From: Candidatus Omnitrophota bacterium
GTDB taxonomy: Bacteria > Omnitrophota > Gorgyraeia > B26-G9
Direction of reading: 5' to 3'
Length of the DNA stretch: 64,000 nucleotides
Assembly: GCA_043805415.1 (NCBI GenBank)
Contig: JAZDHZ010000027.1
Location: forward strand, 71,542 to 135,541
The position numbers were made by a program, and so were the translations under genes. Under the pieces are notes generated by a model. The model was not told the DNA's origin. It was given only the letters and a program-made list of their open reading frames with translations, and searched no databases. Below, piece by piece: positions 1-64,000 of the stretch (positions are counted from its first letter, which is position 1; every line of letters begins with the position of its first letter).

Positions 1-727
1 TTTTATTGGTAGTAGTCAAGGTTATAATGTGTGCTAATTGTTTAGGCAAACTAATAAACCTCTGGTTTAAAAGTTCAATATCTTGCTGATTTACATCCTT
101 ACTTCTAACCCTATCCAGTAAATCAATAAATTTTTTATCTGATTGGCGATAGATCTTATGCAATTCGATATAATGCAAATTAAGCTCTAAAAATACCGCC
201 GCGTTAAAAAAATAAGCGCTACCGTAATGCTGTTGAAAAAACGCCTTCATTTCATCTCCCCTTATTACCGGGGGCAATTGAAACAAGTCGCCAAACATAA
301 CTACTTGCGCTCCGCCAAAAGGAATATCAAAGCCTCTGTTTATTCTAAGCGCATGATCAATCCCATCCATCAGATCAGCGCGCACCATTGACACTTCATC
401 AATAATAATCAGTTCAATATTCTTAAATATTTCCCGGTTACGCATTTTGCGAATTACTCGTTTATCAATGAATTTGGGAGGGAACTTAAAAAAAGAATGA
501 ATGGTCTGCCCCATAACATTGATCGCCGCAACTCCTGTGGGCGCTAGAACAACCGCATTCTTCTTCGTATTTGCCTTAAGGTACCGCAGCAATGTTGACT
601 TACCGCAGCCAGCCCTTCCGGTAACAAAAACACTGTCATTAGTATTTTCAATCACATCCAAAGCTTGTTTAAATTCATCGTTTATTTCTATGTAATCAAG
701 CGTTTCCCTGCTTAGAGCTTCACTCAT
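1..727 (-). CDS. Pif1/RecD-family ATP-dependent DNA helicase, N-terminal part (gene continues beyond left window edge)
   Basis: Minus-strand ORF opening with ATG at 727..725 (MSEALSRETLDYIEI...). It carries a Walker A motif (GRAGCGKST) plus VLAPTGVAA and IIIDEVSMV helicase motifs typical of the AAA_30/PIF1 helicase family. The frame stays open to position 1. Confidence 0.7.
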   Translation of the reverse strand, partial: MSEALSRETLDYIEINDEFKQALDVIENTNDSVFVTGRAGCGKSTLLRYLKANTKKNAVVLAPTGVAAINVMGQTIHSFFKFPPKFIDKRVIRKMRNREIFKNIELIIIDEVSMVRADLMDGIDHALRINRGFDIPFGGAQVVMFGDLFQLPPVIRGDEMKAFFQQHYGSAYFFNAAVFLELNLHYIELHKIYRQSDKKFIDLLDRVRSKDVNQQDIELLNQRFISLPKQLAHIITLTTTNK

Positions 728-931
728 TTTTTTTGTTTTTCCTCAAAAGTCATAAACCCTCCTTTTTTAATATTTTAACCTAAATAGTTTCTACTGGCAA
801 TGATTTAGGTAATTTGCTAATTATGCCTGCAATATATGAACAGTGATATAATCCTTGCAGCAAAAGATAGAAAAATATATACTATTATTAAAGAAACAGC
901 CTTAACTTAAATATAAAAAGAGAGCTTATAT

Positions 932-1309
932 ATGGCTAAGATTAAAGTTTTGATGATTGATGATGATATAAAGTTTTTAGAGCTGGTTAAATTAAACCTG
1001 GAAGATACCAATGAATTTGAAGTAAGAGCAGAAACCAACGGCAGTGTGGGATTAAGCGCGGCAATGATTTTTCATCCGGATATTATAATACTTGATATTG
1101 TGATGGGAGACCAAGACGGTTCATCTGTAGCCAAACAGCTAAAAGAAAATGTAAAAACAAAAGATATTCCAATCATATATTTAAGCGGCATTTTAAAACA
1201 AAGCGAAGAAAAGGATCCGCATGGATTTTTAGGCGAATATCCTCGTTTAGCCAAACCAGCCAGCACGGAAAAAATAATTAATTGCATAAAAAATAATATT
1301 AAAAAATAA
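932..1309 (+). CDS. Single-domain response regulator (CheY-like receiver)
   Basis: 125 aa. Acidic pocket DDD near the N-terminus, phospho-acceptor context IILDIVMGDQDG, and the conserved Lys in LAKP. No output domain. Confidence 0.75.
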   Translation: MAKIKVLMIDDDIKFLELVKLNLEDTNEFEVRAETNGSVGLSAAMIFHPDIIILDIVMGDQDGSSVAKQLKENVKTKDIPIIYLSGILKQSEEKDPHGFLGEYPRLAKPASTEKIINCIKNNIKK

Positions 1310-1535
1310 ATACTATTTATTAATATTCACCATAAATAAACCCCTTGGACTACTGAGTTTTTATTCTAATCAATATTAATTTAAACATGCTGTTTGCTCC
1401 AAAAATTAGGGATCAGGTAAAACATCAGTATGCCCAATCAGAATTTTTTTCCAAAGATATAGTATTGTACAATTTTCTTTGTTTTGTATCTCAAATAAGA
1501 CCTTTGTGACTTGTGTAATACTTTTAAGCCGGCTT

Positions 1536-2078
1536 TTAGGAAAAACGCGCCCCCTCAGAAACTGTCCCGAAATGCACACCCGCTATTCCCTGAGACTTAA
1601 TAAACTCCAGATAACAATTGATCAGCCTTTTACCGACTTGACGGCTACGGTAATCTTTATCAATATTTATATGCAGCATTGCCGGATACTCCGCGGAAAA
1701 ATGCAGCGCGTAAAACTCACCCTTTAACGCGCTTTTTATAACATTGAAAAACAAAAGCCATGTTTTGCTCTTTAAAAAAAAGCCTCTTTTAAACGCTTTT
1801 ATCAGTAATTTAGGCAATATCTGTTTGGAGAATATCCGCTCCATCCCGGCCGCATTCTTAGTGCCGATAATATAGCCTATCACCTGGTCATGAGCTGCCG
1901 CGACAAAACATGATTCCGCCTCATAATCCGTATAATATAGCGTTAAGGCATCAGCCAGGACTTCGTCATCATCAATAAAAAAGCTACGCTCTTCTTCGAG
2001 AAATGCTGTTTCACAGCTGATCCTCCGCACAGCATCCCGGTCTTTTACTTCAAATTTTCTAATCTGGATATCCGGCAA
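1536..2078 (-). CDS. GNAT-family N-acetyltransferase
   Basis: 180 aa with an acetyl-CoA binding-like segment (QVIGYIIG...; RSRQVGKRLI) typical of the GNAT fold. Confidence 0.55.
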   Translation of the reverse strand: MPDIQIRKFEVKDRDAVRRISCETAFLEEERSFFIDDDEVLADALTLYYTDYEAESCFVAAAHDQVIGYIIGTKNAAGMERIFSKQILPKLLIKAFKRGFFLKSKTWLLFFNVIKSALKGEFYALHFSAEYPAMLHINIDKDYRSRQVGKRLINCYLEFIKSQGIAGVHFGTVSEGARFS

Positions 2079-2215
2079 TTTATTTATCCTCTTTAGTCTG
2101 GTCTTGGATTAAAGAATATTTGTTCATCACCACTGTGTAGCAAAATTCCCCAAGGCCTTTAATTTTAAAATGATCGAAACACATAACGGTTTTCTTGATA
2201 TTCTACAAACTCTAA

Positions 2216-2662
2216 TCATTTTAACATCCGCGCCTTGCGCCTATTCATAAACCATAAAATAATAAAATAAAATATTATTGCTAAAATTAAACCCAGGACA
2301 AAGCTGCCGATAAACAGCGGATAATAAAAATCAAGCATCTGCTTAAATGTAATTCCCTTGAAATCCGATAAACTTAATGGCTCATAACGAGCCCCGAGAA
2401 TCAATCTCCCGATACTATAACCTGCCCAGGTAATAAACGGAAGAGTTGGCGGCAAAGAGATATTAGTTCCGATTAAAATAGCGATTTTATTAGCCCGCGG
2501 AATCAAAATAGCAAAAATAACGCAAAGAATTGTATGAAAGCCATAAAGCGGCATAATCGCGATCATCACCCCGATAGAAACCCCTAAAGCAATTTCCGGC
2601 GGCGTATTATTAAGGGTTAGCAACTTAGCTAGAATCTGTTTAAATTTTGCTTTTGAAATCAT
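2216..2662 (-). CDS. DUF2062-family small polytopic membrane protein
   Basis: 148 aa. Segment PEIALGVSIGVMIAIMPLYGFHTILCVIFAILIPRANKIAILIGTNISLPPTLPFITW matches the conserved DUF2062 pattern (AxGxAxGxF..P..G.Q..A..R.N....G..ISNP.T). It is the last gene of the rSAM/AsmA-like operon. Confidence 0.55.
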   Translation of the reverse strand: MISKAKFKQILAKLLTLNNTPPEIALGVSIGVMIAIMPLYGFHTILCVIFAILIPRANKIAILIGTNISLPPTLPFITWAGYSIGRLILGARYEPLSLSDFKGITFKQMLDFYYPLFIGSFVLGLILAIIFYFIILWFMNRRKARMLK

Positions 2663-2847
2663 TTATTTCACACAATCATTTTTCTAAATAAAGCTTAAGT
2701 ATCTTTTATTTGGCTTAATATATGCGCTATTATAGCCCTAAGCTATCTAGAAAGCAATTTAAGGTATTTTACATTTATCATCAAACATTATCGCAAAACA
2801 GATAAAACCCGATATATGGTGATAAAATTTCCTGTTTTATTTGCAGT

Positions 2848-4557
2848 TTATTGTCGGACTTCAGCTGGCAGGAGAGAATCAGTTGGAGTATCAGCAAGAT
2901 TATCAAAAACCTTTAACTCAAGCTCAAGCGGCACAAAACCAGCGCTAGCTTGATTTTCTTGAACCAGACCTATGCTTATCCTTTTAGGTTCAAAACCTTG
3001 CGCAATAATAAAATCATCGGCAGCCTTGGCACGTTCCGCGGCTAAAGCCTTAAGCGCTGATTTGTCCGCTGCCCCATCTTCAATCATCTGGCGTTTAATC
3101 TCTTGATTAATTTTATTAAAATCATAGCCGCCTGCTTTTAAACGATATGCTTTGATAAGCTTCCGAAGCGCGAATGCACCAAAACGGTGTTCATATATCT
3201 GCTCATATATCCAATTATCCGAACGTTTGGATTCTTTTCTCATTAACAAAAAGTTGTTCTCGAAAACCTCGGTTTTAATCGCCCGCCAATCCGCTACTGG
3301 GTCATAACATTCTTTCACCACAAGAGTAAGATTTGGTCGCTCTTTTAAGGCGCTTACAATCAATTTTAATTTTTCTTTTTCACCATCAGATAAGTCCGTC
3401 CCCCCAGGTAAAAAATTTACATAACCAAACTCTTCAGCGCTGTTTTCCGAACCAACAAGTGATACTAAGAAGCTAAACGGCTTGGTAACAATTTTAAAGA
3501 AAAAATTCCTTGCCACCTGTCCGACAAGCTTAAAATAATGAAAATCAGGGCTGTTCATGTCACCATCAACTGGTAAGGATATATTGATCCGGTTTTGCGA
3601 ATCCTCCAATAAAGCTAAGGCCAGCCCAAAAGGAAGGTTTAAAGCGTCTTTACTCTCAACCTTGTCTCCAAAATCAAATCCCTGAACCAGAATCTTGTGC
3701 TTAGCATCCAGTTTATTATCCTCAATTCGATACTCCATAGTTATATTCAATTTTCCACTTTTTGCCGCGTGCCCAGTGTACTTCCCCACATAAGGAGTTA
3801 ATACCTGCAGAACATAATCATTAAGCTTAAACACGGTCTCAAATGAAAAAGGAATCGCGAATGGTTTAATAAGTGTTTCATCAGTAATTGTCCCTTGATC
3901 ATCAATCTTTGCCTGAAAAGAAACTTTAGCTTGAGCATCCGGACTGGTAGAGAGATTAACAATGCGCAAAGTCATATTGCTTAAAGCCGTAACAAAGTCA
4001 GGATTTACTGATTTATCAATAAAACAAATGCTTCCCTTATTCATGCTTATTGAATCCACCCTGACCAAAGGAAGCGGTAAGGATTTGTCAGTTCCCGCTT
4101 CTGGGATATTGCCATTTTGAGCAGGAGCAGGCTGCTGAGATTGGGATTTTTCAGTTTGCTTTGGAACAAGCTCTAATAAATTAATATTGCCCTCACCTGA
4201 TAGAACAATATTCACTTTAAGCCCATTTATCCCTAACGATTCTATGTGGTATTTTTTTTGCAATAAGCTGATAAAACTAATATCCAGCCAAAATTTATCA
4301 AATCCGACAATGATCTGTTTATTGCTATCCAATATTTCCAAGCCTTTTACTGATAATCTCAATAAAAACGGATTGAATTTTACCGAACACACTATAACCT
4401 TATGACTGATAAGTTTGGAAACTTGGCTTTTGATCAGCCATGGACAAATCAGGGGAATCAGCACAAGTGATAAGCATAAATAAAACAAAAAAATCCCCAA
4501 AATTACTTTGGCTATAATCTTAAGTGTTTTTTTATAATATTCATTTTTTCTTTCCAT
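2848..4557 (-). CDS. AsmA-like / DUF748-family envelope protein (N-terminal membrane anchor, large periplasmic domain)
   Basis: 569 aa with an N-terminal TM helix (ILGIFLFYLCLSLVLIPLICPWLI) followed by a long beta-rich domain. The architecture is typical of the AsmA-like/DUF748 lipid-transfer superfamily. The family call rests on architecture only. Confidence 0.4.
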   Translation of the reverse strand: MERKNEYYKKTLKIIAKVILGIFLFYLCLSLVLIPLICPWLIKSQVSKLISHKVIVCSVKFNPFLLRLSVKGLEILDSNKQIIVGFDKFWLDISFISLLQKKYHIESLGINGLKVNIVLSGEGNINLLELVPKQTEKSQSQQPAPAQNGNIPEAGTDKSLPLPLVRVDSISMNKGSICFIDKSVNPDFVTALSNMTLRIVNLSTSPDAQAKVSFQAKIDDQGTITDETLIKPFAIPFSFETVFKLNDYVLQVLTPYVGKYTGHAAKSGKLNITMEYRIEDNKLDAKHKILVQGFDFGDKVESKDALNLPFGLALALLEDSQNRINISLPVDGDMNSPDFHYFKLVGQVARNFFFKIVTKPFSFLVSLVGSENSAEEFGYVNFLPGGTDLSDGEKEKLKLIVSALKERPNLTLVVKECYDPVADWRAIKTEVFENNFLLMRKESKRSDNWIYEQIYEHRFGAFALRKLIKAYRLKAGGYDFNKINQEIKRQMIEDGAADKSALKALAAERAKAADDFIIAQGFEPKRISIGLVQENQASAGFVPLELELKVFDNLADTPTDSLLPAEVRQ

Positions 4558-4687
4558 ACTGATTATCGCGTTTCTAGGTTTGATTAAATGTCTGTTTATT
4601 TAATTTCAGTGATTATTTATAAGATATCTAATTTTACCCCCAAGTATTACCATTGTCAATCAGTCTATATATTCGATTTTTCTCTGA

Positions 4688-6367
4688 TTATCTTACGAAT
4701 TTTATTTTTGTTTCTCCCTCACCAACGCCGCATACTCTTAATCCGCGTAAAGCCTTTCGAATATCTTTATTCAAAACAAATTCTTCTGGTTTAAAACTAT
4801 AAATAAACTCTCCCTTTTCTTTAGATTGTTTCACCCGGTAGATTATTGACTCGTCCAAAAGCATACGCAAACAGATTTTTCCCAGACTATTGCGGTCAAG
4901 TTTTAGCCTAGAACGCAATTGCCTGTCCTTGATCACCTGCCCCTTGGTCTGTTTGCACAGAAATTTTCTCAGATCAGGAATCAGAGCAGAAGCTGTTAGC
5001 TCCTTGATGAAATTAATTATCCTGGCAAAATACACTAAAGAAAAAATCCGATCGCGCGAAATATCCTGGTCAAAACAAGCCGCGCTGCTGCGAAACAAAA
5101 CATAATCATCTTCCGGATTGCAAAACACATCAGCTAATTCTGAAAACAAAGTACTCTCCTTGACTGGATAAAAAATACTCGGCCCAAGCAAAGCCGGCTT
5201 AGCTGCCAGCAAGCGAATATCTCTTAAACCATCTTTAAATCCCTGCCCGGGAAAACCCACAATATAATGAATAGTTGGCACAATATGCTTTTTGGCCATA
5301 AACCTGGACAGGTTAAATACCTTAGCCGTAGGATCATTGCGGTGCAGTTTTTTCCTTAAGCGTTCTTGAGAACTGGCAATTGCCAGATCAATGTGGGTTA
5401 ATCCTGCCTGGATTAGTTTATCCCGCGTAATCCGGTCAATGCCTGAAGCTAATAAACCATTCATAAATGATATTTTTATTGTGCCGCTAAAACGCTGGAT
5501 GATCTTATCCAGCAGCGGCCGGAATTCTGGATTAAGATTTATCGTATCATCTTCAAAATTAAAATGCCGGATCCCTAAGCTAAAAGCATCTTCCATCTCC
5601 AGCATTACATGATCGGCGCTGCGGAAGCGAAACGTCTCGCGGATAGCGCAAAACCGGCAGCCCATACTGCAGCCGCGTGATGCCAGCAGCGATGTACTCA
5701 TACAGCCTTGAAAAACATACTTAGTATAGTCAATCAGCCTGCGGTTTAAAATCGGCAGAGAATTAAGATCTTTTATTATTGCGCTTTGCCTGCTGATCCG
5801 CATCTTACCGTCATCGAGCTTATAACACAGCCCGGGAATATAGCCTAACTTACCTTTTTCATGGGCCTGGCATAATTTTAAAAAACTCTGTTCTGCCTCG
5901 CCTTTGATTACAAAATCTATTTCCGGCCGTCCCAGCACAAACTTCGCGTCCGAGGTCGCCGCTCTTCCGCCAAAAACCACCTGAATTCTGGAATCAATTT
6001 TCTTTACCAGTTTGGCCACAGCAAAAGCATTATCCAGATAAGCAGTGAAATTAGCCGATATCCCGACCATATCCGGCTTTTCTCGGCAAATAGTTTCAGA
6101 GATCTGCCGATCATCCTTGCCAAAGCAATAATAATGGGAAAACAGACAAAAAGCAGAGCGATTAGGCTGATAATAGCGTTTTAGATAAAGCAATTGTTTG
6201 GGAAAAGCCAGAGACTGTTTAGTATAGTCTTCCAGACAATTCAAAACTTTTACGCTGAGGCCGTTATAATCAAGCACAGTTGCCAGAGAAAGCGTTCCCA
6301 AAGGAAATGCCCGCTGCGGGGTAAAAAAGAAATCATTTATTGGGGGATTAATAATCAGAATCTTCAA
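4688..6367 (-). CDS. B12-binding (class B) radical SAM protein
   Basis: 559 aa. N-terminal cobalamin-binding Rossmann-like region (MKILIINPP...VGISANFTA...VVFGGRAATSD). Followed by a radical SAM core with CxxxCxxC (ASRGCSMGCRFCAIRE). Confidence 0.75.
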   Translation of the reverse strand: MKILIINPPINDFFFTPQRAFPLGTLSLATVLDYNGLSVKVLNCLEDYTKQSLAFPKQLLYLKRYYQPNRSAFCLFSHYYCFGKDDRQISETICREKPDMVGISANFTAYLDNAFAVAKLVKKIDSRIQVVFGGRAATSDAKFVLGRPEIDFVIKGEAEQSFLKLCQAHEKGKLGYIPGLCYKLDDGKMRISRQSAIIKDLNSLPILNRRLIDYTKYVFQGCMSTSLLASRGCSMGCRFCAIRETFRFRSADHVMLEMEDAFSLGIRHFNFEDDTINLNPEFRPLLDKIIQRFSGTIKISFMNGLLASGIDRITRDKLIQAGLTHIDLAIASSQERLRKKLHRNDPTAKVFNLSRFMAKKHIVPTIHYIVGFPGQGFKDGLRDIRLLAAKPALLGPSIFYPVKESTLFSELADVFCNPEDDYVLFRSSAACFDQDISRDRIFSLVYFARIINFIKELTASALIPDLRKFLCKQTKGQVIKDRQLRSRLKLDRNSLGKICLRMLLDESIIYRVKQSKEKGEFIYSFKPEEFVLNKDIRKALRGLRVCGVGEGETKIKFVR

Positions 6368-6382
6368 ATATATACTTATTTC

Positions 6383-7633
6383 TCATCTGCCGTTAGAAAT
6401 ATTGAAATAACCCTGGAGCAATTTGGGAAATTCTTTTTTTAATCTCCCCATTATGGTTTTTACCCCTAAAAGTTTTCTTGGCCCGGAACGTTTATGTCCC
6501 AATTCCTGGAAATAGCGCTGCGGATCATAGTTTAAGTTCCGCCACTGGATCATATCTACAGCAGTCTTGCGGATAAATCTCTCTAACTTTTGCCATTCCG
6601 CAACCTCGTCCGTAAACCCTGGCATAGTCAGATAATTTATCGACACAAATTTTCCTTTATTTTTAGCAAGCATAACTGAACGGATAACATCCTCAAATTC
6701 ATATCCGATCGGCCGGTAATATTTATTATAAAATTCTTTTCTTAAGCTGTTAAAACTTACCCGCAGGCTATCCAATCCGCTGTTACAAAGTTTTTCCACA
6801 ACCCTGGGCAGGCTGGCGTTTGTATTCATGTGAATCGTTCCTTTGGCAGTCTTGCTCCTTATTATCCTTATCGCTTTATCAATAACCTCCCCGGCTAAGA
6901 GCGGTTCTCCCTCACATCCCTGGCCGAAACTGACAATTGCTTTACGCGTGTTTTTTATGTGCAGCAGCGCGATCTCGGCAAGCTCCTCCGGAGTCGGCAT
7001 AAAACTTATCCTTTCCTGCGAAGAAACACAAGAACCTTTTTCCTGAAAAGATATACAGCCAAAACACCCCGCGTTACAATGCGGCGATGACGGCAAAGGA
7101 CACTCGTAGCGGCCGAGAAAAAAATTTATCGCGTTAGGGCATTGAGAATTAAGCGCGCAAGTGCGCAGATGCATAATCAAACGATTACTTGTTTTTCTGA
7201 ACTTTTGAATATTCCTGCGTACATCCGCCATATTCACTAAGCTCAAATCATGCACTTTTCTCTGGTCAACGCGTATTGCCGGTACATGAAACCTGCTCTT
7301 ATACCAGACCAGCGGCGCGTAGGAAAACAAAGGCAGAATCTCTGCTCCAGGCTCTTCTTTATACGCGCAGGTAAATAACTGCGTATAACCCGGCGGCACA
7401 AACGCGGCTACTGGAAAATAATCCGCTATTTCCCGAAATATCTTTTGCCGCAGATCAAAACCCAGCGGCCTTCTTTTCGGCAGAAAAAAAATCTTTGTTT
7501 GGCAAGGCATAGGAATAAGATCTTTTTCCTCCAAAGCAAAAATATTCTCGCCAGCCATAGCGCAGGCAGCAAAGCCCTTAACATCGCTTATGTTATTATT
7601 TTTATCCGCAATCAGTAATATTGGTTTTGCCAT
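6383..7633 (-). CDS. Radical SAM protein with an N-terminal domain of unknown function
   Basis: 416 aa. CX3CX2C motif (CNAGCFGC) at about residue 180 followed by a glycine-rich SAM-binding segment. The N-terminal ~170 aa is unassigned. Separated from the B12-rSAM gene by 15 bp. Confidence 0.65.
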   Translation of the reverse strand: MAKPILLIADKNNNISDVKGFAACAMAGENIFALEEKDLIPMPCQTKIFFLPKRRPLGFDLRQKIFREIADYFPVAAFVPPGYTQLFTCAYKEEPGAEILPLFSYAPLVWYKSRFHVPAIRVDQRKVHDLSLVNMADVRRNIQKFRKTSNRLIMHLRTCALNSQCPNAINFFLGRYECPLPSSPHCNAGCFGCISFQEKGSCVSSQERISFMPTPEELAEIALLHIKNTRKAIVSFGQGCEGEPLLAGEVIDKAIRIIRSKTAKGTIHMNTNASLPRVVEKLCNSGLDSLRVSFNSLRKEFYNKYYRPIGYEFEDVIRSVMLAKNKGKFVSINYLTMPGFTDEVAEWQKLERFIRKTAVDMIQWRNLNYDPQRYFQELGHKRSGPRKLLGVKTIMGRLKKEFPKLLQGYFNISNGR

Positions 7634-7694
7634 AATCCACTTTCTAACCTATTCGATAAGTTATCCTAATTATTAAACAAGAACAATCTCATTC

Positions 7695-9080
7695 TTATTT
7701 GCTTATTTCATCAACTTTTTTCACGCTAATAGCAATAAGATACCCCAAAACAATAACCATGCTCACTAATGCGAAAATAAGCAGTTTTTTAGGTGATATT
7801 ATCGGCTTATGTTTAATATCCGCATTCGCATTAACTTTTTCTTCTCCGATTTTCCAGCGTTCACCGTTAACCAATGGTATTTCCGATAATACTGATGAAA
7901 CATCATAATGAGGCGCTTTAGCTTCCGGCCCTCCATAATAAGCTTTTAAATTTTTCGCGTTATTGGGAAAAAATATCACTTCATGAACAGAGCCTTCGGC
8001 CTGAACCGAGTTGACTTCAATCGGAGCATTATCATAATTAAATATCCGGACGCGGTATTTTTTATACCTATTTTCTTTATCAGGTAAATCAATCCTGAGA
8101 TTTTCCTTATGAAAATCTCCAGCGTTTATATTGAATAATTCACCCGCAACAAGTCTGATCCAGTTTGCCTCAGGATTTAAAGGATTATCCGCCTCCACAA
8201 AAACTTTACGTTTAAAGTTTCTGTCTGTGATGCTAAATAATATCCGGGTTAAAGGCTCTCTTTGCGAATTCAAATAGATATCGCTGGTTTTATCTTTTTC
8301 ATTAATTGTCACTTTTGCTATATCCAGGGGATAAGGAACCGTCTTAATTTCCCCATAAACCATCTTTTCTTCCCGGCTAATAAAATCAAGCTTGTCGATA
8401 TGCAGCACACCCTCATAACGCATAAAAGCAGCATACTCTTCTTTAACTTTTCCTTTTGCGTATTTAGTAAATATTTGCGAAAATGAGGAAACAAGCGCTT
8501 GCGCCACATTATCAATGACAATCTTATAATATTTAAACGGTTTTTTCTCAAAAGATACGCTGGTATTGCTAAGATCGATAAATCGCGAATAATCAAAAAT
8601 CGGCTGATTCTCACAAAGAATCTGCCATTGCGTTTTATCGTCACTGCCAAACACTGACACTGTTTTTTCAAAATTACTATTTGAAGTTTTAATGATTACA
8701 TCTGAAGGAATAATCAATTCTTTTTGCTTTTGTTTTTCATCATCTATTTCCAAGACAATACTCAGTCTATTGTTCGCAAGCTCTTCAAGGCTTAAGATTT
8801 TCATAGCAACCGGAGATTCGGTTAGAATCTTTTCCTGTCCTCTTAATTTCCGGACCAGATAAGGCACTTCCTTATCTTTCGCGTCATAAATCCTCAAATT
8901 GGCAAAATCATTATCAGTATTAAGATATAGCTGACTATCAAAAGTCGCTGCGCCCACTTCCTGTTCCATATTTTCAGGCGCTGTTAATTCCTTGTAGAAT
9001 AAGAATTCATTTGCCGATACTGGTGCTGCTAAACAAACTGCCAGAACTAAAATACTGAATATCCTAATCGAGTTTTTCAT
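7695..9080 (-). CDS. Secreted/anchored DUF3999-like protein (signal peptide, C-terminal TM helix)
   Basis: 461 aa. N-terminal signal peptide (MKNSIRIFSILVLAVCLAAPVSA) and C-terminal hydrophobic helix (LLIFALVSMVIVLGYLIAISV). Overlaps by 4 nt the downstream end of a large polytopic membrane protein gene. DUF2339/DUF3999 pairs are commonly arranged this way. Confidence 0.35.
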   Translation of the reverse strand: MKNSIRIFSILVLAVCLAAPVSANEFLFYKELTAPENMEQEVGAATFDSQLYLNTDNDFANLRIYDAKDKEVPYLVRKLRGQEKILTESPVAMKILSLEELANNRLSIVLEIDDEKQKQKELIIPSDVIIKTSNSNFEKTVSVFGSDDKTQWQILCENQPIFDYSRFIDLSNTSVSFEKKPFKYYKIVIDNVAQALVSSFSQIFTKYAKGKVKEEYAAFMRYEGVLHIDKLDFISREEKMVYGEIKTVPYPLDIAKVTINEKDKTSDIYLNSQREPLTRILFSITDRNFKRKVFVEADNPLNPEANWIRLVAGELFNINAGDFHKENLRIDLPDKENRYKKYRVRIFNYDNAPIEVNSVQAEGSVHEVIFFPNNAKNLKAYYGGPEAKAPHYDVSSVLSEIPLVNGERWKIGEEKVNANADIKHKPIISPKKLLIFALVSMVIVLGYLIAISVKKVDEISK

Positions 9081-11500
9081 TTTTCCTCCTCAATAGCGAA
9101 TTTCTTGTTCGCGTAAATATAGGCAAAAGATCCTCCGATTAATATTATTCCTAAGAGCATAAACGCGATTACTCTATAAAAAACTTCCATCTCAGCAAGA
9201 TCAAATAAAAATACTTTACCCATAACAACAATAAACAATCCTAGTCCGCTATATCGCCAATTCTTGCTTGACTTGACTATCCCGATTATAAGGTAGGAAA
9301 CTGCGAATAAAGCCCATACTACTGATATCGCGCCCTCTTGGAAAGATTTCACATACCAATAGAAAAAGGTATTAACTTCCAGAGAAGAATAGATAAACAG
9401 CAAGCCGGTACTTATGACTATAAACGCCTTACGGTAATCTACTAAATCCTGTTTCCTAGAAACTAGCTGCGTAATTCCAATTAGATAAAGAAAAATTACG
9501 CCGTAATCAAAAACCCGGATTAATATCGGTACTGAACCTTTCTCGTAAATATACCCATTAATATTGCTCACCCATCCGGAATAATCATAGAAAAATAATT
9601 TCCCGATAATAAACGCGATTAATATTATTGCTGCTGATAAAAAAACCCGCTTATTAGTAGAAAAATAATTATATAAAATATATCCCCCTAAGATACAGGA
9701 TAATAGCGTGAGCACTGGCATTTGTAATGGCAAACAATAGGAAACCATCTGAAAAAACTCTAAATAAAGGATAAAGAACACAAATGCCACTCCCCCCCAA
9801 AACATTACTTCACGCGAAACCGCGGATGATACTAACAATCTGCTATTAATCTTCTCCTCCACTTTAAAATCTTCAATCTGCTTAATTTTACGTTTATGCA
9901 AAAAGAAGCCACTGAAAAAAGAAGCGATAACCACACCAAAAGTCCAGATTCGATCAAAAAATATTGCCCAATACTCACTTAACGGCAGCGTTGCCGCAAA
10001 GCGGCCTAAGAATTTACTCGGCATATCAATAAGTAATAGTCTGCTCACAACCATTAAGTATAAAATATGAGCAAGGTTTATCAGCAGGTTGCTATTTAAT
10101 TTCAAACCTATCCAAAGGAAGAAAAATGCCTGCAATGCCCAGCAGATAGTCAGTGTTTCTTTTTGGGTAATCAACGGTACTGCCCAGACCGTAAAGAAGC
10201 CAGCAACCCCTATCAAACAAACTAACAAATTACGGTCAACATTGCGGTTTTTAAGAAAAACGTAAATATGCGTTATGTAAAAAACAGCTACCCCGATTGC
10301 CATAACTGCTGGCCAAGGACGGCCATAAGCTTCTAAAATTAAAGCGTATGCTGTTAAGGAATAGAAAAAAGAGTTAAAAAGCATATGAATTATTTCTAAG
10401 TTTGAGGATTGTTTACGTTTAACCAGGTTATAATAAAATATGATCATCCCATGCAAAATAAACAATAAACTAAGCAGCGTTATTGTTCCAGGAAAGTCTC
10501 TTTTTACCTGATAGCCGGAAAAACTCGCGAATACTAAAGCCCAGGTGAATATAAACCCTAGGTAATTTAATAAACGCCAATTGCGCACATGGGCTATAAT
10601 TAAAATACCGATACTAAGTATCAGCATATAAGCATATAGACCTACTGGGCTTGCTTCAGGAGTGCTTAATATTATCGGAGTACAGAAGCCGCCAATAATT
10701 CCAAAAATAGCTACTAGTTGCGAATTAAACTTATATGCCATTACTCCCGCGACAATAGTAATTAAAACCATAAAAGCAAATGTACCGGACAAGGGAATCT
10801 TGGCATATAATGGACCAGCGGCGTACATGCTAAAATAAAGAGCCGCCAAACCACCGCCTAAAAAGCCTTGCCCAAGAATATCATATTTTTTATTAAGATT
10901 CTTAACCCCTACCCCTAACATAGAAAGTCCAGCCATTATCGATAAGGCTATGCGCCCGGTATTACCTAAAATTCCTCGATCCATTGACCATTTTAGAAAA
11001 TAGCCAATACAAATAACTATGGCAATAACTCCCAGTCTCATCAGCCAAGTACTGGCAATCGCGTATTCGATTGATACGTTTTTCTGGCGGCGTTCTTCCC
11101 CAACCAGTATCCAATTCCAGATCTTTTTTAAAATATCATTAACGCCCTCTTCAAGCTTTGATTTTTGACGATCAACTTTAACTGTCGGCTTTATATTTAC
11201 AGCAGCAGGTTTTAAAATCGCTGGCTGTTTTTTGGATACTTGCGAAACCTCGCTGACTTTTTTCAAATCCATAACCGGCTCTTTTGGCACCTCTTCAAGG
11301 TTTTTAGCTTCAGCTGGCTTAGGAATATCCTTATCCGACTCTGGCTCAATATGCTTAATCAGCTCTTCCAGCTTTTGGCGTAGCGGCACAAGAGAAAGAT
11401 AAATATCTCTTTGCAAATCAAGTCTTGTCTCTTTTAATAATTTTTCTATGATCTTTAAAAAAATGGAACCAAAAACAATAAGGGCTATAATATAAAACAT
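9077..11500 (-). CDS. Large polytopic membrane protein, DUF2339-like
   Basis: 807 aa. N-terminal ~150 aa are soluble and charged, followed by more than 20 predicted TM helices. The size and architecture match the DUF2339 family. Confidence 0.45.
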   Translation of the reverse strand: MFYIIALIVFGSIFLKIIEKLLKETRLDLQRDIYLSLVPLRQKLEELIKHIEPESDKDIPKPAEAKNLEEVPKEPVMDLKKVSEVSQVSKKQPAILKPAAVNIKPTVKVDRQKSKLEEGVNDILKKIWNWILVGEERRQKNVSIEYAIASTWLMRLGVIAIVICIGYFLKWSMDRGILGNTGRIALSIMAGLSMLGVGVKNLNKKYDILGQGFLGGGLAALYFSMYAAGPLYAKIPLSGTFAFMVLITIVAGVMAYKFNSQLVAIFGIIGGFCTPIILSTPEASPVGLYAYMLILSIGILIIAHVRNWRLLNYLGFIFTWALVFASFSGYQVKRDFPGTITLLSLLFILHGMIIFYYNLVKRKQSSNLEIIHMLFNSFFYSLTAYALILEAYGRPWPAVMAIGVAVFYITHIYVFLKNRNVDRNLLVCLIGVAGFFTVWAVPLITQKETLTICWALQAFFFLWIGLKLNSNLLINLAHILYLMVVSRLLLIDMPSKFLGRFAATLPLSEYWAIFFDRIWTFGVVIASFFSGFFLHKRKIKQIEDFKVEEKINSRLLVSSAVSREVMFWGGVAFVFFILYLEFFQMVSYCLPLQMPVLTLLSCILGGYILYNYFSTNKRVFLSAAIILIAFIIGKLFFYDYSGWVSNINGYIYEKGSVPILIRVFDYGVIFLYLIGITQLVSRKQDLVDYRKAFIVISTGLLFIYSSLEVNTFFYWYVKSFQEGAISVVWALFAVSYLIIGIVKSSKNWRYSGLGLFIVVMGKVFLFDLAEMEVFYRVIAFMLLGIILIGGSFAYIYANKKFAIEEEK

Positions 11501-11601
11501 AATCTCTCCTTCTTTACGCGACTTTGGTTTAACATTTAAACTTTTTAACCAAGGGTATTCTTAAACCAGTTTACACATTCTTTTATAAACTCATCTGGAT
11601 T

Positions 11602-11778
11602 TCAGTCGAAAATCTTCTCCGCGTGCCCGGCCTGCTCTACAATTAACAGCTTTTTCGGGTCACGCGCTTTTGCAAATAATTTTTTACTGTGCTCAGGCTT
11701 AATTATCCAGTCTTTTTCTCCATTTATAAAATAAATCGGCGCAAGAGCAATATCACTTACCACATCAAAAGGAGATCA
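11602..11778 (-). pseudogene. C-terminal remnant of an alpha/beta-fold hydrolase
   Basis: The minus-strand frame translates to ...DVVSDIALAPIYFINGEKDWIIKPEHSKKLFAKARDPKKLLIVEQAGHAEKIFD*. This includes the catalytic His context (GHAE) of alpha/beta hydrolases. The frame is closed by a stop immediately upstream and has no start codon. Confidence 0.4.
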
Positions 11779-11831
11779 TTATTTTAATAGCATTATTATT
11801 AAACGCCCCCTACAACGCCTTAAACGAAAAG

Positions 11832-12323
11832 TTAAGCTTTCGGTTTTTCATCTCCAGCTCCTTTAATCGCTTTAAAACTTTTTCGTATTTTTACCAGTAA
11901 TTGGTTTAAACTGCGGCTTTCATCATCAGAAACGCACATCATATTTTTTTCAATTACTTTCAAATATTCCGGCTCTACTTCTTCTAATTTTCTCATCCCC
12001 TGCGCAGTTAATTGTACATGATAAACCCTTCTGTCTCCCTCAACTGGCAACCTGCGCACATAACCTTTTTTTTCTAGTTTGTCTATCAACCCGGTAACAT
12101 TGCCCCGGCTAGAAACCATCCGCTCGCTAATTTCTACTTGAGTAAGTTTTCGCTTCTCCAGTTTAATAATAATCATAACATTATATTGAGCATCAGTAAT
12201 ATCAAATTTTCTAAAGAAATCTCTAGAAATCTTATCCAAACAATTAGCAGTATATACGATACTTAATACCGCTTCATGCCGCAATGAATCAATTTTTTGC
12301 TTTATTTCTTTATCCAGAGACAT
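11832..12323 (-). CDS. MarR-family transcriptional regulator
   Basis: 163 aa with a winged-HTH segment (LTQVEISERMVSSRGNVTGLIDKLEKKGYVRRLPVEGDRRV) typical of MarR. Confidence 0.75.
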   Translation of the reverse strand: MSLDKEIKQKIDSLRHEAVLSIVYTANCLDKISRDFFRKFDITDAQYNVMIIIKLEKRKLTQVEISERMVSSRGNVTGLIDKLEKKGYVRRLPVEGDRRVYHVQLTAQGMRKLEEVEPEYLKVIEKNMMCVSDDESRSLNQLLVKIRKSFKAIKGAGDEKPKA

Positions 12324-12574
12324 TTTACACCCAACTTTGTTTATAACTATACTGTTAATCTATAAACAGTATATCACAAAACAATATTCCTGTCAATGCC
12401 TCAGCTAATTCGCAAGTATTATTATTGGAATCACCGGCAGTAAATATACGTCATAAACCTTTAATCTGTTTACATATAAAAAAAGCCTGATAAGTGATGA
12501 GCTAAATGGCCCGGAGTAAACAGCTTGGTTCTTTAATATTGCTGGTTAAAGTTATCTTTGCTATAATGTTTTTC

Positions 12575-14236
12575 ATGATATCACAACTCACCATACAAAA
12601 TATTGGACTGATAGATAAACTCACTATCGATTTTCGCCGGCACTTAAATATTCTGACCGGCGAAACTGGGGCGGGAAAATCGATTTTAATTGATGCTCTT
12701 CGCTTTGTTTTAGGAGAACGGGTAAATACCTCTTTGGTGCGCAATCCGGAACTGTCTTGCACTGTAGAGGCTATTTTTGAGATACAAAAAAAATCTCTGA
12801 GTGAATATGATGCTTTTTTAGAATTTTTTAACCAAGAAAATCAGCTGATCATAAACCGCTCTTATCTTCCGGACGGCAGAAGCAAAATTAAAATAAATGG
12901 GTTTACCGTCACTTTAACCCAGCTAAAAAACCTGGGTGATAGTCTGGTGGATTTTCACGGCCCGCATGACCATCAGCTGCTTTTTTCCGTACAATCGCAT
13001 ATAAAAATGCTGGACCGTTTAAGCAACATCGATGCCTTGAAACAATCTTATCTGGAAAACTATCATAAATACAGCGAACTCCTAAAAAAACAAAGCGAAT
13101 TAAAAGAAATGGCAGTTTCGCGGGAAAAGGAGCTCGACACCCTTAAATATCAAATAAATGAGCTGAGTAGTGTTCCTCTTGATCAAGTAAAATATGAAGA
13201 ACTTTTAACCGAACAAAAAAAACTTAATAATCGCGAAAGAATATCTGAAAACTTAAATACTGTTATAGCCATGCTGGAAAATGACGAGACTGGTGTCAAT
13301 GAAACCATCCGCAAAGCATTTGGAGCGATGAAGAATCTCAATAACATTGATGAAAGTACCAAAAATTTTATGGAACAATTAAACACCCTGCAGGAAACCG
13401 GTGATGAGCTTTTAAACAATCTAATTGCTTACCGCGACAGCCTTTGTTTTGATACTGAAACCACTCAGAACATTAATTCCCGCTGCGATATTTATTACTC
13501 CATAAAACGCAAATACGGGCCGACTTTAGAATCTGCCCTCAAATTCTTCGAAGAGGCAAAAGAAAAATACGAACTTATATCGAATTTAGAACACAACACA
13601 GCGAGCCTGAACAAAGAAATCACTTCTCTCCAGGAAGAACTTGAAAAAGCCGCAGATAAAATATCTAAACAGCGTAAAAAAACAGCTTCTGCTCTTCAAA
13701 AAACCATAGAAAAAGAACTCAAAGACCTTGGTATAAAACAAGTAGAATTCGAATGCCGCGTTAAAAAAACTGCTTTAAACCAGGATGGCTGCGATTCTGT
13801 GGAATTTTATATAAGCCCCAATGCCGGCGAAAGCCTTAAACCTCTGGCTGAGATAGTTTCTTCCGGAGAAGCCGCGCGGGTAATGCTGGCGCTAAAAAAA
13901 GCCCTGATCGAAGTTGACCTTATACCCGTACTTATATTCGATGAAATCGACGCCCAAATCGGCGGCCGGCTCGGCACCATAACCGGGCGTAAATTAAAAG
14001 AACTTTCTTGCGGCCGACAGGTTATCCTAATCACCCATTTGCCGCAAATCGCCAGTTTCGCCGACGCTCACTATAAAGTAGTAAAAACGGTTAAAGCCAA
14101 CCGCACTTTTACAACCATAGAGTATCTGGAAAATGAAACACGGGTCAAAGAACTTGCCGCAATGATGAGCGACGAAAAACAAAGCCCCATCGCCATAAAC
14201 CACGCCAGAGAAATGCTTGCTAAGGCAGGCGAATAA
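12575..14236 (+). CDS. recN: DNA repair protein RecN
   Basis: N-terminus MISQLTIQNIGLIDKLTIDF...LTGETGAGKSILIDAL (Walker A), long coiled-coil middle, C-terminal signature and Walker B (LIFDEIDAQIGG). Start chosen at the ATG 12575 that aligns with RecN N-termini. The tool ORF from 12506 adds an unlikely 23-aa hydrophobic extension. A TATAAT sits at 12562-12567. Confidence 0.85.
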   Translation: MISQLTIQNIGLIDKLTIDFRRHLNILTGETGAGKSILIDALRFVLGERVNTSLVRNPELSCTVEAIFEIQKKSLSEYDAFLEFFNQENQLIINRSYLPDGRSKIKINGFTVTLTQLKNLGDSLVDFHGPHDHQLLFSVQSHIKMLDRLSNIDALKQSYLENYHKYSELLKKQSELKEMAVSREKELDTLKYQINELSSVPLDQVKYEELLTEQKKLNNRERISENLNTVIAMLENDETGVNETIRKAFGAMKNLNNIDESTKNFMEQLNTLQETGDELLNNLIAYRDSLCFDTETTQNINSRCDIYYSIKRKYGPTLESALKFFEEAKEKYELISNLEHNTASLNKEITSLQEELEKAADKISKQRKKTASALQKTIEKELKDLGIKQVEFECRVKKTALNQDGCDSVEFYISPNAGESLKPLAEIVSSGEAARVMLALKKALIEVDLIPVLIFDEIDAQIGGRLGTITGRKLKELSCGRQVILITHLPQIASFADAHYKVVKTVKANRTFTTIEYLENETRVKELAAMMSDEKQSPIAINHAREMLAKAGE

Positions 14237-14570
14237 GGTTAAGAAATAACTTAATAAATGACTCTGCCCCCGGGCGCAGGCTACTTTCCCAGAGCTTGAT
14301 TTTCTGTTTGGCATGATAAATACAGGTTGATGCAAAAATTGCCTGCCCAGATAAAAACAGATCATTTGAATGGAACTCAGCAAATATGCGTCCTAACTCT
14401 TTGCTGTGTTTGCAGATACAAAAACCGCTTACGCTCATTATTAGGCCTCCCCTGCCTATGCAGAGAAATTCATCTCCCCATGCGCCAATATACCCACTTA
14501 GGAATATTGGCATTAAATTATAATTTATGATACAATTTATGACTTTAATGTATTATAAGAAAGCCACGCA

Positions 14571-17231
14571 ATGTTAAAAATACTTAAAAAATCCTTAGTT
14601 ATAATAAGATTGCTTGTATTTTTTTTACTAACAAGCATTACTTACTTACATGCTGATAGTAGCGTATCGCAGCACAGTACGACAACTATGAGTTTTTTAA
14701 TTACTGAACAGGCCATGCTTGCGCCTCGCATCACCAGCAATAGTCTTAAAATTTCTGATTATATTCAAGCCTTTACTATTTGCAGAACCATTGAGGGACG
14801 ATCTCCTCATAAGCTTTCCCTTAACGAAATAATGTCCTCATTGGACACAACCGATCCTTTATTTAAGGAGTGCCGGTTTGAAACCAAGTTAAAAGAACTG
14901 TACATTTATCTTCCTAACAGCGCTCTTTGCATTCGCTACTTTAACCCGTATCCAGAAATAATGCGCGATTTACCTGATAATGGGATTATGCTTAATGCTC
15001 AATTGTACCGCCAAATCAGTGTGCTTACAAAAAAGTTATACCCTGACGTCCAACAAATAAACCCGGCAATTCACCCCAGCGTCAAAGCTGTTGTATTTGA
15101 TTTTGACGGCACCATCGCCGACACCATTCCGCATATTCTTCGAGCCTTTGGAAAAATTATTTACGCCATTACACAAGCAACTTCCGATATTCCTCCTGAA
15201 GATTATTCGCCATTAGCTGCTAAGTTTTTAGATGAGCGCCAATGGCAACCAGTAACCACACATATCAACAATCTGATACAAGAAGCAATCCAAGGAGGCG
15301 TTTCCCAGCATCAGCTTACTGAAATCATGACTCAATTGGCACATAAGTATAATATTATCGGCCTGCGTCAAGAAGCGATGGACATGGGATTCGCTCAGAT
15401 ATATGAAGCTGCTTTGCTGAATGAAATCAAAACCAATCCGCCCCAACCGTTTCCCGGCGCCAGGCAATTTCTCTATTCTTTATACCAGTCCGGTATACGC
15501 ATGTACATTGCAACAGGAACCACCCAAACCGTTGTTGAATATCTTACCCAACAATGGGGCATTGACAGCGGATTTGATGTTATTTACGGCGTGCCTACGG
15601 ACAGACCGTATGGATTTAGCCGGAACAAAACCGATATTCTCGAAGAAGTTAAAAATAATTTAGGACTGTCTGCCGGTGAAATCGCAATTGTCGGTGATTC
15701 TCGGGATGATATGCGTGCCGCAAAGAATCCTTCCCTGCCGGCAAATGAGCGTTTTGTCGCAATTGGTATTTCCAATGAGCAATCCGGACGTGATTTATTA
15801 GCAAACAACGGTGCAGATTTCCTCATCCCGGGGTTATCTGCCTGGCAATCACTTTGGAATACTCTTAGCATCTCTCTACCGACGCTAACGCTGGCAATGC
15901 CGAAAAATAGAGCAGATGGCCTACCCTTTCAATTTGCTATCGGTCATGCGGTTAAGGGAGGCACAAATTTAAAACAGCTTAAAAGTACCGCGCAGGAATT
16001 TGCCACATTTAAGAGCAGTATCATTGAACAAGTACAGGCTCTCCCTGATTCACCATCAGCTTTAGACCTCAATGCTGTTGATTTCAATCAGCCTTTTTTA
16101 AAACTATTTCCCATCATTCGATACGCCCTTGAAACAGATAGTCATTCAGATTTTATGCGCATTATAAACAGTATTATTGAATCACAAACGCTTTCCCCTG
16201 AACAGAAAAAAGAATCGTTTCTTACAATAATGGCCTGGAGTAAACATTTTCCCGCTTCAATAAAACGTGAAAATTATTGCGCTTACTCCTTTGAAATGTT
16301 TGCGCAGGCAGTACAAGAATATCAACAACAGCATCCGCAACAGCTTATTAATGTTGGCGAGCTGGGAAGCGGAGACGGACTGGCTATCTTTCAGTATAAA
16401 AATCTCTTGCGCATGCAGGGAATTAAAGCTGATTACACCCAATTTGAAATTGACCAAGCAAGTATTGATAAATCCCGGCTGTTCAATCAAAAAGACACCT
16501 TTGTGGCCGGGGATCTGGCAAATCTGCCCGAATCAGAAAAGGCAAAATATCGCGCTAAATTTGATGTGATCATGCTTAATAATGTAATGCATGAACTCTT
16601 TGCTGTTTATGGCGAACAAGGGATTAAAACTATTTTAAGCTCTGCTGCTGAATTATTAAAACCCGGCGGAGTTCTGGTTTTCCGAGATGGTATTTATCCG
16701 CAAAACGGAGGCCGCTATACTCGAATAGCAATCTCGCCCCAATACGAAGAAGCCTTTCTTTTCTTTCAGACACATTATAAATTTCGAACAGCGTTATTCC
16801 CCGGGATTTATGACAATGAAGTAGTTCTTCCCCTCGGAGATTTAGCGAAATTCTTAACAAAGATAAAATTCATAGAAGCCAATAAATTATGGGAGGACCG
16901 CTACGGAATAGAAGGCGAAATGCATCAAGTATACTGCTTTGCGAATATAGACGACTATAATCATTTCCTTACAGACGCAGGTTTTCATATTTCAGAAGTC
17001 ACCTTGGGTAATGAGCAGGAATCTTTGGCTTTATGGAAAAAAGCTGTTCCATTTAGCCAACCATTTTTTATGGAGCAAAGAGATGAAGGTGGTCCACATT
17101 CACCAATCAGTGAACAACGCCGCGCAGACGAAGACTCGCTCGCGCGTTTTTCCCTTAGTGATGTATTACAGCATGGTAAAAAGGAACCTGAGGAAAACTC
17201 TGCCACAACCTTGATCCAACAATCAATTTAA
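14571..17231 (+). CDS. Secreted multidomain protein: signal peptide + N-terminal domain + HAD-superfamily hydrolase domain + class I SAM-dependent methyltransferase domain
   Basis: 886 aa. Signal-peptide-like N-terminus (MLKILKKSLVIIRLLVFFLLTSITYLHA). HAD motif I VVFDFDGTIADT and motif III/IV IAIVGDSRDDMRAAKN. Methyltransferase motif I (INVGELGSGDGLAI), an acidic post-I residue, and motif III (LLKPGGVLVF). Q/E-rich C-terminal tail. A 335-bp upstream intergenic region. Confidence 0.6.
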   Translation: MLKILKKSLVIIRLLVFFLLTSITYLHADSSVSQHSTTTMSFLITEQAMLAPRITSNSLKISDYIQAFTICRTIEGRSPHKLSLNEIMSSLDTTDPLFKECRFETKLKELYIYLPNSALCIRYFNPYPEIMRDLPDNGIMLNAQLYRQISVLTKKLYPDVQQINPAIHPSVKAVVFDFDGTIADTIPHILRAFGKIIYAITQATSDIPPEDYSPLAAKFLDERQWQPVTTHINNLIQEAIQGGVSQHQLTEIMTQLAHKYNIIGLRQEAMDMGFAQIYEAALLNEIKTNPPQPFPGARQFLYSLYQSGIRMYIATGTTQTVVEYLTQQWGIDSGFDVIYGVPTDRPYGFSRNKTDILEEVKNNLGLSAGEIAIVGDSRDDMRAAKNPSLPANERFVAIGISNEQSGRDLLANNGADFLIPGLSAWQSLWNTLSISLPTLTLAMPKNRADGLPFQFAIGHAVKGGTNLKQLKSTAQEFATFKSSIIEQVQALPDSPSALDLNAVDFNQPFLKLFPIIRYALETDSHSDFMRIINSIIESQTLSPEQKKESFLTIMAWSKHFPASIKRENYCAYSFEMFAQAVQEYQQQHPQQLINVGELGSGDGLAIFQYKNLLRMQGIKADYTQFEIDQASIDKSRLFNQKDTFVAGDLANLPESEKAKYRAKFDVIMLNNVMHELFAVYGEQGIKTILSSAAELLKPGGVLVFRDGIYPQNGGRYTRIAISPQYEEAFLFFQTHYKFRTALFPGIYDNEVVLPLGDLAKFLTKIKFIEANKLWEDRYGIEGEMHQVYCFANIDDYNHFLTDAGFHISEVTLGNEQESLALWKKAVPFSQPFFMEQRDEGGPHSPISEQRRADEDSLARFSLSDVLQHGKKEPEENSATTLIQQSI

Positions 17232-17737
17232 GGTAAAAACACTCGCTTATATAAACAAGCTATTAAAGACAATAACTGTTCTACTGACAACAAGGTATAG
17301 ATAAAAATAGACTCTTCTAGTTTCTCCTTTCCCAGATAAAAGCAGATTATAAGGAACTCAATTAGTTTCTAGGGCAGACCCCCAATTTCTCCTCTCAGCA
17401 ATCAGCTGTCAACAGTCAGATCGGGGATTAGGATTCTGCTGTTTTGCGCGTTACAATCAAAAATTCGGCAATTCCTTGCATTTTTTATTCGCAACATATT
17501 TATTAATAATGCATTACAAAGAGTGTCCCTGTTTCTTATTAACAACATACTGAGGATATGGTCCTTATAAATTCCGCAGGACTTGAAATTATTGCTTTTT
17601 TAATGTATACTTTTTTAACTTTGATGGTCGCCGGTACTAAGGCAAAACAACCTCGATATCCGTATGGTTCGTTCTCGTGGTTGGTTGCATGCCGCCCATT
17701 GCGGAAATAAACTATAATAAATATTCGAGATGCTCAC

Positions 17738-18877
17738 ATGAAACGAATCACCAGATATATTTTCCGGTTTTTATTAACAATCCTCTGCATTCTAATTCAA
17801 ACCTGCTGGGCTGAAGCAACAAACGATAGAGCTAACGTTGGCGGAATCTTTGATCACAGTGCATTAAGCCCCCAAATAATGCTTAATCGCGCAGCATTAG
17901 AAGAATATTTTAATTCTGAAACAGAGGAAATAATTTTTGGCGAAGCGCATCGTCGGACTAGAAGTATTATCGACAGCGTGTTAAAACACGGGATTAATTC
18001 GGCAAGTAAATTAGAGGACAACGGAATTACCGTTCATGCTTCTGTCGACAGGTACGATGGCAGTGATGGTTCCGCAAGCATTTCGGCAAATTTATTACAG
18101 ATTGACAGCCGGGTTACTGTTAATCAATTGGTAACCGATGCCCTGTATCATCAGGCCAAAGGCATCGTCCAGGTGATTCTCGAGCGCTCGAGTGACACTG
18201 CGCTTAATATCGTGAACAGCAAAAGAATCTCCGATTTTTATTTGCAATTATTGCTGGAAGAACGCGCGGAACATAGTATCATTGCTCTCATTGATGTTGC
18301 CAAATTAAGCCCTGAAGACACGCAACATATTAAAGAAAATCCATTCCTCGAAACTTCCGGCATGGCACTTGAGATAATGCTCAAGCATACTGTATCAAAA
18401 GACGCTATCTGCGGTTTTCTAGTCCCTGAAGCAATGTTGGAAATTATCAGTGACTTATTACCGTCTGATAAAGACATCATTATCATCCCCGGAAAAAAAC
18501 AAAAAAATTTATCAATTGCCCGTCCCGCCTTAATTCATCACAGATTTAGCATAAATCTCAAACGTAATGTTACTATTCGTGTCCCGGATTATGAAGAAGC
18601 ATTAGAGCGTTTTTTTTCAAAGAACCCGAAAAAATATTGGTTGCTCCACGGGATACGCCTTATTACGCCTTCGGATATTATCGCGGAGTCTCAGCCGGCC
18701 GCCCCTTTATTCTATCCGGGATTCACGCTGCAAGAACAGTTCCCCTCGGCTATCGAAGAAATAGGATTGCTGCAGACGTTCATTCCCAAAACAAAACCTG
18801 AATTGCCGGAACAACCTCACTCGCTGGATCATCTCCTGAGATATTTATTGCGTCCATTACTGGAACAGTCTATTTAA
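17738..18877 (+). CDS. Secreted hypothetical protein (signal peptide, no recognisable domain)
   Basis: 379 aa. N-terminal signal peptide MKRITRYIFRFLLTILCILIQTCWA. A 506-bp upstream intergenic region. No motif I can assign. Confidence 0.5.
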   Translation: MKRITRYIFRFLLTILCILIQTCWAEATNDRANVGGIFDHSALSPQIMLNRAALEEYFNSETEEIIFGEAHRRTRSIIDSVLKHGINSASKLEDNGITVHASVDRYDGSDGSASISANLLQIDSRVTVNQLVTDALYHQAKGIVQVILERSSDTALNIVNSKRISDFYLQLLLEERAEHSIIALIDVAKLSPEDTQHIKENPFLETSGMALEIMLKHTVSKDAICGFLVPEAMLEIISDLLPSDKDIIIIPGKKQKNLSIARPALIHHRFSINLKRNVTIRVPDYEEALERFFSKNPKKYWLLHGIRLITPSDIIAESQPAAPLFYPGFTLQEQFPSAIEEIGLLQTFIPKTKPELPEQPHSLDHLLRYLLRPLLEQSI

Positions 18878-19051
18878 ATCCCCTAAAAAAATTGGGACGG
18901 TTATATTTTTTCTTGAGCCGACACCATTCTTATTCTTTTCATCCATGCTGGGCACTGGGTAAAATAGCGCTTTAGCGTTAGATTTATTTTTGTTAACCTA
19001 AATAAAATTCTTTTCTTTACTCATTTTATCCGGCTGCAAAGGCCACGGAGG

Positions 19052-19203
19052 AAACAGCTCGGTTCTTTAATATTGCCCGTTAAAGTTATCTTTGTTATAA
19101 TGAATCACGAATTAAAGAACTTGCCGAAATGATGGGCGATGAAAAACAAAGCACTATCGCCATAAACCACGCCAGAGAAATGCTCGCTAAAGCCAGCGAA
19201 TAA
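19052..19203 (+). pseudogene. Degenerate recN remnant: recN promoter/start fused directly to the last ~30 codons of recN
   Basis: 19052-19102 matches 12518-12568 (recN -10 region and ATG context) with 4 mismatches in about 51 bp. 19113-19203 matches the recN 3' end 14147-14236 with 8 mismatches in about 90 bp, including the TAA. The ATG is out of frame with the 3' segment. Confidence 0.6.
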
Positions 19204-19233
19204 TCTTGTTTCCAAACCCGCATTGGAATATTA

Positions 19234-20022
19234 TTATTTAAGGATTCTTTTGCGCATCATAGCCATGCTGAAAAAAATACAGCCGATAGTCATAGCGGCA
19301 AGATAAAGCAAGTTAAAATAGTCAAGGCTGCAGGTATCACATAATGCCAGAGTGCGCAGTGACGAGACCAGACAGGTTAACGGCATGACTGCCGCCGTTT
19401 TCTGCGCCCATAACGGCAGCGAAGATATCGGGAAAAATACTCCGCCAAAAAGAAACATCGGAGTAACAAACAAAAATACCGGAAAATTAAACATTTCGAT
19501 ATTTTTCACTAAAGAGGTAAAACACATGCCTAAAGCGGAAAAGGCCATGCCCGCCAGAAAGGTGACTGGTACGCACACAATAGCCGCGCGCCAGGGGATC
19601 AAGCCCCAGATTACCACGATAACCAGCATTATCCCCGCGGCCATCACTGACTTTGTCGCTCCCCAAACTATCTCCCCAAGGATAACGTCCTCAAGCATCA
19701 AAGGCGTAGACAAGATTGCGTCATATGTCTTCTAAAAATACATTCTCACAAAAGAAGCGTATGTCGTCTCAAAAAATCCGTGATTCATGACCGCGGCAGC
19801 CACCAGCCCCGGTGCGATAAACTGCAGATAGGAAACCGCCCCAGCGCGGTAAGTAACTTCCGGGACCAGATTCCCCAGTCCCACCCCAAAAGCCAGCAGA
19901 TAAAGCAGCGGTTCTAAAAGCGGCGGGATAAAATTTACTTTCCAGGTCGCTTTATATACGTCAAAATTCCTCTGCCATATCCTTATCGCCCGCCAGCTTA
20001 TATTATGTAATATTGCCCTCAT
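19234..20022 (-). pseudogene. ABC-2 family transporter permease interrupted by an in-frame TAG
   Basis: Two tool ORFs (19732..20022 and 19234..19713) are in the same frame and are separated only by a TAG (plus strand cta at 19732-19734). The read-through translation ...FVRMYF*KTYDAILSTPLMLEDV... gives a single ~262-aa polytopic ABC-2 permease. Confidence 0.6.
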
Positions 20023-20070
20023 CAGGTCATTCCCTCAGTCCCCGGCCGGTAAGTTTCAAAAAAACATCTT

Positions 20071-20965
20071 CTAAGTTTGCCATGCGCAGCGCGCAGGAAC
20101 TTTCACCGAATTTTTTCGATATTTCAGGCCATAACAAATTTGTTTTATGCCCGTAAATAAAAAAATGGGTAAGGTTTTTTTCGTAATCCAGCCCCTTAGC
20201 CTTTCAATATTATTATCCACAGAACCTATTTCTATCACCAAAGAACCCATATATTTTTCAATTAACGCTTTGGGAGAGCCGCGGTCTATTATCTTCCCCT
20301 GATCCATAATAACCAGCCTGTCACAAAGATGCGATGCTTCATCCATATTGTGAGTAGTTATTAAGATAGTCGTCCCTTCTTTTTTTAATTCGTGAAGCCT
20401 TTCCCATATCTGATGCCTTGACTGCGGATCAAGCCCGGTTGTCGGCTCATCAAGAATAAGCAGCCGCGGCCTATTCACCAAAGAGCGCGCGATCATCAGG
20501 CGGCGTTTCATCCCGCCGGATAGTTCATCAATCCGCGCGTCTTTTTTTATGTAAAAGGCCCATAAACTCAAGCAGCTCCACATTGCGCAGATTAGCCGAT
20601 TCTCCGATTATATCAAAATACCGCGCAAAAAACCGCAGATTATCCAGCACTTTCAAGTCCGGGTCAAGATTATCTTCCTGCGGACAAACCCCAATATTCG
20701 TCTTAATAAAACGAGCAAACCGGTCCGTTCTCTTCCCAAACACTTCCAGCGTTCCGCCGCTGGGCTCAAGAAAACAGGAGATCATTCGTATTAAAGTCGT
20801 CTTCCCCGCTCCGTTAGGGCCTAAAAATCCCAAACATTCCTGAGAATTAACGGAAAAATCTATGCCGTTTACCGCTTTAAAGCCGCTGAAGGCTTTGCTT
20901 AGATCTTGAGCATTAACGATACTATTTTTTTGGGAATTCTCATCAGCCATCATTTTATCATCCAA
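20071..20965 (-). pseudogene. ABC transporter ATP-binding protein disrupted by a frameshift at an A7 homopolymer
   Basis: The N-terminal ORF (20528..20965) has Walker A GPNGAGKTT and a Q-loop. The C-terminal ORF (20071..20583, different frame) has the ABC signature LSGGMKRR, Walker [13 protein letters not shown] and the H-loop TTHNMDEA. The frames switch at the run aaaaaaa near 20546-20552. The C-terminal ~40 aa read as nonsense next to further A7/T7 runs. Confidence 0.6.
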
Positions 20966-21000
20966 AAAAAGGTTTACACCTATTTATCTTGGTTTTTAAT

Positions 21001-21440
21001 TTATTTTATTAACATATTCATTATTATTTGAATATTTGTTTCATCCGCGATATTTTTAACTGAAATAAGATTGCTTAAAAGACTAATTGTTTTTTGCAAT
21101 TCCAGGTATTTATAATCTGATGCCTTTAAGCGCTTTTCATTAATCGTATACCCATCAACTAAGTGCTTTTTTAATACATTGGTCGCCCAGATACAAAATT
21201 GAGTAGCCTGTGTGGAATTCACACGGTAACCAACAGAAATAATAGCATCCAAATTGTAAAATTTAGTCTTATAAATTTTGCCATCACCGGCAGTATGTTC
21301 CAAACAATTTTGCAATATGAGCCTGCGTCAGCCAAACTGTCTCTTTCTCCAGCCGGACTTCGACTTTATTTTTATAAACCACAACCTGCCCTTTAGATAT
21401 TTCTTGTGATTTCACAACTTAAACTCCTTAGATAAAATTA
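21001..21440 (-). pseudogene. Truncated and frameshifted RhuM-family protein gene
   Basis: ORF 21001..21315 carries the RhuM core (YNLDAIISVGYRVNSTQATQFCIWATNVLKKHLVDGYTINEKRL). The RhuM N-terminus (VVYKNKVEVRLEKETVWLTQAHIAKLF) is encoded in another frame at about 21330-21440. The C-terminal half of the family is missing. Confidence 0.5.
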
Positions 21441-21503
21441 TATCTATTTTAAACAGTGTTTCGGCCGCATTATTCCTCCTTTGTTTTTCTTCTCTCCGCA
21501 TAA

Positions 21504-21791
21504 TCAGCATACAGTATATGTATGTAATTTAAGAGCCGCTGCTGCTTCATCAACAGTAGCGTAGTAATTTTTGCGGCTTTCACAATGCTGCGGTTTAATA
21601 TGATTCTTTCCGGTATTAACATTCATTTGAGCAGGTGGTTCAATCCGAATATCCATATCTTCAGAAAAACGATGAATTATTCCATACCCTTTAGAAAGCG
21701 ATGTGCCGCCTTTTAACTCAAATTGAAATTCATTTTGCTGCAACCCATATAATACACGCATTATCCAATAATCCTTTTCCACTTCTTCCAC
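21504..21791 (-). pseudogene. N-terminal fragment of an AbiEii/DUF1814-type nucleotidyltransferase (abortive-infection toxin family)
   Basis: 95 aa. Segment ELKGGTSLSKGYGIIHRFSEDMDIRIEP matches the nucleotidyltransferase motif (hGGTAL...RhSEDlDh) of AbiEii-family proteins, which are usually ~300 aa. It abuts katG and has no AbiEi partner. Confidence 0.45.
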
Positions 21792-23987
<2,196 letters not shown>

Positions 23988-23998
23988 TTACCCCCTTC

Positions 23999-24436
23999 TT
24001 ATTTTTTTCTTTTGCATTTATCACATATATGCTCTAAAACTACCCTTTTCCCTAGCACTTTGTATTTATTATTTATGCTCTTAGGAATTTTTAATTCATC
24101 AAAATCCTTGTTTTCAAAATCAATGATCCTCCCGCACTTTATACAATTGAGATGGTGATGATTTTCTGTATCAGGATCAAATCTTTTCTGGCGGTTATAG
24201 CTTTCTGCTATTTTAATAATACCGATATCCGCATAGGACAATAATGTCCTGTTTACAGTATCAAATGAAATATTAAGAAACTTTATTTTTACCTTTTTAT
24301 AAATATCATCAGCAGAAGGATGCGTCAGATCATCTTTTAATGCTTCATATATCGCTATCCTCTGCGGAGTAATCCTCAAATTAAACTCTCTGCATTTTTC
24401 TTTTAAAAATTTGGTGAATTTTTTTGGTTTATTCAT
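23999..24436 (-). CDS. Fur-family metalloregulator, probably the peroxide sensor PerR
   Basis: 145 aa. DNA-binding helix (RITPQRIAIYEAL), an HHH metal-site motif and two CxxC pairs (CIKCGR..., CDKCK). It sits 14 bp upstream of katG on the same strand. Confidence 0.7.
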   Translation of the reverse strand: MNKPKKFTKFLKEKCREFNLRITPQRIAIYEALKDDLTHPSADDIYKKVKIKFLNISFDTVNRTLLSYADIGIIKIAESYNRQKRFDPDTENHHHLNCIKCGRIIDFENKDFDELKIPKSINNKYKVLGKRVVLEHICDKCKRKK

Positions 24437-24477
24437 AATAATTACTATATAGTATTTACTCCTATTTGTAAATGTTT

Positions 24478-24530
24478 TTAAAAAATAAAAACCGCCAGGT
24501 TTCTCCTTCCTTGGCGGTTTAAGTCTTATT
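24478..24530 (-). terminator. Rho-independent terminator downstream of tRNA-Gln/gltX
   Basis: On the minus strand there is a GC-rich hairpin (AAACCGCCAAGG-loop-CCTGGCGGTTT) directly followed by TTTTTATTTTTT. Confidence 0.45.
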
Positions 24531-24708
24531 TTAATTTTACTCTTTTAAGAGCTTATTGGCAACAGAAAAAAATTATCGCATAGCCTCAACCAGTATATAT
24601 TCAACTTTTTCTTTTCTATGGCGTATCTCCCCAAAAATTGTACCGCTTGAAATGATAGGTTAAGCAGGCAAAATAAAAAACCCCCTGTATAGCAGGAGGT
24701 TTTTATTT

Positions 24709-24784
24709 TGGCTGCCCCGCATGGACTTGAACCATGAACAAATGATCCAGAATCATCCGTGTTGCCAATTACACCACGGGGCAG
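24709..24784 (-). tRNA. tRNA-Gln (anticodon CTG)
   Basis: Reverse complement reads CTGCCCCGTGGTGTAATTGGCAACACGGATGATTCTGGATCATTTGTTCATGGTTCAAGTCCATGCGGGGCAGCCA. It has a 7-bp acceptor stem, a 5-bp anticodon stem with loop TTCTGGA, a GTTCAAGTC T-arm and an encoded CCA. It lies next to gltX. Confidence 0.75.
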
Positions 24785-24825
24785 TAAATTTAATTATCAA
24801 ATCATACCAGAGTTAACTGAATTTG

Positions 24826-26133
24826 TCAAATATCGAATTCTTTTGCTTTTAGTTTATTTATTACTTTTAAAAGCCTGGCTATTGATTTTTCTTTGCCTAA
24901 AAATTCAATCACTTCAAATATCCCCGCGCTAACACTTCCTCCGGTTAAAGCCACCCGCACAGGATGGATCATGTCTCCGGCATTAATTCCCAAGGAATTA
25001 ACTAAAGAGCGGACATTTGCTTCTATTTGCTGTTTATCAAAAGGATTGCTTTTTTCTAAAGCCTGAGTGAATTTTTCCAGATAATCACAGGCATTATCAA
25101 TCTTTAAAAATTTATCCACTGCTTCCTGGTCATATTCTATTTCATCAGTAAAGAAAAAACCGGCTAATTTAGGGAAATGTTCTAAAGTCGGCAGCCGCGT
25201 TTTATACAGATCAATCAAGCCAGTCAGCCATTTTTTATCATAAGTATCTGAGATATAACCCTTTTCCCTTAAACTGGGAATAATCATTTCTGTCAGTTTA
25301 TCAATATCCATTTCTTTGATATATTGGCCATTGACCCAGCTTAAACGGATCATATCAAAAATTGCCGCTGTTTTATTAACCCGTTTCAGGGAAAATTCTT
25401 TAACCAGAGTTTTTAAGCTGAACATTTCTTTATCATTACCTGGATTCCAGCCAAGCAAGGCAAGATAATTCACCAAAGCTTCCGGCAAATAGCCTTGCTT
25501 GCGGTATTCACTGATCGCGGTTGCGCCATGGCGTTTAGACATGCGCGAGCCGTCTTCTCCATGGATCATCGGGATATGGACAAATTTCGGCAGCTTAAAA
25601 CCCAGAGCTTCATAAAGCATTATCTGCTTAGGCGTATTGGCAATATGATCATCTCCCCGGATAATATGGGTCATTTCCATTAAAGCATCATCAACCACAC
25701 AGCAGAAATTATAAGCCGGGCTTCCGTCAGATTTCATCAGTACTTGATCTTTTAATTGCTCAGTACCAATCGTAATTTCACCGCGCAAAACATCAAAGAA
25801 CTTTATCTGCGTATTTTCCGGAATGCGATAAATAATCGCCTCGCCGTCTTTATAGGCTTTGCCGCAATCAAGCAGTTTTTTAGCATGCTCCTGATAAATA
25901 GCAAAGCGCTCGCTTTGATAATATAATTCATCCCAATCCAGTCCCAGCCATTTCAGACTGTCGAGAATTTCATCAAGATATCTTTTTTCCGAACGCACCT
26001 GATCAGTATCTTCGATCCGCAGGATAAATTTTCCATTTGTTGATCTCGCGTAAAGCCAGTTAAACAAACATGTCCGGGCACCACCAATATGCAAAAAACC
26101 AGTCGGCGACGGAGCAAAACGCACTACAGGCAT
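24826..26133 (-). CDS. gltX: Glutamate--tRNA ligase
   Basis: 435 aa. Class I motifs RFAPSPTGFLHIGGART (HIGH region) and KMSKR. Catalytic-domain similarity to GluRS. Confidence 0.8.
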   Translation of the reverse strand: MPVVRFAPSPTGFLHIGGARTCLFNWLYARSTNGKFILRIEDTDQVRSEKRYLDEILDSLKWLGLDWDELYYQSERFAIYQEHAKKLLDCGKAYKDGEAIIYRIPENTQIKFFDVLRGEITIGTEQLKDQVLMKSDGSPAYNFCCVVDDALMEMTHIIRGDDHIANTPKQIMLYEALGFKLPKFVHIPMIHGEDGSRMSKRHGATAISEYRKQGYLPEALVNYLALLGWNPGNDKEMFSLKTLVKEFSLKRVNKTAAIFDMIRLSWVNGQYIKEMDIDKLTEMIIPSLREKGYISDTYDKKWLTGLIDLYKTRLPTLEHFPKLAGFFFTDEIEYDQEAVDKFLKIDNACDYLEKFTQALEKSNPFDKQQIEANVRSLVNSLGINAGDMIHPVRVALTGGSVSAGIFEVIEFLGKEKSIARLLKVINKLKAKEFDI

Positions 26134-26240
26134 AATTTATAATCCTTGTTTAGAGTTATGAGTTACGAATTATGAGTGACAAATTACTAATTATGAATCA
26201 ACAAATTCTCTTTTAGCAACCACTTATAATTAATCATTGT

Positions 26241-28130
26241 TTACTTTATTATCAATGCATGATAAAACTGTTTCACAGAATCAGCAATCCCTTGTGCATT
26301 TAATCCGCACTGGCTAAGCAATTGATCGCGTTTGCCATGCTTTAAAAATTTATCCGGCAGCCCCAGTATTTTTATATGGCAATGTTCAGTTAAGTTATTT
26401 TGGATAAATTCCGATACAGCGCTGCCGAATCCGCCGCTAATCACTCCGTCTTCCACTGTAATTATCGCTTTAAACTCACTAGCTTTTTGTCTGATCAGTT
26501 CCTCATCTAAAGGTTTTGCAAAACGCGCATCAACTACTTCCGCGTAAATATCCTGCTCCTCGAGGATTTTAGCTGCCTCAAATGCCGGCGCAACCATGCT
26601 GCCCAAAGCAAAAATCGAAACATCTTTGCCTTCGCGAATAATCCGGGACTTACCCAGGGGAATTAATGAATTACTGGCTTTAATGCCCATATCCGGCACG
26701 CAATCTTTAGGATAACGAATAGCGCATGGCGGTTTTAAAGCCATGGCTAAAGTCAATAAACGTTCAAACTCATCTTTATCCGATGGAGCCATAACCACCA
26801 TATTCGGAATAAGCCGCAGATAAGCAATATCAAAAACTCCATTATGCGTTGGTCCGTCATCAGGAACAATCCCGGCCCGGTCAATGGCAAATACTACCGG
26901 CAGTTTCTGCAAGCAAACATCATGGATAATCTGATCAAAGCTTCTTTGGAGAAAAGTCGAATAAATCGCCACTACTGGTTTATAACCGCCCCGGGCAAGC
27001 CCGGCAGCAAATCCAACCGCGTGCTCTTCGGCAATGCCGGTATCAAAAAAACGGTGCGGATATTTTTCGCCAAAAGCCTCAAATCCAGTGCCGCCTGGCA
27101 TAGCCGCGGTAATTGCCACTATTTTTTCATTTTTCGCCCCAAGCTCCAGCATTTTTTCCTGAAAAACTTCGGTATACGATTGTCCGCTAGACTTTTTCAT
27201 TATCCCCGAACAAATTTCAAATTTTCCCGCGCTGTGAAATTTTGACGGAGCATTTTCCGCGTGTTCATAGCCTTTACCTTTTTTGGTCAATAAATGAATA
27301 AGCACTGGTTCATTCAAATTAGAAGCATTTTTAAACATTTCAATCATGGCCGGAATATCCTGGCCATCAATCGGTCCAAAATATCTAAAGCCTAATTCTT
27401 CAAACCATAAACCCGGTACCAGCATTTTAATTAAACCCATTTCCAGCTGTTTGGCAGCGCGCAAAGTCCGGAAGCCAAACCAAGGAATTCTTTTTAACAG
27501 TTTTTCCACATCATTGCGAATCCGGTTATAGACAGGGCTGCTGACTATTCGGTTTAAATAACTGCTCAGCGCCCCGATACTGGGAGAAATACTATGTTCA
27601 TTATCATTTAAAATAACCATTAATTTTTTATTCAAATGCCCGGTATGATTCAATGCTTCAAAAGCCATGCCATTAGCCAGTGATGCGTCACCGATAACCG
27701 CGGCTATTTTATTATCATCCATATGGGTTAGGTCCCTGGCACAAGCCAGTCCCAGTGCCCAGGAAATAGATGTTGAACTGTGTCCGACTGTAAAATAATC
27801 ATAAGCCGGATTCTCATCAATATCCGGAAAACCGCTCAAACCGCCTGGCTGTCTTAAAGTCGCGAAATCATTTTTCCGTCCGGTAAGGATCTTATGCGTA
27901 TAAGCCTGATGCCCGACATCCCAAAGAATAACATCCTTGGGCATATCTAAACAATAATGCAAAGCAATGGTCAGCTCAATTGTTCCCAGATTACTGGCTA
28001 AATGCCCTCCGGTTTTGGCAACAGTATCAATTATTAAATGGCGGATTTCAACAGCCAGGGCCTGCAGTTCTTTAAGTGAAAGTTTTTTAAGATCATGCGG
28101 CCGATAGATCTTGTCTAATATCTTTTCCAT
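26241..28130 (-). CDS. dxs: 1-deoxy-D-xylulose-5-phosphate synthase
   Basis: 629 aa. TPP-binding motifs (GHSSTSISWALGLA; GDASLANGMAFEALN) and a transketolase-like C-terminal domain. Confidence 0.9.
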   Translation of the reverse strand: MEKILDKIYRPHDLKKLSLKELQALAVEIRHLIIDTVAKTGGHLASNLGTIELTIALHYCLDMPKDVILWDVGHQAYTHKILTGRKNDFATLRQPGGLSGFPDIDENPAYDYFTVGHSSTSISWALGLACARDLTHMDDNKIAAVIGDASLANGMAFEALNHTGHLNKKLMVILNDNEHSISPSIGALSSYLNRIVSSPVYNRIRNDVEKLLKRIPWFGFRTLRAAKQLEMGLIKMLVPGLWFEELGFRYFGPIDGQDIPAMIEMFKNASNLNEPVLIHLLTKKGKGYEHAENAPSKFHSAGKFEICSGIMKKSSGQSYTEVFQEKMLELGAKNEKIVAITAAMPGGTGFEAFGEKYPHRFFDTGIAEEHAVGFAAGLARGGYKPVVAIYSTFLQRSFDQIIHDVCLQKLPVVFAIDRAGIVPDDGPTHNGVFDIAYLRLIPNMVVMAPSDKDEFERLLTLAMALKPPCAIRYPKDCVPDMGIKASNSLIPLGKSRIIREGKDVSIFALGSMVAPAFEAAKILEEQDIYAEVVDARFAKPLDEELIRQKASEFKAIITVEDGVISGGFGSAVSEFIQNNLTEHCHIKILGLPDKFLKHGKRDQLLSQCGLNAQGIADSVKQFYHALIIK

Positions 28131-28147
28131 AAATATATTCCTTGGTT

Positions 28148-28387
28148 TTATTCGCCAGCTAATCCCTGTTCATCAAAACTTTTTAACTCTAGGGTTTTCC
28201 CATCTTTTTTAACCAAAACATCAACTTTTTTCTTAGCTTCTTGGAGTTTTTTATTGCAAATCGCGATTAATTTCATTCCCTCTTCATAGTTTTTAAGCGA
28301 AGCATCTAAAGATATATCCTCCGATTCCAGATCTTCAGCAATTTTTTCCAGACTTTTTAATGCCTGTTCAAACGAAAGCTCTTTCAT
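28148..28387 (-). CDS. xseB: Exodeoxyribonuclease VII small subunit
   Basis: 79 aa. SFEQALKSLEKIAEDLESEDISLDASLKNYEEG is typical of XseB. It overlaps the xseA stop by 4 nt. Confidence 0.8.
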   Translation of the reverse strand: MKELSFEQALKSLEKIAEDLESEDISLDASLKNYEEGMKLIAICNKKLQEAKKKVDVLVKKDGKTLELKSFDEQGLAGE

Positions 28388-29661
28388 TGTTCACATTCCT
28401 CCACTTGACTTATAATAACACCTTTGTCTAATTTTGTCTCTATCATATCTCCTTTTTTTAAACCCTTAATAGTTTTGAGCGCTTTTTTTTCAAAACGCAA
28501 ATAAGTAACGCTATATCCTCTGGATAATATGGCCAAGGGGTTAAGATTAATCAGCCTGGCGCTGATCTGAGCTAAATGAGATTGTTTAGTCTTCAATAAT
28601 CTAATAATCCCTGTATCCAGGCTGGGCAAAGCATTAAACTGAGCTGTTTTACTATCCAGAACATTTAAAACCCCGGTTTTAAGCCTTTTATCAAAACCAT
28701 CTAAATACTGCTGATATTGTTCCACAATCACCTGCGGCCTGCGCAAAGCATAACTTTTAAGCAAATGGCTAAACCGCATATGGGCTAATTTTAGCCTTTG
28801 TACAATCGACTCAGTTAATCGCTTGGCCATAGACTCAACCGCCAAAACTAATTGTTCTTTTTCCTGAACAACTAATTCCGCGGCAGCTGATGGCGTAGGC
28901 GCTCTGAGATCAGCGACAAAGTCGCAAATCGTAAAATCAATTTCATGTCCAACCGCAGAGATTATCGGAATTCGGGAATTATATACTGCCCGGGCCACTG
29001 GCTCTTCATTAAACGCCCATAAATCTTCTAAACTTCCCCCGCCTCGGCCGACAATAATCACGTCAATATCTTTAATTAAATTTAATTCTTCAATTCCCTG
29101 GGCAATATCTAAAGCCGCGGTTTTACCCTGAACAAGGCAAGGCCGGATAATGATATGCACATTAGCATAACGCCGATTAATAACCTGGAGAATATCCCTT
29201 ATTGCCGCGCCGGTAGAGGATGTAACAATCCCGATTTTCTGGGGTAAAAACGGCATTGGACGCTTATGCGCGCTGTCAAACAAACCTTCTTGTTCCAGTT
29301 TTTTCTTTAACTGTTCATAAGCCAGCTGCAAAGAGCCTTTGCCCAATGGTTCTACTGTATTAACATAAAGCTGATACTGACCGCTTTGATCATATAAACT
29401 AATCCGGCCTGAGCAGACACATTCCATACCCTCTTCCAGCTTAAAATTAAGCCGGCTGCTGGCGTTTTTAAAAAAAACACATTTCAGCTGGGCCTTTTCA
29501 TCTTTTAAGGTAAAATACATATGCCCGGATTGAGGAGTCCTAAGAGTAGAAACTTCGCCTTTTATCCAAACCTGAGGAAAACTATCTTCTAAAATCTCGC
29601 GGATATTGCGGGTTAGTTCTGCTACTGTATAAATTGTCTTTTCTTTAAATAAATCATTCAT
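28384..29661 (-). CDS. xseA: Exodeoxyribonuclease VII large subunit
   Basis: N-terminal OB fold (YTVAELTRNIREILEDSFPQVWIKGEVS) and a catalytic core. Start chosen at ATG 29661 (MNDLFKEK...) rather than the tool's TTG at 29685, which lies inside a GC palindrome. Confidence 0.85.
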   Translation of the reverse strand: MNDLFKEKTIYTVAELTRNIREILEDSFPQVWIKGEVSTLRTPQSGHMYFTLKDEKAQLKCVFFKNASSRLNFKLEEGMECVCSGRISLYDQSGQYQLYVNTVEPLGKGSLQLAYEQLKKKLEQEGLFDSAHKRPMPFLPQKIGIVTSSTGAAIRDILQVINRRYANVHIIIRPCLVQGKTAALDIAQGIEELNLIKDIDVIIVGRGGGSLEDLWAFNEEPVARAVYNSRIPIISAVGHEIDFTICDFVADLRAPTPSAAAELVVQEKEQLVLAVESMAKRLTESIVQRLKLAHMRFSHLLKSYALRRPQVIVEQYQQYLDGFDKRLKTGVLNVLDSKTAQFNALPSLDTGIIRLLKTKQSHLAQISARLINLNPLAILSRGYSVTYLRFEKKALKTIKGLKKGDMIETKLDKGVIISQVEECEQ

Positions 29662-29838
29662 AAATAACAGATTACGTAGGGGCAAGGCATGCCTTGCCTG
29701 TTACTCCCGATAATAATTAATATTATGTTCATCCAAATTCTATATTCCGCAAATTATTTTATTATAAAATGCCTATTTACAATTAAATTTACTATTTTTT
29801 CGTTTCATTAGAGGACAGGGCCTGCCCTGTCCCTACAA

Positions 29839-30937
29839 CTACCCTTTTACACTCCATTTTAAAAACCCTTCAAGAAAATCATCAAGTTTTCCGTCCATCA
29901 CCGGCGGCACATTGCCGGTTTCCACACCGGTCCGATGATCTTTAATCATGGAATAAGGGTGCATAACATAAGAGCGGATCTGACTGCCCCATTCTATTTT
30001 TTTCTTCAAAGCATTATGTTTATCAGCTTCTGCCTGGCGCTGTTTTAATTCCCGCTCATAAAGCTTTGACTTTAACATTTTCATGGCCATGGCTTTATTT
30101 TTTATCTGCGAACGCTCATTCTGGCATTGCACAACTATATTTGTCGGTAAATGCGTTATCCTCACCGCGGAATCAGTAGTATTAACATGCTGCCCGCCGG
30201 CACCGCCGGATCGGCAAACATCTACGCGCAAATCATCTTCATTGATTTCAATATTTATATCCTGATCCACTTCCGGAATAACTTCCACAGAAACAAAAGA
30301 TGTATGCCGGCGTTTATTCGAATCAAACGGAGATATGCGCACCAAACGGTGTACCCCGTTTTCGCCTTTTAATTTTCCATAGACAAATATGCCTTTGATT
30401 AATATTGTCGCGCTCTTAACTCCAGCTTCTTCTCCAGGCAGAAGATCAATATTATCCACGCTAAATCCATTATTTTCCGCCCAGCGGCTGTACATGCGCA
30501 AAAGCATGCTCGCCCAATCACAAGACTCAGTGCCCCCAGCTCCGGCATGAATACTTAAAAAAGCATTTGCCGGATCATCTTGACCGGAAAGCAGTAAATT
30601 CACTTCCAGTTTGTCAATTAATTTTGCCAGCTCGGAAATTTCGCTATTGATTTGACGCAGAGTATCAGTATCATTAGATTCTACCAGTTCTAATAATTCT
30701 CCAATATTCTTTACATCTGATTCTGCTTTTTGGATAGGTTCTGCCTGACGTTTAAGCAGTTTTAAATCTTTTATAATTATATTGGCTTTTTCCTGATCAT
30801 TCCAAAAATTAGAAGCCGCCATTTTTTCTTCTAGTATTTTGATTTTAGCTTGCTTTGAAGCCAGGTCAAAGATACCCCCTGAGCTGTTCAAACTTTTTTA
30901 AAATTGCCGCGTATTTTTCATTTAATTGTTCGTGCAT
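29839..30937 (-). CDS. prfB: Peptide chain release factor 2, expressed through a programmed +1 ribosomal frameshift
   Basis: Frame 0 starts at ATG 30937 (MHEQLNEKYAAILKKFEQLRGYL) and ends at an in-frame TGA. The +1 frame continues DLASKQAKIKI... and carries the RF2-specific SPF tripeptide and the GGQ motif. Confidence 0.85.
30865..30871 (-). promoter_or_regulatory. prfB +1 frameshift site CTT TGA C
   Basis: The minus strand reads ...CGG GGG TAT CTT TGA CCT GGC.... This is identical in sequence and position (after LRGYL) to the autoregulatory prfB shift site of E. coli and many other bacteria. Confidence 0.8.
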
Positions 30938-30962
30938 GGAAAAATTTCCCTTTTTTATATTT

Positions 30963-31049
30963 TGGTGCCGAAGGTGGGATTTGAACCCACACGTTCTTGC
31001 GAACACATGGCCCTGAACCATGCGCGTCTGCCAGTTCCACCACTTCGGC
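30963..31049 (-). tRNA. tRNA-Leu (anticodon CAG), class II with long variable arm
   Basis: Reverse complement reads GCCGAAGTGGTGGAACTGGCAGACGCGCATGGTTCAGGGCCATGTGTTCGCAAGAACGTGTGGGTTCAAATCCCACCTTCGGCACCA. Anticodon stem CATGG/CCATG with loop TTCAGGG, a long extra arm, a GGTTCAAATCC T-arm and an encoded CCA. Confidence 0.75.
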
Positions 31050-31104
31050 TTGAGCATATTAGTTTACTATTAGACAAGAGAAAATGCAAATTAAAACTTA
31101 TATC

Positions 31105-31452
31105 TTACTTATTAGTAGGCAGATAGGAAATTTCCTGACTTAAAAATAAGTCATTTTGTAATACACCATTTACAACCACCAAATCATCTATTCTAATTGA
31201 CTCTAAAGTATAGCTTTTATTTGTTTTATCCATACGGTTGGTTATTACAGCCTTTGGTAAGACTGTAACCAACACTTCTTTGTTTATATGCGGCAAGTAT
31301 ACATTTAAATTACTCTTCCCTACATCTTTCACAATCCCGCTTAGTTGAAAAGGCGGATTATATTGCTCCGCGGCTTGAGCAAAACAAGCAATCAAAGCAA
31401 TGCCGCAAATCAAACTGATTATTCCTAGTCTTTTTTTCATCATCTCAACCAA
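31105..31452 (-). CDS. Small secreted protein of unknown function
   Basis: 115 aa with a signal peptide (MMKKRLGIISLICGIALIACFAQA). Confidence 0.4.
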   Translation of the reverse strand: MVEMMKKRLGIISLICGIALIACFAQAAEQYNPPFQLSGIVKDVGKSNLNVYLPHINKEVLVTVLPKAVITNRMDKTNKSYTLESIRIDDLVVVNGVLQNDLFLSQEISYLPTNK

Positions 31453-31709
31453 ATTTATAAACCTTTCTGATCGGCTCTAATACTGTCCAGGTGCAGGACA
31501 AGCCCTTGGGAAATATAACCAAATCGCCCGCGCCGAAATTAACTTCCTGATTTGCGGTTTTAACTTTTACTTTACCTTCAAATACATAAGCTGTCTCTTT
31601 ATCCGAGTAAGTCCAGTCAAAGGTGCTTTTCTCGCATTCCCAGGTACTCCAGCTTTTTATCCCTAATTTATCCAGCTCTTTTTGGGTCGGTTTTTTAACT
31701 TCAATCTTC
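31445..31709 (-). CDS. Small cupin-fold protein (DUF861/cupin_3-like)
   Basis: Start set at ATG 31709, preceded by AAGGAGG. The 88-aa product MKIEVKKPTQ...WECEKSTFDWTYSDKETAYVFEGKVKV...GDLVIFPKGLSCTWTV is a single cupin barrel. The tool's longer ORF adds an unlikely hydrophobic leader. Confidence 0.5.
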
Positions 31710-31794
31710 ATAATATAACCTCCTTTTGTAAAATCACCGCATAAAATCTTTTGCTTATTATTATACCGCCTAATCAGCAAAAAAATCCAGCAAA

Positions 31795-32976
31795 TTAGAC
31801 AATTGAACAAATACTGGCCGGATATACGGTCCAATCCCCAAATTTTTGATTAATTTCATCCTGGGCATTGCAAATCCGAAAACGTTTTTGCGCGTCAGCC
31901 AAAAGAAAATTTCCAGTAGCCGGAAGCAGGTTTTTGACGCTTAAGCCTAAAGCCCGGACTTCAACATTTCCCGCCTTTAATTTATCCAGTAAAAATAAGG
32001 CGCGTTTAAATAAATGATTCGAATCATTACTATATTCTTTAAAGTTCTTTTCCCCACTAATAAATTTCATGTCCGGCTTGCGCAAATAAACATGCACGGT
32101 ATTTGCTTCTAATTTATGCTTGCGCAATCTAAAGCTCACCATCTCAGATAGTAATTGCAGCCAAGCTTCTACTTCATGACGGGCATAAATATTATTGGTA
32201 AGAGTATAAGAATGCCCGATTGATTTTGGTGCTTTTGGTTTTTGATTTATCCATTCTATCTGATCTTCATCAGCAAACTCAGGATGAGCAACCGCGTACA
32301 TCCATAGTCCGACCCTGCCGAATCTTTGCTGAAAAAAATCCGCGGAAAACTTCTGCAGATCGGCAAAAGTAAATATGGAAAGATTATTCAATCTATCTGT
32401 CAAGCTCCTGCCTATGCCCGGGATTTTTTGGATAGGTAAATCTTTTAATCCAAAAGCAATATCTTCTATTTCCAATATCAGCATACCATCTGGTTTTTTA
32501 AGTTTAGAAGCAATCTTGGACATTAAACGATTTACAGATATGCCCACTGATCCGGTAATCGAAAAGCGCTTTTGGATAGCATGCTTTATCTGCATCCCCA
32601 GCTCAAGATATGAGCTAAACATTTTATCCAAGCCGGTAATATCCAGATAAAATTCATCAACTGACGCTTGTTCAACTTGCGGCGAATAGCTTTTAAGCAT
32701 CTCCGCTATTTGATTAGACACATAAACATACTTTGCCGAATCCGCGGCCACAAATTCCGCATATGGACATATCCGCAATGCTTCCTGCGCACTCATCCCG
32801 GAATTTATGCCCAGGGCTTTTGCCTCATAAGAAGCAGCGCAGACAACTGTACGCTGTTTATCAGCCCGGCCTCCGACAATCAAAGGTTTGCCTTTAAGCC
32901 GCGGATTATGCGCTTGTTCTACTGATGCAAAAAACGCGTCCATATCAATATGTAGGATTTTAGATTCTTTTTTCAT
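31795..32976 (-). CDS. dinB: DNA polymerase IV (Y-family)
   Basis: 393 aa. ILHIDMDAFFASVEQ catalytic Asp motif, palm/finger motifs and a little-finger domain. Confidence 0.85.
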   Translation of the reverse strand: MKKESKILHIDMDAFFASVEQAHNPRLKGKPLIVGGRADKQRTVVCAASYEAKALGINSGMSAQEALRICPYAEFVAADSAKYVYVSNQIAEMLKSYSPQVEQASVDEFYLDITGLDKMFSSYLELGMQIKHAIQKRFSITGSVGISVNRLMSKIASKLKKPDGMLILEIEDIAFGLKDLPIQKIPGIGRSLTDRLNNLSIFTFADLQKFSADFFQQRFGRVGLWMYAVAHPEFADEDQIEWINQKPKAPKSIGHSYTLTNNIYARHEVEAWLQLLSEMVSFRLRKHKLEANTVHVYLRKPDMKFISGEKNFKEYSNDSNHLFKRALFLLDKLKAGNVEVRALGLSVKNLLPATGNFLLADAQKRFRICNAQDEINQKFGDWTVYPASICSIV

Positions 32977-32986
32977 TTAGTACCAC

Positions 32987-33115
32987 GTCGTGCGTATTGC
33001 GTAAAACCGAAAGATGAGAGACGATCGCTGCGCTAGGACGATAGACGAAAAAGTATAAATCAAAAAGGTTGCTGCTTTTCACTCGCAATACTCAATACGC
33101 GATACGCAATACTTT
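32987..33115. repeat. Small palindromic repeat element, copy A (terminal inverted repeats GTATTGCGTA ... TACGCAATAC)
   Basis: The left end gcgtattgcgtaaaacc and the right end ctcgcaatactcaatacgcgatacgcaatact closely match the element at 57921-58010 (for example cgcaatacgcattactcaatacgcaatact). It is intergenic, immediately upstream of dinB. Confidence 0.4.
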
Positions 33116-33426
33116 TTCCCTTGTGTCCTTGTGACAGGTGTCTTGCGACCAACTTATAGAAGGCGGTTCGGAATCAATTATTTTGGCTCATTCTCGCCTT
33201 ACATCCTGTAATGCTCCGAGGATGAATCTCTGATTTTGCCAGTCCTATCAAAATCAGGCTTCAAATCCGCCTAAATAATTATTCCTGCCCTTTATAGTTT
33301 ATAGTTATTAATTACGAATTTTTAGTTTTTACTTTTTACCATTAGCCATCGACCATCAGCTATTAGCCCTATGCTTTTACCCTGCAACCTGTGACATGTG
33401 TCTTGCAACTTGTGTCTTGTATCGGG

Positions 33427-33711
33427 CTATTCTTCCTCGATTATTTTCCACTTCATTCTTTGCTGACTAAAACAAAGCGTATACCGACTATTGTTTGTAT
33501 CACTCACACTGAAAAGCTGAAAAACTTCCTTACCTCTTTTATCCTGCCATTTTAAATTTATATTTTTAATAACATGTTTATTTGAATTCAGAAAAAACCA
33601 AAGCGGGAAAAACCCTTTGGATTTAAATGAAACAACTATGTCCACATTTTCACCCGGCAGATTTTCATCCTGCGGCATAGGCCTATCCCATCTGGCCTGG
33701 GAATTAAACAT
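33427..33711 (-). CDS. Hypothetical small protein downstream of lexA (possibly co-transcribed)
   Basis: 94-aa ORF overlapping the lexA stop by 8 nt. No recognisable motif. Could be spurious. Confidence 0.25.
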   Translation of the reverse strand: MFNSQARWDRPMPQDENLPGENVDIVVSFKSKGFFPLWFFLNSNKHVIKNINLKWQDKRGKEVFQLFSVSDTNNSRYTLCFSQQRMKWKIIEEE

Positions 33712-34291
33712 ATTGCCTGACCGCGGTAATTACTTTGCCGATGATTTGCGAACGTTCATTTAAAGCGATTATGGGATAGTTTTTATTCGCTGGTTCGAGA
33801 AAGAATTTATGCTCTCGGCTCCTTAATGTCTTTACGGTAACCTCGCCATCAATACTACAAACCACAATATCTTTATTCTGAGCACATGGCTGTTTTTTTA
33901 CTAATACTAAATCATCCGGCATAATCCCGGCATCAATCATGCTGTCACCATGTACGCGTAAAAAGAATAACTCATCCTTTTGTGAAAATAATTTATCCAC
34001 ATTAAAATAATCTTCAATATTTTCCAATGCTAAAACAGGCACCCCAGCAGGCACAATCCCTAATATCGGAATTGTCAGCATTGCTTTTTCCGTTAATTCA
34101 ATTGCCCGGGATTTTTTTTCTTCTAAAACAAGATATCCTTTGGCGCATAATGCTTTTAAATAATCTCTGACTGTGCCGGTTGACGAAAACCCGAATTCTG
34201 ATGCGATTTCTCTAATCGTCGGCGGCAAACCATTGCGGATTGTTTTGCGAATAAACATCAATACTTCTTGCTGCTTTGTAGTAAGATCCAT
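33704..34291 (-). CDS. lexA: LexA repressor
   Basis: Start at ATG 34291 with an AAGGAG upstream. N-terminal wHTH (LTTKQQEVLMFIRKTIRNGLPPTIREIASEFGF). Ala-Gly cleavage site context (VPAGVP) and the S24 peptidase Ser/Lys dyad (GDSM ... VKK). Confidence 0.85.
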   Translation of the reverse strand: MDLTTKQQEVLMFIRKTIRNGLPPTIREIASEFGFSSTGTVRDYLKALCAKGYLVLEEKKSRAIELTEKAMLTIPILGIVPAGVPVLALENIEDYFNVDKLFSQKDELFFLRVHGDSMIDAGIMPDDLVLVKKQPCAQNKDIVVCSIDGEVTVKTLRSREHKFFLEPANKNYPIIALNERSQIIGKVITAVRQYV

Positions 34292-34335
34292 TTTAAATTC
34301 TCCTTTTCTTGTGTTTATATTTCCCCTTGGAAATA

Positions 34336-34364
34336 ATACTACCACACATTTGTGTGGATGTCAA
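34336..34364 (-). promoter_or_regulatory. lexA promoter with embedded candidate LexA operator
   Basis: The minus strand reads TTGACA-t-CCACACAAATGTGTGG-TAGTAT. A near-consensus -35 and a -10 are separated by 17 nt. The spacer is a perfect 7-2-7 palindrome, CCACACA NN TGTGTGG (34342-34357). Confidence 0.45.
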
Positions 34365-34546
34365 GAAAAATAGGACACAAAGTCACAAGGCACATGCTTT
34401 TCCTAATTCCTAAATCCTAATTACCATCAGCAAAATATTTTATATCAATAAATTGCGATAATAAAACCAATAAAGACAATCATATTAAAATTACAGATTG
34501 ATTTTAGGATTAAAAAATAAGCTACCGCGGGCACTGGGGGGGGCTA

Positions 34547-35473
34547 TTATTTCAAAACTTTAAGTTTTACAGAGATCAGCTGCTTAAAAGCTTGTTCTTG
34601 CCAAGCCAGAGAATTATCGGGATTAGGATATAATTCCACATTGGGAGTAGCTTTTTCCAACTGACCAATGCCGGCTAAGGCAGAATGTAATTTTAGAAAA
34701 TCAGTATAGGAAATTTTAAATAAAAAAATCTGGCTATTTTCCTGCTTTTCTTCCTTAAGCTCCTCTACATCGGATAATGAAAGGATCTCTTTGATTCTGC
34801 TAATATTGTTCTGCGTGTCTAAGCTTAAAATTAAAACCTGCTCTTTATTAGCTTTAATATATCGGTTTTCTTGGCCATTAATATTACTTATTGTTTTATC
34901 TGCCGGAGCTTGTTCTAATCGACTATCTGAACCTGCTATTCCATTTTTCAACTCTTTTATTGGCGTAATTGCCGGTTCACTGAGCATCAGGCTTTCTTGT
35001 TTCGTTTGCGTTGCTTTAGCTTTTCCTGCAGCAAAACCCTGTTGCTGACTTTCCACGCTTGGGGCATAGGCAGATAAAGCCTGCTGTTTCAAAGCCATTG
35101 AGCCATCAGTTCCTGCTGTTTTTTTAGGCTGCAGATTCAGCTGACTGGTAAGCGCAAAAACCAGGAGCAAACTAACCATTAAAGCATAAATTCTTACTGG
35201 TTGTTTTTGAAAAAACAGCGCTCTTATCCCGTTTAAAACTTTATCCAAAAAAGGCAGCTGATCCAAACGCTTATTTACATTCTCCACAAAATCAGCCGGA
35301 GGATTAATCGCTTTAATCTTATGCATCATATTAACCATCTCAGTTATCGACTCAAGCGATTGAGCGCAAGCCGGACAATCTTCAATATGCTTGGTCATGA
35401 TTTTCTGCTGCTTTTGATCTAATTCATGATCAAGAAATTTTGAAAGTAGTTTTTTACAATCTTTGCAATCCAT
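34547..35473 (-). CDS. Anti-sigma factor with zf-HC2 zinc-finger N-terminal domain
   Basis: 308 aa. N-terminus MDCKDCKK...HIEDCPACAQ (H-x3-C-x2-C), a central TM helix (IYALMVSLLLVFAL), and an extracytoplasmic C-terminal domain. It overlaps and follows the ECF sigma gene. Confidence 0.6.
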   Translation of the reverse strand: MDCKDCKKLLSKFLDHELDQKQQKIMTKHIEDCPACAQSLESITEMVNMMHKIKAINPPADFVENVNKRLDQLPFLDKVLNGIRALFFQKQPVRIYALMVSLLLVFALTSQLNLQPKKTAGTDGSMALKQQALSAYAPSVESQQQGFAAGKAKATQTKQESLMLSEPAITPIKELKNGIAGSDSRLEQAPADKTISNINGQENRYIKANKEQVLILSLDTQNNISRIKEILSLSDVEELKEEKQENSQIFLFKISYTDFLKLHSALAGIGQLEKATPNVELYPNPDNSLAWQEQAFKQLISVKLKVLK

Positions 35474-35474
35474 A

Positions 35475-36134
35475 TTACAACACTTCCTCTAATATATCCG
35501 CTAACATACCTCTGGCCCGATGCAGCCGGGATTTTACTGTTCCCAGATTAGTTGCTAAGAGCTGGGAGATTTGTTCATAAGTTAATTGCTGAATGTCCCG
35601 CAAAACAATAACTTCCCGAAAATCATACTCTAGGCTATTTAAGGCGCATTGGATTAGCTCATTCAGCTCTTTATCTAAAATTGCTTGCTCCGGAGATGTC
35701 CTGAGATCAGGAATCTCTCTTTGCCCAGAAGAATCATCTACCCCAAAATAAGGCGCATCTAAGGAAACGCCGCGGCTATTATCCCGCGCTGTTTTTTTCA
35801 TTTTATTGCGGCTTAGATTAATTGTTATCGCGTAAAGCCAACTAAGGAATCTTGCGTTAAACTTAAACCCTTTAATCCCTTTAAAAGCACGCACAAACAC
35901 ATCTTGCGCTATTTCATCAGCCTGATGATAGTCGCCAAATACGCGAAAAGCAATATTAAATACCTGATGATGATATTTGAGCATTAATTGATTAAACGCT
36001 TGCCTATTGCCCTGCTGCACGCTCAAAATCAGCTCTTTTTCCTGCGCTATCTGATCTTGACCTTGCTTGCTGTCAATGCTATTATTATTTTCTTCTTTCA
36101 CTGTATTAGACAATCTTCCCACACAAAAGTTCAT
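35475..36134 (-). CDS. ECF-subfamily RNA polymerase sigma factor
   Basis: 219 aa. The sigma-70 region 2 (FNQLMLKYHHQVFNIAFRVFGDYHQADEIAQDVFVRAF) and region 4 HTH (LTYEQISQLLATNLGTVKSRLHRAR). The exact start is uncertain. Confidence 0.8.
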   Translation of the reverse strand: MNFCVGRLSNTVKEENNNSIDSKQGQDQIAQEKELILSVQQGNRQAFNQLMLKYHHQVFNIAFRVFGDYHQADEIAQDVFVRAFKGIKGFKFNARFLSWLYAITINLSRNKMKKTARDNSRGVSLDAPYFGVDDSSGQREIPDLRTSPEQAILDKELNELIQCALNSLEYDFREVIVLRDIQQLTYEQISQLLATNLGTVKSRLHRARGMLADILEEVL

Positions 36135-36151
36135 TAAGTTATGAATTAATT

Positions 36152-37459
36152 TCAGCTGCCGGGTTTACCCAGAAGTTTAAACATTTTTTTCTTATAAGCT
36201 TCAACACCAGGTTGATTAAATGGATTTACCCCTGAAAGTAATCCAGACATAGCTGTAGTTTTTTCAAAGAAATAAAATAACTGACCTAAATGAAAAGCGC
36301 TGCGTTTGGGGATACTGATCGTCATATTCGGAACTTTACCTTCATAATGAGCGCTTGCCGTTGCCTCATAGGCTTTATGATTAACATAGTCCAGATCTTT
36401 GCCTGCCAAGTAATTTAAACCATCAAGATCATCTTTAAATTTAGGCACTTTTATTTTAGCCATAGATTGTTCCACAACCAGAAAAGTTTCAAAGATATTC
36501 CGCTCCCCATCTTGAATCATTTGACCCAGAGAATGCAGATCAGTAGTAAATTCACAGGAAGCGGTAAAAATTCCCTTGCCGTCTTTTCCTTCGCTTTCGC
36601 CAAAAAGCTGTTTCCACCATTCGCCGATAGAGCGCAAATTAGGATGGAAACCGGAAAGCATTTCGATTTTCTTACCTTTTTTATAAAGGATGTGCCTGAT
36701 TCCGGCGTATTTATAGGCCGGGTTTTTATTAATATCTAAAACATTACATTTATTTTCAAAATCCTTTGCCCCATTTAAAAGTTCACGAATATCAATCCCG
36801 GCAACTGCTATCGGCAGCAATCCCACCGGAGTTAATACGGAAAATCTTCCACCCACATCATCAGGAATAATAAATGTTTTATACCCTTCACTTTCTGCCA
36901 GCTTGCGCAAAGCGCCTTTGGCAGCGTCGGTAGTCGCGATAATCTTATTTTTTATATTTTTCTTTCCGTACATCTTTTCCAGATATTGCTTTAAAATCCG
37001 AAAAACCACAGCTGTTTCGGTTGTTGTTCCGGATTTGGATATAACATTAATAATAACTTTCTTGCCTTTGATCGCTTTAAACATATCATCCAAATAATCC
37101 GCGCTCAGATTCTGTCCGCCAAAATATATCTTCGGATTTTCCGTTGTCAGTTCATTGGCGAAATTAGGTTTTAAGAAATCTATTGTCGCTTTAGAGCCTA
37201 AATACGATCCGCCGATGCCCAGACAAATAAAAACATCACAGTTTTTTCTTATTTTTTTAGCAGTTGCTTGAATATCACTTACCAGAGCATCAGGGATATT
37301 TGATGGCAAATTAAGCCAGCCGATAAAGTCATTTCCCGGGCACTGCTTAGTTGCCAATTCTTTATGCACCAGCTTGATTGGTTTAGCAACTGCCTTTAAT
37401 TCTTCAGCAGAAACATATCCCTTACAATTAGTGGTAATTAATTTAATATCTGTCATCAA
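36152..37459 (-). CDS. pgi: Glucose-6-phosphate isomerase
   Basis: 435 aa. SIS domains with ICLGIGGSYLG and catalytic region motifs (GGRFSVLTPVGLLP; GESEGKDGKG). Confidence 0.85.
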   Translation of the reverse strand: MMTDIKLITTNCKGYVSAEELKAVAKPIKLVHKELATKQCPGNDFIGWLNLPSNIPDALVSDIQATAKKIRKNCDVFICLGIGGSYLGSKATIDFLKPNFANELTTENPKIYFGGQNLSADYLDDMFKAIKGKKVIINVISKSGTTTETAVVFRILKQYLEKMYGKKNIKNKIIATTDAAKGALRKLAESEGYKTFIIPDDVGGRFSVLTPVGLLPIAVAGIDIRELLNGAKDFENKCNVLDINKNPAYKYAGIRHILYKKGKKIEMLSGFHPNLRSIGEWWKQLFGESEGKDGKGIFTASCEFTTDLHSLGQMIQDGERNIFETFLVVEQSMAKIKVPKFKDDLDGLNYLAGKDLDYVNHKAYEATASAHYEGKVPNMTISIPKRSAFHLGQLFYFFEKTTAMSGLLSGVNPFNQPGVEAYKKKMFKLLGKPGS

Positions 37460-37615
37460 TTTCCTCCGGTTTAAGATTAATTTACTTAAGCATAGCCAAA
37501 CTTGCCATATTCTGCTTATTAAAATTTTATAAGTGTTTACATTTTATCATTGTCTTAAAATATTGACAAGATTATTGTTACCTTAGATTTTTTGAGGGGA
37601 TTTAGCAAAAAATTT

Positions 37616-38707
37616 CTAAAAATCTCGATATTCGCGGCGAATAAAAAGACCACTTGCTACAGGATCTAAAAATAGTTTTAAGAAATAATTCACGTCTTTT
37701 ACAAATCTACGCGGAACATAAATTATATCTTCTGATTCTAATATCAGGTTATCGCTTAAATCAGCTAGTTTTAAAGCCTTATTTAAATCAAGCCGTTTAG
37801 GCTCAGGTTTTTTCAAACCACCTTTAACTAGGATTACACTCCTAGTGACAGCATCTTCAGTAAATCCACCGGATAAGCCAACTGCTTCTAATATGGTCTT
37901 TCCCGCGGCTAAGGTATATACTCCCGGGCTATTTACCTGACCTAGGATAATAACTCTATTGCCGGCAAAAGTATTCACTGAAACAGATACTTGTGGATAT
38001 TTGATAAACTCACGCAATCCTTGCGTTAAAATTTCAGTAAAATCACTAATTGTCTTGCCAGCAGCTTTAACTTCTCCGACCAAAGAAAAGGATATTAAAC
38101 CGTCAGGACGGACAATAACCTGATCATCCAAATCGGGATTCTGCCAAACCTTGATCCCCAGGACATCCCCATTGCCGATTACATATTTAGAACTACTTTT
38201 TTGGTTTAAATCAGGACTGTTTGGGAAAACACTTAAACTTACTTCAGGAGGAGAAAGTACTGCTTTTTCTTCTTTTTTAATATCAGAAATAGCCTTTTGA
38301 AATTCGTCTTGGGCTTCACTAAACCGCCCCTGATTATAAAGAATCAAGCCTCTTTTATAATGCTGATCATTTTCCTTTTCCGTGGCATGAATTGCTTTTT
38401 GAAATTCATTTTCCGCTTCTTTAAACTTGCCTTGCTCATAAAAACTTAAACCTTTTTTATAATAATCCTGCTTCTCCGTATTTGTTTGAAGTATTGCTTT
38501 CTGAAATTCCTGCTCAGCTTCTTTATACTGCCCGGATTTATAAAAAAAAAGCCCTTTTTGATAATGATCCTCACTCTGAGCTGAATCTGAATCAGCATAG
38601 CCACGCTGCCCAAAGAAACACAAACAGGCAATAACTGTAATTAAGCCGATAAAAAAAGAATGTTTCGAAAACAGCTGATGGGTTTTATTTGCTTGGGAAT
38701 TTTTCAT
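37616..38707 (-). CDS. Polysaccharide export protein (Wza/GumB-like Poly_export + SLBB) with three N-terminal TPR-like repeats
   Basis: 363 aa. Signal/anchor N-terminus. Three tandem ~33-aa repeats (HYQKGLFFYKSGQYKEAEQEFQKAI / DYYKKGLSFYEQGKFKEAENEFQKAI / QHYKRGLILYNQGRFSEAQDEFQKAI). A Poly_export core follows (GNGDVLGIKVWQNPDLD...VRPDGLISFSLVGEVKAAGKT). Last gene of the secretin operon. Confidence 0.65.
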   Translation of the reverse strand: MKNSQANKTHQLFSKHSFFIGLITVIACLCFFGQRGYADSDSAQSEDHYQKGLFFYKSGQYKEAEQEFQKAILQTNTEKQDYYKKGLSFYEQGKFKEAENEFQKAIHATEKENDQHYKRGLILYNQGRFSEAQDEFQKAISDIKKEEKAVLSPPEVSLSVFPNSPDLNQKSSSKYVIGNGDVLGIKVWQNPDLDDQVIVRPDGLISFSLVGEVKAAGKTISDFTEILTQGLREFIKYPQVSVSVNTFAGNRVIILGQVNSPGVYTLAAGKTILEAVGLSGGFTEDAVTRSVILVKGGLKKPEPKRLDLNKALKLADLSDNLILESEDIIYVPRRFVKDVNYFLKLFLDPVASGLFIRREYRDF

Positions 38708-38725
38708 TTCTATATTTTAGGACTC

Positions 38726-41716
38726 TTATTCATTTATAAAACCAGCCTTTTCTTCTCTTAAGCTAATTATTTCCTCTGCCATTACAACTTTTTCGCTTTC
38801 ACTCTTTTCCAGATCAGCTCTTACAGCATTAAGCGTTTTTTCCAAATCTTTTATTTTTAGATTCTGTTCTTTCATTTGATCAAATAGCTTTTGGTATTTT
38901 TCCATGATTTGCTGTTTTTGATTAGATAATTCTGCTATCTGATCAATTACTTCTTGGTTAGAATCTGTCTTAATAGTTGTCTGACTCTGCAGATCAGCTA
39001 TTTTTGCCTGAGCAGCCGCTAATTGAGAAGATATCTCCTGTCTTTGATTATTTGAAGACGCGATTTCTGATCGCAATTGAATTTGCACGCTCTCTTTTTC
39101 TTTTAACAATGCTTCCAGTTGTTTTAATTGTTCAGTTAAAGAGTTAATATCATTGCTGCTTTGTTTAATCTCCGCGAGTTCTGCTACCACTGCTTTACTT
39201 TTACTTGTTAAGTCTTTTTCTATTTTAGCCAGCTCTTCGGCTTTGGCCTGCGCCGCAGAGAGATTAGTTTGGGTATTTTTTAATGCATTTTCTAAAACAA
39301 CTAAATCCTGATTTTTTTGTTTAAGTTCAGCTTCCGCGTTCTGAAACTGATTTTTTAATTGATCATAAGACGCGCGCAACGCATTATTTTCCGCTAATAT
39401 CTCTTTCTGACTGCTTTTCGTGTTTCCTAAATCATTGATTTTTTTAGTTAAAACTTCGATCTCTTTTTGCTTACTTGATATTTGCTTAAGTTGCTCTTGG
39501 GTCTGAGCTGCTAAAGCTAGCTTTTCCTGCATAATCAGCTTTTTATCTGCTTCTAAACTATCGGCTTTAGCTGCTATTGCTTGTTTGCCCTGTTCAACAC
39601 CACTCAGCTGCTTACCCAGCGCGTCTAACTGTTTATTCTGTTCAGCATTCAGCTGGATTAGTTTATTATTTTTTTCTATTATAACTTCAAACTCTTTTCC
39701 CTTGGCTAAAAGATCATTTTTTAATAAGGAAACTGTGTTCTCGACTTTAGCCAAAGATTTATTCTGACTAGCAAGCCCCACATTTTCTTTTGCTAAAGCA
39801 TCAAGCTCTATTCTCAACTTCGCGATCTTAGCTTCCAAATCAGCACGTTCAAGGTTTATTTTAGCAAAATCCTTGCTCATTTTTTCAGATTCAAGCTTAG
39901 AATTATTAAGGTCGGTTTTAAGTTTTTCCTGTTCCAAACTTGCTGTCTGATTTTGTTGTGCAAGATTATCGCGTTTTGAATTAATATTTTTATTTTCTTC
40001 CTCTAATGAAGAGATGTTCTTATTTAAAACAAGTATTTGCGACTCTAAATCTTTCTTAACTTTTTGGGTTTCTTTTAACTGCTGACTCAAATCATCTTTA
40101 ACTTCATTTGATTTTGCGATCAAAGTCTCTAATTCGCTGATTCTTTTTTCTAATTTTTCCGCGGAAGAATTCTTTTTTCCGGAAATAGATTTTTCTTGCT
40201 CCAGCGCCTTATTCGTTTTTTCAAGCATACTATTCTTCGTTAAAATACTATCTTTTTCTTGCTGATTCAAAGCAAGTTCTTTATCAATGCGCGCAATCTG
40301 CGCGTCCTTTTTAATAATATCTGCGTCTTGCGATTTTAGGGTTTGCTTAACTTGGTTTAATTCTGACTGCAGATTTTCAATCTTTTCTAATTCTTGTTTA
40401 TAATCCCGCGCAAGCTTTTCTTTTTCTTTAGCAAGAGCATCTTTTTGTTCTTGCAAACCTTTGCTATTATTTTGAGTAAGCAGAATTTGTTTATTTAGCT
40501 CCTCATTTTTCTTATTTAATCCAGCCAATTCAGCTTCAAGCGTTTGTGTTTTTTCCGCTTTATCATCCAAAGAAGCTTGCATTGCTTTAAGCTTATTCTC
40601 AAGCTGCGCTACAACTTTATCGTCTTTTGCCTGTGTTTCTGTTTCAGCCAAAAACGCTTCTTTTTCTTTTTGGATTTGAGCGATTTGATTTTTTGCTTGC
40701 TCGAGCTCTTGTTTTTTCTGATCAAGCTGAACCTGCATTTGTTTTATCTGCTCAGTTACTTGTCCGGAATCAGCACTTTTACCGGCTAATTCTTCTTGCT
40801 GTTTTTCTAATGTCATAATAATTTGTTCAAACAACTTATTCTCGAGAACAATCTTTTGTTTTTCACTTTCTTTAAGCCCAAGGTCTTCTTCGGCTTTTTT
40901 AATATCATGCTGCAATTGTTCTTGTTTTTTATTTTGCGCTAAATTGCTTTCATTTACTTTTCTTAGCGCTTCCTCTAAATTATTCTTTTCCGCTTTAAGG
41001 ATTTCATAATGCTCAAGCTGATCCCTAATAGATAATGCCGGCTTTTCCTCATAAGCTTCTTTTTTAGCTCCAAACAAACCTCCTAAAAAAGTATTATCGC
41101 TAGTTACTACCGGTTTAATCGTGACATCTTTTTTTTGATATAAATCTATCAGCTCTTGTTTGACAACTAAAAGTTCTTCTGCTAAAGATTTTTTCTCATT
41201 ATTAACAGTTTCGATCAAAACCTGGTCTTGCTGCAGCCGCTCATCTTTATTTATTAAAGTTAGTTCTAATTGTTTTATCTTCTGAAACAGCTCTTCTTGG
41301 GGCTTGTTCTTTTTCTTTAGCTTGGCATTAGCCTTTTCTAATTTATCCTGAAATTCTTTTCTTTCTTTTTTTATTCTTTTAATCTCGTTTTGTAATAATT
41401 CGTTTTCATTATCTAAACGTTCACTGTCATTGATTATTTTTCTAGCATCTTTACCTGAATCGCTTTGCTTTGGGATTTCGCTTAACTCTTTTTTAATTAT
41501 AACTCCAGCCGGATTTTCACTCGCATGCAGCACTTGTCTTGCTTTTTCAAACTCAGTCTGAGCTTCTTTATACTTACCCAGTTTATATAATTCCTGAGCT
41601 CTAATATAATGCTTATCATATTCTTGCGAATAAGCAGAAGCTAAATTACAGAAAATAAATACAACTGCGCATAAAATCACACTTAAAACTATGTTTCTTT
41701 TTTTAAAGCTAAGCAT
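38726..41716 (-). CDS. Giant secreted coiled-coil protein (996 aa) with N-terminal TPR-like motif
   Basis: Signal peptide (MLSFKKRNIVLSVILCAVVFIFCNLASA). One TPR-like unit (YIRAQELYKLGKYKEAQTEFEKARQV) paralogous to the Wza-like N-terminal repeats. About 900 aa of uninterrupted K/E/Q/L-rich heptad coiled coil. No ATPase head domains. Confidence 0.5.
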   Translation of the reverse strand: MLSFKKRNIVLSVILCAVVFIFCNLASAYSQEYDKHYIRAQELYKLGKYKEAQTEFEKARQVLHASENPAGVIIKKELSEIPKQSDSGKDARKIINDSERLDNENELLQNEIKRIKKERKEFQDKLEKANAKLKKKNKPQEELFQKIKQLELTLINKDERLQQDQVLIETVNNEKKSLAEELLVVKQELIDLYQKKDVTIKPVVTSDNTFLGGLFGAKKEAYEEKPALSIRDQLEHYEILKAEKNNLEEALRKVNESNLAQNKKQEQLQHDIKKAEEDLGLKESEKQKIVLENKLFEQIIMTLEKQQEELAGKSADSGQVTEQIKQMQVQLDQKKQELEQAKNQIAQIQKEKEAFLAETETQAKDDKVVAQLENKLKAMQASLDDKAEKTQTLEAELAGLNKKNEELNKQILLTQNNSKGLQEQKDALAKEKEKLARDYKQELEKIENLQSELNQVKQTLKSQDADIIKKDAQIARIDKELALNQQEKDSILTKNSMLEKTNKALEQEKSISGKKNSSAEKLEKRISELETLIAKSNEVKDDLSQQLKETQKVKKDLESQILVLNKNISSLEEENKNINSKRDNLAQQNQTASLEQEKLKTDLNNSKLESEKMSKDFAKINLERADLEAKIAKLRIELDALAKENVGLASQNKSLAKVENTVSLLKNDLLAKGKEFEVIIEKNNKLIQLNAEQNKQLDALGKQLSGVEQGKQAIAAKADSLEADKKLIMQEKLALAAQTQEQLKQISSKQKEIEVLTKKINDLGNTKSSQKEILAENNALRASYDQLKNQFQNAEAELKQKNQDLVVLENALKNTQTNLSAAQAKAEELAKIEKDLTSKSKAVVAELAEIKQSSNDINSLTEQLKQLEALLKEKESVQIQLRSEIASSNNQRQEISSQLAAAQAKIADLQSQTTIKTDSNQEVIDQIAELSNQKQQIMEKYQKLFDQMKEQNLKIKDLEKTLNAVRADLEKSESEKVVMAEEIISLREEKAGFINE

Positions 41717-41738
41717 TATTTATTCCCCCGACAAAAAC

Positions 41739-43418
41739 TCAGTTCCCCATTAATAGTTCGATTTCTTTTTTTAATTTATCTGCTTTAATTTTATCTTCTG
41801 AAGTGTTTTCCTGTTTTTTAAAACGCTCAACCATATTTTCTTGCAAAGTGATATTTAACTGTGTTGAGCGGCTTAGATCTTCCAATGTTCTTTTTTGACG
41901 TTGCTGAATATCCACAAGCTCTTGTTGTTTTACTTGAAATTCCGCTTTTAATATCGCCAGTTCGCTTTTCAGGCTTAAGATATCTTTATTCTTAGCGATA
42001 ATTTCTTCTTCCCTGCGCGATAAAAGCTCGCTCATCTGAAGCATCTGGTTCTTCAGGTTAGAATAGAGCATATTGGCATTGTTAAATTCTTTATCTTGAT
42101 AGAATCCGCGTTCTTCTAAACTCTGTTTTGCCCTAGCTAATGCCGCTAACTCTTCATCTTTTCTTTTTAATGCCGATTCCTTATCCACCAAGGAATCATT
42201 AAGCATCTTAATTCTATCTTTAAGCAAAGCATATTGTCTGGCTTCAGTCGCCCCTTCGGGAAAAGATAAATCTGATCCGGCTTTAAGCGTCTTTTCTAAT
42301 TCACTAATTCTCTGTTTGGATGTTTCCAGTTCAACTTCCTTACTCATTAAAAGTTCTGAAAATTTAACTACCTGGGCTTTAGCTGTATCATAAAGAGCAT
42401 AAGCTTTGTTTAAATCTGGTTGCCCTGATTTAAGCGGAACCTCACCAATGGGTGGTAATATATCCGCAAAGGAATCTTTCTTCAAGGCATTAATAATTTT
42501 TTCTTGTTCTTTTAATTTTTTCTCAGCCTCGGCGAGATCTTGTTCCGCCAAATCTCGCTCGCTTTCGATTTTCTTGATATTACGCGCTTTTCTCTGTACA
42601 TCTAATAACTCTTCTTCAAGACTTGCTATTTTTTCACTTTGAAGATTTAATTTTTCATTTATTTTAGACCTTGCGCTGCTAAACTGGACAACCTCTCTGT
42701 TGAGCGAACTTCTTTGCGATTCTTTTTCTTTGAGCTGGCTGCGTAAATCATCAATTTGCGCTTTTAATTTATCATTCGGAGTTTGCGCTGATATCTTTAA
42801 TGCTTGCTCTAATTTAGTCTCAACTTTTCCCATTTCCGTTTCAAGCTTAGCTATTTTTTTTTCTAGAATTTTTTTCTCTTTATTCGAGTTAGCATTTTCC
42901 TGAACAAGATTTTTAATCTCGCTGTCTTTTTCTTTTAATAATTTATCAGTTTTCTCTATTTTTTCTAAATAGCCGCGAATTGTCTTATCGCTTTTCGTGG
43001 CATTTAACTCATCTTTAACCTCTTTCAAGGTTTCCAAAGTTTTAGTAAATTCGCGAGTAAGGGAATTTACCCGATTATTTAGACTTAGATTTGATTCCTG
43101 CAAAGAATCCTTTTCTTTTTTAACTTGCGAATATGAAACGTCAAGCGTTTGAAGTTTTTTTTCATTTTCCGCATATTGTTCTTTAATATTTTTTACATCT
43201 GACAGCCCAGCAAGTTCTTTTTTAAGTACTGAGATCAGCGTTTCTTCTTCGTTTTTTTCAATAGTTAGAGCTACTTTTTCCTTAAATAATAATTCAGCAC
43301 GCTTTGCTAATATTTCCGCTCTATTTTTCGTTTCGATAAAGCGGAATACAAAAAATATAACTCCGCCTGCTACTAATATTAATAGGAAAAACGCTATTCC
43401 TTTTAAGAATTTACTCAT
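41739..43418 (-). CDS. Membrane-anchored coiled-coil protein (559 aa)
   Basis: N-terminal TM helix (IAFFLLILVAGGVIFFVFRFI) followed by a long heptad-repeat coiled coil. Confidence 0.45.
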   Translation of the reverse strand: MSKFLKGIAFFLLILVAGGVIFFVFRFIETKNRAEILAKRAELLFKEKVALTIEKNEEETLISVLKKELAGLSDVKNIKEQYAENEKKLQTLDVSYSQVKKEKDSLQESNLSLNNRVNSLTREFTKTLETLKEVKDELNATKSDKTIRGYLEKIEKTDKLLKEKDSEIKNLVQENANSNKEKKILEKKIAKLETEMGKVETKLEQALKISAQTPNDKLKAQIDDLRSQLKEKESQRSSLNREVVQFSSARSKINEKLNLQSEKIASLEEELLDVQRKARNIKKIESERDLAEQDLAEAEKKLKEQEKIINALKKDSFADILPPIGEVPLKSGQPDLNKAYALYDTAKAQVVKFSELLMSKEVELETSKQRISELEKTLKAGSDLSFPEGATEARQYALLKDRIKMLNDSLVDKESALKRKDEELAALARAKQSLEERGFYQDKEFNNANMLYSNLKNQMLQMSELLSRREEEIIAKNKDILSLKSELAILKAEFQVKQQELVDIQQRQKRTLEDLSRSTQLNITLQENMVERFKKQENTSEDKIKADKLKKEIELLMGN

Positions 43419-43428
43419 TAGGATTCTC

Positions 43429-44580
43429 TTACTTTAGGTTAACATCATTATAGATATCATGAATATATATAGAAAAATTTTTACTTAAATCAACTGGCTT
43501 ATTTTGAAGTAATTTTTGCCCATGCGCGTCATGTGTCACTTTAATAACAGGCCTAAGCGGCATCTTTGGGTTTTGGCTTGATACTTTGGCGATTTCCTTA
43601 GTATTAAGCCGAATTATTGTATTTAATGGAAATATACCCACGCAATCAATCAAGGTCTTAAGAAATTTAGGCTCGAATTTATTTTTTTCATTTATAAGAT
43701 CTTTTATTATTTTTAGATACCCTAGTTTTTTTCTATAAGGCCTGGCATGATTCATTGCCTCATAGACATCCACAACCGCGATTAGTCTGGCATATTCACA
43801 TATTTCTTTATCTTTTAATCCGTACGGATATCCTGAGCCGTCAACACGCTCATGCTCTTGGTGAATAACATCAAAAATTTCAAAATCTAAATCTTGAGCG
43901 ATTTTTTTTAAAACATCTTTACCTAAAATTGGATGTTTCTTAATTTCCCAAAAATCATTATCACTGAAACGCGCGGGACGACTGATAAGATTATCAAAAT
44001 TTATCAGGCCAATGTCATGAACAAGCGATGCTAATCCAATTTGTCTAAGACGAGTATGATCATAATTTAAGTCCATTGCCAGCCGCAAACAAAGAATGCA
44101 GACATTTACAGAATGCTGATAAATATACCCCTTTTCAACAGAATACTCCGTGAAAAAAAGTCTTAGTAATTGATTTGGATCATCTTTGAGAAAAGCAATA
44201 AACTGTTTAATTATATCTTCTGCTGCAAGAAAACAGCCTTTTTGCCCATTATCCAAAGGGTTCATTATTCCCTGGACAAAAGAAATTGCCCTTTGATACG
44301 CATCAACTACCTGGGCAGGTTCAGCCTCAGCTTTTTCCTCAATCTCTGAAAAAGTTTCCTCAGTCTTGTCCTGATCAGCAACAACAGTCTCTTGCTGGAT
44401 TACCTCAGGTTCAAGCGGCTTAATTTCAGTTTTTTTTATCCTTAACTCAGGGTTTATTTCTTGCGCTTGCGGCTGTTTTAATTCAATATCAGGAGCAGGC
44501 CGCTCAGATGCCTGAGCCTTACTTACCTTACTCAGCCTGTTTTTTTTTGCCTTTTTAAGAATATCAGATATTTTTAGCAT
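43429..44580 (-). CDS. HD-GYP domain phosphodiesterase (stand-alone, no receiver domain)
   Basis: 383 aa. Low-complexity acidic N-terminus. HD motif (LASLVHDIGL) and the diagnostic HHERVDGSGYPYGL (HD-GYP) motif. Confidence 0.75.
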   Translation of the reverse strand: MLKISDILKKAKKNRLSKVSKAQASERPAPDIELKQPQAQEINPELRIKKTEIKPLEPEVIQQETVVADQDKTEETFSEIEEKAEAEPAQVVDAYQRAISFVQGIMNPLDNGQKGCFLAAEDIIKQFIAFLKDDPNQLLRLFFTEYSVEKGYIYQHSVNVCILCLRLAMDLNYDHTRLRQIGLASLVHDIGLINFDNLISRPARFSDNDFWEIKKHPILGKDVLKKIAQDLDFEIFDVIHQEHERVDGSGYPYGLKDKEICEYARLIAVVDVYEAMNHARPYRKKLGYLKIIKDLINEKNKFEPKFLKTLIDCVGIFPLNTIIRLNTKEIAKVSSQNPKMPLRPVIKVTHDAHGQKLLQNKPVDLSKNFSIYIHDIYNDVNLK

Positions 44581-44629
44581 TTTTGTTTTTTAATATGTCT
44601 CAATTTTTAGTCAGGAATTTTCCTCTCGA

Positions 44630-45259
44630 CTATTGTACTGGTGATTTTTCTTTGCTGATAAATGTAAAATCCTCTGATTCACTGGGAGCTTTTTGTTGAC
44701 TTAAAACACCGCGCATTTCGGTCATATTCTCGTCAATTTCTCCGCGCCAGAAAACAATCTGTCCATTTTCTGAGCTTTGCATAGTTTCCCAAATCGTCAT
44801 TCCATTCTCTTTTATGGTTAAAGTATAATTTGTCGCTGTAAAACCTTTATCACTAAACTGCTGCGAGTAAAATTTATTGTCCTTAAAAATCAGATCATCT
44901 TTTCTGATTTTTCCGCCTCCAGCTATAGGAAAAATCTCGGTATTCCAGCTGGTATTATTAAGATTTTTTCTTACTTTTTCACTCAATGCTTTTGCTTCAA
45001 TTTGTGAAAGATTTGCTTTCTCCTGTGAAGCAACGGGTTTTACTGATTTTTCTTGGGTTACTGGTTTTACTGGTTTTTCCTGGATTACTGGTTTTTCTTG
45101 GATTACTGGATTAGCTTGTTTTTTAGACTCCACCTGAATTTCTTCTGTTTTTTCCTCAGGAGTATCAGATTTTTTCTTACCCCACAAGGCATGTCCGTTT
45201 TGCGCTGTGCTGATTACAAATACTGCGATTAAAACCATACAAAACACTGCTTTTTTCAT
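44630..45259 (-). CDS. Secreted protein with PVIQEK/PVKPVTQEK tandem repeats
   Basis: 209 aa. Signal peptide (MKKAVFCMVLIAVFVISTAQNGHA). A hexapeptide tandem repeat region, then a C-terminal globular part. Confidence 0.4.
   Translation of the reverse strand: MKKAVFCMVLIAVFVISTAQNGHALWGKKKSDTPEEKTEEIQVESKKQANPVIQEKPVIQEKPVKPVTQEKSVKPVASQEKANLSQIEAKALSEKVRKNLNNTSWNTEIFPIAGGGKIRKDDLIFKDNKFYSQQFSDKGFTATNYTLTIKENGMTIWETMQSSENGQIVFWRGEIDENMTEMRGVLSQQKAPSESEDFTFISKEKSPVQ
45040..45125. repeat. Short tandem repeat, period about 18 bp (coding; PVIQEK units)
   Basis: The 18-bp unit ggattactggtttttc(c/t)t recurs consecutively on the plus strand inside gene 44630-45259. Confidence 0.5.
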
Positions 45260-45286
45260 ACCGCCCCCTTTTGTTTATAATAAACT

Positions 45287-46261
45287 TTATTTAGCGCCTG
45301 CTTTTCCTTCCCAAGTCTGCCAGGTAAGGATATATCTTTTAACCCAATCAACGTCTTCATCTTCTTTTTTAGTTAACATCAGGAATTTCTGAAACCGATC
45401 AATTGCCTTTGGTCTATCTTCGACATATTCCGCGTAAATAAACCCCAGATTAAAATAAGCTTGCGGGTCATCAGGATTTAATTCAATCGCTTTTTCAAAC
45501 TCAGAAATTGCTCTGGGATATTCTTTATTCTTTGTGTAAAAAACACCCAGGTTATAATGCATAAGGGCTGTCCGCTTTATTAATATTTTATTTTCTCTGG
45601 CAATCTCAGCATATTCCTTTGGCTGACGATTGATTTTGTTTTCTAGCTTTTTATTCGTAGCTACTGATTTCTTATACTTTAATTTTACTTCTTTTATTTG
45701 ATCTCTTAACACCCCGGCTGTTGCTTCCGCCTTAGCTGCTTGATCCACAGACTTTTCAACTTCTTTTTGTATTGTCTTCAGATTGTTCTCAAGCCGAGAT
45801 ATCTCTTTTGCCTGTTCTTTAATTTTTCTATTTAAATCCTCAACAATGATATAGCCAGCTTTGGATTTTGAAAGAGTCTTACGCAATAAATCCCTTTCTT
45901 CCTGTAGCTGAAATTGATCTGCTAATAAATTATCTATTTTAGTTAACAGCTGTTCATTGCTCGCCTGGAGCCGATTGTTAGTACTTTTAAAGGTTTCTTT
46001 TTCCATCTCCCATTGGGCCCGTTCAGCCTCAATTAAACTCAACTGCTCTTTGGCTTGAGTTATTTCATTTTTGTATTGCAAAAGAATCTTCATCTGAGCT
46101 AGTAAATTTTCCCTATCGGTTACAACAGCCTCATATTCTTTCTTTAACGTGCTATAATCTTTATTCGCGTCAGGTTCTCCCTGAGCCTGGCCAAAAGCAA
46201 TTGCTGGCAACAACATCATCACACAAAAGCACACTAGCTTAATTGATTTCATTTTATTCAT
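45287..46261 (-). CDS. Secreted coiled-coil protein with C-terminal TPR repeats (PilF/PilW-pilotin-like), partner of secretin 1
   Basis: 324 aa. Signal peptide (MKSIKLVCFCVMMLLPAIAFG). A ~200-aa coiled coil. C-terminal TPRs (HYNLGVFYTKNKEYPRAISEFEKAIELNPDDPQAYFNLGFIYAEY). Its start overlaps the secretin 1 stop by 8 nt. Confidence 0.5.
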   Translation of the reverse strand: MNKMKSIKLVCFCVMMLLPAIAFGQAQGEPDANKDYSTLKKEYEAVVTDRENLLAQMKILLQYKNEITQAKEQLSLIEAERAQWEMEKETFKSTNNRLQASNEQLLTKIDNLLADQFQLQEERDLLRKTLSKSKAGYIIVEDLNRKIKEQAKEISRLENNLKTIQKEVEKSVDQAAKAEATAGVLRDQIKEVKLKYKKSVATNKKLENKINRQPKEYAEIARENKILIKRTALMHYNLGVFYTKNKEYPRAISEFEKAIELNPDDPQAYFNLGFIYAEYVEDRPKAIDRFQKFLMLTKKEDEDVDWVKRYILTWQTWEGKAGAK

Positions 46262-48071
46262 CCTTTAAAGGTTTTAGTGTTGGATAATATGCCTCAGCAT
46301 CTTTGTATTCCGGATATTCTTGATACAATTTTGGTTCTATTTTATGTTGTTTTTCAAACTCAGTCAAATCAGATTCGGTTGTCATTAGATTATAGTCTTT
46401 ATATCCCTTATCCTGATCAATCCCAAAATCTCGTTTATCTCCAGTATCTAATTTGTCTCCTTTTATAATATGAGCCGTAACCATAATCAGTAATTCGCTA
46501 CGGCTTGACCCCTTTGTCCCGGATTTAAACAGCATTCCCAAAATAGGGATCTTTCCTAAAAACGGTACTTCCTGAGAATTATCCGATTTTTCTTCACGGC
46601 ACAACCCGCCAACTGCCACAGTTGCCCCATCTTTTATCATTACGGTTGTCTCTGCAGTTGATGAATCAACAATTGGAATTCGGTTATTTTGCGCTGTGAG
46701 CAAAGTTCCGATCACACTACTTAGATCAGGCTTTATTTTTAAAGTAACATATCCTTCATCATTAATTGTCGGAGTAATATGAAGCTGTAAACCAACATCT
46801 AAAAAAGTTACCTCTTCAGAAACCGTAGTTGTTGTCTGCCCGGCAGTAGTGGTTGTTGTAATATAGGCTTGCCGCTCACCTACATGAATACGCGCCTCCT
46901 GATTATTTGTAACCGCAAGTTTAGGATTGGACAGAATTTTAACAGTCCCTAATGTCTTCAGATACTTTAACATAACATCATAATCATTATTACCCACTAC
47001 TCCAATATGCATTTCACCTGTGCCCACAGTTGGCACACTTGAAGCATAATCAGAAGTTGTTCCGCTAAAAGGGTACGATCCAATATTTCCGGTATCACTA
47101 AGCACCTCAGCTCTTGAACGCCATGCAGCAGTAGTGCTGTTTACCGATGCCAGCGGGGTAGAGCCAAGATAGCTTGTATTCCCGTCTTTATTCGCTAATT
47201 CAAACAGCCCCTCCCATTCAACCCCTTGGCTTAAATCATCAGTAAGCTTTATTTGAATTATTGTGGACTCAATCAATACTTCCCGAGTCTTTTGATCCAG
47301 TTTTTTAATAATCGCTTCAATATCTATCATTCTCTCAGGTAAAGTCTGAACAATAAGCTGATTCGTCCGTTCATCCGCCTTTATCGATCCCACTTTTTTC
47401 ATATCCAGCTGAGTCTTAAGCTGCTTTTCAATATCCTTCGCATTCGCGTACTGCAAATCAAAAACTCTTATCGTACTTTTGAATTCTAACAATTCCAGGG
47501 TTTTAGTTATTTCCACTATTTTTTCTGGTGTATCAAGCACAAGTATGGTTCCGGAATCAGCCTCAACTAATACTTTGCCAATTGTACTTTTTATCGAATC
47601 AATTATGGTATAGGCTTGATCGGGTATAACATATTTCAGGTGAAACACTTTTACCTGACGGATATCATCAAAGCCTTTTCCATAGCGCTGTTTGTATTCT
47701 TTTTCCGTCATTACATTAAAAATTGAACCTATTTTTTCATAAGCTAAACTATTTGACCTGATAACAATCTCAAATATATCTTCCACAGCCGCATCATTAA
47801 TCATTAAAGTTATTCGGCCGGAAACCTCTTTTGTCGGCACAATATTCAAATTAGCTTTTTGGGCAATATATTTAAGAGCATCTTTAACTTCAATATCCCG
47901 CAAGTCAAGAGAAATCAATTCTTTAGCAACCATAAGATTTGAAACAGCCACAGGATTAGCTGCTACTGCCGAGGCATACTCACGTAAAGCTAAAGCAGTT
48001 CCAACAGTATATAATATTGTAACTGTGAAAAAGAAAATAGTCAAAAATATAATAAAAATATATTGTTTCAT
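46254..48071 (-). CDS. Secretin (GspD/PilQ family), paralog 1
   Basis: 605 aa. Signal peptide. Secretin_N/STN domain (ISLDLRDIEVKDALKYIAQKANLNIV). C-terminal secretin domain (ARIHVGERQAYITTTTTAGQTTTTVSEEVTFLDVGLQLHITP...TVMIKDGATVAVGGL...VPFLGKIPILGMLFKS). Confidence 0.8.
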   Translation of the reverse strand: MKQYIFIIFLTIFFFTVTILYTVGTALALREYASAVAANPVAVSNLMVAKELISLDLRDIEVKDALKYIAQKANLNIVPTKEVSGRITLMINDAAVEDIFEIVIRSNSLAYEKIGSIFNVMTEKEYKQRYGKGFDDIRQVKVFHLKYVIPDQAYTIIDSIKSTIGKVLVEADSGTILVLDTPEKIVEITKTLELLEFKSTIRVFDLQYANAKDIEKQLKTQLDMKKVGSIKADERTNQLIVQTLPERMIDIEAIIKKLDQKTREVLIESTIIQIKLTDDLSQGVEWEGLFELANKDGNTSYLGSTPLASVNSTTAAWRSRAEVLSDTGNIGSYPFSGTTSDYASSVPTVGTGEMHIGVVGNNDYDVMLKYLKTLGTVKILSNPKLAVTNNQEARIHVGERQAYITTTTTAGQTTTTVSEEVTFLDVGLQLHITPTINDEGYVTLKIKPDLSSVIGTLLTAQNNRIPIVDSSTAETTVMIKDGATVAVGGLCREEKSDNSQEVPFLGKIPILGMLFKSGTKGSSRSELLIMVTAHIIKGDKLDTGDKRDFGIDQDKGYKDYNLMTTESDLTEFEKQHKIEPKLYQEYPEYKDAEAYYPTLKPLKDE

Positions 48072-48082
48072 GGGTATAAAAA

Positions 48083-50293
48083 TTATTTAACATTTTCCTG
48101 CGCACCCCAGATAAGCAAATATTCCTTTGCTTTCTGCGCATCCTTATCATTAGGAGCCAGAGCAAGATAATGCTTGAAATGAGAAAGCGCTTTTAATTCA
48201 TCAATCAAATATCTTGAATATATAATCCCCAGATTATAATGGGTACTAGCATCCCGATCATTATACTTTAAAGCGTCTTGAAATTCCGACACTGCTTGTG
48301 TGTATTCCTGGCGCTGCGCGTGAAAAACCCCTAAGTTATAATGCAAAGAAGCATTCTGTGAACGCAAATCGCTTAATTCTTTCTCCTGCTTTGATAACCG
48401 CTCCGGCAGGGACTTTATCTGAAGATCAAGATTCTTGTTTTGAGTATCAAGATCACTAATATTCCGCTTCAGCTCATCTATACTATCTGAATATTTAGCG
48501 ATTAACTTAATCTGCTGGTCTTCTTTTTTCTGCCAATCACGCTCTTTTTTATAAAAAATCTGGACTTGTTTAGCTAAACTATCTTTATCTTTTTCAAGCT
48601 TTGCCTGAACCTCTTTCAAAGTATTATATTTATTTTTATTCTCTTCGAGCTGGTTAAGATAGTTTTCTTTATCCTTGTTGGAAAGTTCGTTTTTCTTTTC
48701 CAGTTCTCCGGCAAGTCCTCTAAATTCCTTTAACTCTTCACTCAACTTATTTTTATTCTCTTCCAATTTTACAATATAATCCTGTTCCTTATCCCTAACC
48801 AGCTGCTCAGTAAGATTAAGCTTCTTATCTTTATCTTCTACCTGCTTTTTATAATCCGCGACCAGTGATAGCAGTTCCAGATTTTCATTGGCCATTTTAT
48901 TGTTTTTCTCTTTTAGCATCGTAAGCTCTTCATAGGACTTATTTAAAATCTTATTAAGATTGGTAAATTCGGTTTTAAGGAAATCTATCTCATCATTGGC
49001 AACCTGGATCCCTCCTGCTTCATTAGGATTTAAGCCTTTTGCCGGATCGCCCTTACCATCTAAACTGATTAGTTTGAGTAAAAGCTGTTTTTTCTCATTT
49101 ACCAATCTATCATTTTGGTTCATCAGGTTTTCGTTTTTCTTTCTCAGGTCTAACACATTTGCCTCAAAACTCTTATTACTTTCCGACACCAGTATCTTTT
49201 GCGCTGCTCTTTGCTGCAAAATCTCCTCATCTTTTTGCTGGATCAAAGCCTTCTGGGAAATAATTTGGGCATCTTTATCCTTCACCTGCTGCGCAAAAGA
49301 TTGCAAGTCTGCTTCATACAGCTCTTTCTGATCAGTATATTCTTTACTGTTTTCCTGAAGTTTTGCCAACTCTTCTTTTAGCGATTTTTCTTTCTGAATG
49401 TATTTTTCTGTATAATAGAGTTCCATTTGCTGCAATTGTTCTTGAGCAACCGAGAGTTGTTTTTCTTTTTCCGCGAATTGTTTTTGCGTCTGCGTAAGCT
49501 TATTCTGAAAATCCTGATTATCTGCCTCTATTTGCTGATTTCGATTAACAATAGTCTCGCCTTCTTTTTTCACAAGGATTAATTCATCTTTTAAAGATTT
49601 TTCCCTTTGCTGCATAGCCTCAAGCTGTTTTATGGTCTCTTGCTTTAAATTAGTCAGCTGGTCATTAAACGCTCTTTCTTTTTTATCCAATGTATCTTTA
49701 AGTGTTATTATTTGTTCTGACTGATCTTGATTCTGCTTGGCATATTTTTGTTCAGATTCAGTTTTTTTCCTATTATCTTCTTTAAGCGTTTCCGTTAGTT
49801 TACTTAATTCAGCGATTTGCTCAGTTTCTTTTTGTGATTTCTGAGCATAGTATGCTTCTTTTTTCTCAGAATCTTCCTTTAATCTATTATAATTATTCTT
49901 AAGCTCAGCTTTATTCTCTTCTAATGTACTTATGGCCACTTGCGATTTTGTAAACAGCTGATCTACATTATTAAGCTGCTGTCTGAGCGAAATAATTTCC
50001 CCTTCTTTTGCCGCGATAGCCTGCTCTTTTAAGGCCATCTGTTCGCTAAGAAAATCGTGTTTTGATTTAACCTGTTCATATTGCTTGCTTAAATCATCAT
50101 AAGCCTGCTGCTTAGTTTTCAGATCTTTTGCTAAATTCCCCATGTCTTTAGCGATTTTTTCCACCACACTTGAGACCTCTTCAGCAGCATCCTGGCCTTG
50201 AGATACTGAGCAAACAGTAAGACTCAAAGTAAATATCAGTGCAGAAATAAGCCCCCCACTTCCCCCTATTCCTTGCCATCGAATTTTTTTCAT
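48083..50293 (-). CDS. Secreted coiled-coil protein with C-terminal TPR repeats, partner of secretin 2 (paralog of 45287-46261)
   Basis: 736 aa. Signal peptide. About 600 aa of coiled coil. C-terminal TPRs (LHYNLGVFHAQRQEYTQAVSEFQDALKYNDRDASTHYNLGIIYSRY) nearly identical in pattern to the 324-aa paralog. Overlaps the secretin 2 stop by 4 nt. Confidence 0.5.
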   Translation of the reverse strand: MKKIRWQGIGGSGGLISALIFTLSLTVCSVSQGQDAAEEVSSVVEKIAKDMGNLAKDLKTKQQAYDDLSKQYEQVKSKHDFLSEQMALKEQAIAAKEGEIISLRQQLNNVDQLFTKSQVAISTLEENKAELKNNYNRLKEDSEKKEAYYAQKSQKETEQIAELSKLTETLKEDNRKKTESEQKYAKQNQDQSEQIITLKDTLDKKERAFNDQLTNLKQETIKQLEAMQQREKSLKDELILVKKEGETIVNRNQQIEADNQDFQNKLTQTQKQFAEKEKQLSVAQEQLQQMELYYTEKYIQKEKSLKEELAKLQENSKEYTDQKELYEADLQSFAQQVKDKDAQIISQKALIQQKDEEILQQRAAQKILVSESNKSFEANVLDLRKKNENLMNQNDRLVNEKKQLLLKLISLDGKGDPAKGLNPNEAGGIQVANDEIDFLKTEFTNLNKILNKSYEELTMLKEKNNKMANENLELLSLVADYKKQVEDKDKKLNLTEQLVRDKEQDYIVKLEENKNKLSEELKEFRGLAGELEKKNELSNKDKENYLNQLEENKNKYNTLKEVQAKLEKDKDSLAKQVQIFYKKERDWQKKEDQQIKLIAKYSDSIDELKRNISDLDTQNKNLDLQIKSLPERLSKQEKELSDLRSQNASLHYNLGVFHAQRQEYTQAVSEFQDALKYNDRDASTHYNLGIIYSRYLIDELKALSHFKHYLALAPNDKDAQKAKEYLLIWGAQENVK

Positions 50294-52107
50294 TCTAAAT
50301 CCTCTTTTTGGAGTTCAATAAAAGATCTTTTGTATGGTTTAAAACTTTTGATTTCCATTCCGCCCAAATCACTCGCCGACGGAGGAGGTAAATATGTTTG
50401 CTGCTCCTGTTTTATTCTATCCACCAGCTCATAATTCTGAGCTGGTTTTATCCCTGGATCCCCAATCATATCACCGTCTGAGGAAACCATTACCTCTCCG
50501 CTTATAATCGTAGGGGTAATCATAATTAATAATTCAGTAACATTTTTAGTATCATTTGTTTTCTGGAATAAAAGGCCGAGTATCGGAATACTGCTTAAAA
50601 AAGGAACTCTTTGTTTAGTTTGCGATTTTTCTTCTCTCCGTAATCCTCCGAGAACAAGCGTTGCCCCGTCTTTAATTAAAGCATTTGTTTCCGCTAAAGA
50701 AGTATCGACAATCGGAATATTATTGCCGGTAGGAGTAACTAAAGTCTGAATTACACTGCTAACCTCAGCCTTTATCTTTAAATCCACAAACCCGTCTTCG
50801 TTAATTCTCGGCACAACATCCATTTGAATACCAATATCGATAAACTGCACATCTTCCGATATTGTACTGGTAGATTGTCCGGTAGTTGTGGTTGTGGTAA
50901 CATATGCCTCACGCGCGCCCACGTGAATTCTTGCTTCTTGATTATTGGTTACCGCGATCTTCGGATTAGATAAAAGTTTTGAAGAAGTAACAGTTTGAAT
51001 ATAAGTTAAAACCATATCCAAATCATTACCACCGATAATACCCACATGCATTTGATTAAGACCAACGATACTGTTACTGCTATTATAAACCGATGTGGTT
51101 CCACTAAACGGATATGAACCAACATTGCCAACATCTTCGTAAACCTGCCGGCGGGAACGCCAATCAGCAGTTGCTGAGCCAACAGAAGAAAATGGAGCAG
51201 AGCCGATATAAGTCAGGCTGTTTGAATCTGAAGCGGCATCAAACAGCCCCTCCCATTCAATCCCTTTATCCAGCGCGTCAGATATCTTGGACTTTACAAT
51301 TTTAACATCAATTAAAACCTGTTTTGTTTTTTTGTCCAAAGCTTTGATCAATTCCGCGATTTCTTCCATTCTTTTCGGAAAGGTCTGGACAATCACTTGA
51401 TTACTCCGCTCATCGGCTTTAATTGATCCCACTTTTTTCCCGGAAAGCCTCTGATTTAAAGTCTCTTCCACAGTCTTAGCATTAGCATAATCCAGCGTAA
51501 ATACCTTTACAATACTTTTTTGTTCAAACTGTTCCAGAAGTTCTTCCATGCGCACAAGATTTTCTTTTGAATCCATACAAAGAATATTTCCCGATTCCTG
51601 ATCAACCAGTATTCTCCCTACTTCACTTTTAACAGCATCAAGCAGATTAAATGCCTGTTCCGGGATCGCATAATTAAGATGAAAAACTTTTACTTTTCGG
51701 ATATCGGAAAAACTTTTTCCATAGATCACTCTATATTCTTCTTGAGTCATAACATTATAGATATCGCCTATTTTATCATAAGCTAAGCCATTTGACCTAA
51801 GCATGATATCAAATACATCCTGTACCGGAACATCTTCAACCACTAAAGTTATCCGTCCCATAACAGATTTTGTGGTTACAATATTAAGTCCGCTTTTTAA
51901 GGAAAAATATTTTAAGGCATCATTAATATCTATTTTTCTTAAATCCAATGAGATTAACCCATCAATGCCCTTGGTTAAAGCCATAATCTTAGGCTGGGGT
52001 GGCGCAATCAAAGCGGTTCCGCTCCCAGCATCTTGTGCTGATAAATAATTAATCTTAAACAGGATAACAATGACAATTAATCCTATTCCAATATTTTTTT
52101 TCCTCAT
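50290..52107 (-). CDS. Secretin (GspD/PilQ family), paralog 2
   Basis: 605 aa. Same architecture as paralog 1 (ISLDLRKIDINDALKYFSLKSGLNIV; ARIHVGAREAYVTTTTTTGQSTSTISEDVQFIDIGIQMDVVP; LIKDGATLVLGGL...VPFLSSIPILGLLFQK). About 55-60% identity by eye. Confidence 0.8.
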   Translation of the reverse strand: MRKKNIGIGLIVIVILFKINYLSAQDAGSGTALIAPPQPKIMALTKGIDGLISLDLRKIDINDALKYFSLKSGLNIVTTKSVMGRITLVVEDVPVQDVFDIMLRSNGLAYDKIGDIYNVMTQEEYRVIYGKSFSDIRKVKVFHLNYAIPEQAFNLLDAVKSEVGRILVDQESGNILCMDSKENLVRMEELLEQFEQKSIVKVFTLDYANAKTVEETLNQRLSGKKVGSIKADERSNQVIVQTFPKRMEEIAELIKALDKKTKQVLIDVKIVKSKISDALDKGIEWEGLFDAASDSNSLTYIGSAPFSSVGSATADWRSRRQVYEDVGNVGSYPFSGTTSVYNSSNSIVGLNQMHVGIIGGNDLDMVLTYIQTVTSSKLLSNPKIAVTNNQEARIHVGAREAYVTTTTTTGQSTSTISEDVQFIDIGIQMDVVPRINEDGFVDLKIKAEVSSVIQTLVTPTGNNIPIVDTSLAETNALIKDGATLVLGGLRREEKSQTKQRVPFLSSIPILGLLFQKTNDTKNVTELLIMITPTIISGEVMVSSDGDMIGDPGIKPAQNYELVDRIKQEQQTYLPPPSASDLGGMEIKSFKPYKRSFIELQKEDLE

Positions 52108-52775
52108 CGCACTTCAACCTCTTCACCTTTATAACGCAAAATAACTCTATCTTTTTGAATGTCATAAACTTTGATATCATCAATCATATAACCCTTTTTA
52201 ACAAAATATGTTTTTTCCAATTCAGGGTTTTCGATTATCGCGTCCGGGTCATCGCCCCAGGAAATACCGACTAATTTCAGATTCTTAGTTAATTCTGCAA
52301 GCGGAGAAACCTTATTTTCCTTTTCTTCTTTAAAATCAACTTCTTTTCTTTTTACATATCCCATTTGAAAAAGATCTCTAACTTCAGCTTTTTGCAAATA
52401 ATACTCTTTTGGCTTTAAAAGTGAAATTGTCTCCGGAGTTTCACTAATTACATTTGCTTGGGCATCTTTACCCACAAGCAACGAAATCCTGTCTGAACCT
52501 TTAATTTCAATACTTATAAATACCGCTAAAGCAACTATTGCGATCCCAATCGCGCATTGCAAAAACAGATTAATCATCTTTAAATCTTGAAATACGCTTT
52601 TATCTGCCCCCCGCCGCTTATGACTAAAACTGTCTTTTAAAAAAGCGATTCTCGCGCGAAAAGACCCAAAGGATAGATATTTGTTTCCCATCTGAACCGG
52701 AGAAGGCATAGCGATCTTATTAATTTTACCTTCAATAATCTCTAATAAACGCTTTTCCGGTGTTTTTTCTGCCAT
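52104..52775 (-). CDS. Bitopic inner-membrane protein, possible GspB/ExeB-like partner of the ExeA-like ATPase
   Basis: 223 aa. ~60-aa cytoplasmic N-terminus, a single TM helix (INLFLQCAIGIAIVALAVFISIEI), and a ~130-aa periplasmic domain. It overlaps secretin 2 by 4 nt. The topology resembles GspB/PilN/PilO-class proteins. No sequence-level assignment. Confidence 0.3.
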   Translation of the reverse strand: MAEKTPEKRLLEIIEGKINKIAMPSPVQMGNKYLSFGSFRARIAFLKDSFSHKRRGADKSVFQDLKMINLFLQCAIGIAIVALAVFISIEIKGSDRISLLVGKDAQANVISETPETISLLKPKEYYLQKAEVRDLFQMGYVKRKEVDFKEEKENKVSPLAELTKNLKLVGISWGDDPDAIIENPELEKTYFVKKGYMIDDIKVYDIQKDRVILRYKGEEVEVR

Positions 52776-52793
52776 ATTTATTAATCCGCTACT

Positions 52794-53654
52794 TTAAACA
52801 ATTACACTTGGCTGTCTGACCCAATGCAATCCTTGTTGAATTTCTTCTTCCACGATTTCTTTGATTAAATCCTCATCAATAACAAATTTATTTCTCATAA
52901 CCAAACGTTTTAGCGCCTTATGACAGAGCATATTCATCCGTCGAGGATACCCCCTTGTGTTTTGATAAATCGCTTTTATTGCTGTATCTAAGAACAGATG
53001 CATATTGGATTTATATCCAGCTTGCCGAATGCGATACTCGATCATTTTGCGAGCTTCGTACTCATCCAAAGGATTTAAGGTAAATTTAAAACTTATTCGA
53101 TCAATAAAATTCGGGATATTAATCAATTTTGAGTGCAATTCCATTTGTCCCAATAATACCAGCTGGAGTAATTTATATTCATTGGTCTCATAATTAAGCA
53201 AAACCCGCAAACACTCTAGGGTCAGTTCATTTAACTTTTGCGCTTCATCAATAATCAGCACAATGGTTTTTCCTTCTTCAACCCCTTTTTGGAATAAAAA
53301 TTTTTCCAATGCCTCTTTGAGGTTAAGAATCCTCGGCCCCTCTTTAGCCACTTCAATATCAAAATTACGCGCAAGCGAAGTAAGAAATATTTCTTCATCA
53401 TTGTACACAGGGTCGAGCATCATATGACAAATAAACCCTTCCTGTGATTTTATCAGCTGATAAAGTTTACGGCTAAGCGTTGTCTTGCCAGTTCCGACAT
53501 CGCCTAAAATAACTCCTAGCCCGCGTTTAAGCCGCAGTTCAATCATTAAATTAGTTAAAGCCATGTCATGCTCTCTTGATTCATAAAAAAACATTGGGTC
53601 AGGACTTGTTGAAAAAGGCTCTTTATCAAATCCTAAAATTTTATAATAGCTCAT
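52794..53654 (-). CDS. ExeA/GspA-like AAA ATPase (general secretion pathway protein A family)
   Basis: 286 aa. Walker A GDVGTGKTT and Walker B VLIIDEAQ, in the AAA_16/AAA_22 arrangement characteristic of ExeA. No C-terminal peptidoglycan-binding extension. First gene of the operon. Confidence 0.65.
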   Translation of the reverse strand: MSYYKILGFDKEPFSTSPDPMFFYESREHDMALTNLMIELRLKRGLGVILGDVGTGKTTLSRKLYQLIKSQEGFICHMMLDPVYNDEEIFLTSLARNFDIEVAKEGPRILNLKEALEKFLFQKGVEEGKTIVLIIDEAQKLNELTLECLRVLLNYETNEYKLLQLVLLGQMELHSKLINIPNFIDRISFKFTLNPLDEYEARKMIEYRIRQAGYKSNMHLFLDTAIKAIYQNTRGYPRRMNMLCHKALKRLVMRNKFVIDEDLIKEIVEEEIQQGLHWVRQPSVIV

Positions 53655-53804
53655 AAAATATCCTCGAAAAATAAAAGACCATGCCTTATGTCAAAACCCA
53701 TAAAACACAGTCTTATACTTTTCATTAAAAGATTAGACAACCTCTTAAAATCCATTTTAAAAATCCTCTTCCTTGATACTCCTGATCCTTAAAAAATTAT
53801 ATTT

Positions 53805-54080
53805 TTAAGCATTATCCAACATTTTCGCGATAATTTTTAAAGGATATCCTTTACCCTTTAACTCATCAATTTTATTTAAGTTGGTTTCCACCTCAATAGC
53901 TATATAAAAACGCTTATTGCCAAAACCTCTTTTTCTAATAGCATTAAGCAAACCAAAATTTGTATAGTGATTCAATGTCTGATAAGAAATATTATACTTT
54001 CTTACCACGTCCATAGCAGTTATAATTTCATCCATTTGTACCTCGTAATTTATAAAGACACCAACTCCATTTTCAGACAA
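53805..54080 (-). CDS. Small MerR-type HTH DNA-binding protein
   Basis: 91 aa (or 76 aa from the internal Met). HTH resembling MerR N-domains (ISYQTLNHYTNFGLLNAIRKRGFGNKRFY). No effector domain. It sits just upstream of the secretin operon on the same strand. Confidence 0.4.
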   Translation of the reverse strand: MSENGVGVFINYEVQMDEIITAMDVVRKYNISYQTLNHYTNFGLLNAIRKRGFGNKRFYIAIEVETNLNKIDELKGKGYPLKIIAKMLDNA

Positions 54081-54244
54081 TCATACCCATCCTGGGAAAG
54101 GCGGGAATATTTTTTACAAAAATATGAATAAAAAATATATTTTTAAACATTTTGATAATAGCATATATGGTAACTATTGTCAAGTAATATAGTCTAGTAA
54201 AAATTAAATATAAAAAGCAAGAAAAAACAAGCATTTAAAGGCCT

Positions 54245-54745
54245 TTAAATCCAGCCAATCAGACTTAAAGCACATATGGTTTTCGCGTCAATTATTTCCC
54301 CTTGTTTAAACAGGTTTTTAATTTGAGCTTTTGTTTGCGTTTTAAGCTGAATAATCTCATCTTTTTCCAGTTGTTGGGCACAAATACTGAGTTCACTGGC
54401 AGAGAAAAACACAATTCGTTCAGTTGAATAGCCCGGACAAGGATAAATCTGGCCTATTTTTTTAATTTTTTTCGCTGTATATCCTGTCTCTTCAATAAGT
54501 TCACGCCTGGCACATTTAGCATGCTGTTCATCTTTACCAAGCGTTCCCGCGGGTAATTCATATAAATATTGCTCAATAACCGGCCGATATTGGTACAATA
54601 TGATGATTTTATTTTTATTTAAAAAAGGAACAATCAGCACTGCTCCGGGATGCTTTACTATCTCCAGATTTATGGTTTCTGAATTAGGTAAAACAATTTT
54701 TTTCGCGAAAACCTTTATTAATTTTCCATCAAATTTTTTTTCCAC
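54245..54745 (-). CDS. NUDIX hydrolase
   Basis: 166 aa with the Nudix box GTLGKDEQHAKCARRELIEETGY (GX5EX7REUXEEXGU). Confidence 0.75.
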   Translation of the reverse strand: MEKKFDGKLIKVFAKKIVLPNSETINLEIVKHPGAVLIVPFLNKNKIIILYQYRPVIEQYLYELPAGTLGKDEQHAKCARRELIEETGYTAKKIKKIGQIYPCPGYSTERIVFFSASELSICAQQLEKDEIIQLKTQTKAQIKNLFKQGEIIDAKTICALSLIGWI

Positions 54746-54822
54746 CGAGTTTCTCCAAAAAAAGGGGTAGAAAAATATTTTCTACCCCTGGTGTTATAAC
54801 TTAAGCCTGTGAACTTTTAGGT

Positions 54823-55830
54823 TTAAAGTCCTTTTTTGGCAACAAGTTCGATAAGATCAACCACTCGGTTTGAATAACCCCATTCATTATCATACCAAGA
54901 AAGTACTTTAATCATCCCCGCCCCGATCTTCATTGTGCTCAAAGCATCAACAACCGAAGAATGTGAATCTTTTATAACATCAGCGGAAACAATCGGATCT
55001 TCACAATAAGCCAGGATGCCTTTCATTGTGGTTTCAGCCGCTGCTTTGAGTGCCGCGTTTACTGTTTCAACTGAAACATCTTTTTTCAGTTTAACCACAA
55101 GATCAACTAAAGAACCGGTTGGCGTAGGAACCCGAATAGATAGACCATTTAATTTTCCATTGAGCTCTGGAATAACTAATCCCACAGCTGATGCCGCTCC
55201 GGTTGTTGTCGGAATCATCGAAAGCGCCGCTGCCCGAGCTCTTCTTAAATCACTATGCGGAAAATCAAGAATTACCTGGTCATTAGTATAAGAATGAATT
55301 GTGGTCATTAAACCTTCTTCTATGCCAAAATTATCATTTAACACTTTCGCTAGCGGAGCCAGACAGTTAGTTGTGCAGGACGCGTTGGAAATAATCACAT
55401 CACTTGCTCTTAGGCTGGAATCATTAACCCCTAAAACAATTGTATTATCAATTTTATCTTTTGACGGTACGGTTAAAATAACTTTTTTTGCTCCGGCTTC
55501 AATATGCCACATTGTCTGCTCTTTTGATCTAAACACACCGGTTGACTCAACAACTATATCAACTTTCAGAGCCTTCCAAGGTAACTGTTTGGGATCCTTT
55601 ATTGCCGAAATCTCAATCTTTTTACCATCAACAATTATCGCGTTTCCGTCTACAGAAACCTTTTTATCATATCTTCCGTATACAGAATCATACTTTAATA
55701 GATGCGCCAGAGTTTTCGCGCTAGTAAGATCATTGATCGCGACAACCTCAATATTCTTATTTGCCATGGCAATCTTAAAAACATGTCTTCCGATTCTTCC
55801 AAACCCATTAATACCGATACGTACTCCCAT
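54823..55830 (-). CDS. gap: Type I glyceraldehyde-3-phosphate dehydrogenase
   Basis: Start at ATG 55830, 8 nt downstream of AAGGAGG. NAD-binding motif MGVRIGINGFGRIGR. Catalytic Cys context SNASCTTNCLAPL. The tool ORF is 18 nt longer. Confidence 0.9.
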   Translation of the reverse strand: MGVRIGINGFGRIGRHVFKIAMANKNIEVVAINDLTSAKTLAHLLKYDSVYGRYDKKVSVDGNAIIVDGKKIEISAIKDPKQLPWKALKVDIVVESTGVFRSKEQTMWHIEAGAKKVILTVPSKDKIDNTIVLGVNDSSLRASDVIISNASCTTNCLAPLAKVLNDNFGIEEGLMTTIHSYTNDQVILDFPHSDLRRARAAALSMIPTTTGAASAVGLVIPELNGKLNGLSIRVPTPTGSLVDLVVKLKKDVSVETVNAALKAAAETTMKGILAYCEDPIVSADVIKDSHSSVVDALSTMKIGAGMIKVLSWYDNEWGYSNRVVDLIELVAKKGL

Positions 55831-55897
55831 TATACTGCCTCCTTTCAAAACACCTGATTATTAGTATGCAGATTTTTAAACAACCTCACGCAATAGT

Positions 55898-56878
55898 TTA
55901 GCAGTTTGTTCTGGCGGGCTGGGATTGATATAAAAACCTGTCCCCCCATTCAAAACCAGCAGACCTGGTAAGCTTTGGCAAAATCTGCATATGCCAGTGA
56001 TAAAAACCAAGCTCCTGTTCATGCTGAATAGGAGCTGTGTTAATAATAAAATTAAACGGCGGATCTGTCAAGATTTTTTTCAAACGCCATAAAACATCCC
56101 TTAAAATAGCGGAAAATTCATAGATCATATCTTCTGGAATAAGATAAAAATGCGAACAATGTTTTTTCGGTATAATCCAAATTTCAAAAGGCGTACAGGC
56201 GGCAAAGGGAGTAAACGCGACAAAATTTTCGTTTTCGCAGATCATCCTTTGTTTAGCTTCCAGCTCTTGATCAATAATATCGCAATAAACACAGCGCTCT
56301 TTAAACCCGTAATACTTCTCCGCGCCTCTTAAGGCTTCTTTTATTTTTTTCGGAACAATCGGCAAAGCGATTAACTGGGAATGCGAATGTTCCAGGGAAG
56401 CACCGGCGCTTTGTCCGTGGTTTTTAAATATCAGAATATATTCAAAACGATTATCCTGCTTTAATTCAAGACAGCGCTGTTTATAGGAAAAAATTATTTT
56501 CGCGACCTCTTCATCACTTAAATCAGCAATGTCTTTCTGATGATCCGGAGTTTCGATTATAACTTCATGCGCTCCTACTCCATTCATCTGGTCATAAATC
56601 CCAATGCCCTGGCGGTCCAAATCTCCTTCCACGCGCAAAGCGGGAAATTTATTGGCAATAACCCGTAAATTCCAAACTGGATTATCACCTGCCCCGGGAG
56701 TTCTATCGACAAATATATCCGGCGGACTTTTATCTTCATTGCCTGGGCAAAAAGGACAAAATTTATTAAGCTGTTTCGCGCTTACCGATTGTTCGAAATA
56801 ATCACTCAGAGAGATTTCCTTATCATCCTGAACAATTATCCATCTGCCTAATATCGGATCACGTCTTAACTGCTGCAT
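55898..56878 (-). CDS. GalT-like HIT-superfamily nucleotidyltransferase (galactose-1-phosphate uridylyltransferase family), paralog with intact His-x-His-x-Gln
   Basis: 326 aa. RRDPILGRWIIV N-terminus. Zinc-site CPFCPGNE. Active-site FKNHGQSAGASLEHSHSQL (HxHxQ). The second half-barrel is present. Confidence 0.6.
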   Translation of the reverse strand: MQQLRRDPILGRWIIVQDDKEISLSDYFEQSVSAKQLNKFCPFCPGNEDKSPPDIFVDRTPGAGDNPVWNLRVIANKFPALRVEGDLDRQGIGIYDQMNGVGAHEVIIETPDHQKDIADLSDEEVAKIIFSYKQRCLELKQDNRFEYILIFKNHGQSAGASLEHSHSQLIALPIVPKKIKEALRGAEKYYGFKERCVYCDIIDQELEAKQRMICENENFVAFTPFAACTPFEIWIIPKKHCSHFYLIPEDMIYEFSAILRDVLWRLKKILTDPPFNFIINTAPIQHEQELGFYHWHMQILPKLTRSAGFEWGDRFLYQSQPARTNC

Positions 56879-57912
56879 TATTGTTTTTCTCCTTGGGGAT
56901 TTTTTAAAAACTCAGCCGCTAACTCCGGAGGCGTTGGGTTAATATAAAAACCGCTGCCTAATTCAAAACCCGCGACCTTTGTCAGCCGCGGCATAATTTC
57001 AATATGCCAGTGATAATCATATTCAATGGTTTTCCAATATCCGGCTGAAGTCATTCTCCGAAAAGGCGCGGTATGAATAATATAATTATACGGCGGATCC
57101 GCTAAAGCAATGGAAAGTTTTCGCATTACTGATTTCATTATTCTCGCTAAACCCTCTGTATTTTTTAAATTATAAAAATCCGATGAATGTTCTTCCGGTA
57201 AAACCCATACTTCAAAAGGAAAACGCGAAGCATAAGGCGCAAAAGCAATAAACCCATCCCCGCGTTCGACAATCCGCGCTTGTTTTTCAATCTCATGCTG
57301 GATCATATCGCAGAAAATACAGCGCTCCCGATATTCATAATACCGCCGCGCTCCGGCAAGCTCTTCCTTAACTCTTTTCGGATTAACCGGCAAAGCAATT
57401 AACTGCGTACGCGAATGCTTTGTCGGACTGGCGCCGGCAACAATTCCGTAATTCTTGGAAATCAGCACATATTTGATCCGCGGATCTTTTTCCAAGGCTT
57501 GCATTCTTTGCGCGTATACCTTAAACACATCATTTATTTGCTCAACTCCAAGATCAGCAATATTGGCAATATGCTCCGGAGTTTCAAGAATCAATTCATG
57601 AGCGCCGATCGCGTTCATTACATCAAACATCCCTATTCCCCGCCTGCCCAGATCCCCTTGGGTTTGCATCAGCGGTTTAGGATTTGGGATAACCCGCACA
57701 TTCCAGCCAGACTGATTAGGTTTAGGATTCAGCTTCCGCACTGCGTAAATCTCATCAGGAGTTTCTGCCTCATGGCCCTGGCAAAATAAGCATTGTTTTT
57801 CCGTGTCTTGGTCAGGGTCTTTTTTAAGCACAAAATCATGCGGCCGTTTTCCCCGCTCCGTGGAAATAATAACCCATCTGCCGATAACCGGGTCTTTGCG
57901 TAACTGCGGCAT
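56878..57912 (-). CDS. GalT-like HIT-superfamily paralog with active-site variant H-S-R-T-Q
   Basis: Start at ATG 57912 (MPQLRKDPVIGRWVIIS), aligning with paralog 1. CLFCQGHE zinc motif. In the active site the HxHxQ motif reads KHSRTQ, so the second, nucleophilic His is replaced by Arg. Confidence 0.55.
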   Translation of the reverse strand: MPQLRKDPVIGRWVIISTERGKRPHDFVLKKDPDQDTEKQCLFCQGHEAETPDEIYAVRKLNPKPNQSGWNVRVIPNPKPLMQTQGDLGRRGIGMFDVMNAIGAHELILETPEHIANIADLGVEQINDVFKVYAQRMQALEKDPRIKYVLISKNYGIVAGASPTKHSRTQLIALPVNPKRVKEELAGARRYYEYRERCIFCDMIQHEIEKQARIVERGDGFIAFAPYASRFPFEVWVLPEEHSSDFYNLKNTEGLARIMKSVMRKLSIALADPPYNYIIHTAPFRRMTSAGYWKTIEYDYHWHIEIMPRLTKVAGFELGSGFYINPTPPELAAEFLKNPQGEKQ

Positions 57913-57920
57913 ATAAAACT

Positions 57921-58010
57921 CCGTATTGCGTATCGCGTATAGAGTATCGAGTTTTAAAACAATTGTATTTTTTGTTTTAGCGCAATACGCATTACTCAAT
58001 ACGCAATACT
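57921..58010. repeat. Small palindromic repeat element, copy B
   Basis: ccgtattgcgtatcgcgtatagagtatcgag ... cgcaatacgcattactcaatacgcaatact. These are roughly 28-bp imperfect terminal inverted repeats around an AT-rich core. It matches the element at 32987-33115 and lies between fmt and the GalT-like genes. Confidence 0.4.
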
Positions 58011-58014
58011 ATTT

Positions 58015-58956
58015 TTAACTTTCCAGGACATCTCCTGTTTTCAGATTATGGCCAATCACAAAATCATAAGCACTCATTGCTTTCTTACCCTCAAGCTGCA
58101 AATTTTCAATCAGCAATGATTGTTTACCGGTCTTAACCGCAATCCCCGCGTGTTTTTCAATTTTAAGAATAACCCCGGGAGTTTTATAGTCTGGGATCTG
58201 CGGATCAACATCCAATATCTTGGTTTTCAGGATTTTTAATAATTTACCCTGATAATGGGTAAAGGCGCAAGGCCAAGGCAATAATCCTCTGACTTTATTA
58301 TGAATACTCACCGCGTTATCCTGCCAATTTATCAAGCCATGCTCTTTTTTTAATTTTCCTGCCACAGTTACTTTCGCGGGATCCTGGGGCACAAATTTCA
58401 CTTGGTTTTTTTCTATTTGTTCAATTGACTCAAGCAAAGCCTTTGCCCCAAGCACAGCCAGTTTTGGTAAAAGCTCCACCGCATCCGCGTCGTTAATTTC
58501 TATAGTTTGGGATAAAAGCATATCTCCGCCATCCATCCGCTCATTCATTTTAATTATCGTAACACCGCTAAGCTTATCGCCATTTATAATCGCGTAATTT
58601 ATCGGCGCCGCGCCTCTCCATTTGGGCAGAAGCGAGGAATGCACATTCAGACAAAACTGTTTGGGAATATCCAGAACTTGTTTGCTTAATTTCTGGCCAA
58701 AACTCACAACCACAAACAAATCCGGATTAAAACTTTTTAGCTGTTCAATCGTCGCTGGATCGCTGACTGCTTCCGGCTGAAAAACCGGTAAATTATGCTC
58801 CTGGGCAAAGATTTTTACCGGAGTTTTACTCAGCATTAAATTTCGGCCTTTTTTCCGATCCGGCTGAGTGTAGACTGCAACCACTTCCTGGTTTTTAATC
58901 AGCGCGTTTAAACTTGCCAAGGAAAAATCCGATGATCCAAAAAACACAATTTTCAT
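58015..58956 (-). CDS. fmt: Methionyl-tRNA formyltransferase
   Basis: 313 aa. N-terminal formyltransferase motifs (KIVFFGSSDFS...VYTQPDRKKGR) and the SLLP/HxSLLPKWRG active-site segment. Confidence 0.85.
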   Translation of the reverse strand: MKIVFFGSSDFSLASLNALIKNQEVVAVYTQPDRKKGRNLMLSKTPVKIFAQEHNLPVFQPEAVSDPATIEQLKSFNPDLFVVVSFGQKLSKQVLDIPKQFCLNVHSSLLPKWRGAAPINYAIINGDKLSGVTIIKMNERMDGGDMLLSQTIEINDADAVELLPKLAVLGAKALLESIEQIEKNQVKFVPQDPAKVTVAGKLKKEHGLINWQDNAVSIHNKVRGLLPWPCAFTHYQGKLLKILKTKILDVDPQIPDYKTPGVILKIEKHAGIAVKTGKQSLLIENLQLEGKKAMSAYDFVIGHNLKTGDVLES

Positions 58957-58999
58957 AAAATTTCTCTTTCACCTTTAAACAGAATATAATTATAGTTGT

Positions 59000-59028
59000 T
59001 TGACAATCCTGTTTATTTTCTTTACAAT
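59000..59028 (+). promoter_or_regulatory. Sigma-70-type promoter for the TPR gene (near-leaderless)
   Basis: TTGACA (59000-59005), a 17-nt spacer, then TACAAT (59023-59028). The ATG at 59036 is 8 nt downstream. Confidence 0.4.
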
Positions 59029-59035
59029 ACACACT

Positions 59036-59644
59036 ATGGAAAACAATAACAACCTTCAGAACAATGAATTCTTTCAAAAAGCCATAGCTTTATACCGGAA
59101 AAAAAACTACGACTATGCCATTGAACTTTTCAGCCAAATCCTAAAAGATAATCCTGATTTTGAAGATTGCCAGCGTTATTTATGGGACGCTATTCGTCAA
59201 AGAAATGCTGCTCTTAAAAAATCCTTCTTTGCTGTAATTGTCCAAAAAATAAATATATTTTTACTCTTAATTAAATTTTTCGTTCTGGATATGAACCAAA
59301 ATAATTCCCAGGCACTCGCGCTTATTCATAAGATCATCCTGATTGATCCCAACAATATCTTCGCTTTGTTTAAGCTAGCATCTTTTCAGCTTAAAACCAA
59401 CCAAAGTGCTTTGGCCACAGCCGCCTTAGAACAAGTGCTGGCAATTGATAAAAATAATCTTCCGGCTTTAAAAATACTCGCTGATACCTATTATACGAAA
59501 AAATCATATGAAAAAGCAAAACTTATGGCAACAAAAATTCTTGAGTTATCTCCCCGCTATTTACCGGCAGAAAATATTTTAAATGATATTTCTGCCTTAG
59601 GTACGATTGCCAAAGGATTTGATGAAATAAAACCAGCAACCTAA
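59036..59644 (+). CDS. TPR-repeat protein
   Basis: About 200 aa with at least four TPR units (for example YDYAIELFSQILKDNPDFEDCQ; ALAALEQVLAIDKNNLPALKILADTYY). Start taken at ATG 59036 downstream of the promoter. The tool ORF begins at TTG 59000, inside the -35. Confidence 0.55.
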   Translation: MENNNNLQNNEFFQKAIALYRKKNYDYAIELFSQILKDNPDFEDCQRYLWDAIRQRNAALKKSFFAVIVQKINIFLLLIKFFVLDMNQNNSQALALIHKIILIDPNNIFALFKLASFQLKTNQSALATAALEQVLAIDKNNLPALKILADTYYTKKSYEKAKLMATKILELSPRYLPAENILNDISALGTIAKGFDEIKPAT

Positions 59645-59799
59645 GCTTTCAGCTTAGAATTCTAAATTTAAAAATCCAAAATCCAAACAAATAATTAAAT
59701 ATTTACAATTTACCATTTGGCATTTCATTGGTCTTATTCATTATTTTATATTTGTCATTTGGATTTTGACATTTGTCATTGGTAATTAATGCTTCCCAA

Positions 59800-61833
59800 T
59801 TATACTACCATCCGCGGATCAACATCAATCGCGATTTTTATTTTTGCCGATAACTTGCTGGTTTTTAATACTTGCCGAATTAAGCCATTTGTGCTTAAAA
59901 CATCAGAAGTATTCAGCAGCATTCCCCAGCGAAAATAGCCTTTTAATTTGGCAATCGGCATAGGCAGCGGTCCGATAATGCTTATGTTCCTATCTTTAGT
60001 TTTTATTTTTAGCTGTTGACCGAAACTTTCCGCGGCTAAAATCAATGCTTTTTCTTCTTTTGACCGCAATACCAGACTAATTAAATGCGAAAAAGGCGGA
60101 AGATTTAATTGTTTTCTAAATTCTATCTCTTTAGCATAAAAACCGTGATAATCATGCTCAATCGCGCACTGGATGGCATAATGCTCCGGAGTATAAGTCT
60201 GCACAATAACCTTGCCCGCGGTTTCCCCCCTGCCGGCACGTCCGGCCACTTGGGTTAAAAGCGAAAACGTTCTTTCGGATGCCCGAAAATCCGGCAAATT
60301 CAAACTAATGTCCGCGGAAATAACTCCCACCAGCGTAACATTAGGAAAATCCAAGCCTTTAGCCAGCATTTGCGTGCCCACCAGGATATCGATTTTCCGG
60401 GTTTTAAAATCATCAAGGATTTCAAAATGCGCGGTTTTCTTGCGCATTGAATCAGAATCCATGCGCTCAATCCTGGCCTGAGGGAAAACCCGGCGCAATT
60501 CGCTCTCAACTTTTTGCGTTCCAGTTCCCGCGTAATTAATATAATTTCCATTACATTCAGGACAAATCTGTACAGCTTGCTGAGTATAATTGCAATAATG
60601 GCAAACCAGATTTTTATGATCCGCATGATAAACTAAAGCTAAGTTGCATTTAGGGCATCGCAGCACATAGCCGCATTTAGCGCAATTAACAAAAGTAGAA
60701 AACCCGCGGCGATTAAGAAAAATAATTATTTGCTCGCGGTTTTTTAAACAGCGACCGATATTATCCTCCAGCACTTTAGATAATATCGGCAAACGCTTGG
60801 TGCGGATTGACTGATCGCGCATATCCACCACCTGCACTGCTGGCAATTCGCTGCCTTTGATTCTTTCCGGCAATTCAATTAATTCATACTCTTTGGTTTT
60901 AGCCGCGTAGTTTGATTCTAAACAAGGCGTCGCGCTGCCTAAAATTACCGCGGCTTTGGCGATTTGCGCCCGTTTTATCGCGGTATTGACCAAATGATAG
61001 CGCGGAGTATCTTCTTGCTTATAAGTATTTTCATGTTCTTCATCAATAATAATTAAGCCCAGATTTTTCAGCGGACTGAATATTGCCGAGCGCGGACCAA
61101 TCACAATTTTTGCCTGGCCGGTTTTAATTCTCTGCCATTGAATGAATTTTTCCCCAGCGCTTAATCGGCTGTGGACTAAAGCGACTTTTTCTTGGCTGAA
61201 TTTTTCCGTAAACCGCTGCACTGTCTGCGGAGTAAGCGCGATTTCCGGAATAAACACCAGCACATCTTTCCCCTGATTTAAAGCCGCTTGGATTGCTCCA
61301 AAATAAACTTCGGTTTTGCCGCTGGCCGTAATCCCATGCAGCAGAAAAACCGCGAAATCCGTTTTTTGCAAATGCTGTTTTATCCGCGATAAAGCTTTAT
61401 TTTGATCGCTGCTCAGAATATGGTTTGAAGCTTTTTGACTAAAATCAATGCCTGGCATTGGCTGGCTTATTTTTCTCGGCTTGATTGAAGTTTTGCCTTT
61501 TTTAAACGGCATAGCAATTGCCGCGTCTATGGCCTCACCCCAGGAACATAAATAATAATCAGCCATCCAGCGGGTAAGCTCGAGAATTTCTTTAGATAAA
61601 ATCGGTTCTTGATCAATAACTGATTTAATATCCTTGGTTCTGGGAATTTCCGTCGCGTTACTCGTACCGACAATAAACCCGACAATTGTCCTGTTTCTAA
61701 ACGGAATCCAGACCCGCTTACCGACTTGGACTGAATCCTGCAAAGCTAGGGGTACAGAATAATCAAAAATATCATTAAGCGGTAAATTAATCGCGACTTG
61801 GATAAATTTATTTTCAGACATATTATTAAGCAT
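59800..61833 (-). CDS. priA: Primosomal protein N' (replication restart helicase PriA)
   Basis: 677 aa. Helicase motifs (LLHGITASGKTEV; IIDEEHE). The PriA-specific Cys-rich zinc-binding insert (CAKCGYVLRCPKCNLALVYHADHKNLVCHYCNYTQQAVQICPECNG). Confidence 0.85.
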   Translation of the reverse strand: MLNNMSENKFIQVAINLPLNDIFDYSVPLALQDSVQVGKRVWIPFRNRTIVGFIVGTSNATEIPRTKDIKSVIDQEPILSKEILELTRWMADYYLCSWGEAIDAAIAMPFKKGKTSIKPRKISQPMPGIDFSQKASNHILSSDQNKALSRIKQHLQKTDFAVFLLHGITASGKTEVYFGAIQAALNQGKDVLVFIPEIALTPQTVQRFTEKFSQEKVALVHSRLSAGEKFIQWQRIKTGQAKIVIGPRSAIFSPLKNLGLIIIDEEHENTYKQEDTPRYHLVNTAIKRAQIAKAAVILGSATPCLESNYAAKTKEYELIELPERIKGSELPAVQVVDMRDQSIRTKRLPILSKVLEDNIGRCLKNREQIIIFLNRRGFSTFVNCAKCGYVLRCPKCNLALVYHADHKNLVCHYCNYTQQAVQICPECNGNYINYAGTGTQKVESELRRVFPQARIERMDSDSMRKKTAHFEILDDFKTRKIDILVGTQMLAKGLDFPNVTLVGVISADISLNLPDFRASERTFSLLTQVAGRAGRGETAGKVIVQTYTPEHYAIQCAIEHDYHGFYAKEIEFRKQLNLPPFSHLISLVLRSKEEKALILAAESFGQQLKIKTKDRNISIIGPLPMPIAKLKGYFRWGMLLNTSDVLSTNGLIRQVLKTSKLSAKIKIAIDVDPRMVV

Positions 61834-61864
61834 TTCTAAGTTATGGAAATATTAAAATAACAGC

Positions 61865-62359
61865 TTATCCAGCAAATAATCCCTGGATCCCGACTGTAAG
61901 TATGGTAACAATGCAGGCGGCAATAAAAACTCCCAAGCCGATAGCAAAAAAAGACGCTCTTTTATTTAAACCAAATAAAAACGCGGCAATTGCTCCGGTC
62001 CAGGCGCCAGTCATGGGCAACGGGATTGCCACTAGAATAACCAGACCTAAAAGCTCGTATTGCTCAACAACTTTTGATCTTTTTTTTGTTCTTTCAAATA
62101 TCCAATTAAAAAAAATATCGCAGATTTTAATTTTTCGCAATTGTTTTGAAATCGGATCAAGTAAATATAAAAGCGGTAATACCGGAAGCATATTGCCCAG
62201 CAAGGAAAATATAAACACAGTTTTAACTGCCATACCCATTTTCACAATCCCATAAGGAATCGCTAATCGCAGTTCAACCACCGGCATGGCCGCGATGATG
62301 GTAATAATCCACTTTGGAGAAAGCCCGTTTAAAAAACTAACGATCTGATCCGTAATCAT
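61865..62359 (-). CDS. Small polytopic membrane protein (putative small multidrug export-like family)
   Basis: 164 aa with four predicted TM helices and a VVELRLAIPYG motif. This is reminiscent of the Sm_multidrug_ex (PF06695-like) family. Tentative. Confidence 0.35.
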   Translation of the reverse strand: MITDQIVSFLNGLSPKWIITIIAAMPVVELRLAIPYGIVKMGMAVKTVFIFSLLGNMLPVLPLLYLLDPISKQLRKIKICDIFFNWIFERTKKRSKVVEQYELLGLVILVAIPLPMTGAWTGAIAAFLFGLNKRASFFAIGLGVFIAACIVTILTVGIQGLFAG

Positions 62360-63008
62360 AATCCGGCCATCCTTTTTCGCCTACCAGCGGAACAAAAACA
62401 CATCCGCATTTTTCGGTTTCAATAATTTTATCTGCTTTTTTCTCAATCAGTTTAATTGTCTGAAAAGACCTTCCGCCCACAGGAATTACTAATTTGCCGT
62501 TAGCTTTTAATTGTTCGATTAAAGGCATTGGCACTTGCGGCGCTCCGGCGGTAACAATAATCGCGTCATAAGGCTGAAACTCGGCTAAGCCTAATGTCCC
62601 GTCACCAACCCGCGTACGCACATTTTTAATCCCCAAAGTTTCAAAGCGCTTTTTAGCTTCTTCAGCTAAGCGCTCAATCCGCTCAATTGTATATACTTGT
62701 TTAGCCAAAGCAGCCAAAATTGCGGTTTGATAGCCGCTGCCTGTGCCTAGTTCTAATACTGTTTCATCACCCTTTAGTTTCAGCATCTCAGTCATAAACG
62801 CGACCATATAAGGCTGGGATATGGTCTGACCAGAGCCTATGGGCAAAGGCCCATCAGTATAAGCGGCATTAATCAATTCCAGGCTGACAAATAAATGACG
62901 CGGCAGATTTAAAAATACACTTAGAACGCGATCATCTTTTATTCCGCGGGCCACAAGCTGCGTTTGGACCATCTGTTTTCTTTGGTCAATATAGTTCACT
63001 GGTTCCAT
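62337..63008 (-). CDS. pcm: Protein-L-isoaspartate O-methyltransferase
   Basis: 223 aa with TISQPYMVAFMTEMLKLKGDETVLELGTGSGYQTAILAALA (PIMT signature and SAM motif I). Confidence 0.85.
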   Translation of the reverse strand: MEPVNYIDQRKQMVQTQLVARGIKDDRVLSVFLNLPRHLFVSLELINAAYTDGPLPIGSGQTISQPYMVAFMTEMLKLKGDETVLELGTGSGYQTAILAALAKQVYTIERIERLAEEAKKRFETLGIKNVRTRVGDGTLGLAEFQPYDAIIVTAGAPQVPMPLIEQLKANGKLVIPVGGRSFQTIKLIEKKADKIIETEKCGCVFVPLVGEKGWPDYDYGSDR

Positions 63009-63673
63009 TTGCTGAAAATGCTTTTTCTAATTAAATTGCAAAATCTAATAGTATCCGAAAAAGGATTTATCAGGCTTTTATGATTATTATATATGCTTTT
63101 TACTGGAATAAATTCTATCTTCGCTTTATTTTTTGCCGCTTGCATAAGAATCTCAGATTCGGTATCGTATTTTATTGTAGTAAGATTAAGTTTTTTAAGC
63201 ACTGAGCTGCGGATCAGCCTGAAGCCGCATTGACTATCCGGAATTTTTGTTTTCACAATAAAGGAAACCAGCATTGAAGTAAATTTATTTGTTAATTTCC
63301 TGAGCAGCGGCATGCCTTGGGGATTCTCCATCCGATTGCCGATTATTATCCCCGCGTCAGAATTCATCGCATAATCGATAAAGCTATTTATCTCTTGGGG
63401 TAAATGCTGACCATCAGAATCCATAATTATTACCGCGTCATAATTATGATCTTGGATAAATTTAAAGCCAGTGCGCAGAGCCTGACCCTTACCTTGATTC
63501 TGCGGATGACTGATCACCATGACTTGCGCCTGTTTAGCAATATTAACTGTATTATCAGTCGATCCATCATCAACGACAATAACATCTAAGTCATAGGCTT
63601 TAATTTGGTTTAGGATCTTGCCTATTTCTTTTTCTTCATTATATGCCGGAAGTAAAACACAAACTTTTATCAT
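62996..63673 (-). CDS. Family 2 glycosyltransferase (Dpm1/polyprenyl-phosphate sugar transferase-like)
   Basis: Start at ATG 63673 (MIKVCVLLPAYNEEKEI). DxD region (VIVVDDGSTDNT). GT-A fold motifs. Confidence 0.7.
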   Translation of the reverse strand: MIKVCVLLPAYNEEKEIGKILNQIKAYDLDVIVVDDGSTDNTVNIAKQAQVMVISHPQNQGKGQALRTGFKFIQDHNYDAVIIMDSDGQHLPQEINSFIDYAMNSDAGIIIGNRMENPQGMPLLRKLTNKFTSMLVSFIVKTKIPDSQCGFRLIRSSVLKKLNLTTIKYDTESEILMQAAKNKAKIEFIPVKSIYNNHKSLINPFSDTIRFCNLIRKSIFSKWNQ

Positions 63674-63695
63674 TAATCGATTAACTGCTCTGGTT

Positions 63696-64000
63696 TTAAC
63701 TTTTATACAATTTCTGTGCGACTTTGCTTGCTTTCCAAAACTCATGAAAGATAAACCACTGCTTTGGGTATTTTTTGATTGTTTTTTCAATAACTTTAAT
63801 ATATTGTTCGGTTATTCTTCTAATATCCGCTTGTTCATCACCTGTTGACTCGGGATAAATCGGCTGTTCAAAAACATAGTGAAAATAACAATCATCAACT
63901 TCATCCCGGATAACAAAAGCCGGAACAATCGCTGCTTTGGTGCGCAAGCTCAAAACCGCTGGTCCTTTTGGGGCAAGCATTGTTTTGGAGAAAAAATCAA
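63696..64000 (-). CDS. Lipid A biosynthesis (LpxL/HtrB-type) lauroyl/myristoyl acyltransferase, C-terminal part (gene continues beyond right window edge)
   Basis: The reading frame is open to position 64000. The C-terminal sequence ...VPAFVIRDEVDDCYFHYVFEQPI...KYPKQWFIFHEFWK resembles LpxL/LpxM C-termini. Confidence 0.5.
   Translation of the reverse strand, partial: DFFSKTMLAPKGPAVLSLRTKAAIVPAFVIRDEVDDCYFHYVFEQPIYPESTGDEQADIRRITEQYIKVIEKTIKKYPKQWFIFHEFWKASKVAQKLYKS

Follow-up and report, generated by a model that had tools for sequence, protein, structure and literature searches.

Locus organisation and transcription

The window analysed in this study is a stretch of 64,000 nucleotides from a MAG contig of Candidatus Omnitrophota. 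Four genes lie on its minus strand between positions 2216 and 7633. The features of the locus, with the basis of each assignment, are given below.

6383..7633, minus strand: rSAM416, 416-aa radical SAM enzyme (ORF and Pfam)
6368..6382, minus strand: 15-bp spacer from the rSAM416 stop to the TTG start of B12-rSAM (ORF coordinates)
4688..6367, minus strand: B12-rSAM, 559-aa class B radical SAM enzyme, TTG start (ORF and Pfam)
4631..4659, minus strand: sigma-70-like promoter match TTGACA-17-TAAAAT, 11/12 (consensus match only)
2848..4557, minus strand: DUF748 protein of the AsmA/TamB-like superfamily, 569 aa (ORF and Pfam)
2216..2662, minus strand: DUF2062 membrane protein, 148 aa (ORF and Pfam)

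This layout is in accordance with the original prediction, which described four minus-strand genes separated by 15-190 bp and whose domain calls were borne out by Pfam for all four; the gaps along the run measure 15, 130 and 185 bp. The same-strand run exceeds these four genes, with MarR, DUF2339 and DUF3999 genes upstream and a GNAT gene downstream. Homologue searches at E<=0.001 gave 7151 matches for rSAM416, 123 for B12-rSAM and 211 for the DUF748 protein. Many of these are full-length (about 95 of the 123 for B12-rSAM), hence the three large ORFs are real genes and not chance reading frames. The TTG start of B12-rSAM is supported as well, because its homologues begin with MKILLINPP at the same alignment position.

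As judged from the spacing, rSAM416 and B12-rSAM are the only pair close enough for co-transcription to be predicted with confidence. Both larger gaps are AT-rich, and the promoter match falls inside the 130-bp gap upstream of the DUF748 gene; sigma-70-like sites numbered 39 across the region against a shuffled mean of 33.7, which is no excess. The GC3 values of the two rSAM genes were 0.448 and 0.421, that of the DUF748 gene was 0.344 and the window mean was 0.362. No riboswitch or defence signature was present at the locus.

The 416-aa radical SAM enzyme

The rSAM416 protein matched Pfam Radical_SAM with 67 bits over residues 182-343. A helical linker (residues 135-173) joins its all-beta N-terminal domain (about residues 1-125) to the rSAM core, which holds the cluster motif C186-x3-C190-x2-C193. 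Cys159 and Cys165 of the linker are invariant in the family alignment, and the enzyme probably carries an auxiliary Fe-S site. The AlphaFold2 model had a pLDDT of 89.3, and Foldseek retrieved only generic rSAM cores (BlsE, HydE, PFL-AE, NifB, MoaA) at TM values of about 0.4. No NCBIfam family reached its cut-off, the best being MoaA with 40.4 against 284 bits, and no ArsS or HpnH model matched at E<=0.01. Assignment to MoaA, NifB, BlsE (28.5 against 400 bits) or PFL-activase (20.4 against 232 bits) was therefore rejected, the likeness being one of core fold only.

The N-terminal domain had been described as unassigned, and it stays so: none of the Pfam families matched its roughly 175 residues, even with the threshold relaxed to E<=5. 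The domain forms 305 clusters at 50% identity, nearly always within the same architecture, and is family-specific. Members with 43-64% identity are spread over Omnitrophota, Elusimicrobia, Planctomycetia, Desulfobacterota and Chitinophagaceae, and among cultured strains the family is present in Desulfobacter vibrioformis DSM 8776, Desulfopila aestuarii DSM 18488 and Desulfoluna butyratoxydans.

The 559-aa B12-binding radical SAM enzyme

The domain profile of the second enzyme showed a B12-binding domain (PF02310, 56.2 bits against a gathering score of 32.1) and Radical_SAM (51.5 bits). An N-terminal Rossmann-like B12-binding domain is followed by the rSAM barrel and a C-terminal domain of about 120 residues built of helices and a beta-hairpin, which gave a weak winged-helix match (TFIIE_alpha, E 0.05). 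All three cysteines of the motif C233-x3-C237-x2-C240 are invariant in 23 aligned sequences. From these features the protein belongs to the class B (B12-binding) radical SAM superfamily, and use of cobalamin is predicted. One of its PDB matches, AprD4, is a relative in which B12 does not serve as methyl carrier.

The predicted model (pLDDT 93.6) superposes on TsrM, CysS and TokK, the Foldseek TM values being 0.56-0.62. The best PDB profile match was MgmA (9CCB, 3e-18), a protein glutamine C-methylase and the closest solved relative by sequence, and TokK scored 1.7e-15. With TsrM, TokK, CysS and MgmA the enzyme thus shares the three-part build and the CX3CX2C barrel, but it is only 13-18% identical to them, reaches no curated cut-off, and its gene lies outside any antibiotic or MCR-modification cluster. 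The 22 NCBIfam matches were all far below their cut-offs, the best scoring about 86 bits against 481-575. Among the candidates rejected were BchE (86 against 481 bits) and the RiPP maturases rSAM_ocin_1 (69.5 against 281.85) and ApyD (69.2 against 750), no precursor gene being adjacent. The gene behaves as a phylum-wide, single-copy conserved gene.

Comparison with lipid-tailoring enzymes

The radical SAM enzymes known to tailor lipids comprise HpnH, HpnJ, HpnP and HpnR, then Tes, Mss, Gms, GrsA/B and Gmm, and the ladderane B12-rSAM (PMC13459092). Homologues of Mss, Gms or ElbD are described in the literature for some Omnitrophota. The likeness of the present pair to these systems lies in the general idea of an rSAM and a B12-rSAM acting on unactivated lipid carbons. 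The scores differ widely: B12-rSAM was rejected as HpnJ (61.4 against 577.6 bits), HpnR (49 against 650) and the ladderane enzyme rSAM_ladder_B12 (58.5 against 360). The Tes structure 7TOL was absent from the PDB matches of the rSAM416 profile (E<=1) and of the B12-rSAM profile (E<=0.1), and no NCBIfam match was named Mss, Gms, GrsA/B or Gmm, a comparison made at the level of names only. For Mss-type homologues, the published criterion is e<=1e-50 with at least 30% identity to validated enzymes (PMC13159169). Membership of a lipid-specific family was found for neither rSAM in NCBIfam or the PDB profiles; neither enzyme reached the HpnJ, HpnR, BchE, ladderane, RiPP or MoaA cut-offs.

The DUF748 and DUF2062 proteins

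Hydropathy analysis placed membrane segments in these two proteins and no hydrophobic segment in either rSAM. The DUF748 protein has a single one (residues 10-46, Kyte-Doolittle peak 2.78), which corresponds to an N-terminal membrane anchor, and the DUF2062 protein has about three. The Pfam DUF748 match was very strong (369 bits against a gathering score of 50). An N-terminal AsmA match of 24.6 bits fell below its gathering score of 29.8, and a weak OmpA-like motif of 20-23 bits lies near the C-terminus. The AsmA-like call of the original prediction therefore holds at the superfamily level and fails for the AsmA model itself. Orthologues with 45-68% identity occur across Omnitrophota, some with a Pfam OmpA domain call (PF00691).

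DUF748 is related to AsmA and TamB (PMC4494059), and the literature groups it with AsmA, TamB and DUF3971. According to a review, AsmA-like proteins are established candidates for intermembrane phospholipid transport, their links to the lipid-synthesis machinery being open. The 569-aa protein falls in the AsmA-like clan by its domain profile, and lipid transfer is a candidate function. Like the AsmA/YdbH/YhdP/TamB proteins (clan CL0401), it combines an N-terminal signal-anchor helix with a DUF748 region in the periplasm, and its length makes it a short form, as is E. coli AsmA; the sub-threshold AsmA score and the weak C-terminal OmpA-like motif set it apart.

The DUF2062 protein matched its Pfam family with 108.5 bits. 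TIGR03545 and TIGR03546 are presumably a two-gene pair of an AsmA-like protein and a DUF2062-type membrane protein. The DUF748 and DUF2062 genes of the window are likewise adjacent, but both are below the respective cut-offs (24.6 against 173.35 bits and 46.6 against 79.45 bits). The pairing of DUF748 with DUF2062 was seen in none of four DUF748 orthologue contexts outside the window (0/4).

Conservation of the gene set

The four genes are not a conserved operon or module, and relatives usually carry them scattered. All four together were never met elsewhere among about 170 loci, and pairs of the four families recur in at most 3% of these. Nine Omnitrophota orthologue contexts with 45-74% identity lacked the partners except for one adjacent DUF2062 gene and one DUF748 gene 2 kb away. 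The closest B12-rSAM orthologues, in L086 (74%) and L173 (71%), adjoin no DUF748, DUF2062 or rSAM416 gene; rSAM416 orthologues at 64, 59 and 58% identity have unrelated neighbours, and so do those of DUF748 (65, 56 and 48%). The idea of a coupled synthesis-and-export module, put forward from this one locus, found no backing as a conserved unit in the genome-context comparison.

The immediate neighbours were dominated by housekeeping genes. The top families were PrmA (15/144), HMGL-like and GT2 beside rSAM416, and MutY (7/131), an AlaX-like domain and PriA (5/131) beside B12-rSAM; DUF748 and DUF2062 were not among the top neighbour families of either rSAM in about 160 loci. Genes for methyltransferases of RNA and the ribosome (RlmN, RsmF, RlmM-like, PrmA, THUMP methyltransferase) recur near both enzymes. 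In L085, rSAM416 has an RlmM-like gene beside it and Tex close by; B12-rSAM adjoins an RlmM-like gene in L173, has Tex in its vicinity in L086, and adjoins RlmN or RsmF in L088, L089 and L157. As Tex and the RlmM-like gene turn up by one rSAM or the other depending on the Omnitrophota genome, the pattern fits regional housekeeping synteny and not a shared function.

These data are what would be expected if the four are independent housekeeping-type genes made neighbours by lineage accident, the few recurrences reflecting ancestral synteny and chance. The DUF748 protein would then be a general AsmA-like factor of the envelope or of phospholipid homeostasis, and the rSAMs would have an unrelated target such as RNA, a cofactor or part of the ribosome. 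The dispersal of orthologues at 45-74% identity among unrelated genes and the neighbour censuses speak for this explanation, as do the long AT-rich gaps before the DUF748 and DUF2062 genes, the promoter-like element and the difference in GC3 between the rSAM pair and the DUF748 gene. It is about as likely as the reading proposed below; the re-pairing of the families in distant genomes counts against it.

Recurrent pairings in distant genomes

L019 and L056, both Desulfobacterota MAGs and divergent, carry rSAM416 followed by B12-rSAM with order and strand as in the window; the family HMM gave their B12-rSAM 389 and 410 bits respectively. Identity between these loci is only 56-62%, and their flanks differ. 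About 0.1 such adjacencies would be expected by chance in some 160 loci, an estimate assuming about 3000 genes per genome, and the adjacency was seen roughly 20-30 times more often, which argues against unrelated neighbours.

Other pairs recur too. In L001, an Elusimicrobia MAG, the gene that stops 2 bp before the rSAM416 start is an orthologue of DUF748 with 44% identity and 745 bits, and a different class B rSAM sits divergently upstream. Two metagenome contigs carry Pfam-level DUF748 genes by members of the B12-rSAM family, directly downstream in L170 and divergent, with one small gene between, in L157; in L088 the distance is 2 kb. In L087 a DUF2062 gene with 49% identity to that of the window runs 4 bp into the start of B12-rSAM, and in L128 another lies 2.7 kb upstream of B12-rSAM. 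The flanks of B12-rSAM held 6 DUF748 or DUF2062 genes in 676 kb against 2 in 1163 kb for rSAM416, with p of about 0.03 by a conditional binomial test resting on few events. The pairwise recurrences of the four families modestly exceed chance. Synteny inherited within Omnitrophota cannot explain them, since the re-pairing occurs in different orders and phyla (L001, L019, L056, L087, L157, L170).

Proposed explanation and alternatives

The locus is tentatively read as a recent, lineage-specific juxtaposition of two units that may be loosely linked through envelope lipid handling. A loose functional connection is the preferred reading because the families, each normally alone, re-associate in different pairings in distant genomes; a shared envelope-lipid role is plausible but tentative, as relatives usually carry the genes scattered. 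The first unit would be the two rSAM enzymes, soluble and cytoplasmic, whose genes are closely packed and probably co-transcribed; their 15-bp gap and shared GC3 composition were counted for coupling. Its B12-rSAM is predicted to be of the cobalamin type, with the fold of the C-methyltransferases TsrM, TokK and CysS. The second unit would comprise the inner-membrane-anchored periplasmic DUF748/AsmA-like protein and the DUF2062 membrane protein, both genes being set off by long AT-rich gaps and perhaps transcribed from promoters of their own. At the cytoplasmic face, the two rSAMs might modify some hydrophobic component of the envelope, either a lipid or a lipid-linked glycan, one reaction being B12-dependent methylation and the other a further radical step. 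Handling of this component across the periplasm could then fall to the AsmA-like protein, possibly partnered in the inner membrane by DUF2062.

In a stronger form, rSAM416 and B12-rSAM would be an unrecognised lipid-tailoring duo that hands its product to a short DUF748 bridge with its DUF2062 partner. This is considered unlikely; the chemistry may be, for example, methylation or cross-linking of acyl or alkyl chains, or concern a ribosyl- or glycosyl-lipid head.

An ArsS- or HpnH-like role of rSAM416 in a nucleotide-sugar or adenosyl-transfer pathway was also considered, in which B12-rSAM would methylate a glycosylated or ribosylated envelope product and DUF748 would be secondary. An ArsS-type system comprises TIGR04282 and TIGR04283 transferases, a phosphoesterase and an rSAM; both transferase families bear the name 'arsenosugar biosynthesis glycosyltransferase'. 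A TIGR04282+TIGR04283 fusion, which scored 194.6 and 217.4 bits where the cut-offs are 134 and 182, lies directly upstream of rSAM416 in five Desulfobacterota loci, and protein P0400 fuses both to the rSAM416 N-terminal domain, but this protein is truncated and possibly a gene-calling read-through. Among Omnitrophota relatives, one rSAM416 gene abuts a GT2 gene and another follows a Metallophos phosphoesterase gene. Nucleotides or nucleoside sugars are the substrates of MoaA, BlsE and viperin, the nearest matches of the rSAM416 core in sequence and structure. Nevertheless, the association is limited to one order-level group and single cases, the window holds no TIGR04282 or TIGR04283 homologue or other such partner gene, and NCBIfam does not place rSAM416 among ArsS homologues, which makes this pathway a doubtful one for the present locus.

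That the pair matures peptides or proteins, as in RiPP pathways or in the manner of MgmA, with B12-rSAM methylating a side chain and its winged-helix-like C-terminal domain serving substrate recognition, is very improbable: MgmA as nearest solved relative, the RiPP C-methyltransferase matches (69 bits) and the TFIIE_alpha match are consistent with it, but the model scores are far under cut-off (69.5 against 281.85; 45.5 against 360), the gaps of 15, 130 and 185 bp hold no plausible precursor-like small ORF, the neighbour census showed no recurrent small ORF, protease or transporter, and the single-copy, phylum-wide B12-rSAM gene is unlike RiPP clusters. The original prediction had likewise argued against a RiPP pathway, and its family-level reading was not overturned, since the AsmA-like call survives, no precursor was found and neither rSAM was assigned to a well-known unrelated pathway.

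Significance

Taken by itself and on present evidence, the locus is made up of ordinary orphan genes, with orphan enzymes in young juxtaposition. If the lipid-tailoring duo were true, it would provide a genomic link of AsmA-like lipid-transfer proteins with lipid-modifying enzymes, none being described in the AsmA/TamB literature examined (including PMC4494059), and a candidate for the unknown bacterial lipid methylases of anaerobes. If the loose link between the two units is real, it would give a handle on the partners or substrates that specialise many short AsmA-like proteins, and on the enzymes by which Omnitrophota and other uncultured anaerobes tailor their membrane lipids. Whatever the cluster means, the rSAM416 family is widespread, strongly conserved and uncharacterised, and its presence in cultured strains permits its study.

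Gene organisation

The four open reading frames were found on the minus strand at 2216-7633, exactly where the original prediction had placed them, and its domain calls (rSAM, B12-binding rSAM, DUF748/AsmA-like and DUF2062) were borne out by Pfam, with the AsmA model itself staying sub-threshold.

Genes of the run at 2216-7633
6383-7633, minus strand, rSAM416: radical SAM (rSAM) enzyme of 416 aa; Pfam Radical_SAM, residues 182-343
4688-6367, minus strand, B12-rSAM: 559 aa, TTG start; Pfam B12-binding and Radical_SAM
2848-4557, minus strand, DUF748 protein: 569 aa; Pfam DUF748 369 bits, AsmA N-terminal match sub-threshold
2216-2662, minus strand, DUF2062 protein: 148 aa; Pfam DUF2062

The TTG start of B12-rSAM is supported because homologues open with MKILLINPP at the aligned position. 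The intergenic gaps are 15, 130 and 185 bp, tight spacing being confined to the two rSAM genes (15 bp), and the same-strand run extends past the four genes, with MarR, DUF2339 and DUF3999 upstream and a GNAT gene downstream. The 130-bp gap ahead of DUF748 contains a match to TTGACA-17-TAAAAT and the AT-rich 185-bp gap ahead of DUF2062 a TATAAT-like element, both being consensus matches only; terminator and promoter scans gave counts near the shuffled expectation and were taken as weak hints only. No riboswitch or other RNA element was detected among the Rfam models at E<=0.1 in window positions 1-14 kb. The GC3 values were 0.45 for rSAM416, 0.42 for B12-rSAM and 0.34 for DUF748, the window mean being 0.36 (sd 0.047). 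Among the sampled window genes, GC3 was highest in the rSAM pair and GNAT (0.42-0.45), and the rSAM genes (4688-7633) differ mildly in composition from DUF748 and DUF2062.

Directly upstream of the rSAM genes, a DUF2339 gene (807 aa, polytopic, >15 hydrophobic segments) and a DUF3999 gene (461 aa, signal-like N-terminus, C-terminal anchor) occupy 7695-11500 on the same minus strand with a 4-bp overlap. They are preceded by a MarR regulator (11832-12323) that has an 11/12 promoter-like site at 12396-12368. Homologues of DUF2339 and DUF3999 were not found in 80 rSAM416 loci, and DUF2339/DUF3999, MarR and GNAT were rejected as conserved cluster associates on the lack of tblastn matches in these loci.

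Elsewhere in the window, an ABC-2 type transporter at 19234-20965 appears broken. Its ATPase is split into two overlapping ORFs that differ in frame (20528-20965, ABC_tran positions 2-96; 20071-20583, positions 99-137) and its permease into two pieces (19732-20022 and 19234-19713), which indicates either a frameshifted pseudogene pair or an assembly error. Two truncated mobile/defence-type remnants lie beside it at 21001-21791, one of 104 aa matching only the first ~70 RhuM positions and one of 95 aa aligning with the beginning of AbiEii toxin. In an unusual fusion protein of 886 aa (14571-17231), a signal-like N-terminus precedes a HAD-type hydrolase domain (171-386) and a class I methyltransferase domain (~590-805).

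Properties of the encoded proteins

The 559-aa protein classifies as a class B rSAM by every criterion of sequence and predicted fold. It carries a B12-binding domain and an invariant C233-x3-C237-x2-C240 motif, and its model (pLDDT 93.6) superposes on TsrM, CysS and TokK at TM 0.56-0.62. Among solved structures, MgmA (9CCB), which C-methylates a glutamine of MCR, is closest in sequence. In the model, a helix/beta-hairpin domain occupies the C-terminal ~120 aa, with a weak winged-helix hint only. By the word-indexed search the family is small, with a first tier of ~95 clusters, nearly all from Omnitrophota (45-88% identity), followed by a tier at ~30% identity that is common in the metagenome scan (514 confirmed stretches).

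The rSAM416 family is widespread, with 7151 matches in the first search and 43-64% identity across Omnitrophota, Elusimicrobia, Planctomycetia, Desulfobacterota and Chitinophagaceae; cultured Desulfobacter, Desulfopila and Desulfoluna (Desulfobacterota) are among the carriers. Conservation is strong from end to end, the N-terminal ~175 residues included. The invariant cysteines comprise C186/C190/C193 of the SAM cluster together with C159, C165 and C240, a set that points to a possible auxiliary cluster. The AlphaFold2 model (pLDDT 89) showed an all-beta domain (1-125), helices (135-173) and the rSAM barrel. Foldseek retrieved generic cores only (BlsE, HydE, PFL-AE, NifB, MoaA, LipA and viperin) at TM ~0.4. 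The single sequence gave no PDB match at E<=0.01, and the family profile matched only NifB (1.8e-7) and MoaA-type cores. The N-terminal domain had been described as unassigned and indeed gave no Pfam match even at E<=5; it was found in 305 clusters among 1.84 billion representative proteins, nearly always as the N-terminus of ~400-450-aa proteins.

The HMM assignment of both rSAMs was also checked, and no curated NCBIfam family was reached, MoaA, HpnJ, HpnR, BchE, ladderane and RiPP models included. The best model for rSAM416 was MoaA (40 bits vs a cut-off of 284), and the 22 matches of B12-rSAM, among them HpnJ, HpnR, BchE, the enzyme of ladderane lipids and methylases of PhpK and RiPP type, were all far under their cut-offs. 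A 2026 review (PMC13459092) enumerates the lipid rSAM systems as Tes, Mss, Gms, GrsA/B, Gmm, Cds, HpnH/J/P/R, Jaw5 and the ladderane enzymes. Neither window rSAM matched any of these systems that is represented by an NCBIfam model or a PDB entry, and hopanoid, BchE, ladderane and Tes assignments were rejected on scores. Unusual lipids are plausible in Omnitrophota because homologues of Mss (15/267 MAGs) and ElbD (93/267) have been reported in the phylum, though nothing ties the two window rSAM genes to such lipids. An anti-phage defence system was rejected, as PADLOC yielded trivial rSAM-core matches only (23 and 17 bits).

The DUF748 protein has one hydrophobic N-terminal anchor, the DUF2062 protein ~three hydrophobic segments and the rSAM enzymes none. 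DUF748 is grouped with AsmA, TamB and DUF3971 (PMC4494059), and AsmA-like proteins are the current candidates in the literature for carrying bulk phospholipid between the two membranes. Across Omnitrophota the short DUF748 form is well conserved (45-68% identity), some members carrying a Pfam OmpA call (PF00691). Both window proteins weakly resemble the TIGR03545/TIGR03546 families, far under both cut-offs.

Conservation of the arrangement

The four-gene module is not conserved. In the rSAM416-anchored sample (80 genome loci, tblastn with all window proteins), rSAM416 had a B12-rSAM family member beside it in only 2 loci and a DUF748 orthologue beside it in a single locus; DUF2062 occurred once, 6 kb off. 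The Omnitrophota rSAM416 orthologues adjoin a peptidase (64% identity), a GT2 gene (59%) or, at 58%, a Metallophos gene, the opposite flank being an RlmM-like gene. The B12-rSAM orthologue of 74% identity is followed by 460 bp of non-coding DNA up to the contig end, that of 71% is flanked by RlmM-like and Band_7 genes, that of 53% is preceded by DUF2062, and those of 48% and 45% are the final gene of a row of RlmN, rSAM, flavin reductase and RsmF. The neighbours of DUF748 orthologues at 65, 56 and 48% identity are unrelated, and a conserved DUF748-DUF2062 pair was rejected, being absent beside four DUF748 orthologues. The neighbour census for rSAM416 (144 immediate neighbours, 84 loci) was led by PrmA (15), HMGL-like (7), GT2 (7), DUF2064 (5) and YgiQ-type rSAM (3), and that for B12-rSAM (131 neighbours, 78 loci) by MutY (7), tRNA_SAD (6), PriA (5) and ABC (5). 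From the orthologue contexts and the censuses, therefore, the window arrangement appears confined to very close relatives. The proteins P0125 (B12-rSAM, 79% identity) and P0245 (DUF748, 66%) probably share one JGI contig, judging solely from both being listed at 4067 bp.

Re-encounters of the families were searched with HMMs in all 172 fetched loci. In two Desulfobacterota MAGs (L019 and L056), a true B12-rSAM family member (389 and 410 bits; family range 355-850) comes next after rSAM416 on the same strand, the two loci being only 56-62% identical with differing flanks. The Elusimicrobia locus L001 carries a DUF748 orthologue (44% identity) that stops 2 bp ahead of rSAM416; upstream and divergent is another class B rSAM, scoring 61.6 bits with the B12-rSAM family HMM. 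Pfam-level DUF748 genes lie directly after B12-rSAM in L170, divergent from it with one small gene between in L157, 2 kb off in L088 and 5 kb off in L158. As for DUF2062, it overlaps the start of B12-rSAM in L087 and is located 2.7 kb upstream of it in L128. The rSAM416/B12-rSAM adjacency was thus seen twice independently plus the window, versus ~0.1 expected by chance on our own estimate (two specific single-copy genes, ~3000 genes per genome, ~160 loci). DUF748/DUF2062 genes numbered 6 in 676 kb of B12-rSAM flanks versus 2 in 1163 kb of rSAM416 flanks (p ~0.03, conditional binomial).

This re-association is a modest signal of few events, partly confounded by regional synteny in Omnitrophota, a phylum with an RlmM-like gene and Tex beside one or the other rSAM depending on the genome. 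The RlmM-like 2'-O-methyltransferase gene adjoins rSAM416 in L085 (9257-10273) and B12-rSAM in L173 (2148-3146), with scores of ~170-176 bits that fall marginally short of the cut-off (176), and Tex lies near rSAM416 or B12-rSAM in L085 and L086. Their placement suggests an old housekeeping neighbourhood common to both rSAM genes.

Interpretation

The window genes are ordinary in kind, being orphans within the rSAM, class B rSAM, AsmA-like and DUF2062 families, and the cluster is a young, non-conserved juxtaposition. Of the original interpretation, the observation and its domains stood and no precursor emerged, whereas the coupled synthesis and transport module failed as a conserved unit on the orthologue contexts and censuses. 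A loose functional link is plausible though short of probable, in which B12-rSAM, rSAM416 and DUF748/DUF2062 might handle a tailored envelope lipid or lipid-linked glycan; the repeated rSAM adjacency and the DUF748/DUF2062 counts near B12-rSAM are consistent with it. That the four genes are unrelated neighbours is an equally likely reading, to which the dispersed orthologues point and against which the same adjacency may be set.

Partner genes of rSAM416

A large rSAM gene lies directly upstream of rSAM416 in L014 (8219-9997), L028 (8152-9990) and L007 (1902-3674). The L014 protein scored 814 bits on the NCBIfam YgiQ model, and the other two are probably YgiQ as well, given their similar lengths and the neighbour census, in which Radical_SAM_N and DUF3362 mark 3 members. 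In these three loci, a second, larger rSAM is thus a recurrent partner of rSAM416, its family varying.

In five Desulfobacterota loci (L040, L041, L052, L064 and L075), a TIGR04282+TIGR04283 fusion gene lies directly upstream of rSAM416 (5220-6611 in L064, ~8.5-9.9 kb in the other four), both models being above cut-off. When the N-terminal domain of rSAM416 was searched for in other domain architectures ('Rosetta stone' approach), there was one informative exception, the metagenomic protein P0400, in which TIGR04282 and TIGR04283 are joined to this domain. Both families are named 'arsenosugar biosynthesis glycosyltransferase' at NCBI; TIGRFAMs originally introduced them as transferases tied to an rSAM/selenodomain enzyme and a phosphoesterase. 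In addition, rSAM416 is abutted by a GT2 gene in one Omnitrophota genome and a Metallophos gene in another. These partners and neighbours, together with the MoaA-/BlsE-/viperin-like core, suggest a nucleotide or nucleotide-sugar-type substrate. The window itself contains no TIGR04282/TIGR04283, GT2 or Metallophos partner gene, and it is unlikely that the run represents a pathway of nucleotide-sugar or adenosyl type with rSAM416 at its centre.

Peptide or protein maturation is very improbable: a RiPP pathway, already doubted in the original prediction for want of a precursor peptide, was rejected, as the small-ORF search found no precursor-like ORF in the 15-, 130- and 185-bp gaps and the RiPP rSAM models scored far under their cut-offs.

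For the orphan rSAM416 family as a whole, the association with TIGR04282+TIGR04283 may provide a clue to function.

Follow-up and report, generated by a model that had tools for sequence, protein, structure and literature searches.

A 64,000-nucleotide stretch of a Candidatus Omnitrophota contig (the window) carries an intact copy of the housekeeping repair gene recN, followed by two genes for predicted secreted proteins and then by a second, truncated piece of recN (Table 1). How did this piece arise, and how did it come to lie among unrelated genes? The original prediction proposed that a 4.8-kb insert is bracketed by recN and by a fusion of the recN promoter to its 3′ end, and accounted for it by Campbell-type integration of a circular element or, alternatively, by a tandem duplication followed by internal deletion. 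We compared the locus with its counterparts in related Omnitrophota. The sequences are metagenome-assembled contigs without read support, and the comparison is one between species-level lineages of metagenome-assembled genomes (MAGs).

Table 1. Features of the recN locus, in window coordinates.
Feature	Coordinates	Strand	Evidence or remark
Type-A upstream flank of intact recN	12420–12517	+	Homologous to the recN upstream flanks of L006 and L009
recN promoter core	12518–12568	+	−35 TTGCTG 12539–12544, 17-nt spacer, extended −10 TGCTATAAT
Intact recN	12575–14236	+	553 aa, start ATG 12575; TIGR00634 full length, SMC_N domain
Native 3′ flank of intact recN	14237–14341	+	85% over 117 aligned columns to the post-recN sequence of L001, E 5e-36
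A′ relic: second type-A upstream flank of recN, lacking promoter and gene	14347–14426	+	Local alignment and blastn
p886, predicted secreted HAD phosphatase and class I SAM methyltransferase	14571–17231	+	Pfam
p379, predicted secreted protein with DarT-like ADP-ribosyltransferase fold	17738–18877	+	
Type-B upstream flank of remnant	18964–19037	+	Matches flanks directly upstream of the intact recN promoter in L003 and L008
Second recN promoter copy, intact	19038–19102	+	−35 TTGCCC 19073–19078, −10 TATAAT 19096–19101
AATG deletion joint	19099–19102	+	4-nt microhomology; 1,567 bp of recN missing
recN 3′-end remnant	19099–19203	+	Codons 520–553 and stop, in frame
22-nt motif, unexplained	19209–19230		21/22 to L009 16704–16725, E 3.7e-5
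nodJ-like ABC-2 permease pseudogene	19237–20022	−	One in-frame stop
nodI-like ABC ATPase pseudogene	20030–20953	−	Two frameshifts
RhuM-Fic remnant; conserved backbone resumes here	21001–21415	−	Compared with the 324-aa L006 protein
AbiEii toxin fragment	21504–21791	−	Pfam AbiEii positions 2–54 of 238 only; PADLOC AbiEii E 1e-24

The second recN copy and its flank

The intact RecN matches model positions 1–562 of 563 of TIGR00634 (460 bits, cut-off 407.85), and six other Omnitrophota recN alleles are 86–91% identical to the gene at the nucleotide level. The gene shows no mosaic breakpoint, the L006 allele being closest over its whole length. Its extended −10 element, with hexamers assigned by sequence inspection, ends at 12567, 7 nt before the ATG, and a 41-nt promoter core is retained with 0–4 mismatches across all seven lineages.

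Blastn of 12400–14400 against the whole window agrees with the repeat search in returning exactly two significant extra matches: 12504–12568 with 19038–19102 (57/65 nt, 87.7%, E 2.5e-16) and 14132–14236 with 19099–19203 (92/105 nt, 87.6%, E 1.6e-30). The repeats on which the original prediction was built are both recovered; that of the promoter holds 47/51 identities (92%) between 12518–12568 and 19052–19102, as claimed, and that of the 3′ end (19113–19203) is present at a counted identity of about 89%, not the 91% first given. The 105-nt direct repeats share one orientation, about 4.8–4.9 kb apart, and the genes for p886 and p379 lie between the two copies, as described. At the second site, tblastn with RecN finds C-terminal residues only, and it gives no other match in the window; the body of the gene is therefore absent there, in line with the proposed loss of its middle. 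The second copy is a recN deletion derivative joining promoter to 3′ end, as had been suggested. The AATG at the joint belongs both to the TATAATG of the −10 box and to the AAT-G of codons 520–521, and its orientation, with the upstream part to its left and the downstream part to its right, reads as a deletion and not as a duplication.

The second copy extends further upstream than first proposed, to about 18964, into a flank of a different type (type B) for which no similarity to the type-A flank of the intact gene was found. In flank-only blastn searches, type B matches L003 (27/28 nt, E 1.4e-7) and L008 (49 nt at 78%, E 2e-5), and type A matches L006 and L009 (75–77% over 53–59 nt, E 1.5e-5), all flank homologies being short (28–80 nt). 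Judged by sequence, the remnant does not stem from local copying: it shares no upstream flank with the intact gene, and its flank is instead of the kind that lies beside intact recN in L003 and L008. Remnant and intact gene are 88% identical, a value inside the range between lineage alleles (85.7–94.2%). The remnant promoter is closest to that of L008 (59/65, against 57/65 for the window's own), with 0 mismatches to L004 and L009 over the 41-nt core. The 3′ piece is 84–90% identical to all alleles and equidistant from them, 105-nt pieces being too short for lineage assignment; six substitutions occur only in the remnant, four of which are non-synonymous.

A further relic (A′) follows the first module head-to-tail, starting 5 nt past the end of the native 3′ flank of recN. 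It aligns locally with L006 9833–9912 (z 9.5) and with window 12420–12484 (z 7.5), scores reached in 0/500 dinucleotide shuffles in either case, and its blastn core at 14390–14426 matches L006 9876–9912 (86.5%, E 1e-6). The relic resembles the L006 flank more closely (86%) than it does the type-A flank of the window (about 72%).

Content of the variable segment

In L006 and L009, the two relatives with the closest backbone, recN is followed by RhuM(-Fic), as in the backbone of the window. The interval between recN and RhuM measures 0.56 kb in L006, 5.0 kb in L009, where it carries Lnb_N, DUF3015 and thioredoxin-like genes, and 6.8 kb in the window; the three are unrelated DNA with no shared genes. 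The variable segment of the window runs from 14342 to 21000 (6.7 kb) with the remnant inside it, which contradicts the idea that the remnant brackets a 4.8-kb insert. The expected empty site, with the ABC transporter coming straight after recN, occurs in none of the related lineages with an available downstream flank. Neither p886, p379 nor a second recN fragment was found in any relative examined, nor was a donor arrangement or a true strain-level empty site.

The predicted lack of an integrase or transposase is borne out: Pfam searches of the long ORFs at 2848–29685 and of two small ORFs inside the segment found no integrase, transposase or other mobility gene, and no integrase or recombinase was found in 14237–21000 or its surroundings. 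No tRNA gene is adjacent, the nearest lying at 24709. The decay postulated downstream is equally evident. The nodJ-like pseudogene can be aligned without a change of frame to the full 262 residues of an intact homolog (70% identity), with its ORF split at 19714–19731, and the nodI-like pseudogene is recovered as three tblastn segments (frames −1, −2, −1) with the halves of its ABC_tran domain in separate ORFs. Beyond them, and next to the AbiEii fragment, the RhuM-Fic remnant keeps residues 1–40, 69–162 and the last 14 codons of the L006 protein and has lost the Fic domain. The match of the 22-nt motif in L009 falls exactly where the L009 RhuM is truncated, and the motif was found nowhere else.

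Both cargo proteins had been called orphans, a label that holds for close homologs only, as each has a recognisable enzymatic fold. p886 matches Pfam Hydrolase/HAD_2 at residues 171–386 (E 4e-21) and Methyltransf_12/31/11 at residues 590–805, and its single N-terminal hydrophobic segment, the only TM-like segment, follows three K/R residues; against 5.8 billion clusters it matched only itself. p379 is predicted to adopt an ADP-ribosyltransferase (ART) fold. With E allowed up to 5, neither p379 nor any one of 19 members of its family matched Pfam; nothing relevant turned up in a sequence profile search of the PDB, and Foldseek gave no significant match. At the sequence level p379 does not fall within the DarT toxin family and, unlike DarT, it has an N-terminal signal-like segment and homologs that are domains of giant multi-enzyme proteins. 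A macro domain (the DarG antitoxin) was not found beside it, its neighbours being p886 and the recN remnant. The likeness to DarT is one of predicted fold. A by-product of the analysis is the definition of an uncharacterised family of ART-fold domains that repeatedly occur together with methyltransferase and phosphatase domains. The suggested check of GC and codon usage over 14571–18877 did not set the cargo genes apart as foreign.

Possible origins of the remnants

Across the seven lineages, homology at the recN locus begins 50–140 nt before the ATG and ends 0–105 nt past the stop, and the sequence flanking this block differs in every one. Relatedness of recN is incongruent with that of the flanks: the window is closest to L009 by its flanks and to L006 by recN. 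In four lineage pairs, dS is 0.24–0.56 for recN and 1.07 to saturated for its syntenic neighbours, 3–6 times higher, a contrast that applies to the locus flanks and not to whole genomes, and in which some low-identity 'orthologs' could be paralogs. Since dN/dS is similar for recN and its neighbours (about 0.15), the low dS of recN looks like a matter of time rather than constraint. The contrast is weaker between the window and L009 because the rSAM/B12 neighbour is an exception (dS 0.54, near the 0.44 of recN).

On balance, we consider it probable that the locus is a mobile-element-free hotspot of horizontal transfer in which recN served as the anchor, modules were imported by homologous recombination and extra copies decayed. 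A unit made of a short upstream flank, the promoter and recN would have been exchanged by homologous recombination between lineages of the clade, and at least one extra module from other lineages, probably two, would have been placed head-to-tail by the resident gene. The two secreted-enzyme genes and the nodIJ-type ABC pair would have arrived with these modules as accessory DNA. The redundant recN copies would then have decayed, one being reduced to its upstream flank (14347–14426) and the other, once illegitimate recombination at AATG had removed 1,567 bp (−10 box to codon 519), to flank, promoter and the last 34 codons (18964–19203). The leftovers beside the intact gene would thus stem from at least one, and probably two, other-lineage recN copies. 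We infer the recN-anchored import, a once full-length second recN and this order of events from the arrangement of the remnants; the backbone synteny shared with L006 and L009 makes the intact type-A copy the likelier resident. Several points speak against this reading: no donor arrangement or strain-level empty site was found among the relatives, the intact recN lacks a mosaic breakpoint, the flank homologies are short, the recN flank type does not follow the recN coding tree, the dS contrast is weaker for L009, GC and codon usage do not set the cargo apart, and all contigs are metagenome-assembled.

A bolder version of this exchange, which we hold to be rather improbable, treats recN and its probably leaderless promoter as a self-contained, horizontally circulating cassette. 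It would have been imported again and again across species-level boundaries in this clade and inserted head-to-tail next to the resident copy, possibly through circular intermediates, dragging along accessory genes such as that of a secreted ART-fold enzyme while older copies were whittled away.

Homology-facilitated illegitimate recombination has reportedly been described in transformable bacteria (de Vries & Wackernagel 2002; Prudhomme et al. 2002; cited in PMC5361080), and a one-step displacement by this route is an unlikely alternative. Incoming DNA would have paired with the resident recN at one end, and the donor's other end, at a recN promoter, would have joined at AATG in codon 520 of the resident gene. 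The promoter and type-B flank would then be the donor's, and the 105-nt 3′ piece the displaced end of the former resident. A joint with only 4 nt of microhomology is typical of such joins, in which foreign DNA enters by a conserved anchor, and the promoter piece is closest to L008 whereas the 3′ piece is no nearer to L008 than to other alleles. The pieces are, however, too short to place in different lineages, and classical products replace resident DNA and leave no second promoter-bearing copy of the anchor. The donor, moreover, must already have held a recN promoter downstream of recN and cargo, which only shifts the duplication to the donor, and the separate A′ relic is left without explanation. 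The same order of intact gene, new genes and co-oriented orphan 3′ end recalls the sequential or C-terminal displacement arrays of T6SS effector-immunity, Rhs and CDI loci, for which a homologous anchor combined with an illegitimate join is the proposed mechanism (Kirchberger et al. 2017, PMC5361080, and references therein). Those arrays swap polymorphic toxin tips and immunity genes under diversifying selection, whereas recN is a conserved housekeeping repair gene with homologous 3′ ends (88%) and an orphan piece that also carries promoter and native upstream flank; no immunity-like small ORF is evident after the remnant at this locus.

Campbell-type integration, as originally favoured, would involve a non-replicating circle carrying the promoter–3′-end fusion and the two cargo genes, with a single crossover in roughly 100 bp of 3′ homology. 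We regard it as quite unlikely, even though the 3′-end repeats bracket the cargo in the expected order, no integrase is needed, and the head-to-tail junction between 14341 and 14347 documents circle-like or tandem joining of recN modules at this site. At 88% identity over 105 bp, with a longest perfect run of 29 nt, the repeat is a poor crossover substrate. The fusion retains its native type-B flank and so presupposes a previous deletion within a complete recN locus, an extra step; the model thus asks for all that the favoured reading does and for a less efficient crossover besides. The predicted recipient order was seen in no relative with an available downstream flank. As for a reciprocal mosaic of the two copies, the intact gene shows no breakpoint and the 105-nt pieces are too short to assign, which speaks neither for nor against the model.

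More doubtful still is the idea that the recN region was duplicated in tandem on the spot long ago, one copy then losing its interior and the two diverging independently for a long time. The co-oriented copies, 4.8 kb apart, and an A′ relic that resembles a tandem junction right after the first module would fit it. Yet the two copies differ in upstream flank, that of the remnant matching other lineages, and are not each other's closest relatives, the remnant promoter being closest to L008. A′ is likewise less similar to the flank of the intact gene than to that of L006, and a functionless remnant would have persisted through 12% divergence, itself of between-lineage size, with a promoter core showing 0 mismatches to the clade consensus.

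Least probable is a chimeric contig assembled from co-occurring strains whose graphs were tangled at recN. The window comes from a MAG contig, and contigs of a related metagenome assembly do end within recN, at 119 nt of identical sequence. The fusion joint must nevertheless exist in the reads, since a de Bruijn assembler cannot bridge the 4-nt AATG overlap; the longest identical runs between the copies, 29 and 16 nt, are too short for collapse or misjoining at the usual k, and every junction lies in unique sequence. Integrative elements that enter gene 3′ ends and provide a replacement end (att duplication) similarly leave a direct repeat of the 3′ end bracketing foreign genes, but a site-specific element of this kind was rejected: no integrase or recombinase was found in or around 14237–21000, the repeats are only 88% identical with a 29-nt core common to all alleles rather than an att core, and the distal copy holds promoter and native upstream flank in addition to a displaced 3′ end.

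Comparison with known hotspots

Hotspots free of mobile elements are thought to work by recombination of flanking core genes, usually inferred statistically. In the portion of the study available to us, such hotspots are flanked by recombining core genes, commonly recombination or repair genes (Oliveira et al. 2017, PMC5635113). As far as that portion goes, the locus shares their variable accessory content between conserved flanking genes, the lack of integrase and transposase, and a flanking core gene that belongs to recombination or repair and bears signs of recombining and of phylogenetic incongruence; the signs of recN recombination and incongruence come from the locus flanks. It differs in that recN itself left remnants of displaced or imported copies, which we did not find described in the available part of that study, and in that species-level MAG lineages, not strains of one species, are compared here.

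The locus is probably an ordinary but well-preserved gene-exchange hotspot. Rarely can the feeding and cleaning-up of such a hotspot be followed as directly as here, in a phylum accessible through metagenomes only. The evidence consists of physical remnants: one relic reduced to its flank, and one promoter joined to a 3′ end by a clean deletion across 4 nt. Were recN indeed a circulating cassette, a housekeeping repair gene would be both vehicle and anchor of gene flow, and the locus would preserve three generations of it. Should the low dS of recN hold up in whole genomes, the finding would also caution against treating the gene as a marker of vertical descent in this group.

Anatomy of the recN-derived repeats

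Intact recN is full-length (TIGR00634 score 460 bits, cut-off 408) and its start is the ATG at 12575 rather than the longer-ORF start at 12506, as the former is common to all alleles and follows just downstream of a −10 box. A sliding-window mosaic test detected no breakpoint in the gene. In all alleles (12562-12575 in the window, and L001–L009, the other Omnitrophota recN loci), 7 nt separate the end of the −10 box from the ATG, which makes a leaderless recN mRNA probable. The 41-nt promoter core carries 0-4 mismatches across lineages, as against 6-14% divergence of their coding sequences, and an inverted repeat within it, CTTTAA-N9-TTAAAG, spans the −35 region and is possibly an operator. 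Viral contigs had no match to this conserved promoter pattern, and an Rfam search of 11500-22000 (E up to 1) returned none.

The original prediction held that the promoter and 3' end of recN recur beyond two cargo genes, p886 and p379. Both repeats are present at those positions, far above chance: a repeat search aligned 12504-12568 with 19038-19102 (65 nt, 88% identity; blastn E 2.5e-16) and 14132-14236 with 19099-19203 (105 nt, 88%; blastn E 1.6e-30). When 12400-14400 was searched against the entire 64 kb by sensitive blastn, just these two extra matches emerged, the remaining ones having E values of at least 0.04, and at the second site a RecN tblastn search recovered nothing but C-terminal residues. 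No further recN promoter, 5' or 3' fragments were found elsewhere in the window or in any related locus.

Features of the recN locus (window positions)
Feature	Position	Observation
Palindrome	12349-12374	between marR and recN
Intact recN	12575-14236 (+)	553 aa
Native 3' flank of recN	14237-14341
Variable segment	14342-21000	contains the remnant
A' relic	14347-14426	type-A upstream flank copy
p886	14571-17231	cargo gene
p379	17738-18877	cargo gene
recN remnant	18964-19203	flank, promoter and 3' end
Flank of remnant promoter	18964-19037
AATG overlap in remnant	19099-19102
22-nt motif	19209-19230	5 nt past remnant stop codon
nodIJ ABC pair	19237-20953 (-)	pseudogenes
nodJ-like permease		one in-frame stop
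nodI-like ATPase		two frameshifts
RhuM-Fic and AbiEii fragments	21001-21791	between ABC pseudogenes and katG
RhuM-Fic		Fic domain lost
AbiEii		short fragment

The promoter piece of the remnant ends ...GTTATAATG and its coding piece opens AAT GAA, corresponding to codons 520-521, with the two pieces overlapping by AATG. The joint has upstream sequence on its left side and downstream sequence on its right, which argues for a deletion joint where 1,567 bp would have been removed at a 4-nt microhomology. The remnant promoter (19073-19101) is intact (TTGCCC, 17 nt, TATAAT with TG) and its 41-nt core has 0 mismatches to the L004/L009 promoter, a perfect conservation that may reflect chance (P about 0.07, a rough estimate) or retained constraint. 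The 3' piece comprises the last 34 codons plus the stop, in frame, with 6 substitutions absent from all other alleles (4/6 non-synonymous), as would be expected of the end of a dead gene.

The flank upstream of the remnant promoter shows no similarity to the one upstream of the intact promoter. Queried with the promoter excluded, it matches the sequence immediately preceding intact recN in both L003 (27/28, E 1.4e-7) and L008 (49 nt, E 2e-5), whereas the flank of the intact copy matches L006 and L009 instead; we refer to the latter flank as type A and to the former as type B. Identity of the remnant to each of the alleles is 84-91%, compared with 85.7-94.2% among the alleles themselves. The flank and this divergence indicate that, rather than being copied locally, the remnant derives from a genuine recN locus of another flank type and is as diverged from the resident gene as a different lineage would be.

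L001 shares the native 3' flank of intact recN (E 5e-36), and 5 nt beyond this flank the type-A upstream flank occurs a second time (A' relic), aligning to L006 with z 9.5 and to the window's own flank with z 7.5 (0/500 shuffles reach either). No promoter or gene follows the relic, and a promoter-like stretch upstream of p886 resembles the recN promoter marginally (z 3.8 against L006, 0.4 against the window). At the A' junction, two recN modules are joined head-to-tail. The p886–p379 intergenic region has no significant likeness to the recN promoter or to either flank.

Smaller repeats also occur at the locus. A direct repeat around p886 (14346-14379 and 17331-17360; 27/30 aligned bases plus a 4-nt gap), whose first copy corresponds to the distal portion of the A' relic, is marginal (5/500 shuffles reach it). 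An imperfect 22-nt inverted repeat around p379 (17300-17321 and 18859-18880; 18/22), whose right arm overlaps the stop codon, is probably due to chance. The motif TTTCC[A/G]AACCCGCATTGGAATA just past the remnant recurs at L009 16704-16725, exactly at the RhuM truncation ending a 5-kb variable segment (E 3.7e-5), with no occurrence besides these two sites; it may be left over from an ancestral intergenic region or mark where a transferred segment ends.

Related loci and the divergence of recN

RecN scans yielded nine loci that reduce to six other lineages: L001, L003, L006, L007 (= L002 + L005), L008 and L009 (= L004). All six are homologous to the window at the nucleotide level across recN, together with 50-140 nt before its ATG and 0-105 nt past its stop, and the recN flanks are different in every lineage. 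The window, L006 and L009 have in common a backbone of upstream genes, type-A flank, recN and downstream RhuM(-Fic), in which recN and RhuM are 0.56 kb apart in L006, 5.0 kb in L009 (three unrelated genes) and 6.8 kb in the window. Since the window's RhuM fragment keeps the native last 14 codons, the backbone resumes at 21001, which delimits the variable segment. The hypothesised empty site, in which the ABC transporter comes straight after recN, was seen in no relative with an available downstream flank. recN is absent from 3/3 inspected contexts of nodIJ permease homologs (L010, L011, L013), but the best permease homologs are only 64-69% identical and thus little guide to whether recN is the native neighbour of the nodIJ pair.

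Nei-Gojobori dS estimates, covering recN and its locus flanks, gave for recN 0.29 between the window and L006 (flanking syntenic genes 1.65 and saturated), 0.34 for window–L007 (1.07-1.47), 0.40 for L006–L009 (1.76-2.65), 0.24 for L001–L003 (2.26) and 0.44 for window–L009 (0.54, 1.13, 1.20 and 1.46). As dN/dS is similar for recN (about 0.15) and its neighbours (0.1-0.2), recN looks younger, not differently constrained. The window flanks are nearest to L009 (75-86% at the amino-acid level) and far from L006 (51-60%), whereas the window's recN is nearest to that of L006. Judged from these locus flanks only, recN looks to have been exchanged between lineages.

A DUF3999–DUF2339–MarR block precedes recN in the window (7695-12323) but is downstream of it in L007 (13002-20819), a locus with an additional inserted gene of 1,138 aa; this displacement is another rearrangement pivoting on recN. 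The perfect palindrome TATACTGTT-N8-AACAGTATA, which overlaps divergent promoter-like sites, is retained alongside marR in L007, at a site where marR and recN are not adjacent, and so is likely to be the MarR operator and not to regulate recN. In the MM_PC_MetaG assembly, the L002, L003 and L005 contigs end or start at one 119-nt identical stretch within recN, which is a strain-level tangle in the assembly graph; we rejected the identical tail of L003 and L007 as a recombination tract, the assembler having broken contigs there. The MAG JAHITY01 includes both the type-B recN contig L003 and the type-A recN contig L004, reflecting either bin contamination or a genome truly with two recN loci.

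Cargo genes and decayed neighbours

Both cargo proteins had only self matches, in a Candidatus Omnitrophota NCBI MAG on a contig of 137.6 kb, and exact-sequence look-ups of p379, p886 and the protein P0001 retrieved no contig on record. The cargo does not stand out as foreign in GC, GC3 or codon usage; the most deviant gene is recN, probably because recN, p886 and p379 lie on the strand opposite to everything else. All ORFs of at least 250 aa in the window (1-64000) are on the minus strand except these three, which run against the prevailing orientation, and GC skew is negative throughout.

For p379, which has a DarT-like ART fold and is predicted to be secreted, a single-sequence AF2 model was unusable (pLDDT 39), Foldseek against the PDB returned nothing significant, a PDB sequence profile search was negative and PADLOC gave no defence-system match; p886 had a weak methyltransferase-type PADLOC match only. 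Conserved residues of p379 include E149/R150, H304 and R307. The p379-type domain recurs with methyltransferase and phosphatase/phosphoesterase domains in giant homologs (P0004, P0005, P0016, P0021), and the adjacent p886 is predicted to combine the same activities (HAD and SAM methyltransferase), a parallel that suggests a functional link between the two proteins.

The decay proposed around the remnant is borne out by the nodIJ pseudogenes and the RhuM-Fic (PADLOC PDC-S05/S23) and AbiEii fragments. These defence-associated fragments indicate that defence genes were formerly present in the hotspot.

A proposed recN-anchored hotspot lacking an integrase

We favour, with modest confidence, an integrase-free hotspot anchored on recN, with modules imported by homologous recombination and redundant copies eroded. 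Modules of flank, promoter and recN from related lineages would enter by homologous recombination, with accessory DNA, resulting in transient multi-copy, head-to-tail recN states; the redundant copies would then erode, one to a bare flank and one through the AATG deletion. That recN is itself a circulating cassette carrying cargo is a tentative and rather unlikely proposition.

One-step displacement, with the AATG joint as the illegitimate end of the insertion and the 3' piece as the former resident's tail, has a small chance of being correct. The observation behind the original prediction is confirmed and its interpretation supported in part only: a circle already carrying the promoter–3'-end fusion and crossing over in the 105-bp homology is improbable, as it needs an extra step and the homology is a poor crossover substrate (88% identity, longest perfect run 29 nt). 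Its alternative of tandem duplication followed by internal deletion is contradicted by the unrelated upstream flanks of the two copies, and we give an ancient local duplication of the recN region a slighter chance still. Least probable is an assembly chimera, because a 4-nt joint and identical runs of 16-29 nt should not mislead an assembler.

The hotspot anchored on recN fits the framework of mobile-element-free hotspots with recombining flanking core genes (PMC5635113). Its layout also resembles the sequential-displacement arrays of Kirchberger et al., in which displacement leaves shifted 3' ends and orphan genes, the proposed mechanism being homology-facilitated illegitimate recombination (PMC5361080). 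What sets the recN locus apart is its repeated unit, a housekeeping gene for DNA repair that brings its own promoter, and the locus represents a recombination hotspot with unusually legible scars.

Follow-up and report, generated by a model that had tools for sequence, protein, structure and literature searches.

What does a protein do that carries a signal peptide, a phosphatase-like domain and a methyltransferase domain in a single chain, and on which side of the membrane does it act? The question is raised by an intact open reading frame of 886 codons at positions 14571..17231 (+) of the window, the whole stretch of 64,000 nucleotides of Omnitrophota DNA analysed here. Its 886-aa product is MFH1062294.1 at NCBI, from an Omnitrophota MAG, and the initial annotation of this DNA had described the frame exactly as it was found. 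The reading that we favour, with a probability of roughly 0.55, is an exported two-enzyme protein, a relative of the Omnitrophota multi-enzyme proteins, whose two active sites act in sequence on a small phosphorylated substrate. From the N-terminus the gene encodes a signal peptide, an N-module, a HAD domain, a connector and a methyltransferase.

The HAD domain (aa 166-430, 15066..15860, +), delimited by Pfam, profiles and motifs, is of the HAD-IA type (COG0546, phosphoglycolate-phosphatase-like). Pfam models match aa 171-386 (PF00702, E=3.9e-21; HAD_2, E=5.5e-19) and all four catalytic motifs are kept: motif I D177-F-D179-G-T181 with the nucleophile Asp and the Asp+2 general acid/base, motif II T315 (IATGT), and motif III K353 and motif IV G375-D376-x3-D380, both invariant in the subfamily alignment. 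Motif I is lost in some relatives, reading DFVGT in P0003 and FGLNGT and FDFHGT in giant proteins. The best profile matches are COG0546/PGP-like HAD-IA phosphatases (3mc1, 2ah5, AlnB and TM_1254), and PtkA (6f2x) also ranks high among its PDB sequence matches. Naming it phosphoglycolate phosphatase was rejected because every NCBIfam equivalog score falls far below its cut-off (for PRK13222 / TIGR01449, 44.1 bits against 225 and 33.7 against 180). The subfamily has signature motifs of its own, NP..P before motif I, AFGK.YHWI and GADFLIP..W. Motif I is separated from the conserved PG loop by a cap insert of about 105 aa, which the Pfam HAD_2/Hydrolase alignments bridge; the cap helices are predicted in a single-sequence AF2 model only, and this model of the full-length protein is of low confidence (pLDDT 35.5) and uninformative. 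A large helical cap between HAD motifs I and II goes with small-molecule substrates.

The connector of about 155 aa (aa 431-585, 15861..16325, +) is conserved in P0002 (E=8.6e-21) and weakly in P0003, with the motifs RYALETD (517-523) and PYSFE-type. In an AF2 model based on a 26-sequence alignment and covering aa 431-886 only (mean pLDDT 80.6, pTM 0.81) it is disordered to about residue 466 and then forms a confident helical domain (about 470-585), with pLDDT >90 from about aa 480. The remainder of the model is a seven-stranded Rossmann-like fold, the methyltransferase (aa 586-871, 16326..17183, +), also delimited by Pfam, alignment and Foldseek. Pfam assigns aa 594-706 to class I methyltransferases, with Methyltransf_12 at E=1.4e-8 and Methyltransf_31 and Methyltransf_11 above their cut-offs. 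Motif I is E597-L-G-S-G-D-G603, the acidic residue of strand 2 lies in FEID 625-628, and NNVMHE (670-675) and RDG (705-707) follow. Foldseek matched 677 PDB chains at E<=0.001, with methyltransferases in each of the first 50 ranks. Among solved structures, the nearest are AtmM/RebM, MitM, TleD, CurJ C-MT and BioC, small-molecule or natural-product methyltransferases at 12-14% identity, and the sequence profile also matches plantazolicin and phosphoethanolamine N-methyltransferases. Judged by sequence and model, the domain is a class I SAM methyltransferase of the small-molecule type.

The initial annotation had placed both folds in one polypeptide, and this agrees with Pfam for both domains and with the predicted structure (pTM 0.81, methyltransferases as the top 50 PDB chains) for the second; the motifs it quoted were located at residues 177-181 (DFDGT), 375-380 (GDSRDD), 595-603 (VGELGSGDG) and 696-704 (LKPGGVLVF). 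The ends of the protein had been described less accurately. The supposed Q/E-rich tail is mostly a low-confidence loop of 22 residues (837-858) ahead of the last beta-strand (about 862-871), the fold extends to about residue 871, and some 15 residues follow the strand, a short C-terminal tail ending LIQQSI with the stop codon (17184..17231, +; translation and AF2). About 150 aa had also been called unassigned at each end; at the N-terminus this does not hold, since about 130 aa there constitute a module common to other Omnitrophota proteins.

How widespread is this arrangement? Among 1.84 billion representative proteins scanned, the unit of HAD, connector and methyltransferase is found in only two others, the first from an Omnitrophota MAG (P0002, 39% identical over aa 156-763), the second from an unclassified bacterial MAG (P0003, with radical SAM, HAD, connector and methyltransferase). 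The block is inherited as a unit and is so far restricted to Omnitrophota and unclassified MAGs. The rarity claimed initially is thus borne out. That the fusion is not a standard bacterial family holds for bacteria overall and fails for Omnitrophota, in which HAD and methyltransferase domains have been described in long and giant proteins that bear signal peptides or TM helices (bioRxiv 10.64898/2026.06.07.730766; 10.1101/2023.11.21.568195). Taken singly, the pieces are found again in Omnitrophota proteins of large or giant size, mostly with signal peptides, and are joined there to radical-SAM, carbamoyltransferase, kinase or HEAT modules. Proteins of 2,700-6,400 aa contain the HAD subtype (P0004, P0008, P0009, P0011-P0014 and L007); L007 is the informative locus of a metagenome scan which selected HAD motif-I patterns only and so returned mostly generic HADs. 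Larger relatives have a conserved C-terminal domain ending in -AA. The protein itself is a singleton in 90% identity clusters and matches only itself in the word-indexed protein search, and no orthologue was found in MAGs with RecN 85-93% identical. Among the relatives examined there is no conserved operon partner. A particular connection with the B12-radical-SAM gene (4688-6367) was rejected, the only similarity being a generic 27% to the radical-SAM part of P0005.

The N-module (aa ~40-165, 14688..15065, +) is lineage-specific and was recognised by a library profile match and alignments. It carries the motifs LAP (50-52), ICRTIE (70-75), CRFE (101-104), RYFNP (122-126) and LxRQI, matches P0116 at E=6.8e-5 (whole library of 1.84 billion proteins) and was aligned with P0116, P0005, P0030 and the fragments P0157/P0158. 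No match was found in Pfam or PDB, and the word-indexed protein search found nothing with the N-terminal 170 aa as query and two short fragments only with the module's profile. It possibly serves in docking or sorting, a guess because only about five homologues are known.

Where the protein acts depends on its first 28 residues (14571..14654, +), which hydrophobicity and homologue alignment mark as a Sec-type signal peptide with predicted cleavage between LHA and DSS. The N-terminus reads MLKILKKSLVIIR-LLVFFLLTSITYL-HA, followed by DSS. Four positive charges (K3, K6, K7 and R13) precede a hydrophobic core of 13 residues, LLVFFLLTSITYL, small or permitted residues stand at -1 and -3, and the acidic D29 follows. 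The core is the sole hydrophobic segment of the 886 aa, and internal TM helices are lacking. Under a rule-based scheme these are the features of an SPase I substrate: a positive n-region, a core within 7-15 residues, small residues at -1/-3 and no further TM segment. Signal peptide and membrane anchor were thus told apart by rules and by homologues, and the LHA site aligns column for column with the SWA and GWA (xWA) sites of P0116 and P0005. Similar N-termini are found in P0002, P0004, P0006, P0009, P0012, P0013, P0015, P0018, P0027 and P0030. The signal peptide of the initial annotation is thus matched by the character of the N-terminus and by a predicted cleavage position kept in homologues, and the protein is probably exported and cleaved after aa 28.

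The explanation that survives best beside this one, possible and on balance unlikely, is that the N-terminus is an uncleaved anchor and the protein a cytoplasmic tailoring or biosynthetic enzyme tethered to the inner membrane, which modifies an envelope-glycan or lipid head-group precursor before export. The enzyme requires SAM, which is present on the cytoplasmic face; we know of no availability of S-adenosylmethionine outside the cytoplasm, and an exported SAM-dependent enzyme therefore needs a cofactor source that is so far unexplained. Radical-SAM/B12 and carbamoyltransferase domains are the fusion partners in the closest relatives, and downstream of P0002 lies a gene for an NAD-dependent sugar epimerase/dehydratase; these are typical cytoplasmic tailoring enzymes. 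Radical-SAM/B12 domains need cytoplasmic cofactors. In P0005 such domains nevertheless stand behind a signal peptide, and P0003 and P0007 have no signal sequence at all, which makes simple Sec export doubtful for the family. Nearly half of the long Omnitrophota proteins have moreover been read as membrane-anchored with cytoplasmic domains (bioRxiv 10.64898/2026.06.07.730766). The anchor is opposed, however, by the N-terminus itself: the charges on both sides of the core predict an N-in/C-out orientation, Arg13 breaks the would-be membrane-spanning helix and leaves a 13-residue core typical of signal peptides, and homologues keep a -3/-1 cleavage motif in the aligned columns.

In the export reading, the signal peptide would carry the chain across the inner membrane and be cleaved after LHA. 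The mature chain would begin with the N-module, possibly for docking or sorting, followed by an apparently catalytically complete, helically capped HAD-IA phosphatase and a methyltransferase of small-molecule type, held together by the conserved helical connector. By analogy with known fusions, one small phosphorylated substrate would visit both sites, probably in sequence, losing its phosphate at one and gaining a methyl group at the other. Both the HAD-IA type, with its cap, and the methyltransferase structures closest to the model argue for small-molecule rather than macromolecular substrates, most plausibly a metabolite of sugar or head-group type. The site of action would be the periplasm, the cell surface or material derived from a host or prey. 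The protein would be a compact relative of the large and giant Omnitrophota multi-enzyme proteins, most of which have signal peptides or TM helices, encoded beside an orphan secreted-looking neighbour in an islet of about 4.9 kb. An analogy with RNA end healing, where a HAD 3'-phosphatase is paired with a Hen1-type methyltransferase, was set aside, the HAD domain being of the capped small-molecule type and the methyltransferase small-molecule-like.

A tentative and rather doubtful extension of the export reading is that the xWA/xHA signal peptide, the LAP N-module and, in the larger relatives, the -AA C-terminal domain mark an undescribed Omnitrophota-specific export or sorting route. It would carry cofactor-dependent enzymes of cytoplasmic type (SAM methyltransferases, radical-SAM/B12 enzymes, HAD phosphatases and kinases) out of the cell, to work on or within host or prey cells. 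Should such a route exist, the 886-aa protein would be the smallest cargo on which to test it.

Quite improbable is a secreted effector that is delivered through the outer membrane, for example by a secretin system, and dephosphorylates and methylates proteins or nucleic acids of a host or prey with the SAM of the target cell. We know of no route by which a Sec-exported protein reaches the cytoplasm of another cell in Omnitrophota, the large, predicted helical HAD cap between motifs I and II goes with small-molecule substrates, and the nearest methyltransferase structures are small-molecule enzymes. Injection machinery or a chaperone is not adjacent. The window does hold two secretin genes 29-35 kb away, part of a group with TPR proteins and an ExeA-like ATPase at 37.6-53.7 kb on the other strand, 20-35 kb from the gene and not adjacent to it. 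A signal peptide is present, the gene lies in a strain-specific islet, and HAD-fold enzymes acting on proteins exist (PtkA, 6f2x). Omnitrophota have also been reported as host-dependent or predatory, with secreted giant proteins read as effectors (bioRxiv 10.1101/2023.11.21.568195; 10.64898/2026.06.07.730766).

The islet lies at the 3' end of recN, which is intact (12506-14236, +). The last 35 codons and stop of recN (14130..14236, +) are repeated as an orphan recN tail (NESRIKELAEMMGDEKQSTIAINHAREMLAKASE, followed by a stop) at 19097..19203 (+); the repeat is 107 nt long with sharp edges and 93/107 identity (87%), and the right remnant keeps the reading frame. The recN-flanked insert described initially is therefore real and bounded by this duplicated tail. 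The repeats enclose only two ORFs with a length of at least 150 aa, neither of them a recombinase, and the insert holds no integrase or transposase. The 886-aa gene and its neighbour share a strain-specific islet of about 4.9 kb. The L005 MAG, with RecN 86% identical, lacks the insert and has different genes downstream of recN, with no clean empty site. The neighbour (MFH1062295.1, 379 aa, 17738..18877, +; translation and searches) has a signal-peptide-like N-terminus with TCWA before and EATND after the putative cleavage site, and its reported lack of any detectable domain extends to Pfam, NCBIfam, PHROGs, PADLOC and PDB. The two proteins end in LIQQSI and LLEQSI; homology between them was rejected, the BLASTP comparison not being significant.

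Upstream of the 886-aa gene there are 334 nt of intergenic DNA with a promoter-like site at 14507..14536 (+), 35 nt before the start codon: TTGGCA, an 18-nt spacer and a TG-extended TACAAT, with 10/12 consensus matches. This is a consensus match only, from a scan that found 19 sites against 13.8 +/- 3.1 in shuffles. A motif of about 30 nt (CCCAGATAAAAACAGATCAT..GGAACTCA) occurs 110 nt after the recN stop (14346..14379, +) and again 100 nt after the stop of the HAD-methyltransferase gene (17331..17360, +); a structured RNA at this motif was rejected with z-scores of about +1.

The gene had initially been read as horizontally acquired, which the insert does not bear out. GC and codon usage of both its genes are typical of the window, and viral contigs contained no match to the didomain profile or the 379-aa neighbour. 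A defence-system or phage origin was rejected because PADLOC and PHROGs gave generic HAD/MTase matches only. Native composition, the lack of an integrase or transposase and the lack of phage or defence relatives speak for a hypervariable locus, or for gene exchange among members of the lineage, rather than for foreign acquisition. In the adjacent 19.2-21.8 kb there are a frameshifted ABC-2 permease and ATPase, and fragments of RhuM and AbiEii. A decaying passenger gene, open by chance in a degraded variable region, is very improbable: the genes of that adjacent stretch are frameshifted or fragmentary and the protein is a singleton at 90% identity with no orthologue found in the MAGs with similar RecN, but the 886-codon frame is intact in DNA of 38-41% GC, none of the four HAD motifs or of the SAM-binding motifs has been lost, in contrast to some relatives, codon usage is native and a promoter-like site lies upstream. 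Omnitrophota are reported to have many hypervariable loci; a concrete example of a small variable islet is given here, at the housekeeping gene recN.

The importance of the protein lies in its relation to the giant proteins. For giant Omnitrophota proteins, an extracytoplasmic location of the methyltransferase, HAD, radical-SAM and kinase domains has been predicted, a placement tested by nobody because tens of thousands of residues cannot be expressed. The 886-aa protein shares their HAD subtype and type of N-terminus, has a methyltransferase related to theirs, and is of a size that permits cloning, localisation and assays. With its homologous modules it could show whether such enzymes are exported, where their SAM comes from and what they modify. 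Should it prove to be an ordinary membrane-tethered cytoplasmic enzyme, this would be a caution against the extracellular reading of giant proteins.

Compared with known systems, the HAD domain has the four catalytic motifs of the COG0546 HAD-IA phosphatases (3mc1, 2ah5, 2hi0 and TM_1254, 3kbb) and, like them, a cap insert after motif I, here predicted to be helical, but its cap is longer (about 105 aa) and it has its own signature motifs, is fused and is preceded by a signal peptide. The methyltransferase has the Rossmann-type SAM fold and substrate lid in common with the sugar O-methyltransferases RebM/AtmM, MitM, TleD, CurJ C-MT, BamL/BpumL and the phosphoethanolamine N-methyltransferases. 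At 12-14% identity to these enzymes, its family differs in an invariant HE after strand 4, a DG after strand 5, the N-terminal helical connector and the 22-residue loop before the last strand.

A HAD phosphatase is joined to a second enzyme in one chain also in MtlD (mannitol-1-phosphate dehydrogenase/phosphatase, PDB 7oct, which is among the HAD-profile PDB matches), drimenol synthase (HAD-terpene cyclase) and soluble epoxide hydrolase. In such fusions, as in MtlD and drimenol synthase, the phosphatase takes the phosphate off the substrate or product of its partner. Those enzymes are cytoplasmic. Here the partner is a methyltransferase, a pairing not returned by a literature search on bifunctional HAD fusions, and channeling would be an analogy only.

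The closest comparison is with the long and giant proteins of the same phylum. In long Omnitrophota proteins, Pfam domains of the methyltransferase, HAD, HD, GNAT and radical-SAM types occur together, and a signal peptide or TM helices are present in 94% of these proteins (bioRxiv 10.64898/2026.06.07.730766; 10.1101/2023.11.21.568195). Methyltransferase, HAD, HD, GNAT and HATPase constitute the Pfam co-occurrence 'Module 1', with 'Archaeovorin'-type content (bioRxiv 10.1101/2023.11.21.568195; 10.64898/2026.06.07.730766). Giant proteins are treated in these preprints as chains of about 10,000 aa up to more than 30,000 aa, and the marks of the Archaeovorin type are numerous TM regions, SecA DEAD-like / C39 peptidase domains and a location close to type II secretion or pilus genes. 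Like them, the 886-aa protein has HAD_2, a class I methyltransferase and an N-terminal signal peptide or TM segment, and radical SAM, HEAT, kinase and HD, part of the domain vocabulary of giant proteins, occur in its relatives. Unlike them, it has two enzymes in 886 aa, no internal TM segment and, in Pfam, no SecA-like, C39 peptidase, dockerin or repeat scaffolds; neither the HAD-connector-methyltransferase block nor the N-module is described as a unit in those preprints. Judging from sequence, the protein is not itself giant, but it has domain content and homologous HAD and N-modules in common with large proteins. With many-enzyme giant proteins already known from the phylum, it counts as a small relative of these rather than as a new kind of system.

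The open reading frame at 14571..17231 on the + strand is intact and its product of 886 aa has an identical deposited protein (MFH1062294.1, 'MAG: HAD family hydrolase [Candidatus Omnitrophota bacterium]'), located on a contig of 137,655 bp with RecN (MFH1062293.1) and a hypothetical protein (MFH1062295.1) as neighbours. Sequence and structure comparisons show a pair of enzyme domains of small-molecule type, each catalytically complete; they are inherited together as one block and follow an N-terminus that resembles a signal peptide. The reading frame and the overall description in the initial annotation, a fusion of a HAD phosphatase-like and a methyltransferase domain, are confirmed; the motifs quoted for both domains were located at their positions, and both folds score above the curated cut-offs of Pfam. 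Its interpretation is borne out only in part.

The HAD domain (aa 166-430) matches PF00702 (3.9e-21) and HAD_2 (5.5e-19) across aa 171-386, with all four catalytic motifs intact (D177/D179/T181, T315, K353 and D376/D380). The last three residues, K353, D376 and D380, are invariant in a 16-sequence alignment of the subfamily, as are G180/T181. The best matches of the subfamily profile are COG0546/phosphoglycolate-phosphatase-like HAD-IA enzymes (3mc1, 2ah5, AlnB and TM_1254), and all NCBIfam equivalog cut-offs were missed by a wide margin. Motif I is degenerate in several relatives (DFVGT, FGLNGT, FDFHGT), but the 886-aa protein retains the catalytic residues.

In the methyltransferase (aa 586-871), class I methyltransferase families match at aa 594-706 (Methyltransf_12 at 1.4e-8, together with Methyltransf_31 and Methyltransf_11). 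The model of aa 431-886, built on a 26-sequence alignment, has a mean pLDDT of 80.6 and a pTM of 0.81, and a Foldseek search with it returned small-molecule and natural-product methyltransferases from PDB (AtmM/RebM, MitM, TleD, CurJ C-MT, Rv2258c and BioC) at 12-14% identity. The sequence profile additionally matches plantazolicin and phosphoethanolamine N-methyltransferases. An invariant HE following strand 4 and an invariant DG following strand 5 are particular to this family. Most of the Q/E-rich tail described earlier corresponds to a low-confidence loop (837-858), after which comes the final beta-strand of the methyltransferase fold (~862-871), leaving only ~15 residues beyond the strand as a tail. 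The connector between the domains (aa 431-585) is predicted to be disordered at its start and then to form a helical domain with confidence.

The candidate signal peptide (aa 1-28; MLKILKKSLVIIR / LLVFFLLTSITYL / HA↓DSS) has four positive charges, a core of 13 residues, L at -3 and A at -1, and contains the only hydrophobic segment in the protein. Its cleavage position shares alignment columns with the textbook sites SWA↓K and GWA↓K of two larger relatives, P0116 and P0005. It is followed by an N-module (aa ~40-165) with the conserved motifs LAP, IC.TIE, CRFE, E.xI..P, (A/C)(V/I)RYF(D/N)P and L.RQI. This module matches the N-terminus of P0116, which is 1268 aa long and has no Pfam domain; in the full library of 1.84 billion proteins the match has E=6.8e-5. 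The module can also be aligned with P0005/P0151, P0030 and the fragments P0157/P0158. No relatives of the N-module were found in Pfam or PDB.

HMMER was run exhaustively over 1.84 billion cluster representatives and reported 279 matches at E<=1e-3, of which only two contain the whole HAD-connector-methyltransferase block, including the connector motifs RYALETD and PYSFE-type. P0002 (665 aa, 39% identity) is from an Omnitrophota MAG and has its own signal peptide; P0003 (1368 aa) is from an unclassified bacterial MAG and has a radical-SAM domain ahead of the block and no signal peptide. The HAD subtype also occurs in P0005, where a signal peptide and N-module precede its fusion with B12-radical SAM. 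It is joined to a carbamoyltransferase in P0006 and to a PEP-utilising domain in P0014, occurs with HEAT repeats, a methyltransferase, a protein kinase and an HD domain in P0011 (4367 aa), and lies near the C-terminus of a 2730-aa protein (locus L007). The methyltransferase subtype is fused to radical-SAM enzymes in P0038 and P0156. No conserved partner gene was found in the loci examined; the relatives stand alone among housekeeping genes.

Most large relatives begin with a signal-peptide-like sequence ending xWA, and many share a C-terminal domain with the final residues -AA, which the 886-aa protein lacks. Nine Omnitrophota proteins of 1,268-6,402 aa (P0004, P0005, P0012-P0015, P0027, P0030 and P0116) have both the xWA signal peptide, often with LAP soon after, and this C-terminal domain (for example ...IYEHVKEVIAAA and ...KVVITAA); neither end is covered by Pfam. 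A dedicated Omnitrophota route of export or sorting for such cofactor-dependent enzymes, marked by the signal peptide and LAP N-module and in the larger relatives by the -AA domain, is conceivable but unlikely.

The favoured reading, to which we assign a probability of roughly 0.55, is an exported two-step enzyme. The Sec route would take the protein across the inner membrane, with cleavage after A28, and the HAD and methyltransferase active sites would then work one after the other on a single small phosphorylated substrate, by analogy with HAD fusion enzymes in which the phosphatase dephosphorylates the substrate or product of its partner. Fusion partners and neighbours of the relatives include carbamoyltransferase, B12-radical SAM and sugar-nucleotide epimerase, and the best structural matches of the methyltransferase are the sugar O-methyltransferases RebM/AtmM, which together hint at a sugar-type or head-group-type substrate. 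The cofactor is the main difficulty for export because we know of no SAM outside the cytoplasm. Either the enzyme works where it can draw on host or prey contents, or it is cytoplasmic and its N-terminus serves as an anchor. A tethered enzyme would have SAM to hand, but export is favoured by the charge distribution, by the Arg interrupting the hydrophobic stretch and by the conservation of the cleavage motif; the anchor is a less likely alternative. An effector directed at macromolecules, to be set beside the small-molecule type of both domains, is improbable, and a decaying passenger gene, with frame and catalytic residues intact, is very improbable.

The gene is part of a small, strain-specific islet at recN. 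Genes on the - strand make up nearly all of the window; the + strand carries only recN, the HAD-methyltransferase gene and the gene for a 379-aa protein. The final 107 nt of recN (14130-14236) are repeated at 19097-19203 with sharp edges and 93/107 identity, which supports the recN-flanked insert proposed in the initial annotation, and the right copy is still readable as a RecN tail. The copies enclose this gene pair, which includes no recombinase gene, and ~1.1 kb of non-coding sequence. The closest RecN found are 85-93% identical, from the Omnitrophota MAGs MM_PC_MetaG.mb.2 and mb.228. At one locus, L005, recN is complete; the genes downstream of it are unrelated, with a RhuM-family gene after them, and the insert is absent. 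In three loci from these MAGs (L003, L004 and L006) the contigs end or start within recN, at residues ~379-417, which fits a population-variable boundary. Thus the region downstream of recN differs between strains; no clean empty site was found among the relatives' loci. Downstream of the recN 3' part, L006 has an rsmH-like gene and, beyond it, the DUF3999 and DUF2339 genes, a pair that the window has upstream of recN. Strains therefore differ in the arrangement of genes around recN, or the region breaks assemblies. Both insert genes have a GC of 0.41-0.42 and codon usage within the spread of the window's genes, and no phage or defence-system affinity was found for them; this fits exchange within the lineage and argues against the foreign acquisition suggested earlier.

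The 886-aa protein and its 379-aa neighbour are unrelated apart from a common C-terminus, L[I/L][Q/E]QSI-COOH (17214-17228 and 18860-18874), encoded by different codons. No other window ORF of at least 150 aa ends in QSI, and the ending may be a shared C-terminal signal or chance. The window has precisely two copies of a ~30-nt motif (CCCAGATAAAA[A/G]CAGAT[C/T]AT..GGAACTCA), at 14346-14379 and 17331-17360; they lie 110 nt past the recN stop and 100 nt past that of the HAD-methyltransferase gene. The copies have an alignment score of 36 compared with 20.4 +/- 2.4 in shuffles, and the motif is absent from the 73 loci retrieved and gave no stable RNA fold; possibly it is left over from a cassette boundary. 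As called here and at NCBI, the recN ORF (576 aa) begins with 23 hydrophobic residues (12506-12574) largely missing in the L005 homologue, and the conserved RecN start (MISQLTIQNIGLIDKL) suggests a true start codon near 12575.

Broken genes are found on the - strand at 19234-21791: a split ABC-2 permease (19732-20022 and 19234-19713), a split, overlapping ABC ATPase (20528-20965 and 20071-20583), a RhuM-family fragment (21001-21315) downstream of the islet and an AbiEii toxin fragment (21504-21791). The breaks either mark true pseudogenes beside the islet or are frameshift errors in the MAG. RhuM-family genes recur downstream of recN in L005 (15755-16324) and, as RhuM-Fic, within a few kb of P0002 (locus L001, 13231-14208). 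Two radical-SAM genes, one of them B12-binding, and then the DUF3999/DUF2339 membrane-protein pair occupy 4688-7633 and 7695-11500 on the - strand. The radical-SAM genes are 7-10 kb upstream of the HAD-methyltransferase gene, and the B12-binding one has only generic similarity to the radical-SAM parts of its relatives. A cluster at 37616-53654 on the - strand has two paralogous secretin genes (46254-48071 and 50290-52107, 605 aa each), a Wza-like polysaccharide-export protein (37616-38707), an ExeA-like AAA ATPase (52794-53654), several TPR proteins, an HD-domain protein, and 996-aa and 559-aa proteins without meaningful Pfam matches.

Giant Omnitrophota proteins have been described as 'Archaeovorins' by West-Roberts et al. 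(10.1101/2023.11.21.568195), with recurrent methyltransferases, HAD_2, radical SAM, NUDIX and HEAT among their domains; many of the proteins are placed near type II secretion genes. In 916 long proteins, a 2026 preprint (10.64898/2026.06.07.730766) reports that the Pfam families methyltransferase, HATPase, GNAT, HAD and HD form a co-occurrence module; 94% of these proteins have a signal peptide or TM helices, and the median number of hypervariable loci per chromosome is given as seven. Its authors leave open whether such proteins are extracellular effectors, secreted CAZymes, membrane-anchored cytoplasmic enzymes or mobile-element passengers. The literature search for HAD-methyltransferase fusions gave only other HAD fusions (MtlD, drimenol synthase and soluble epoxide hydrolase). 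The rarity claimed in the initial annotation holds for the full block, present in only two other proteins among the representatives scanned, but the theme is known in the phylum: because both preprints describe it, a HAD and methyltransferase protein with a signal peptide is unusual among bacteria generally and expected in Omnitrophota. As far as can be told from the two preprints, the novelty lies in the compact form with two enzymes, in the conserved HAD-connector-methyltransferase block and in the N-module taken as a unit. The 886-aa protein is a compact relative of the Omnitrophota proteins that carry several enzymes and a signal peptide. It is possibly tractable, and its value lies in testing whether such cofactor-dependent enzymes truly work outside the cell.
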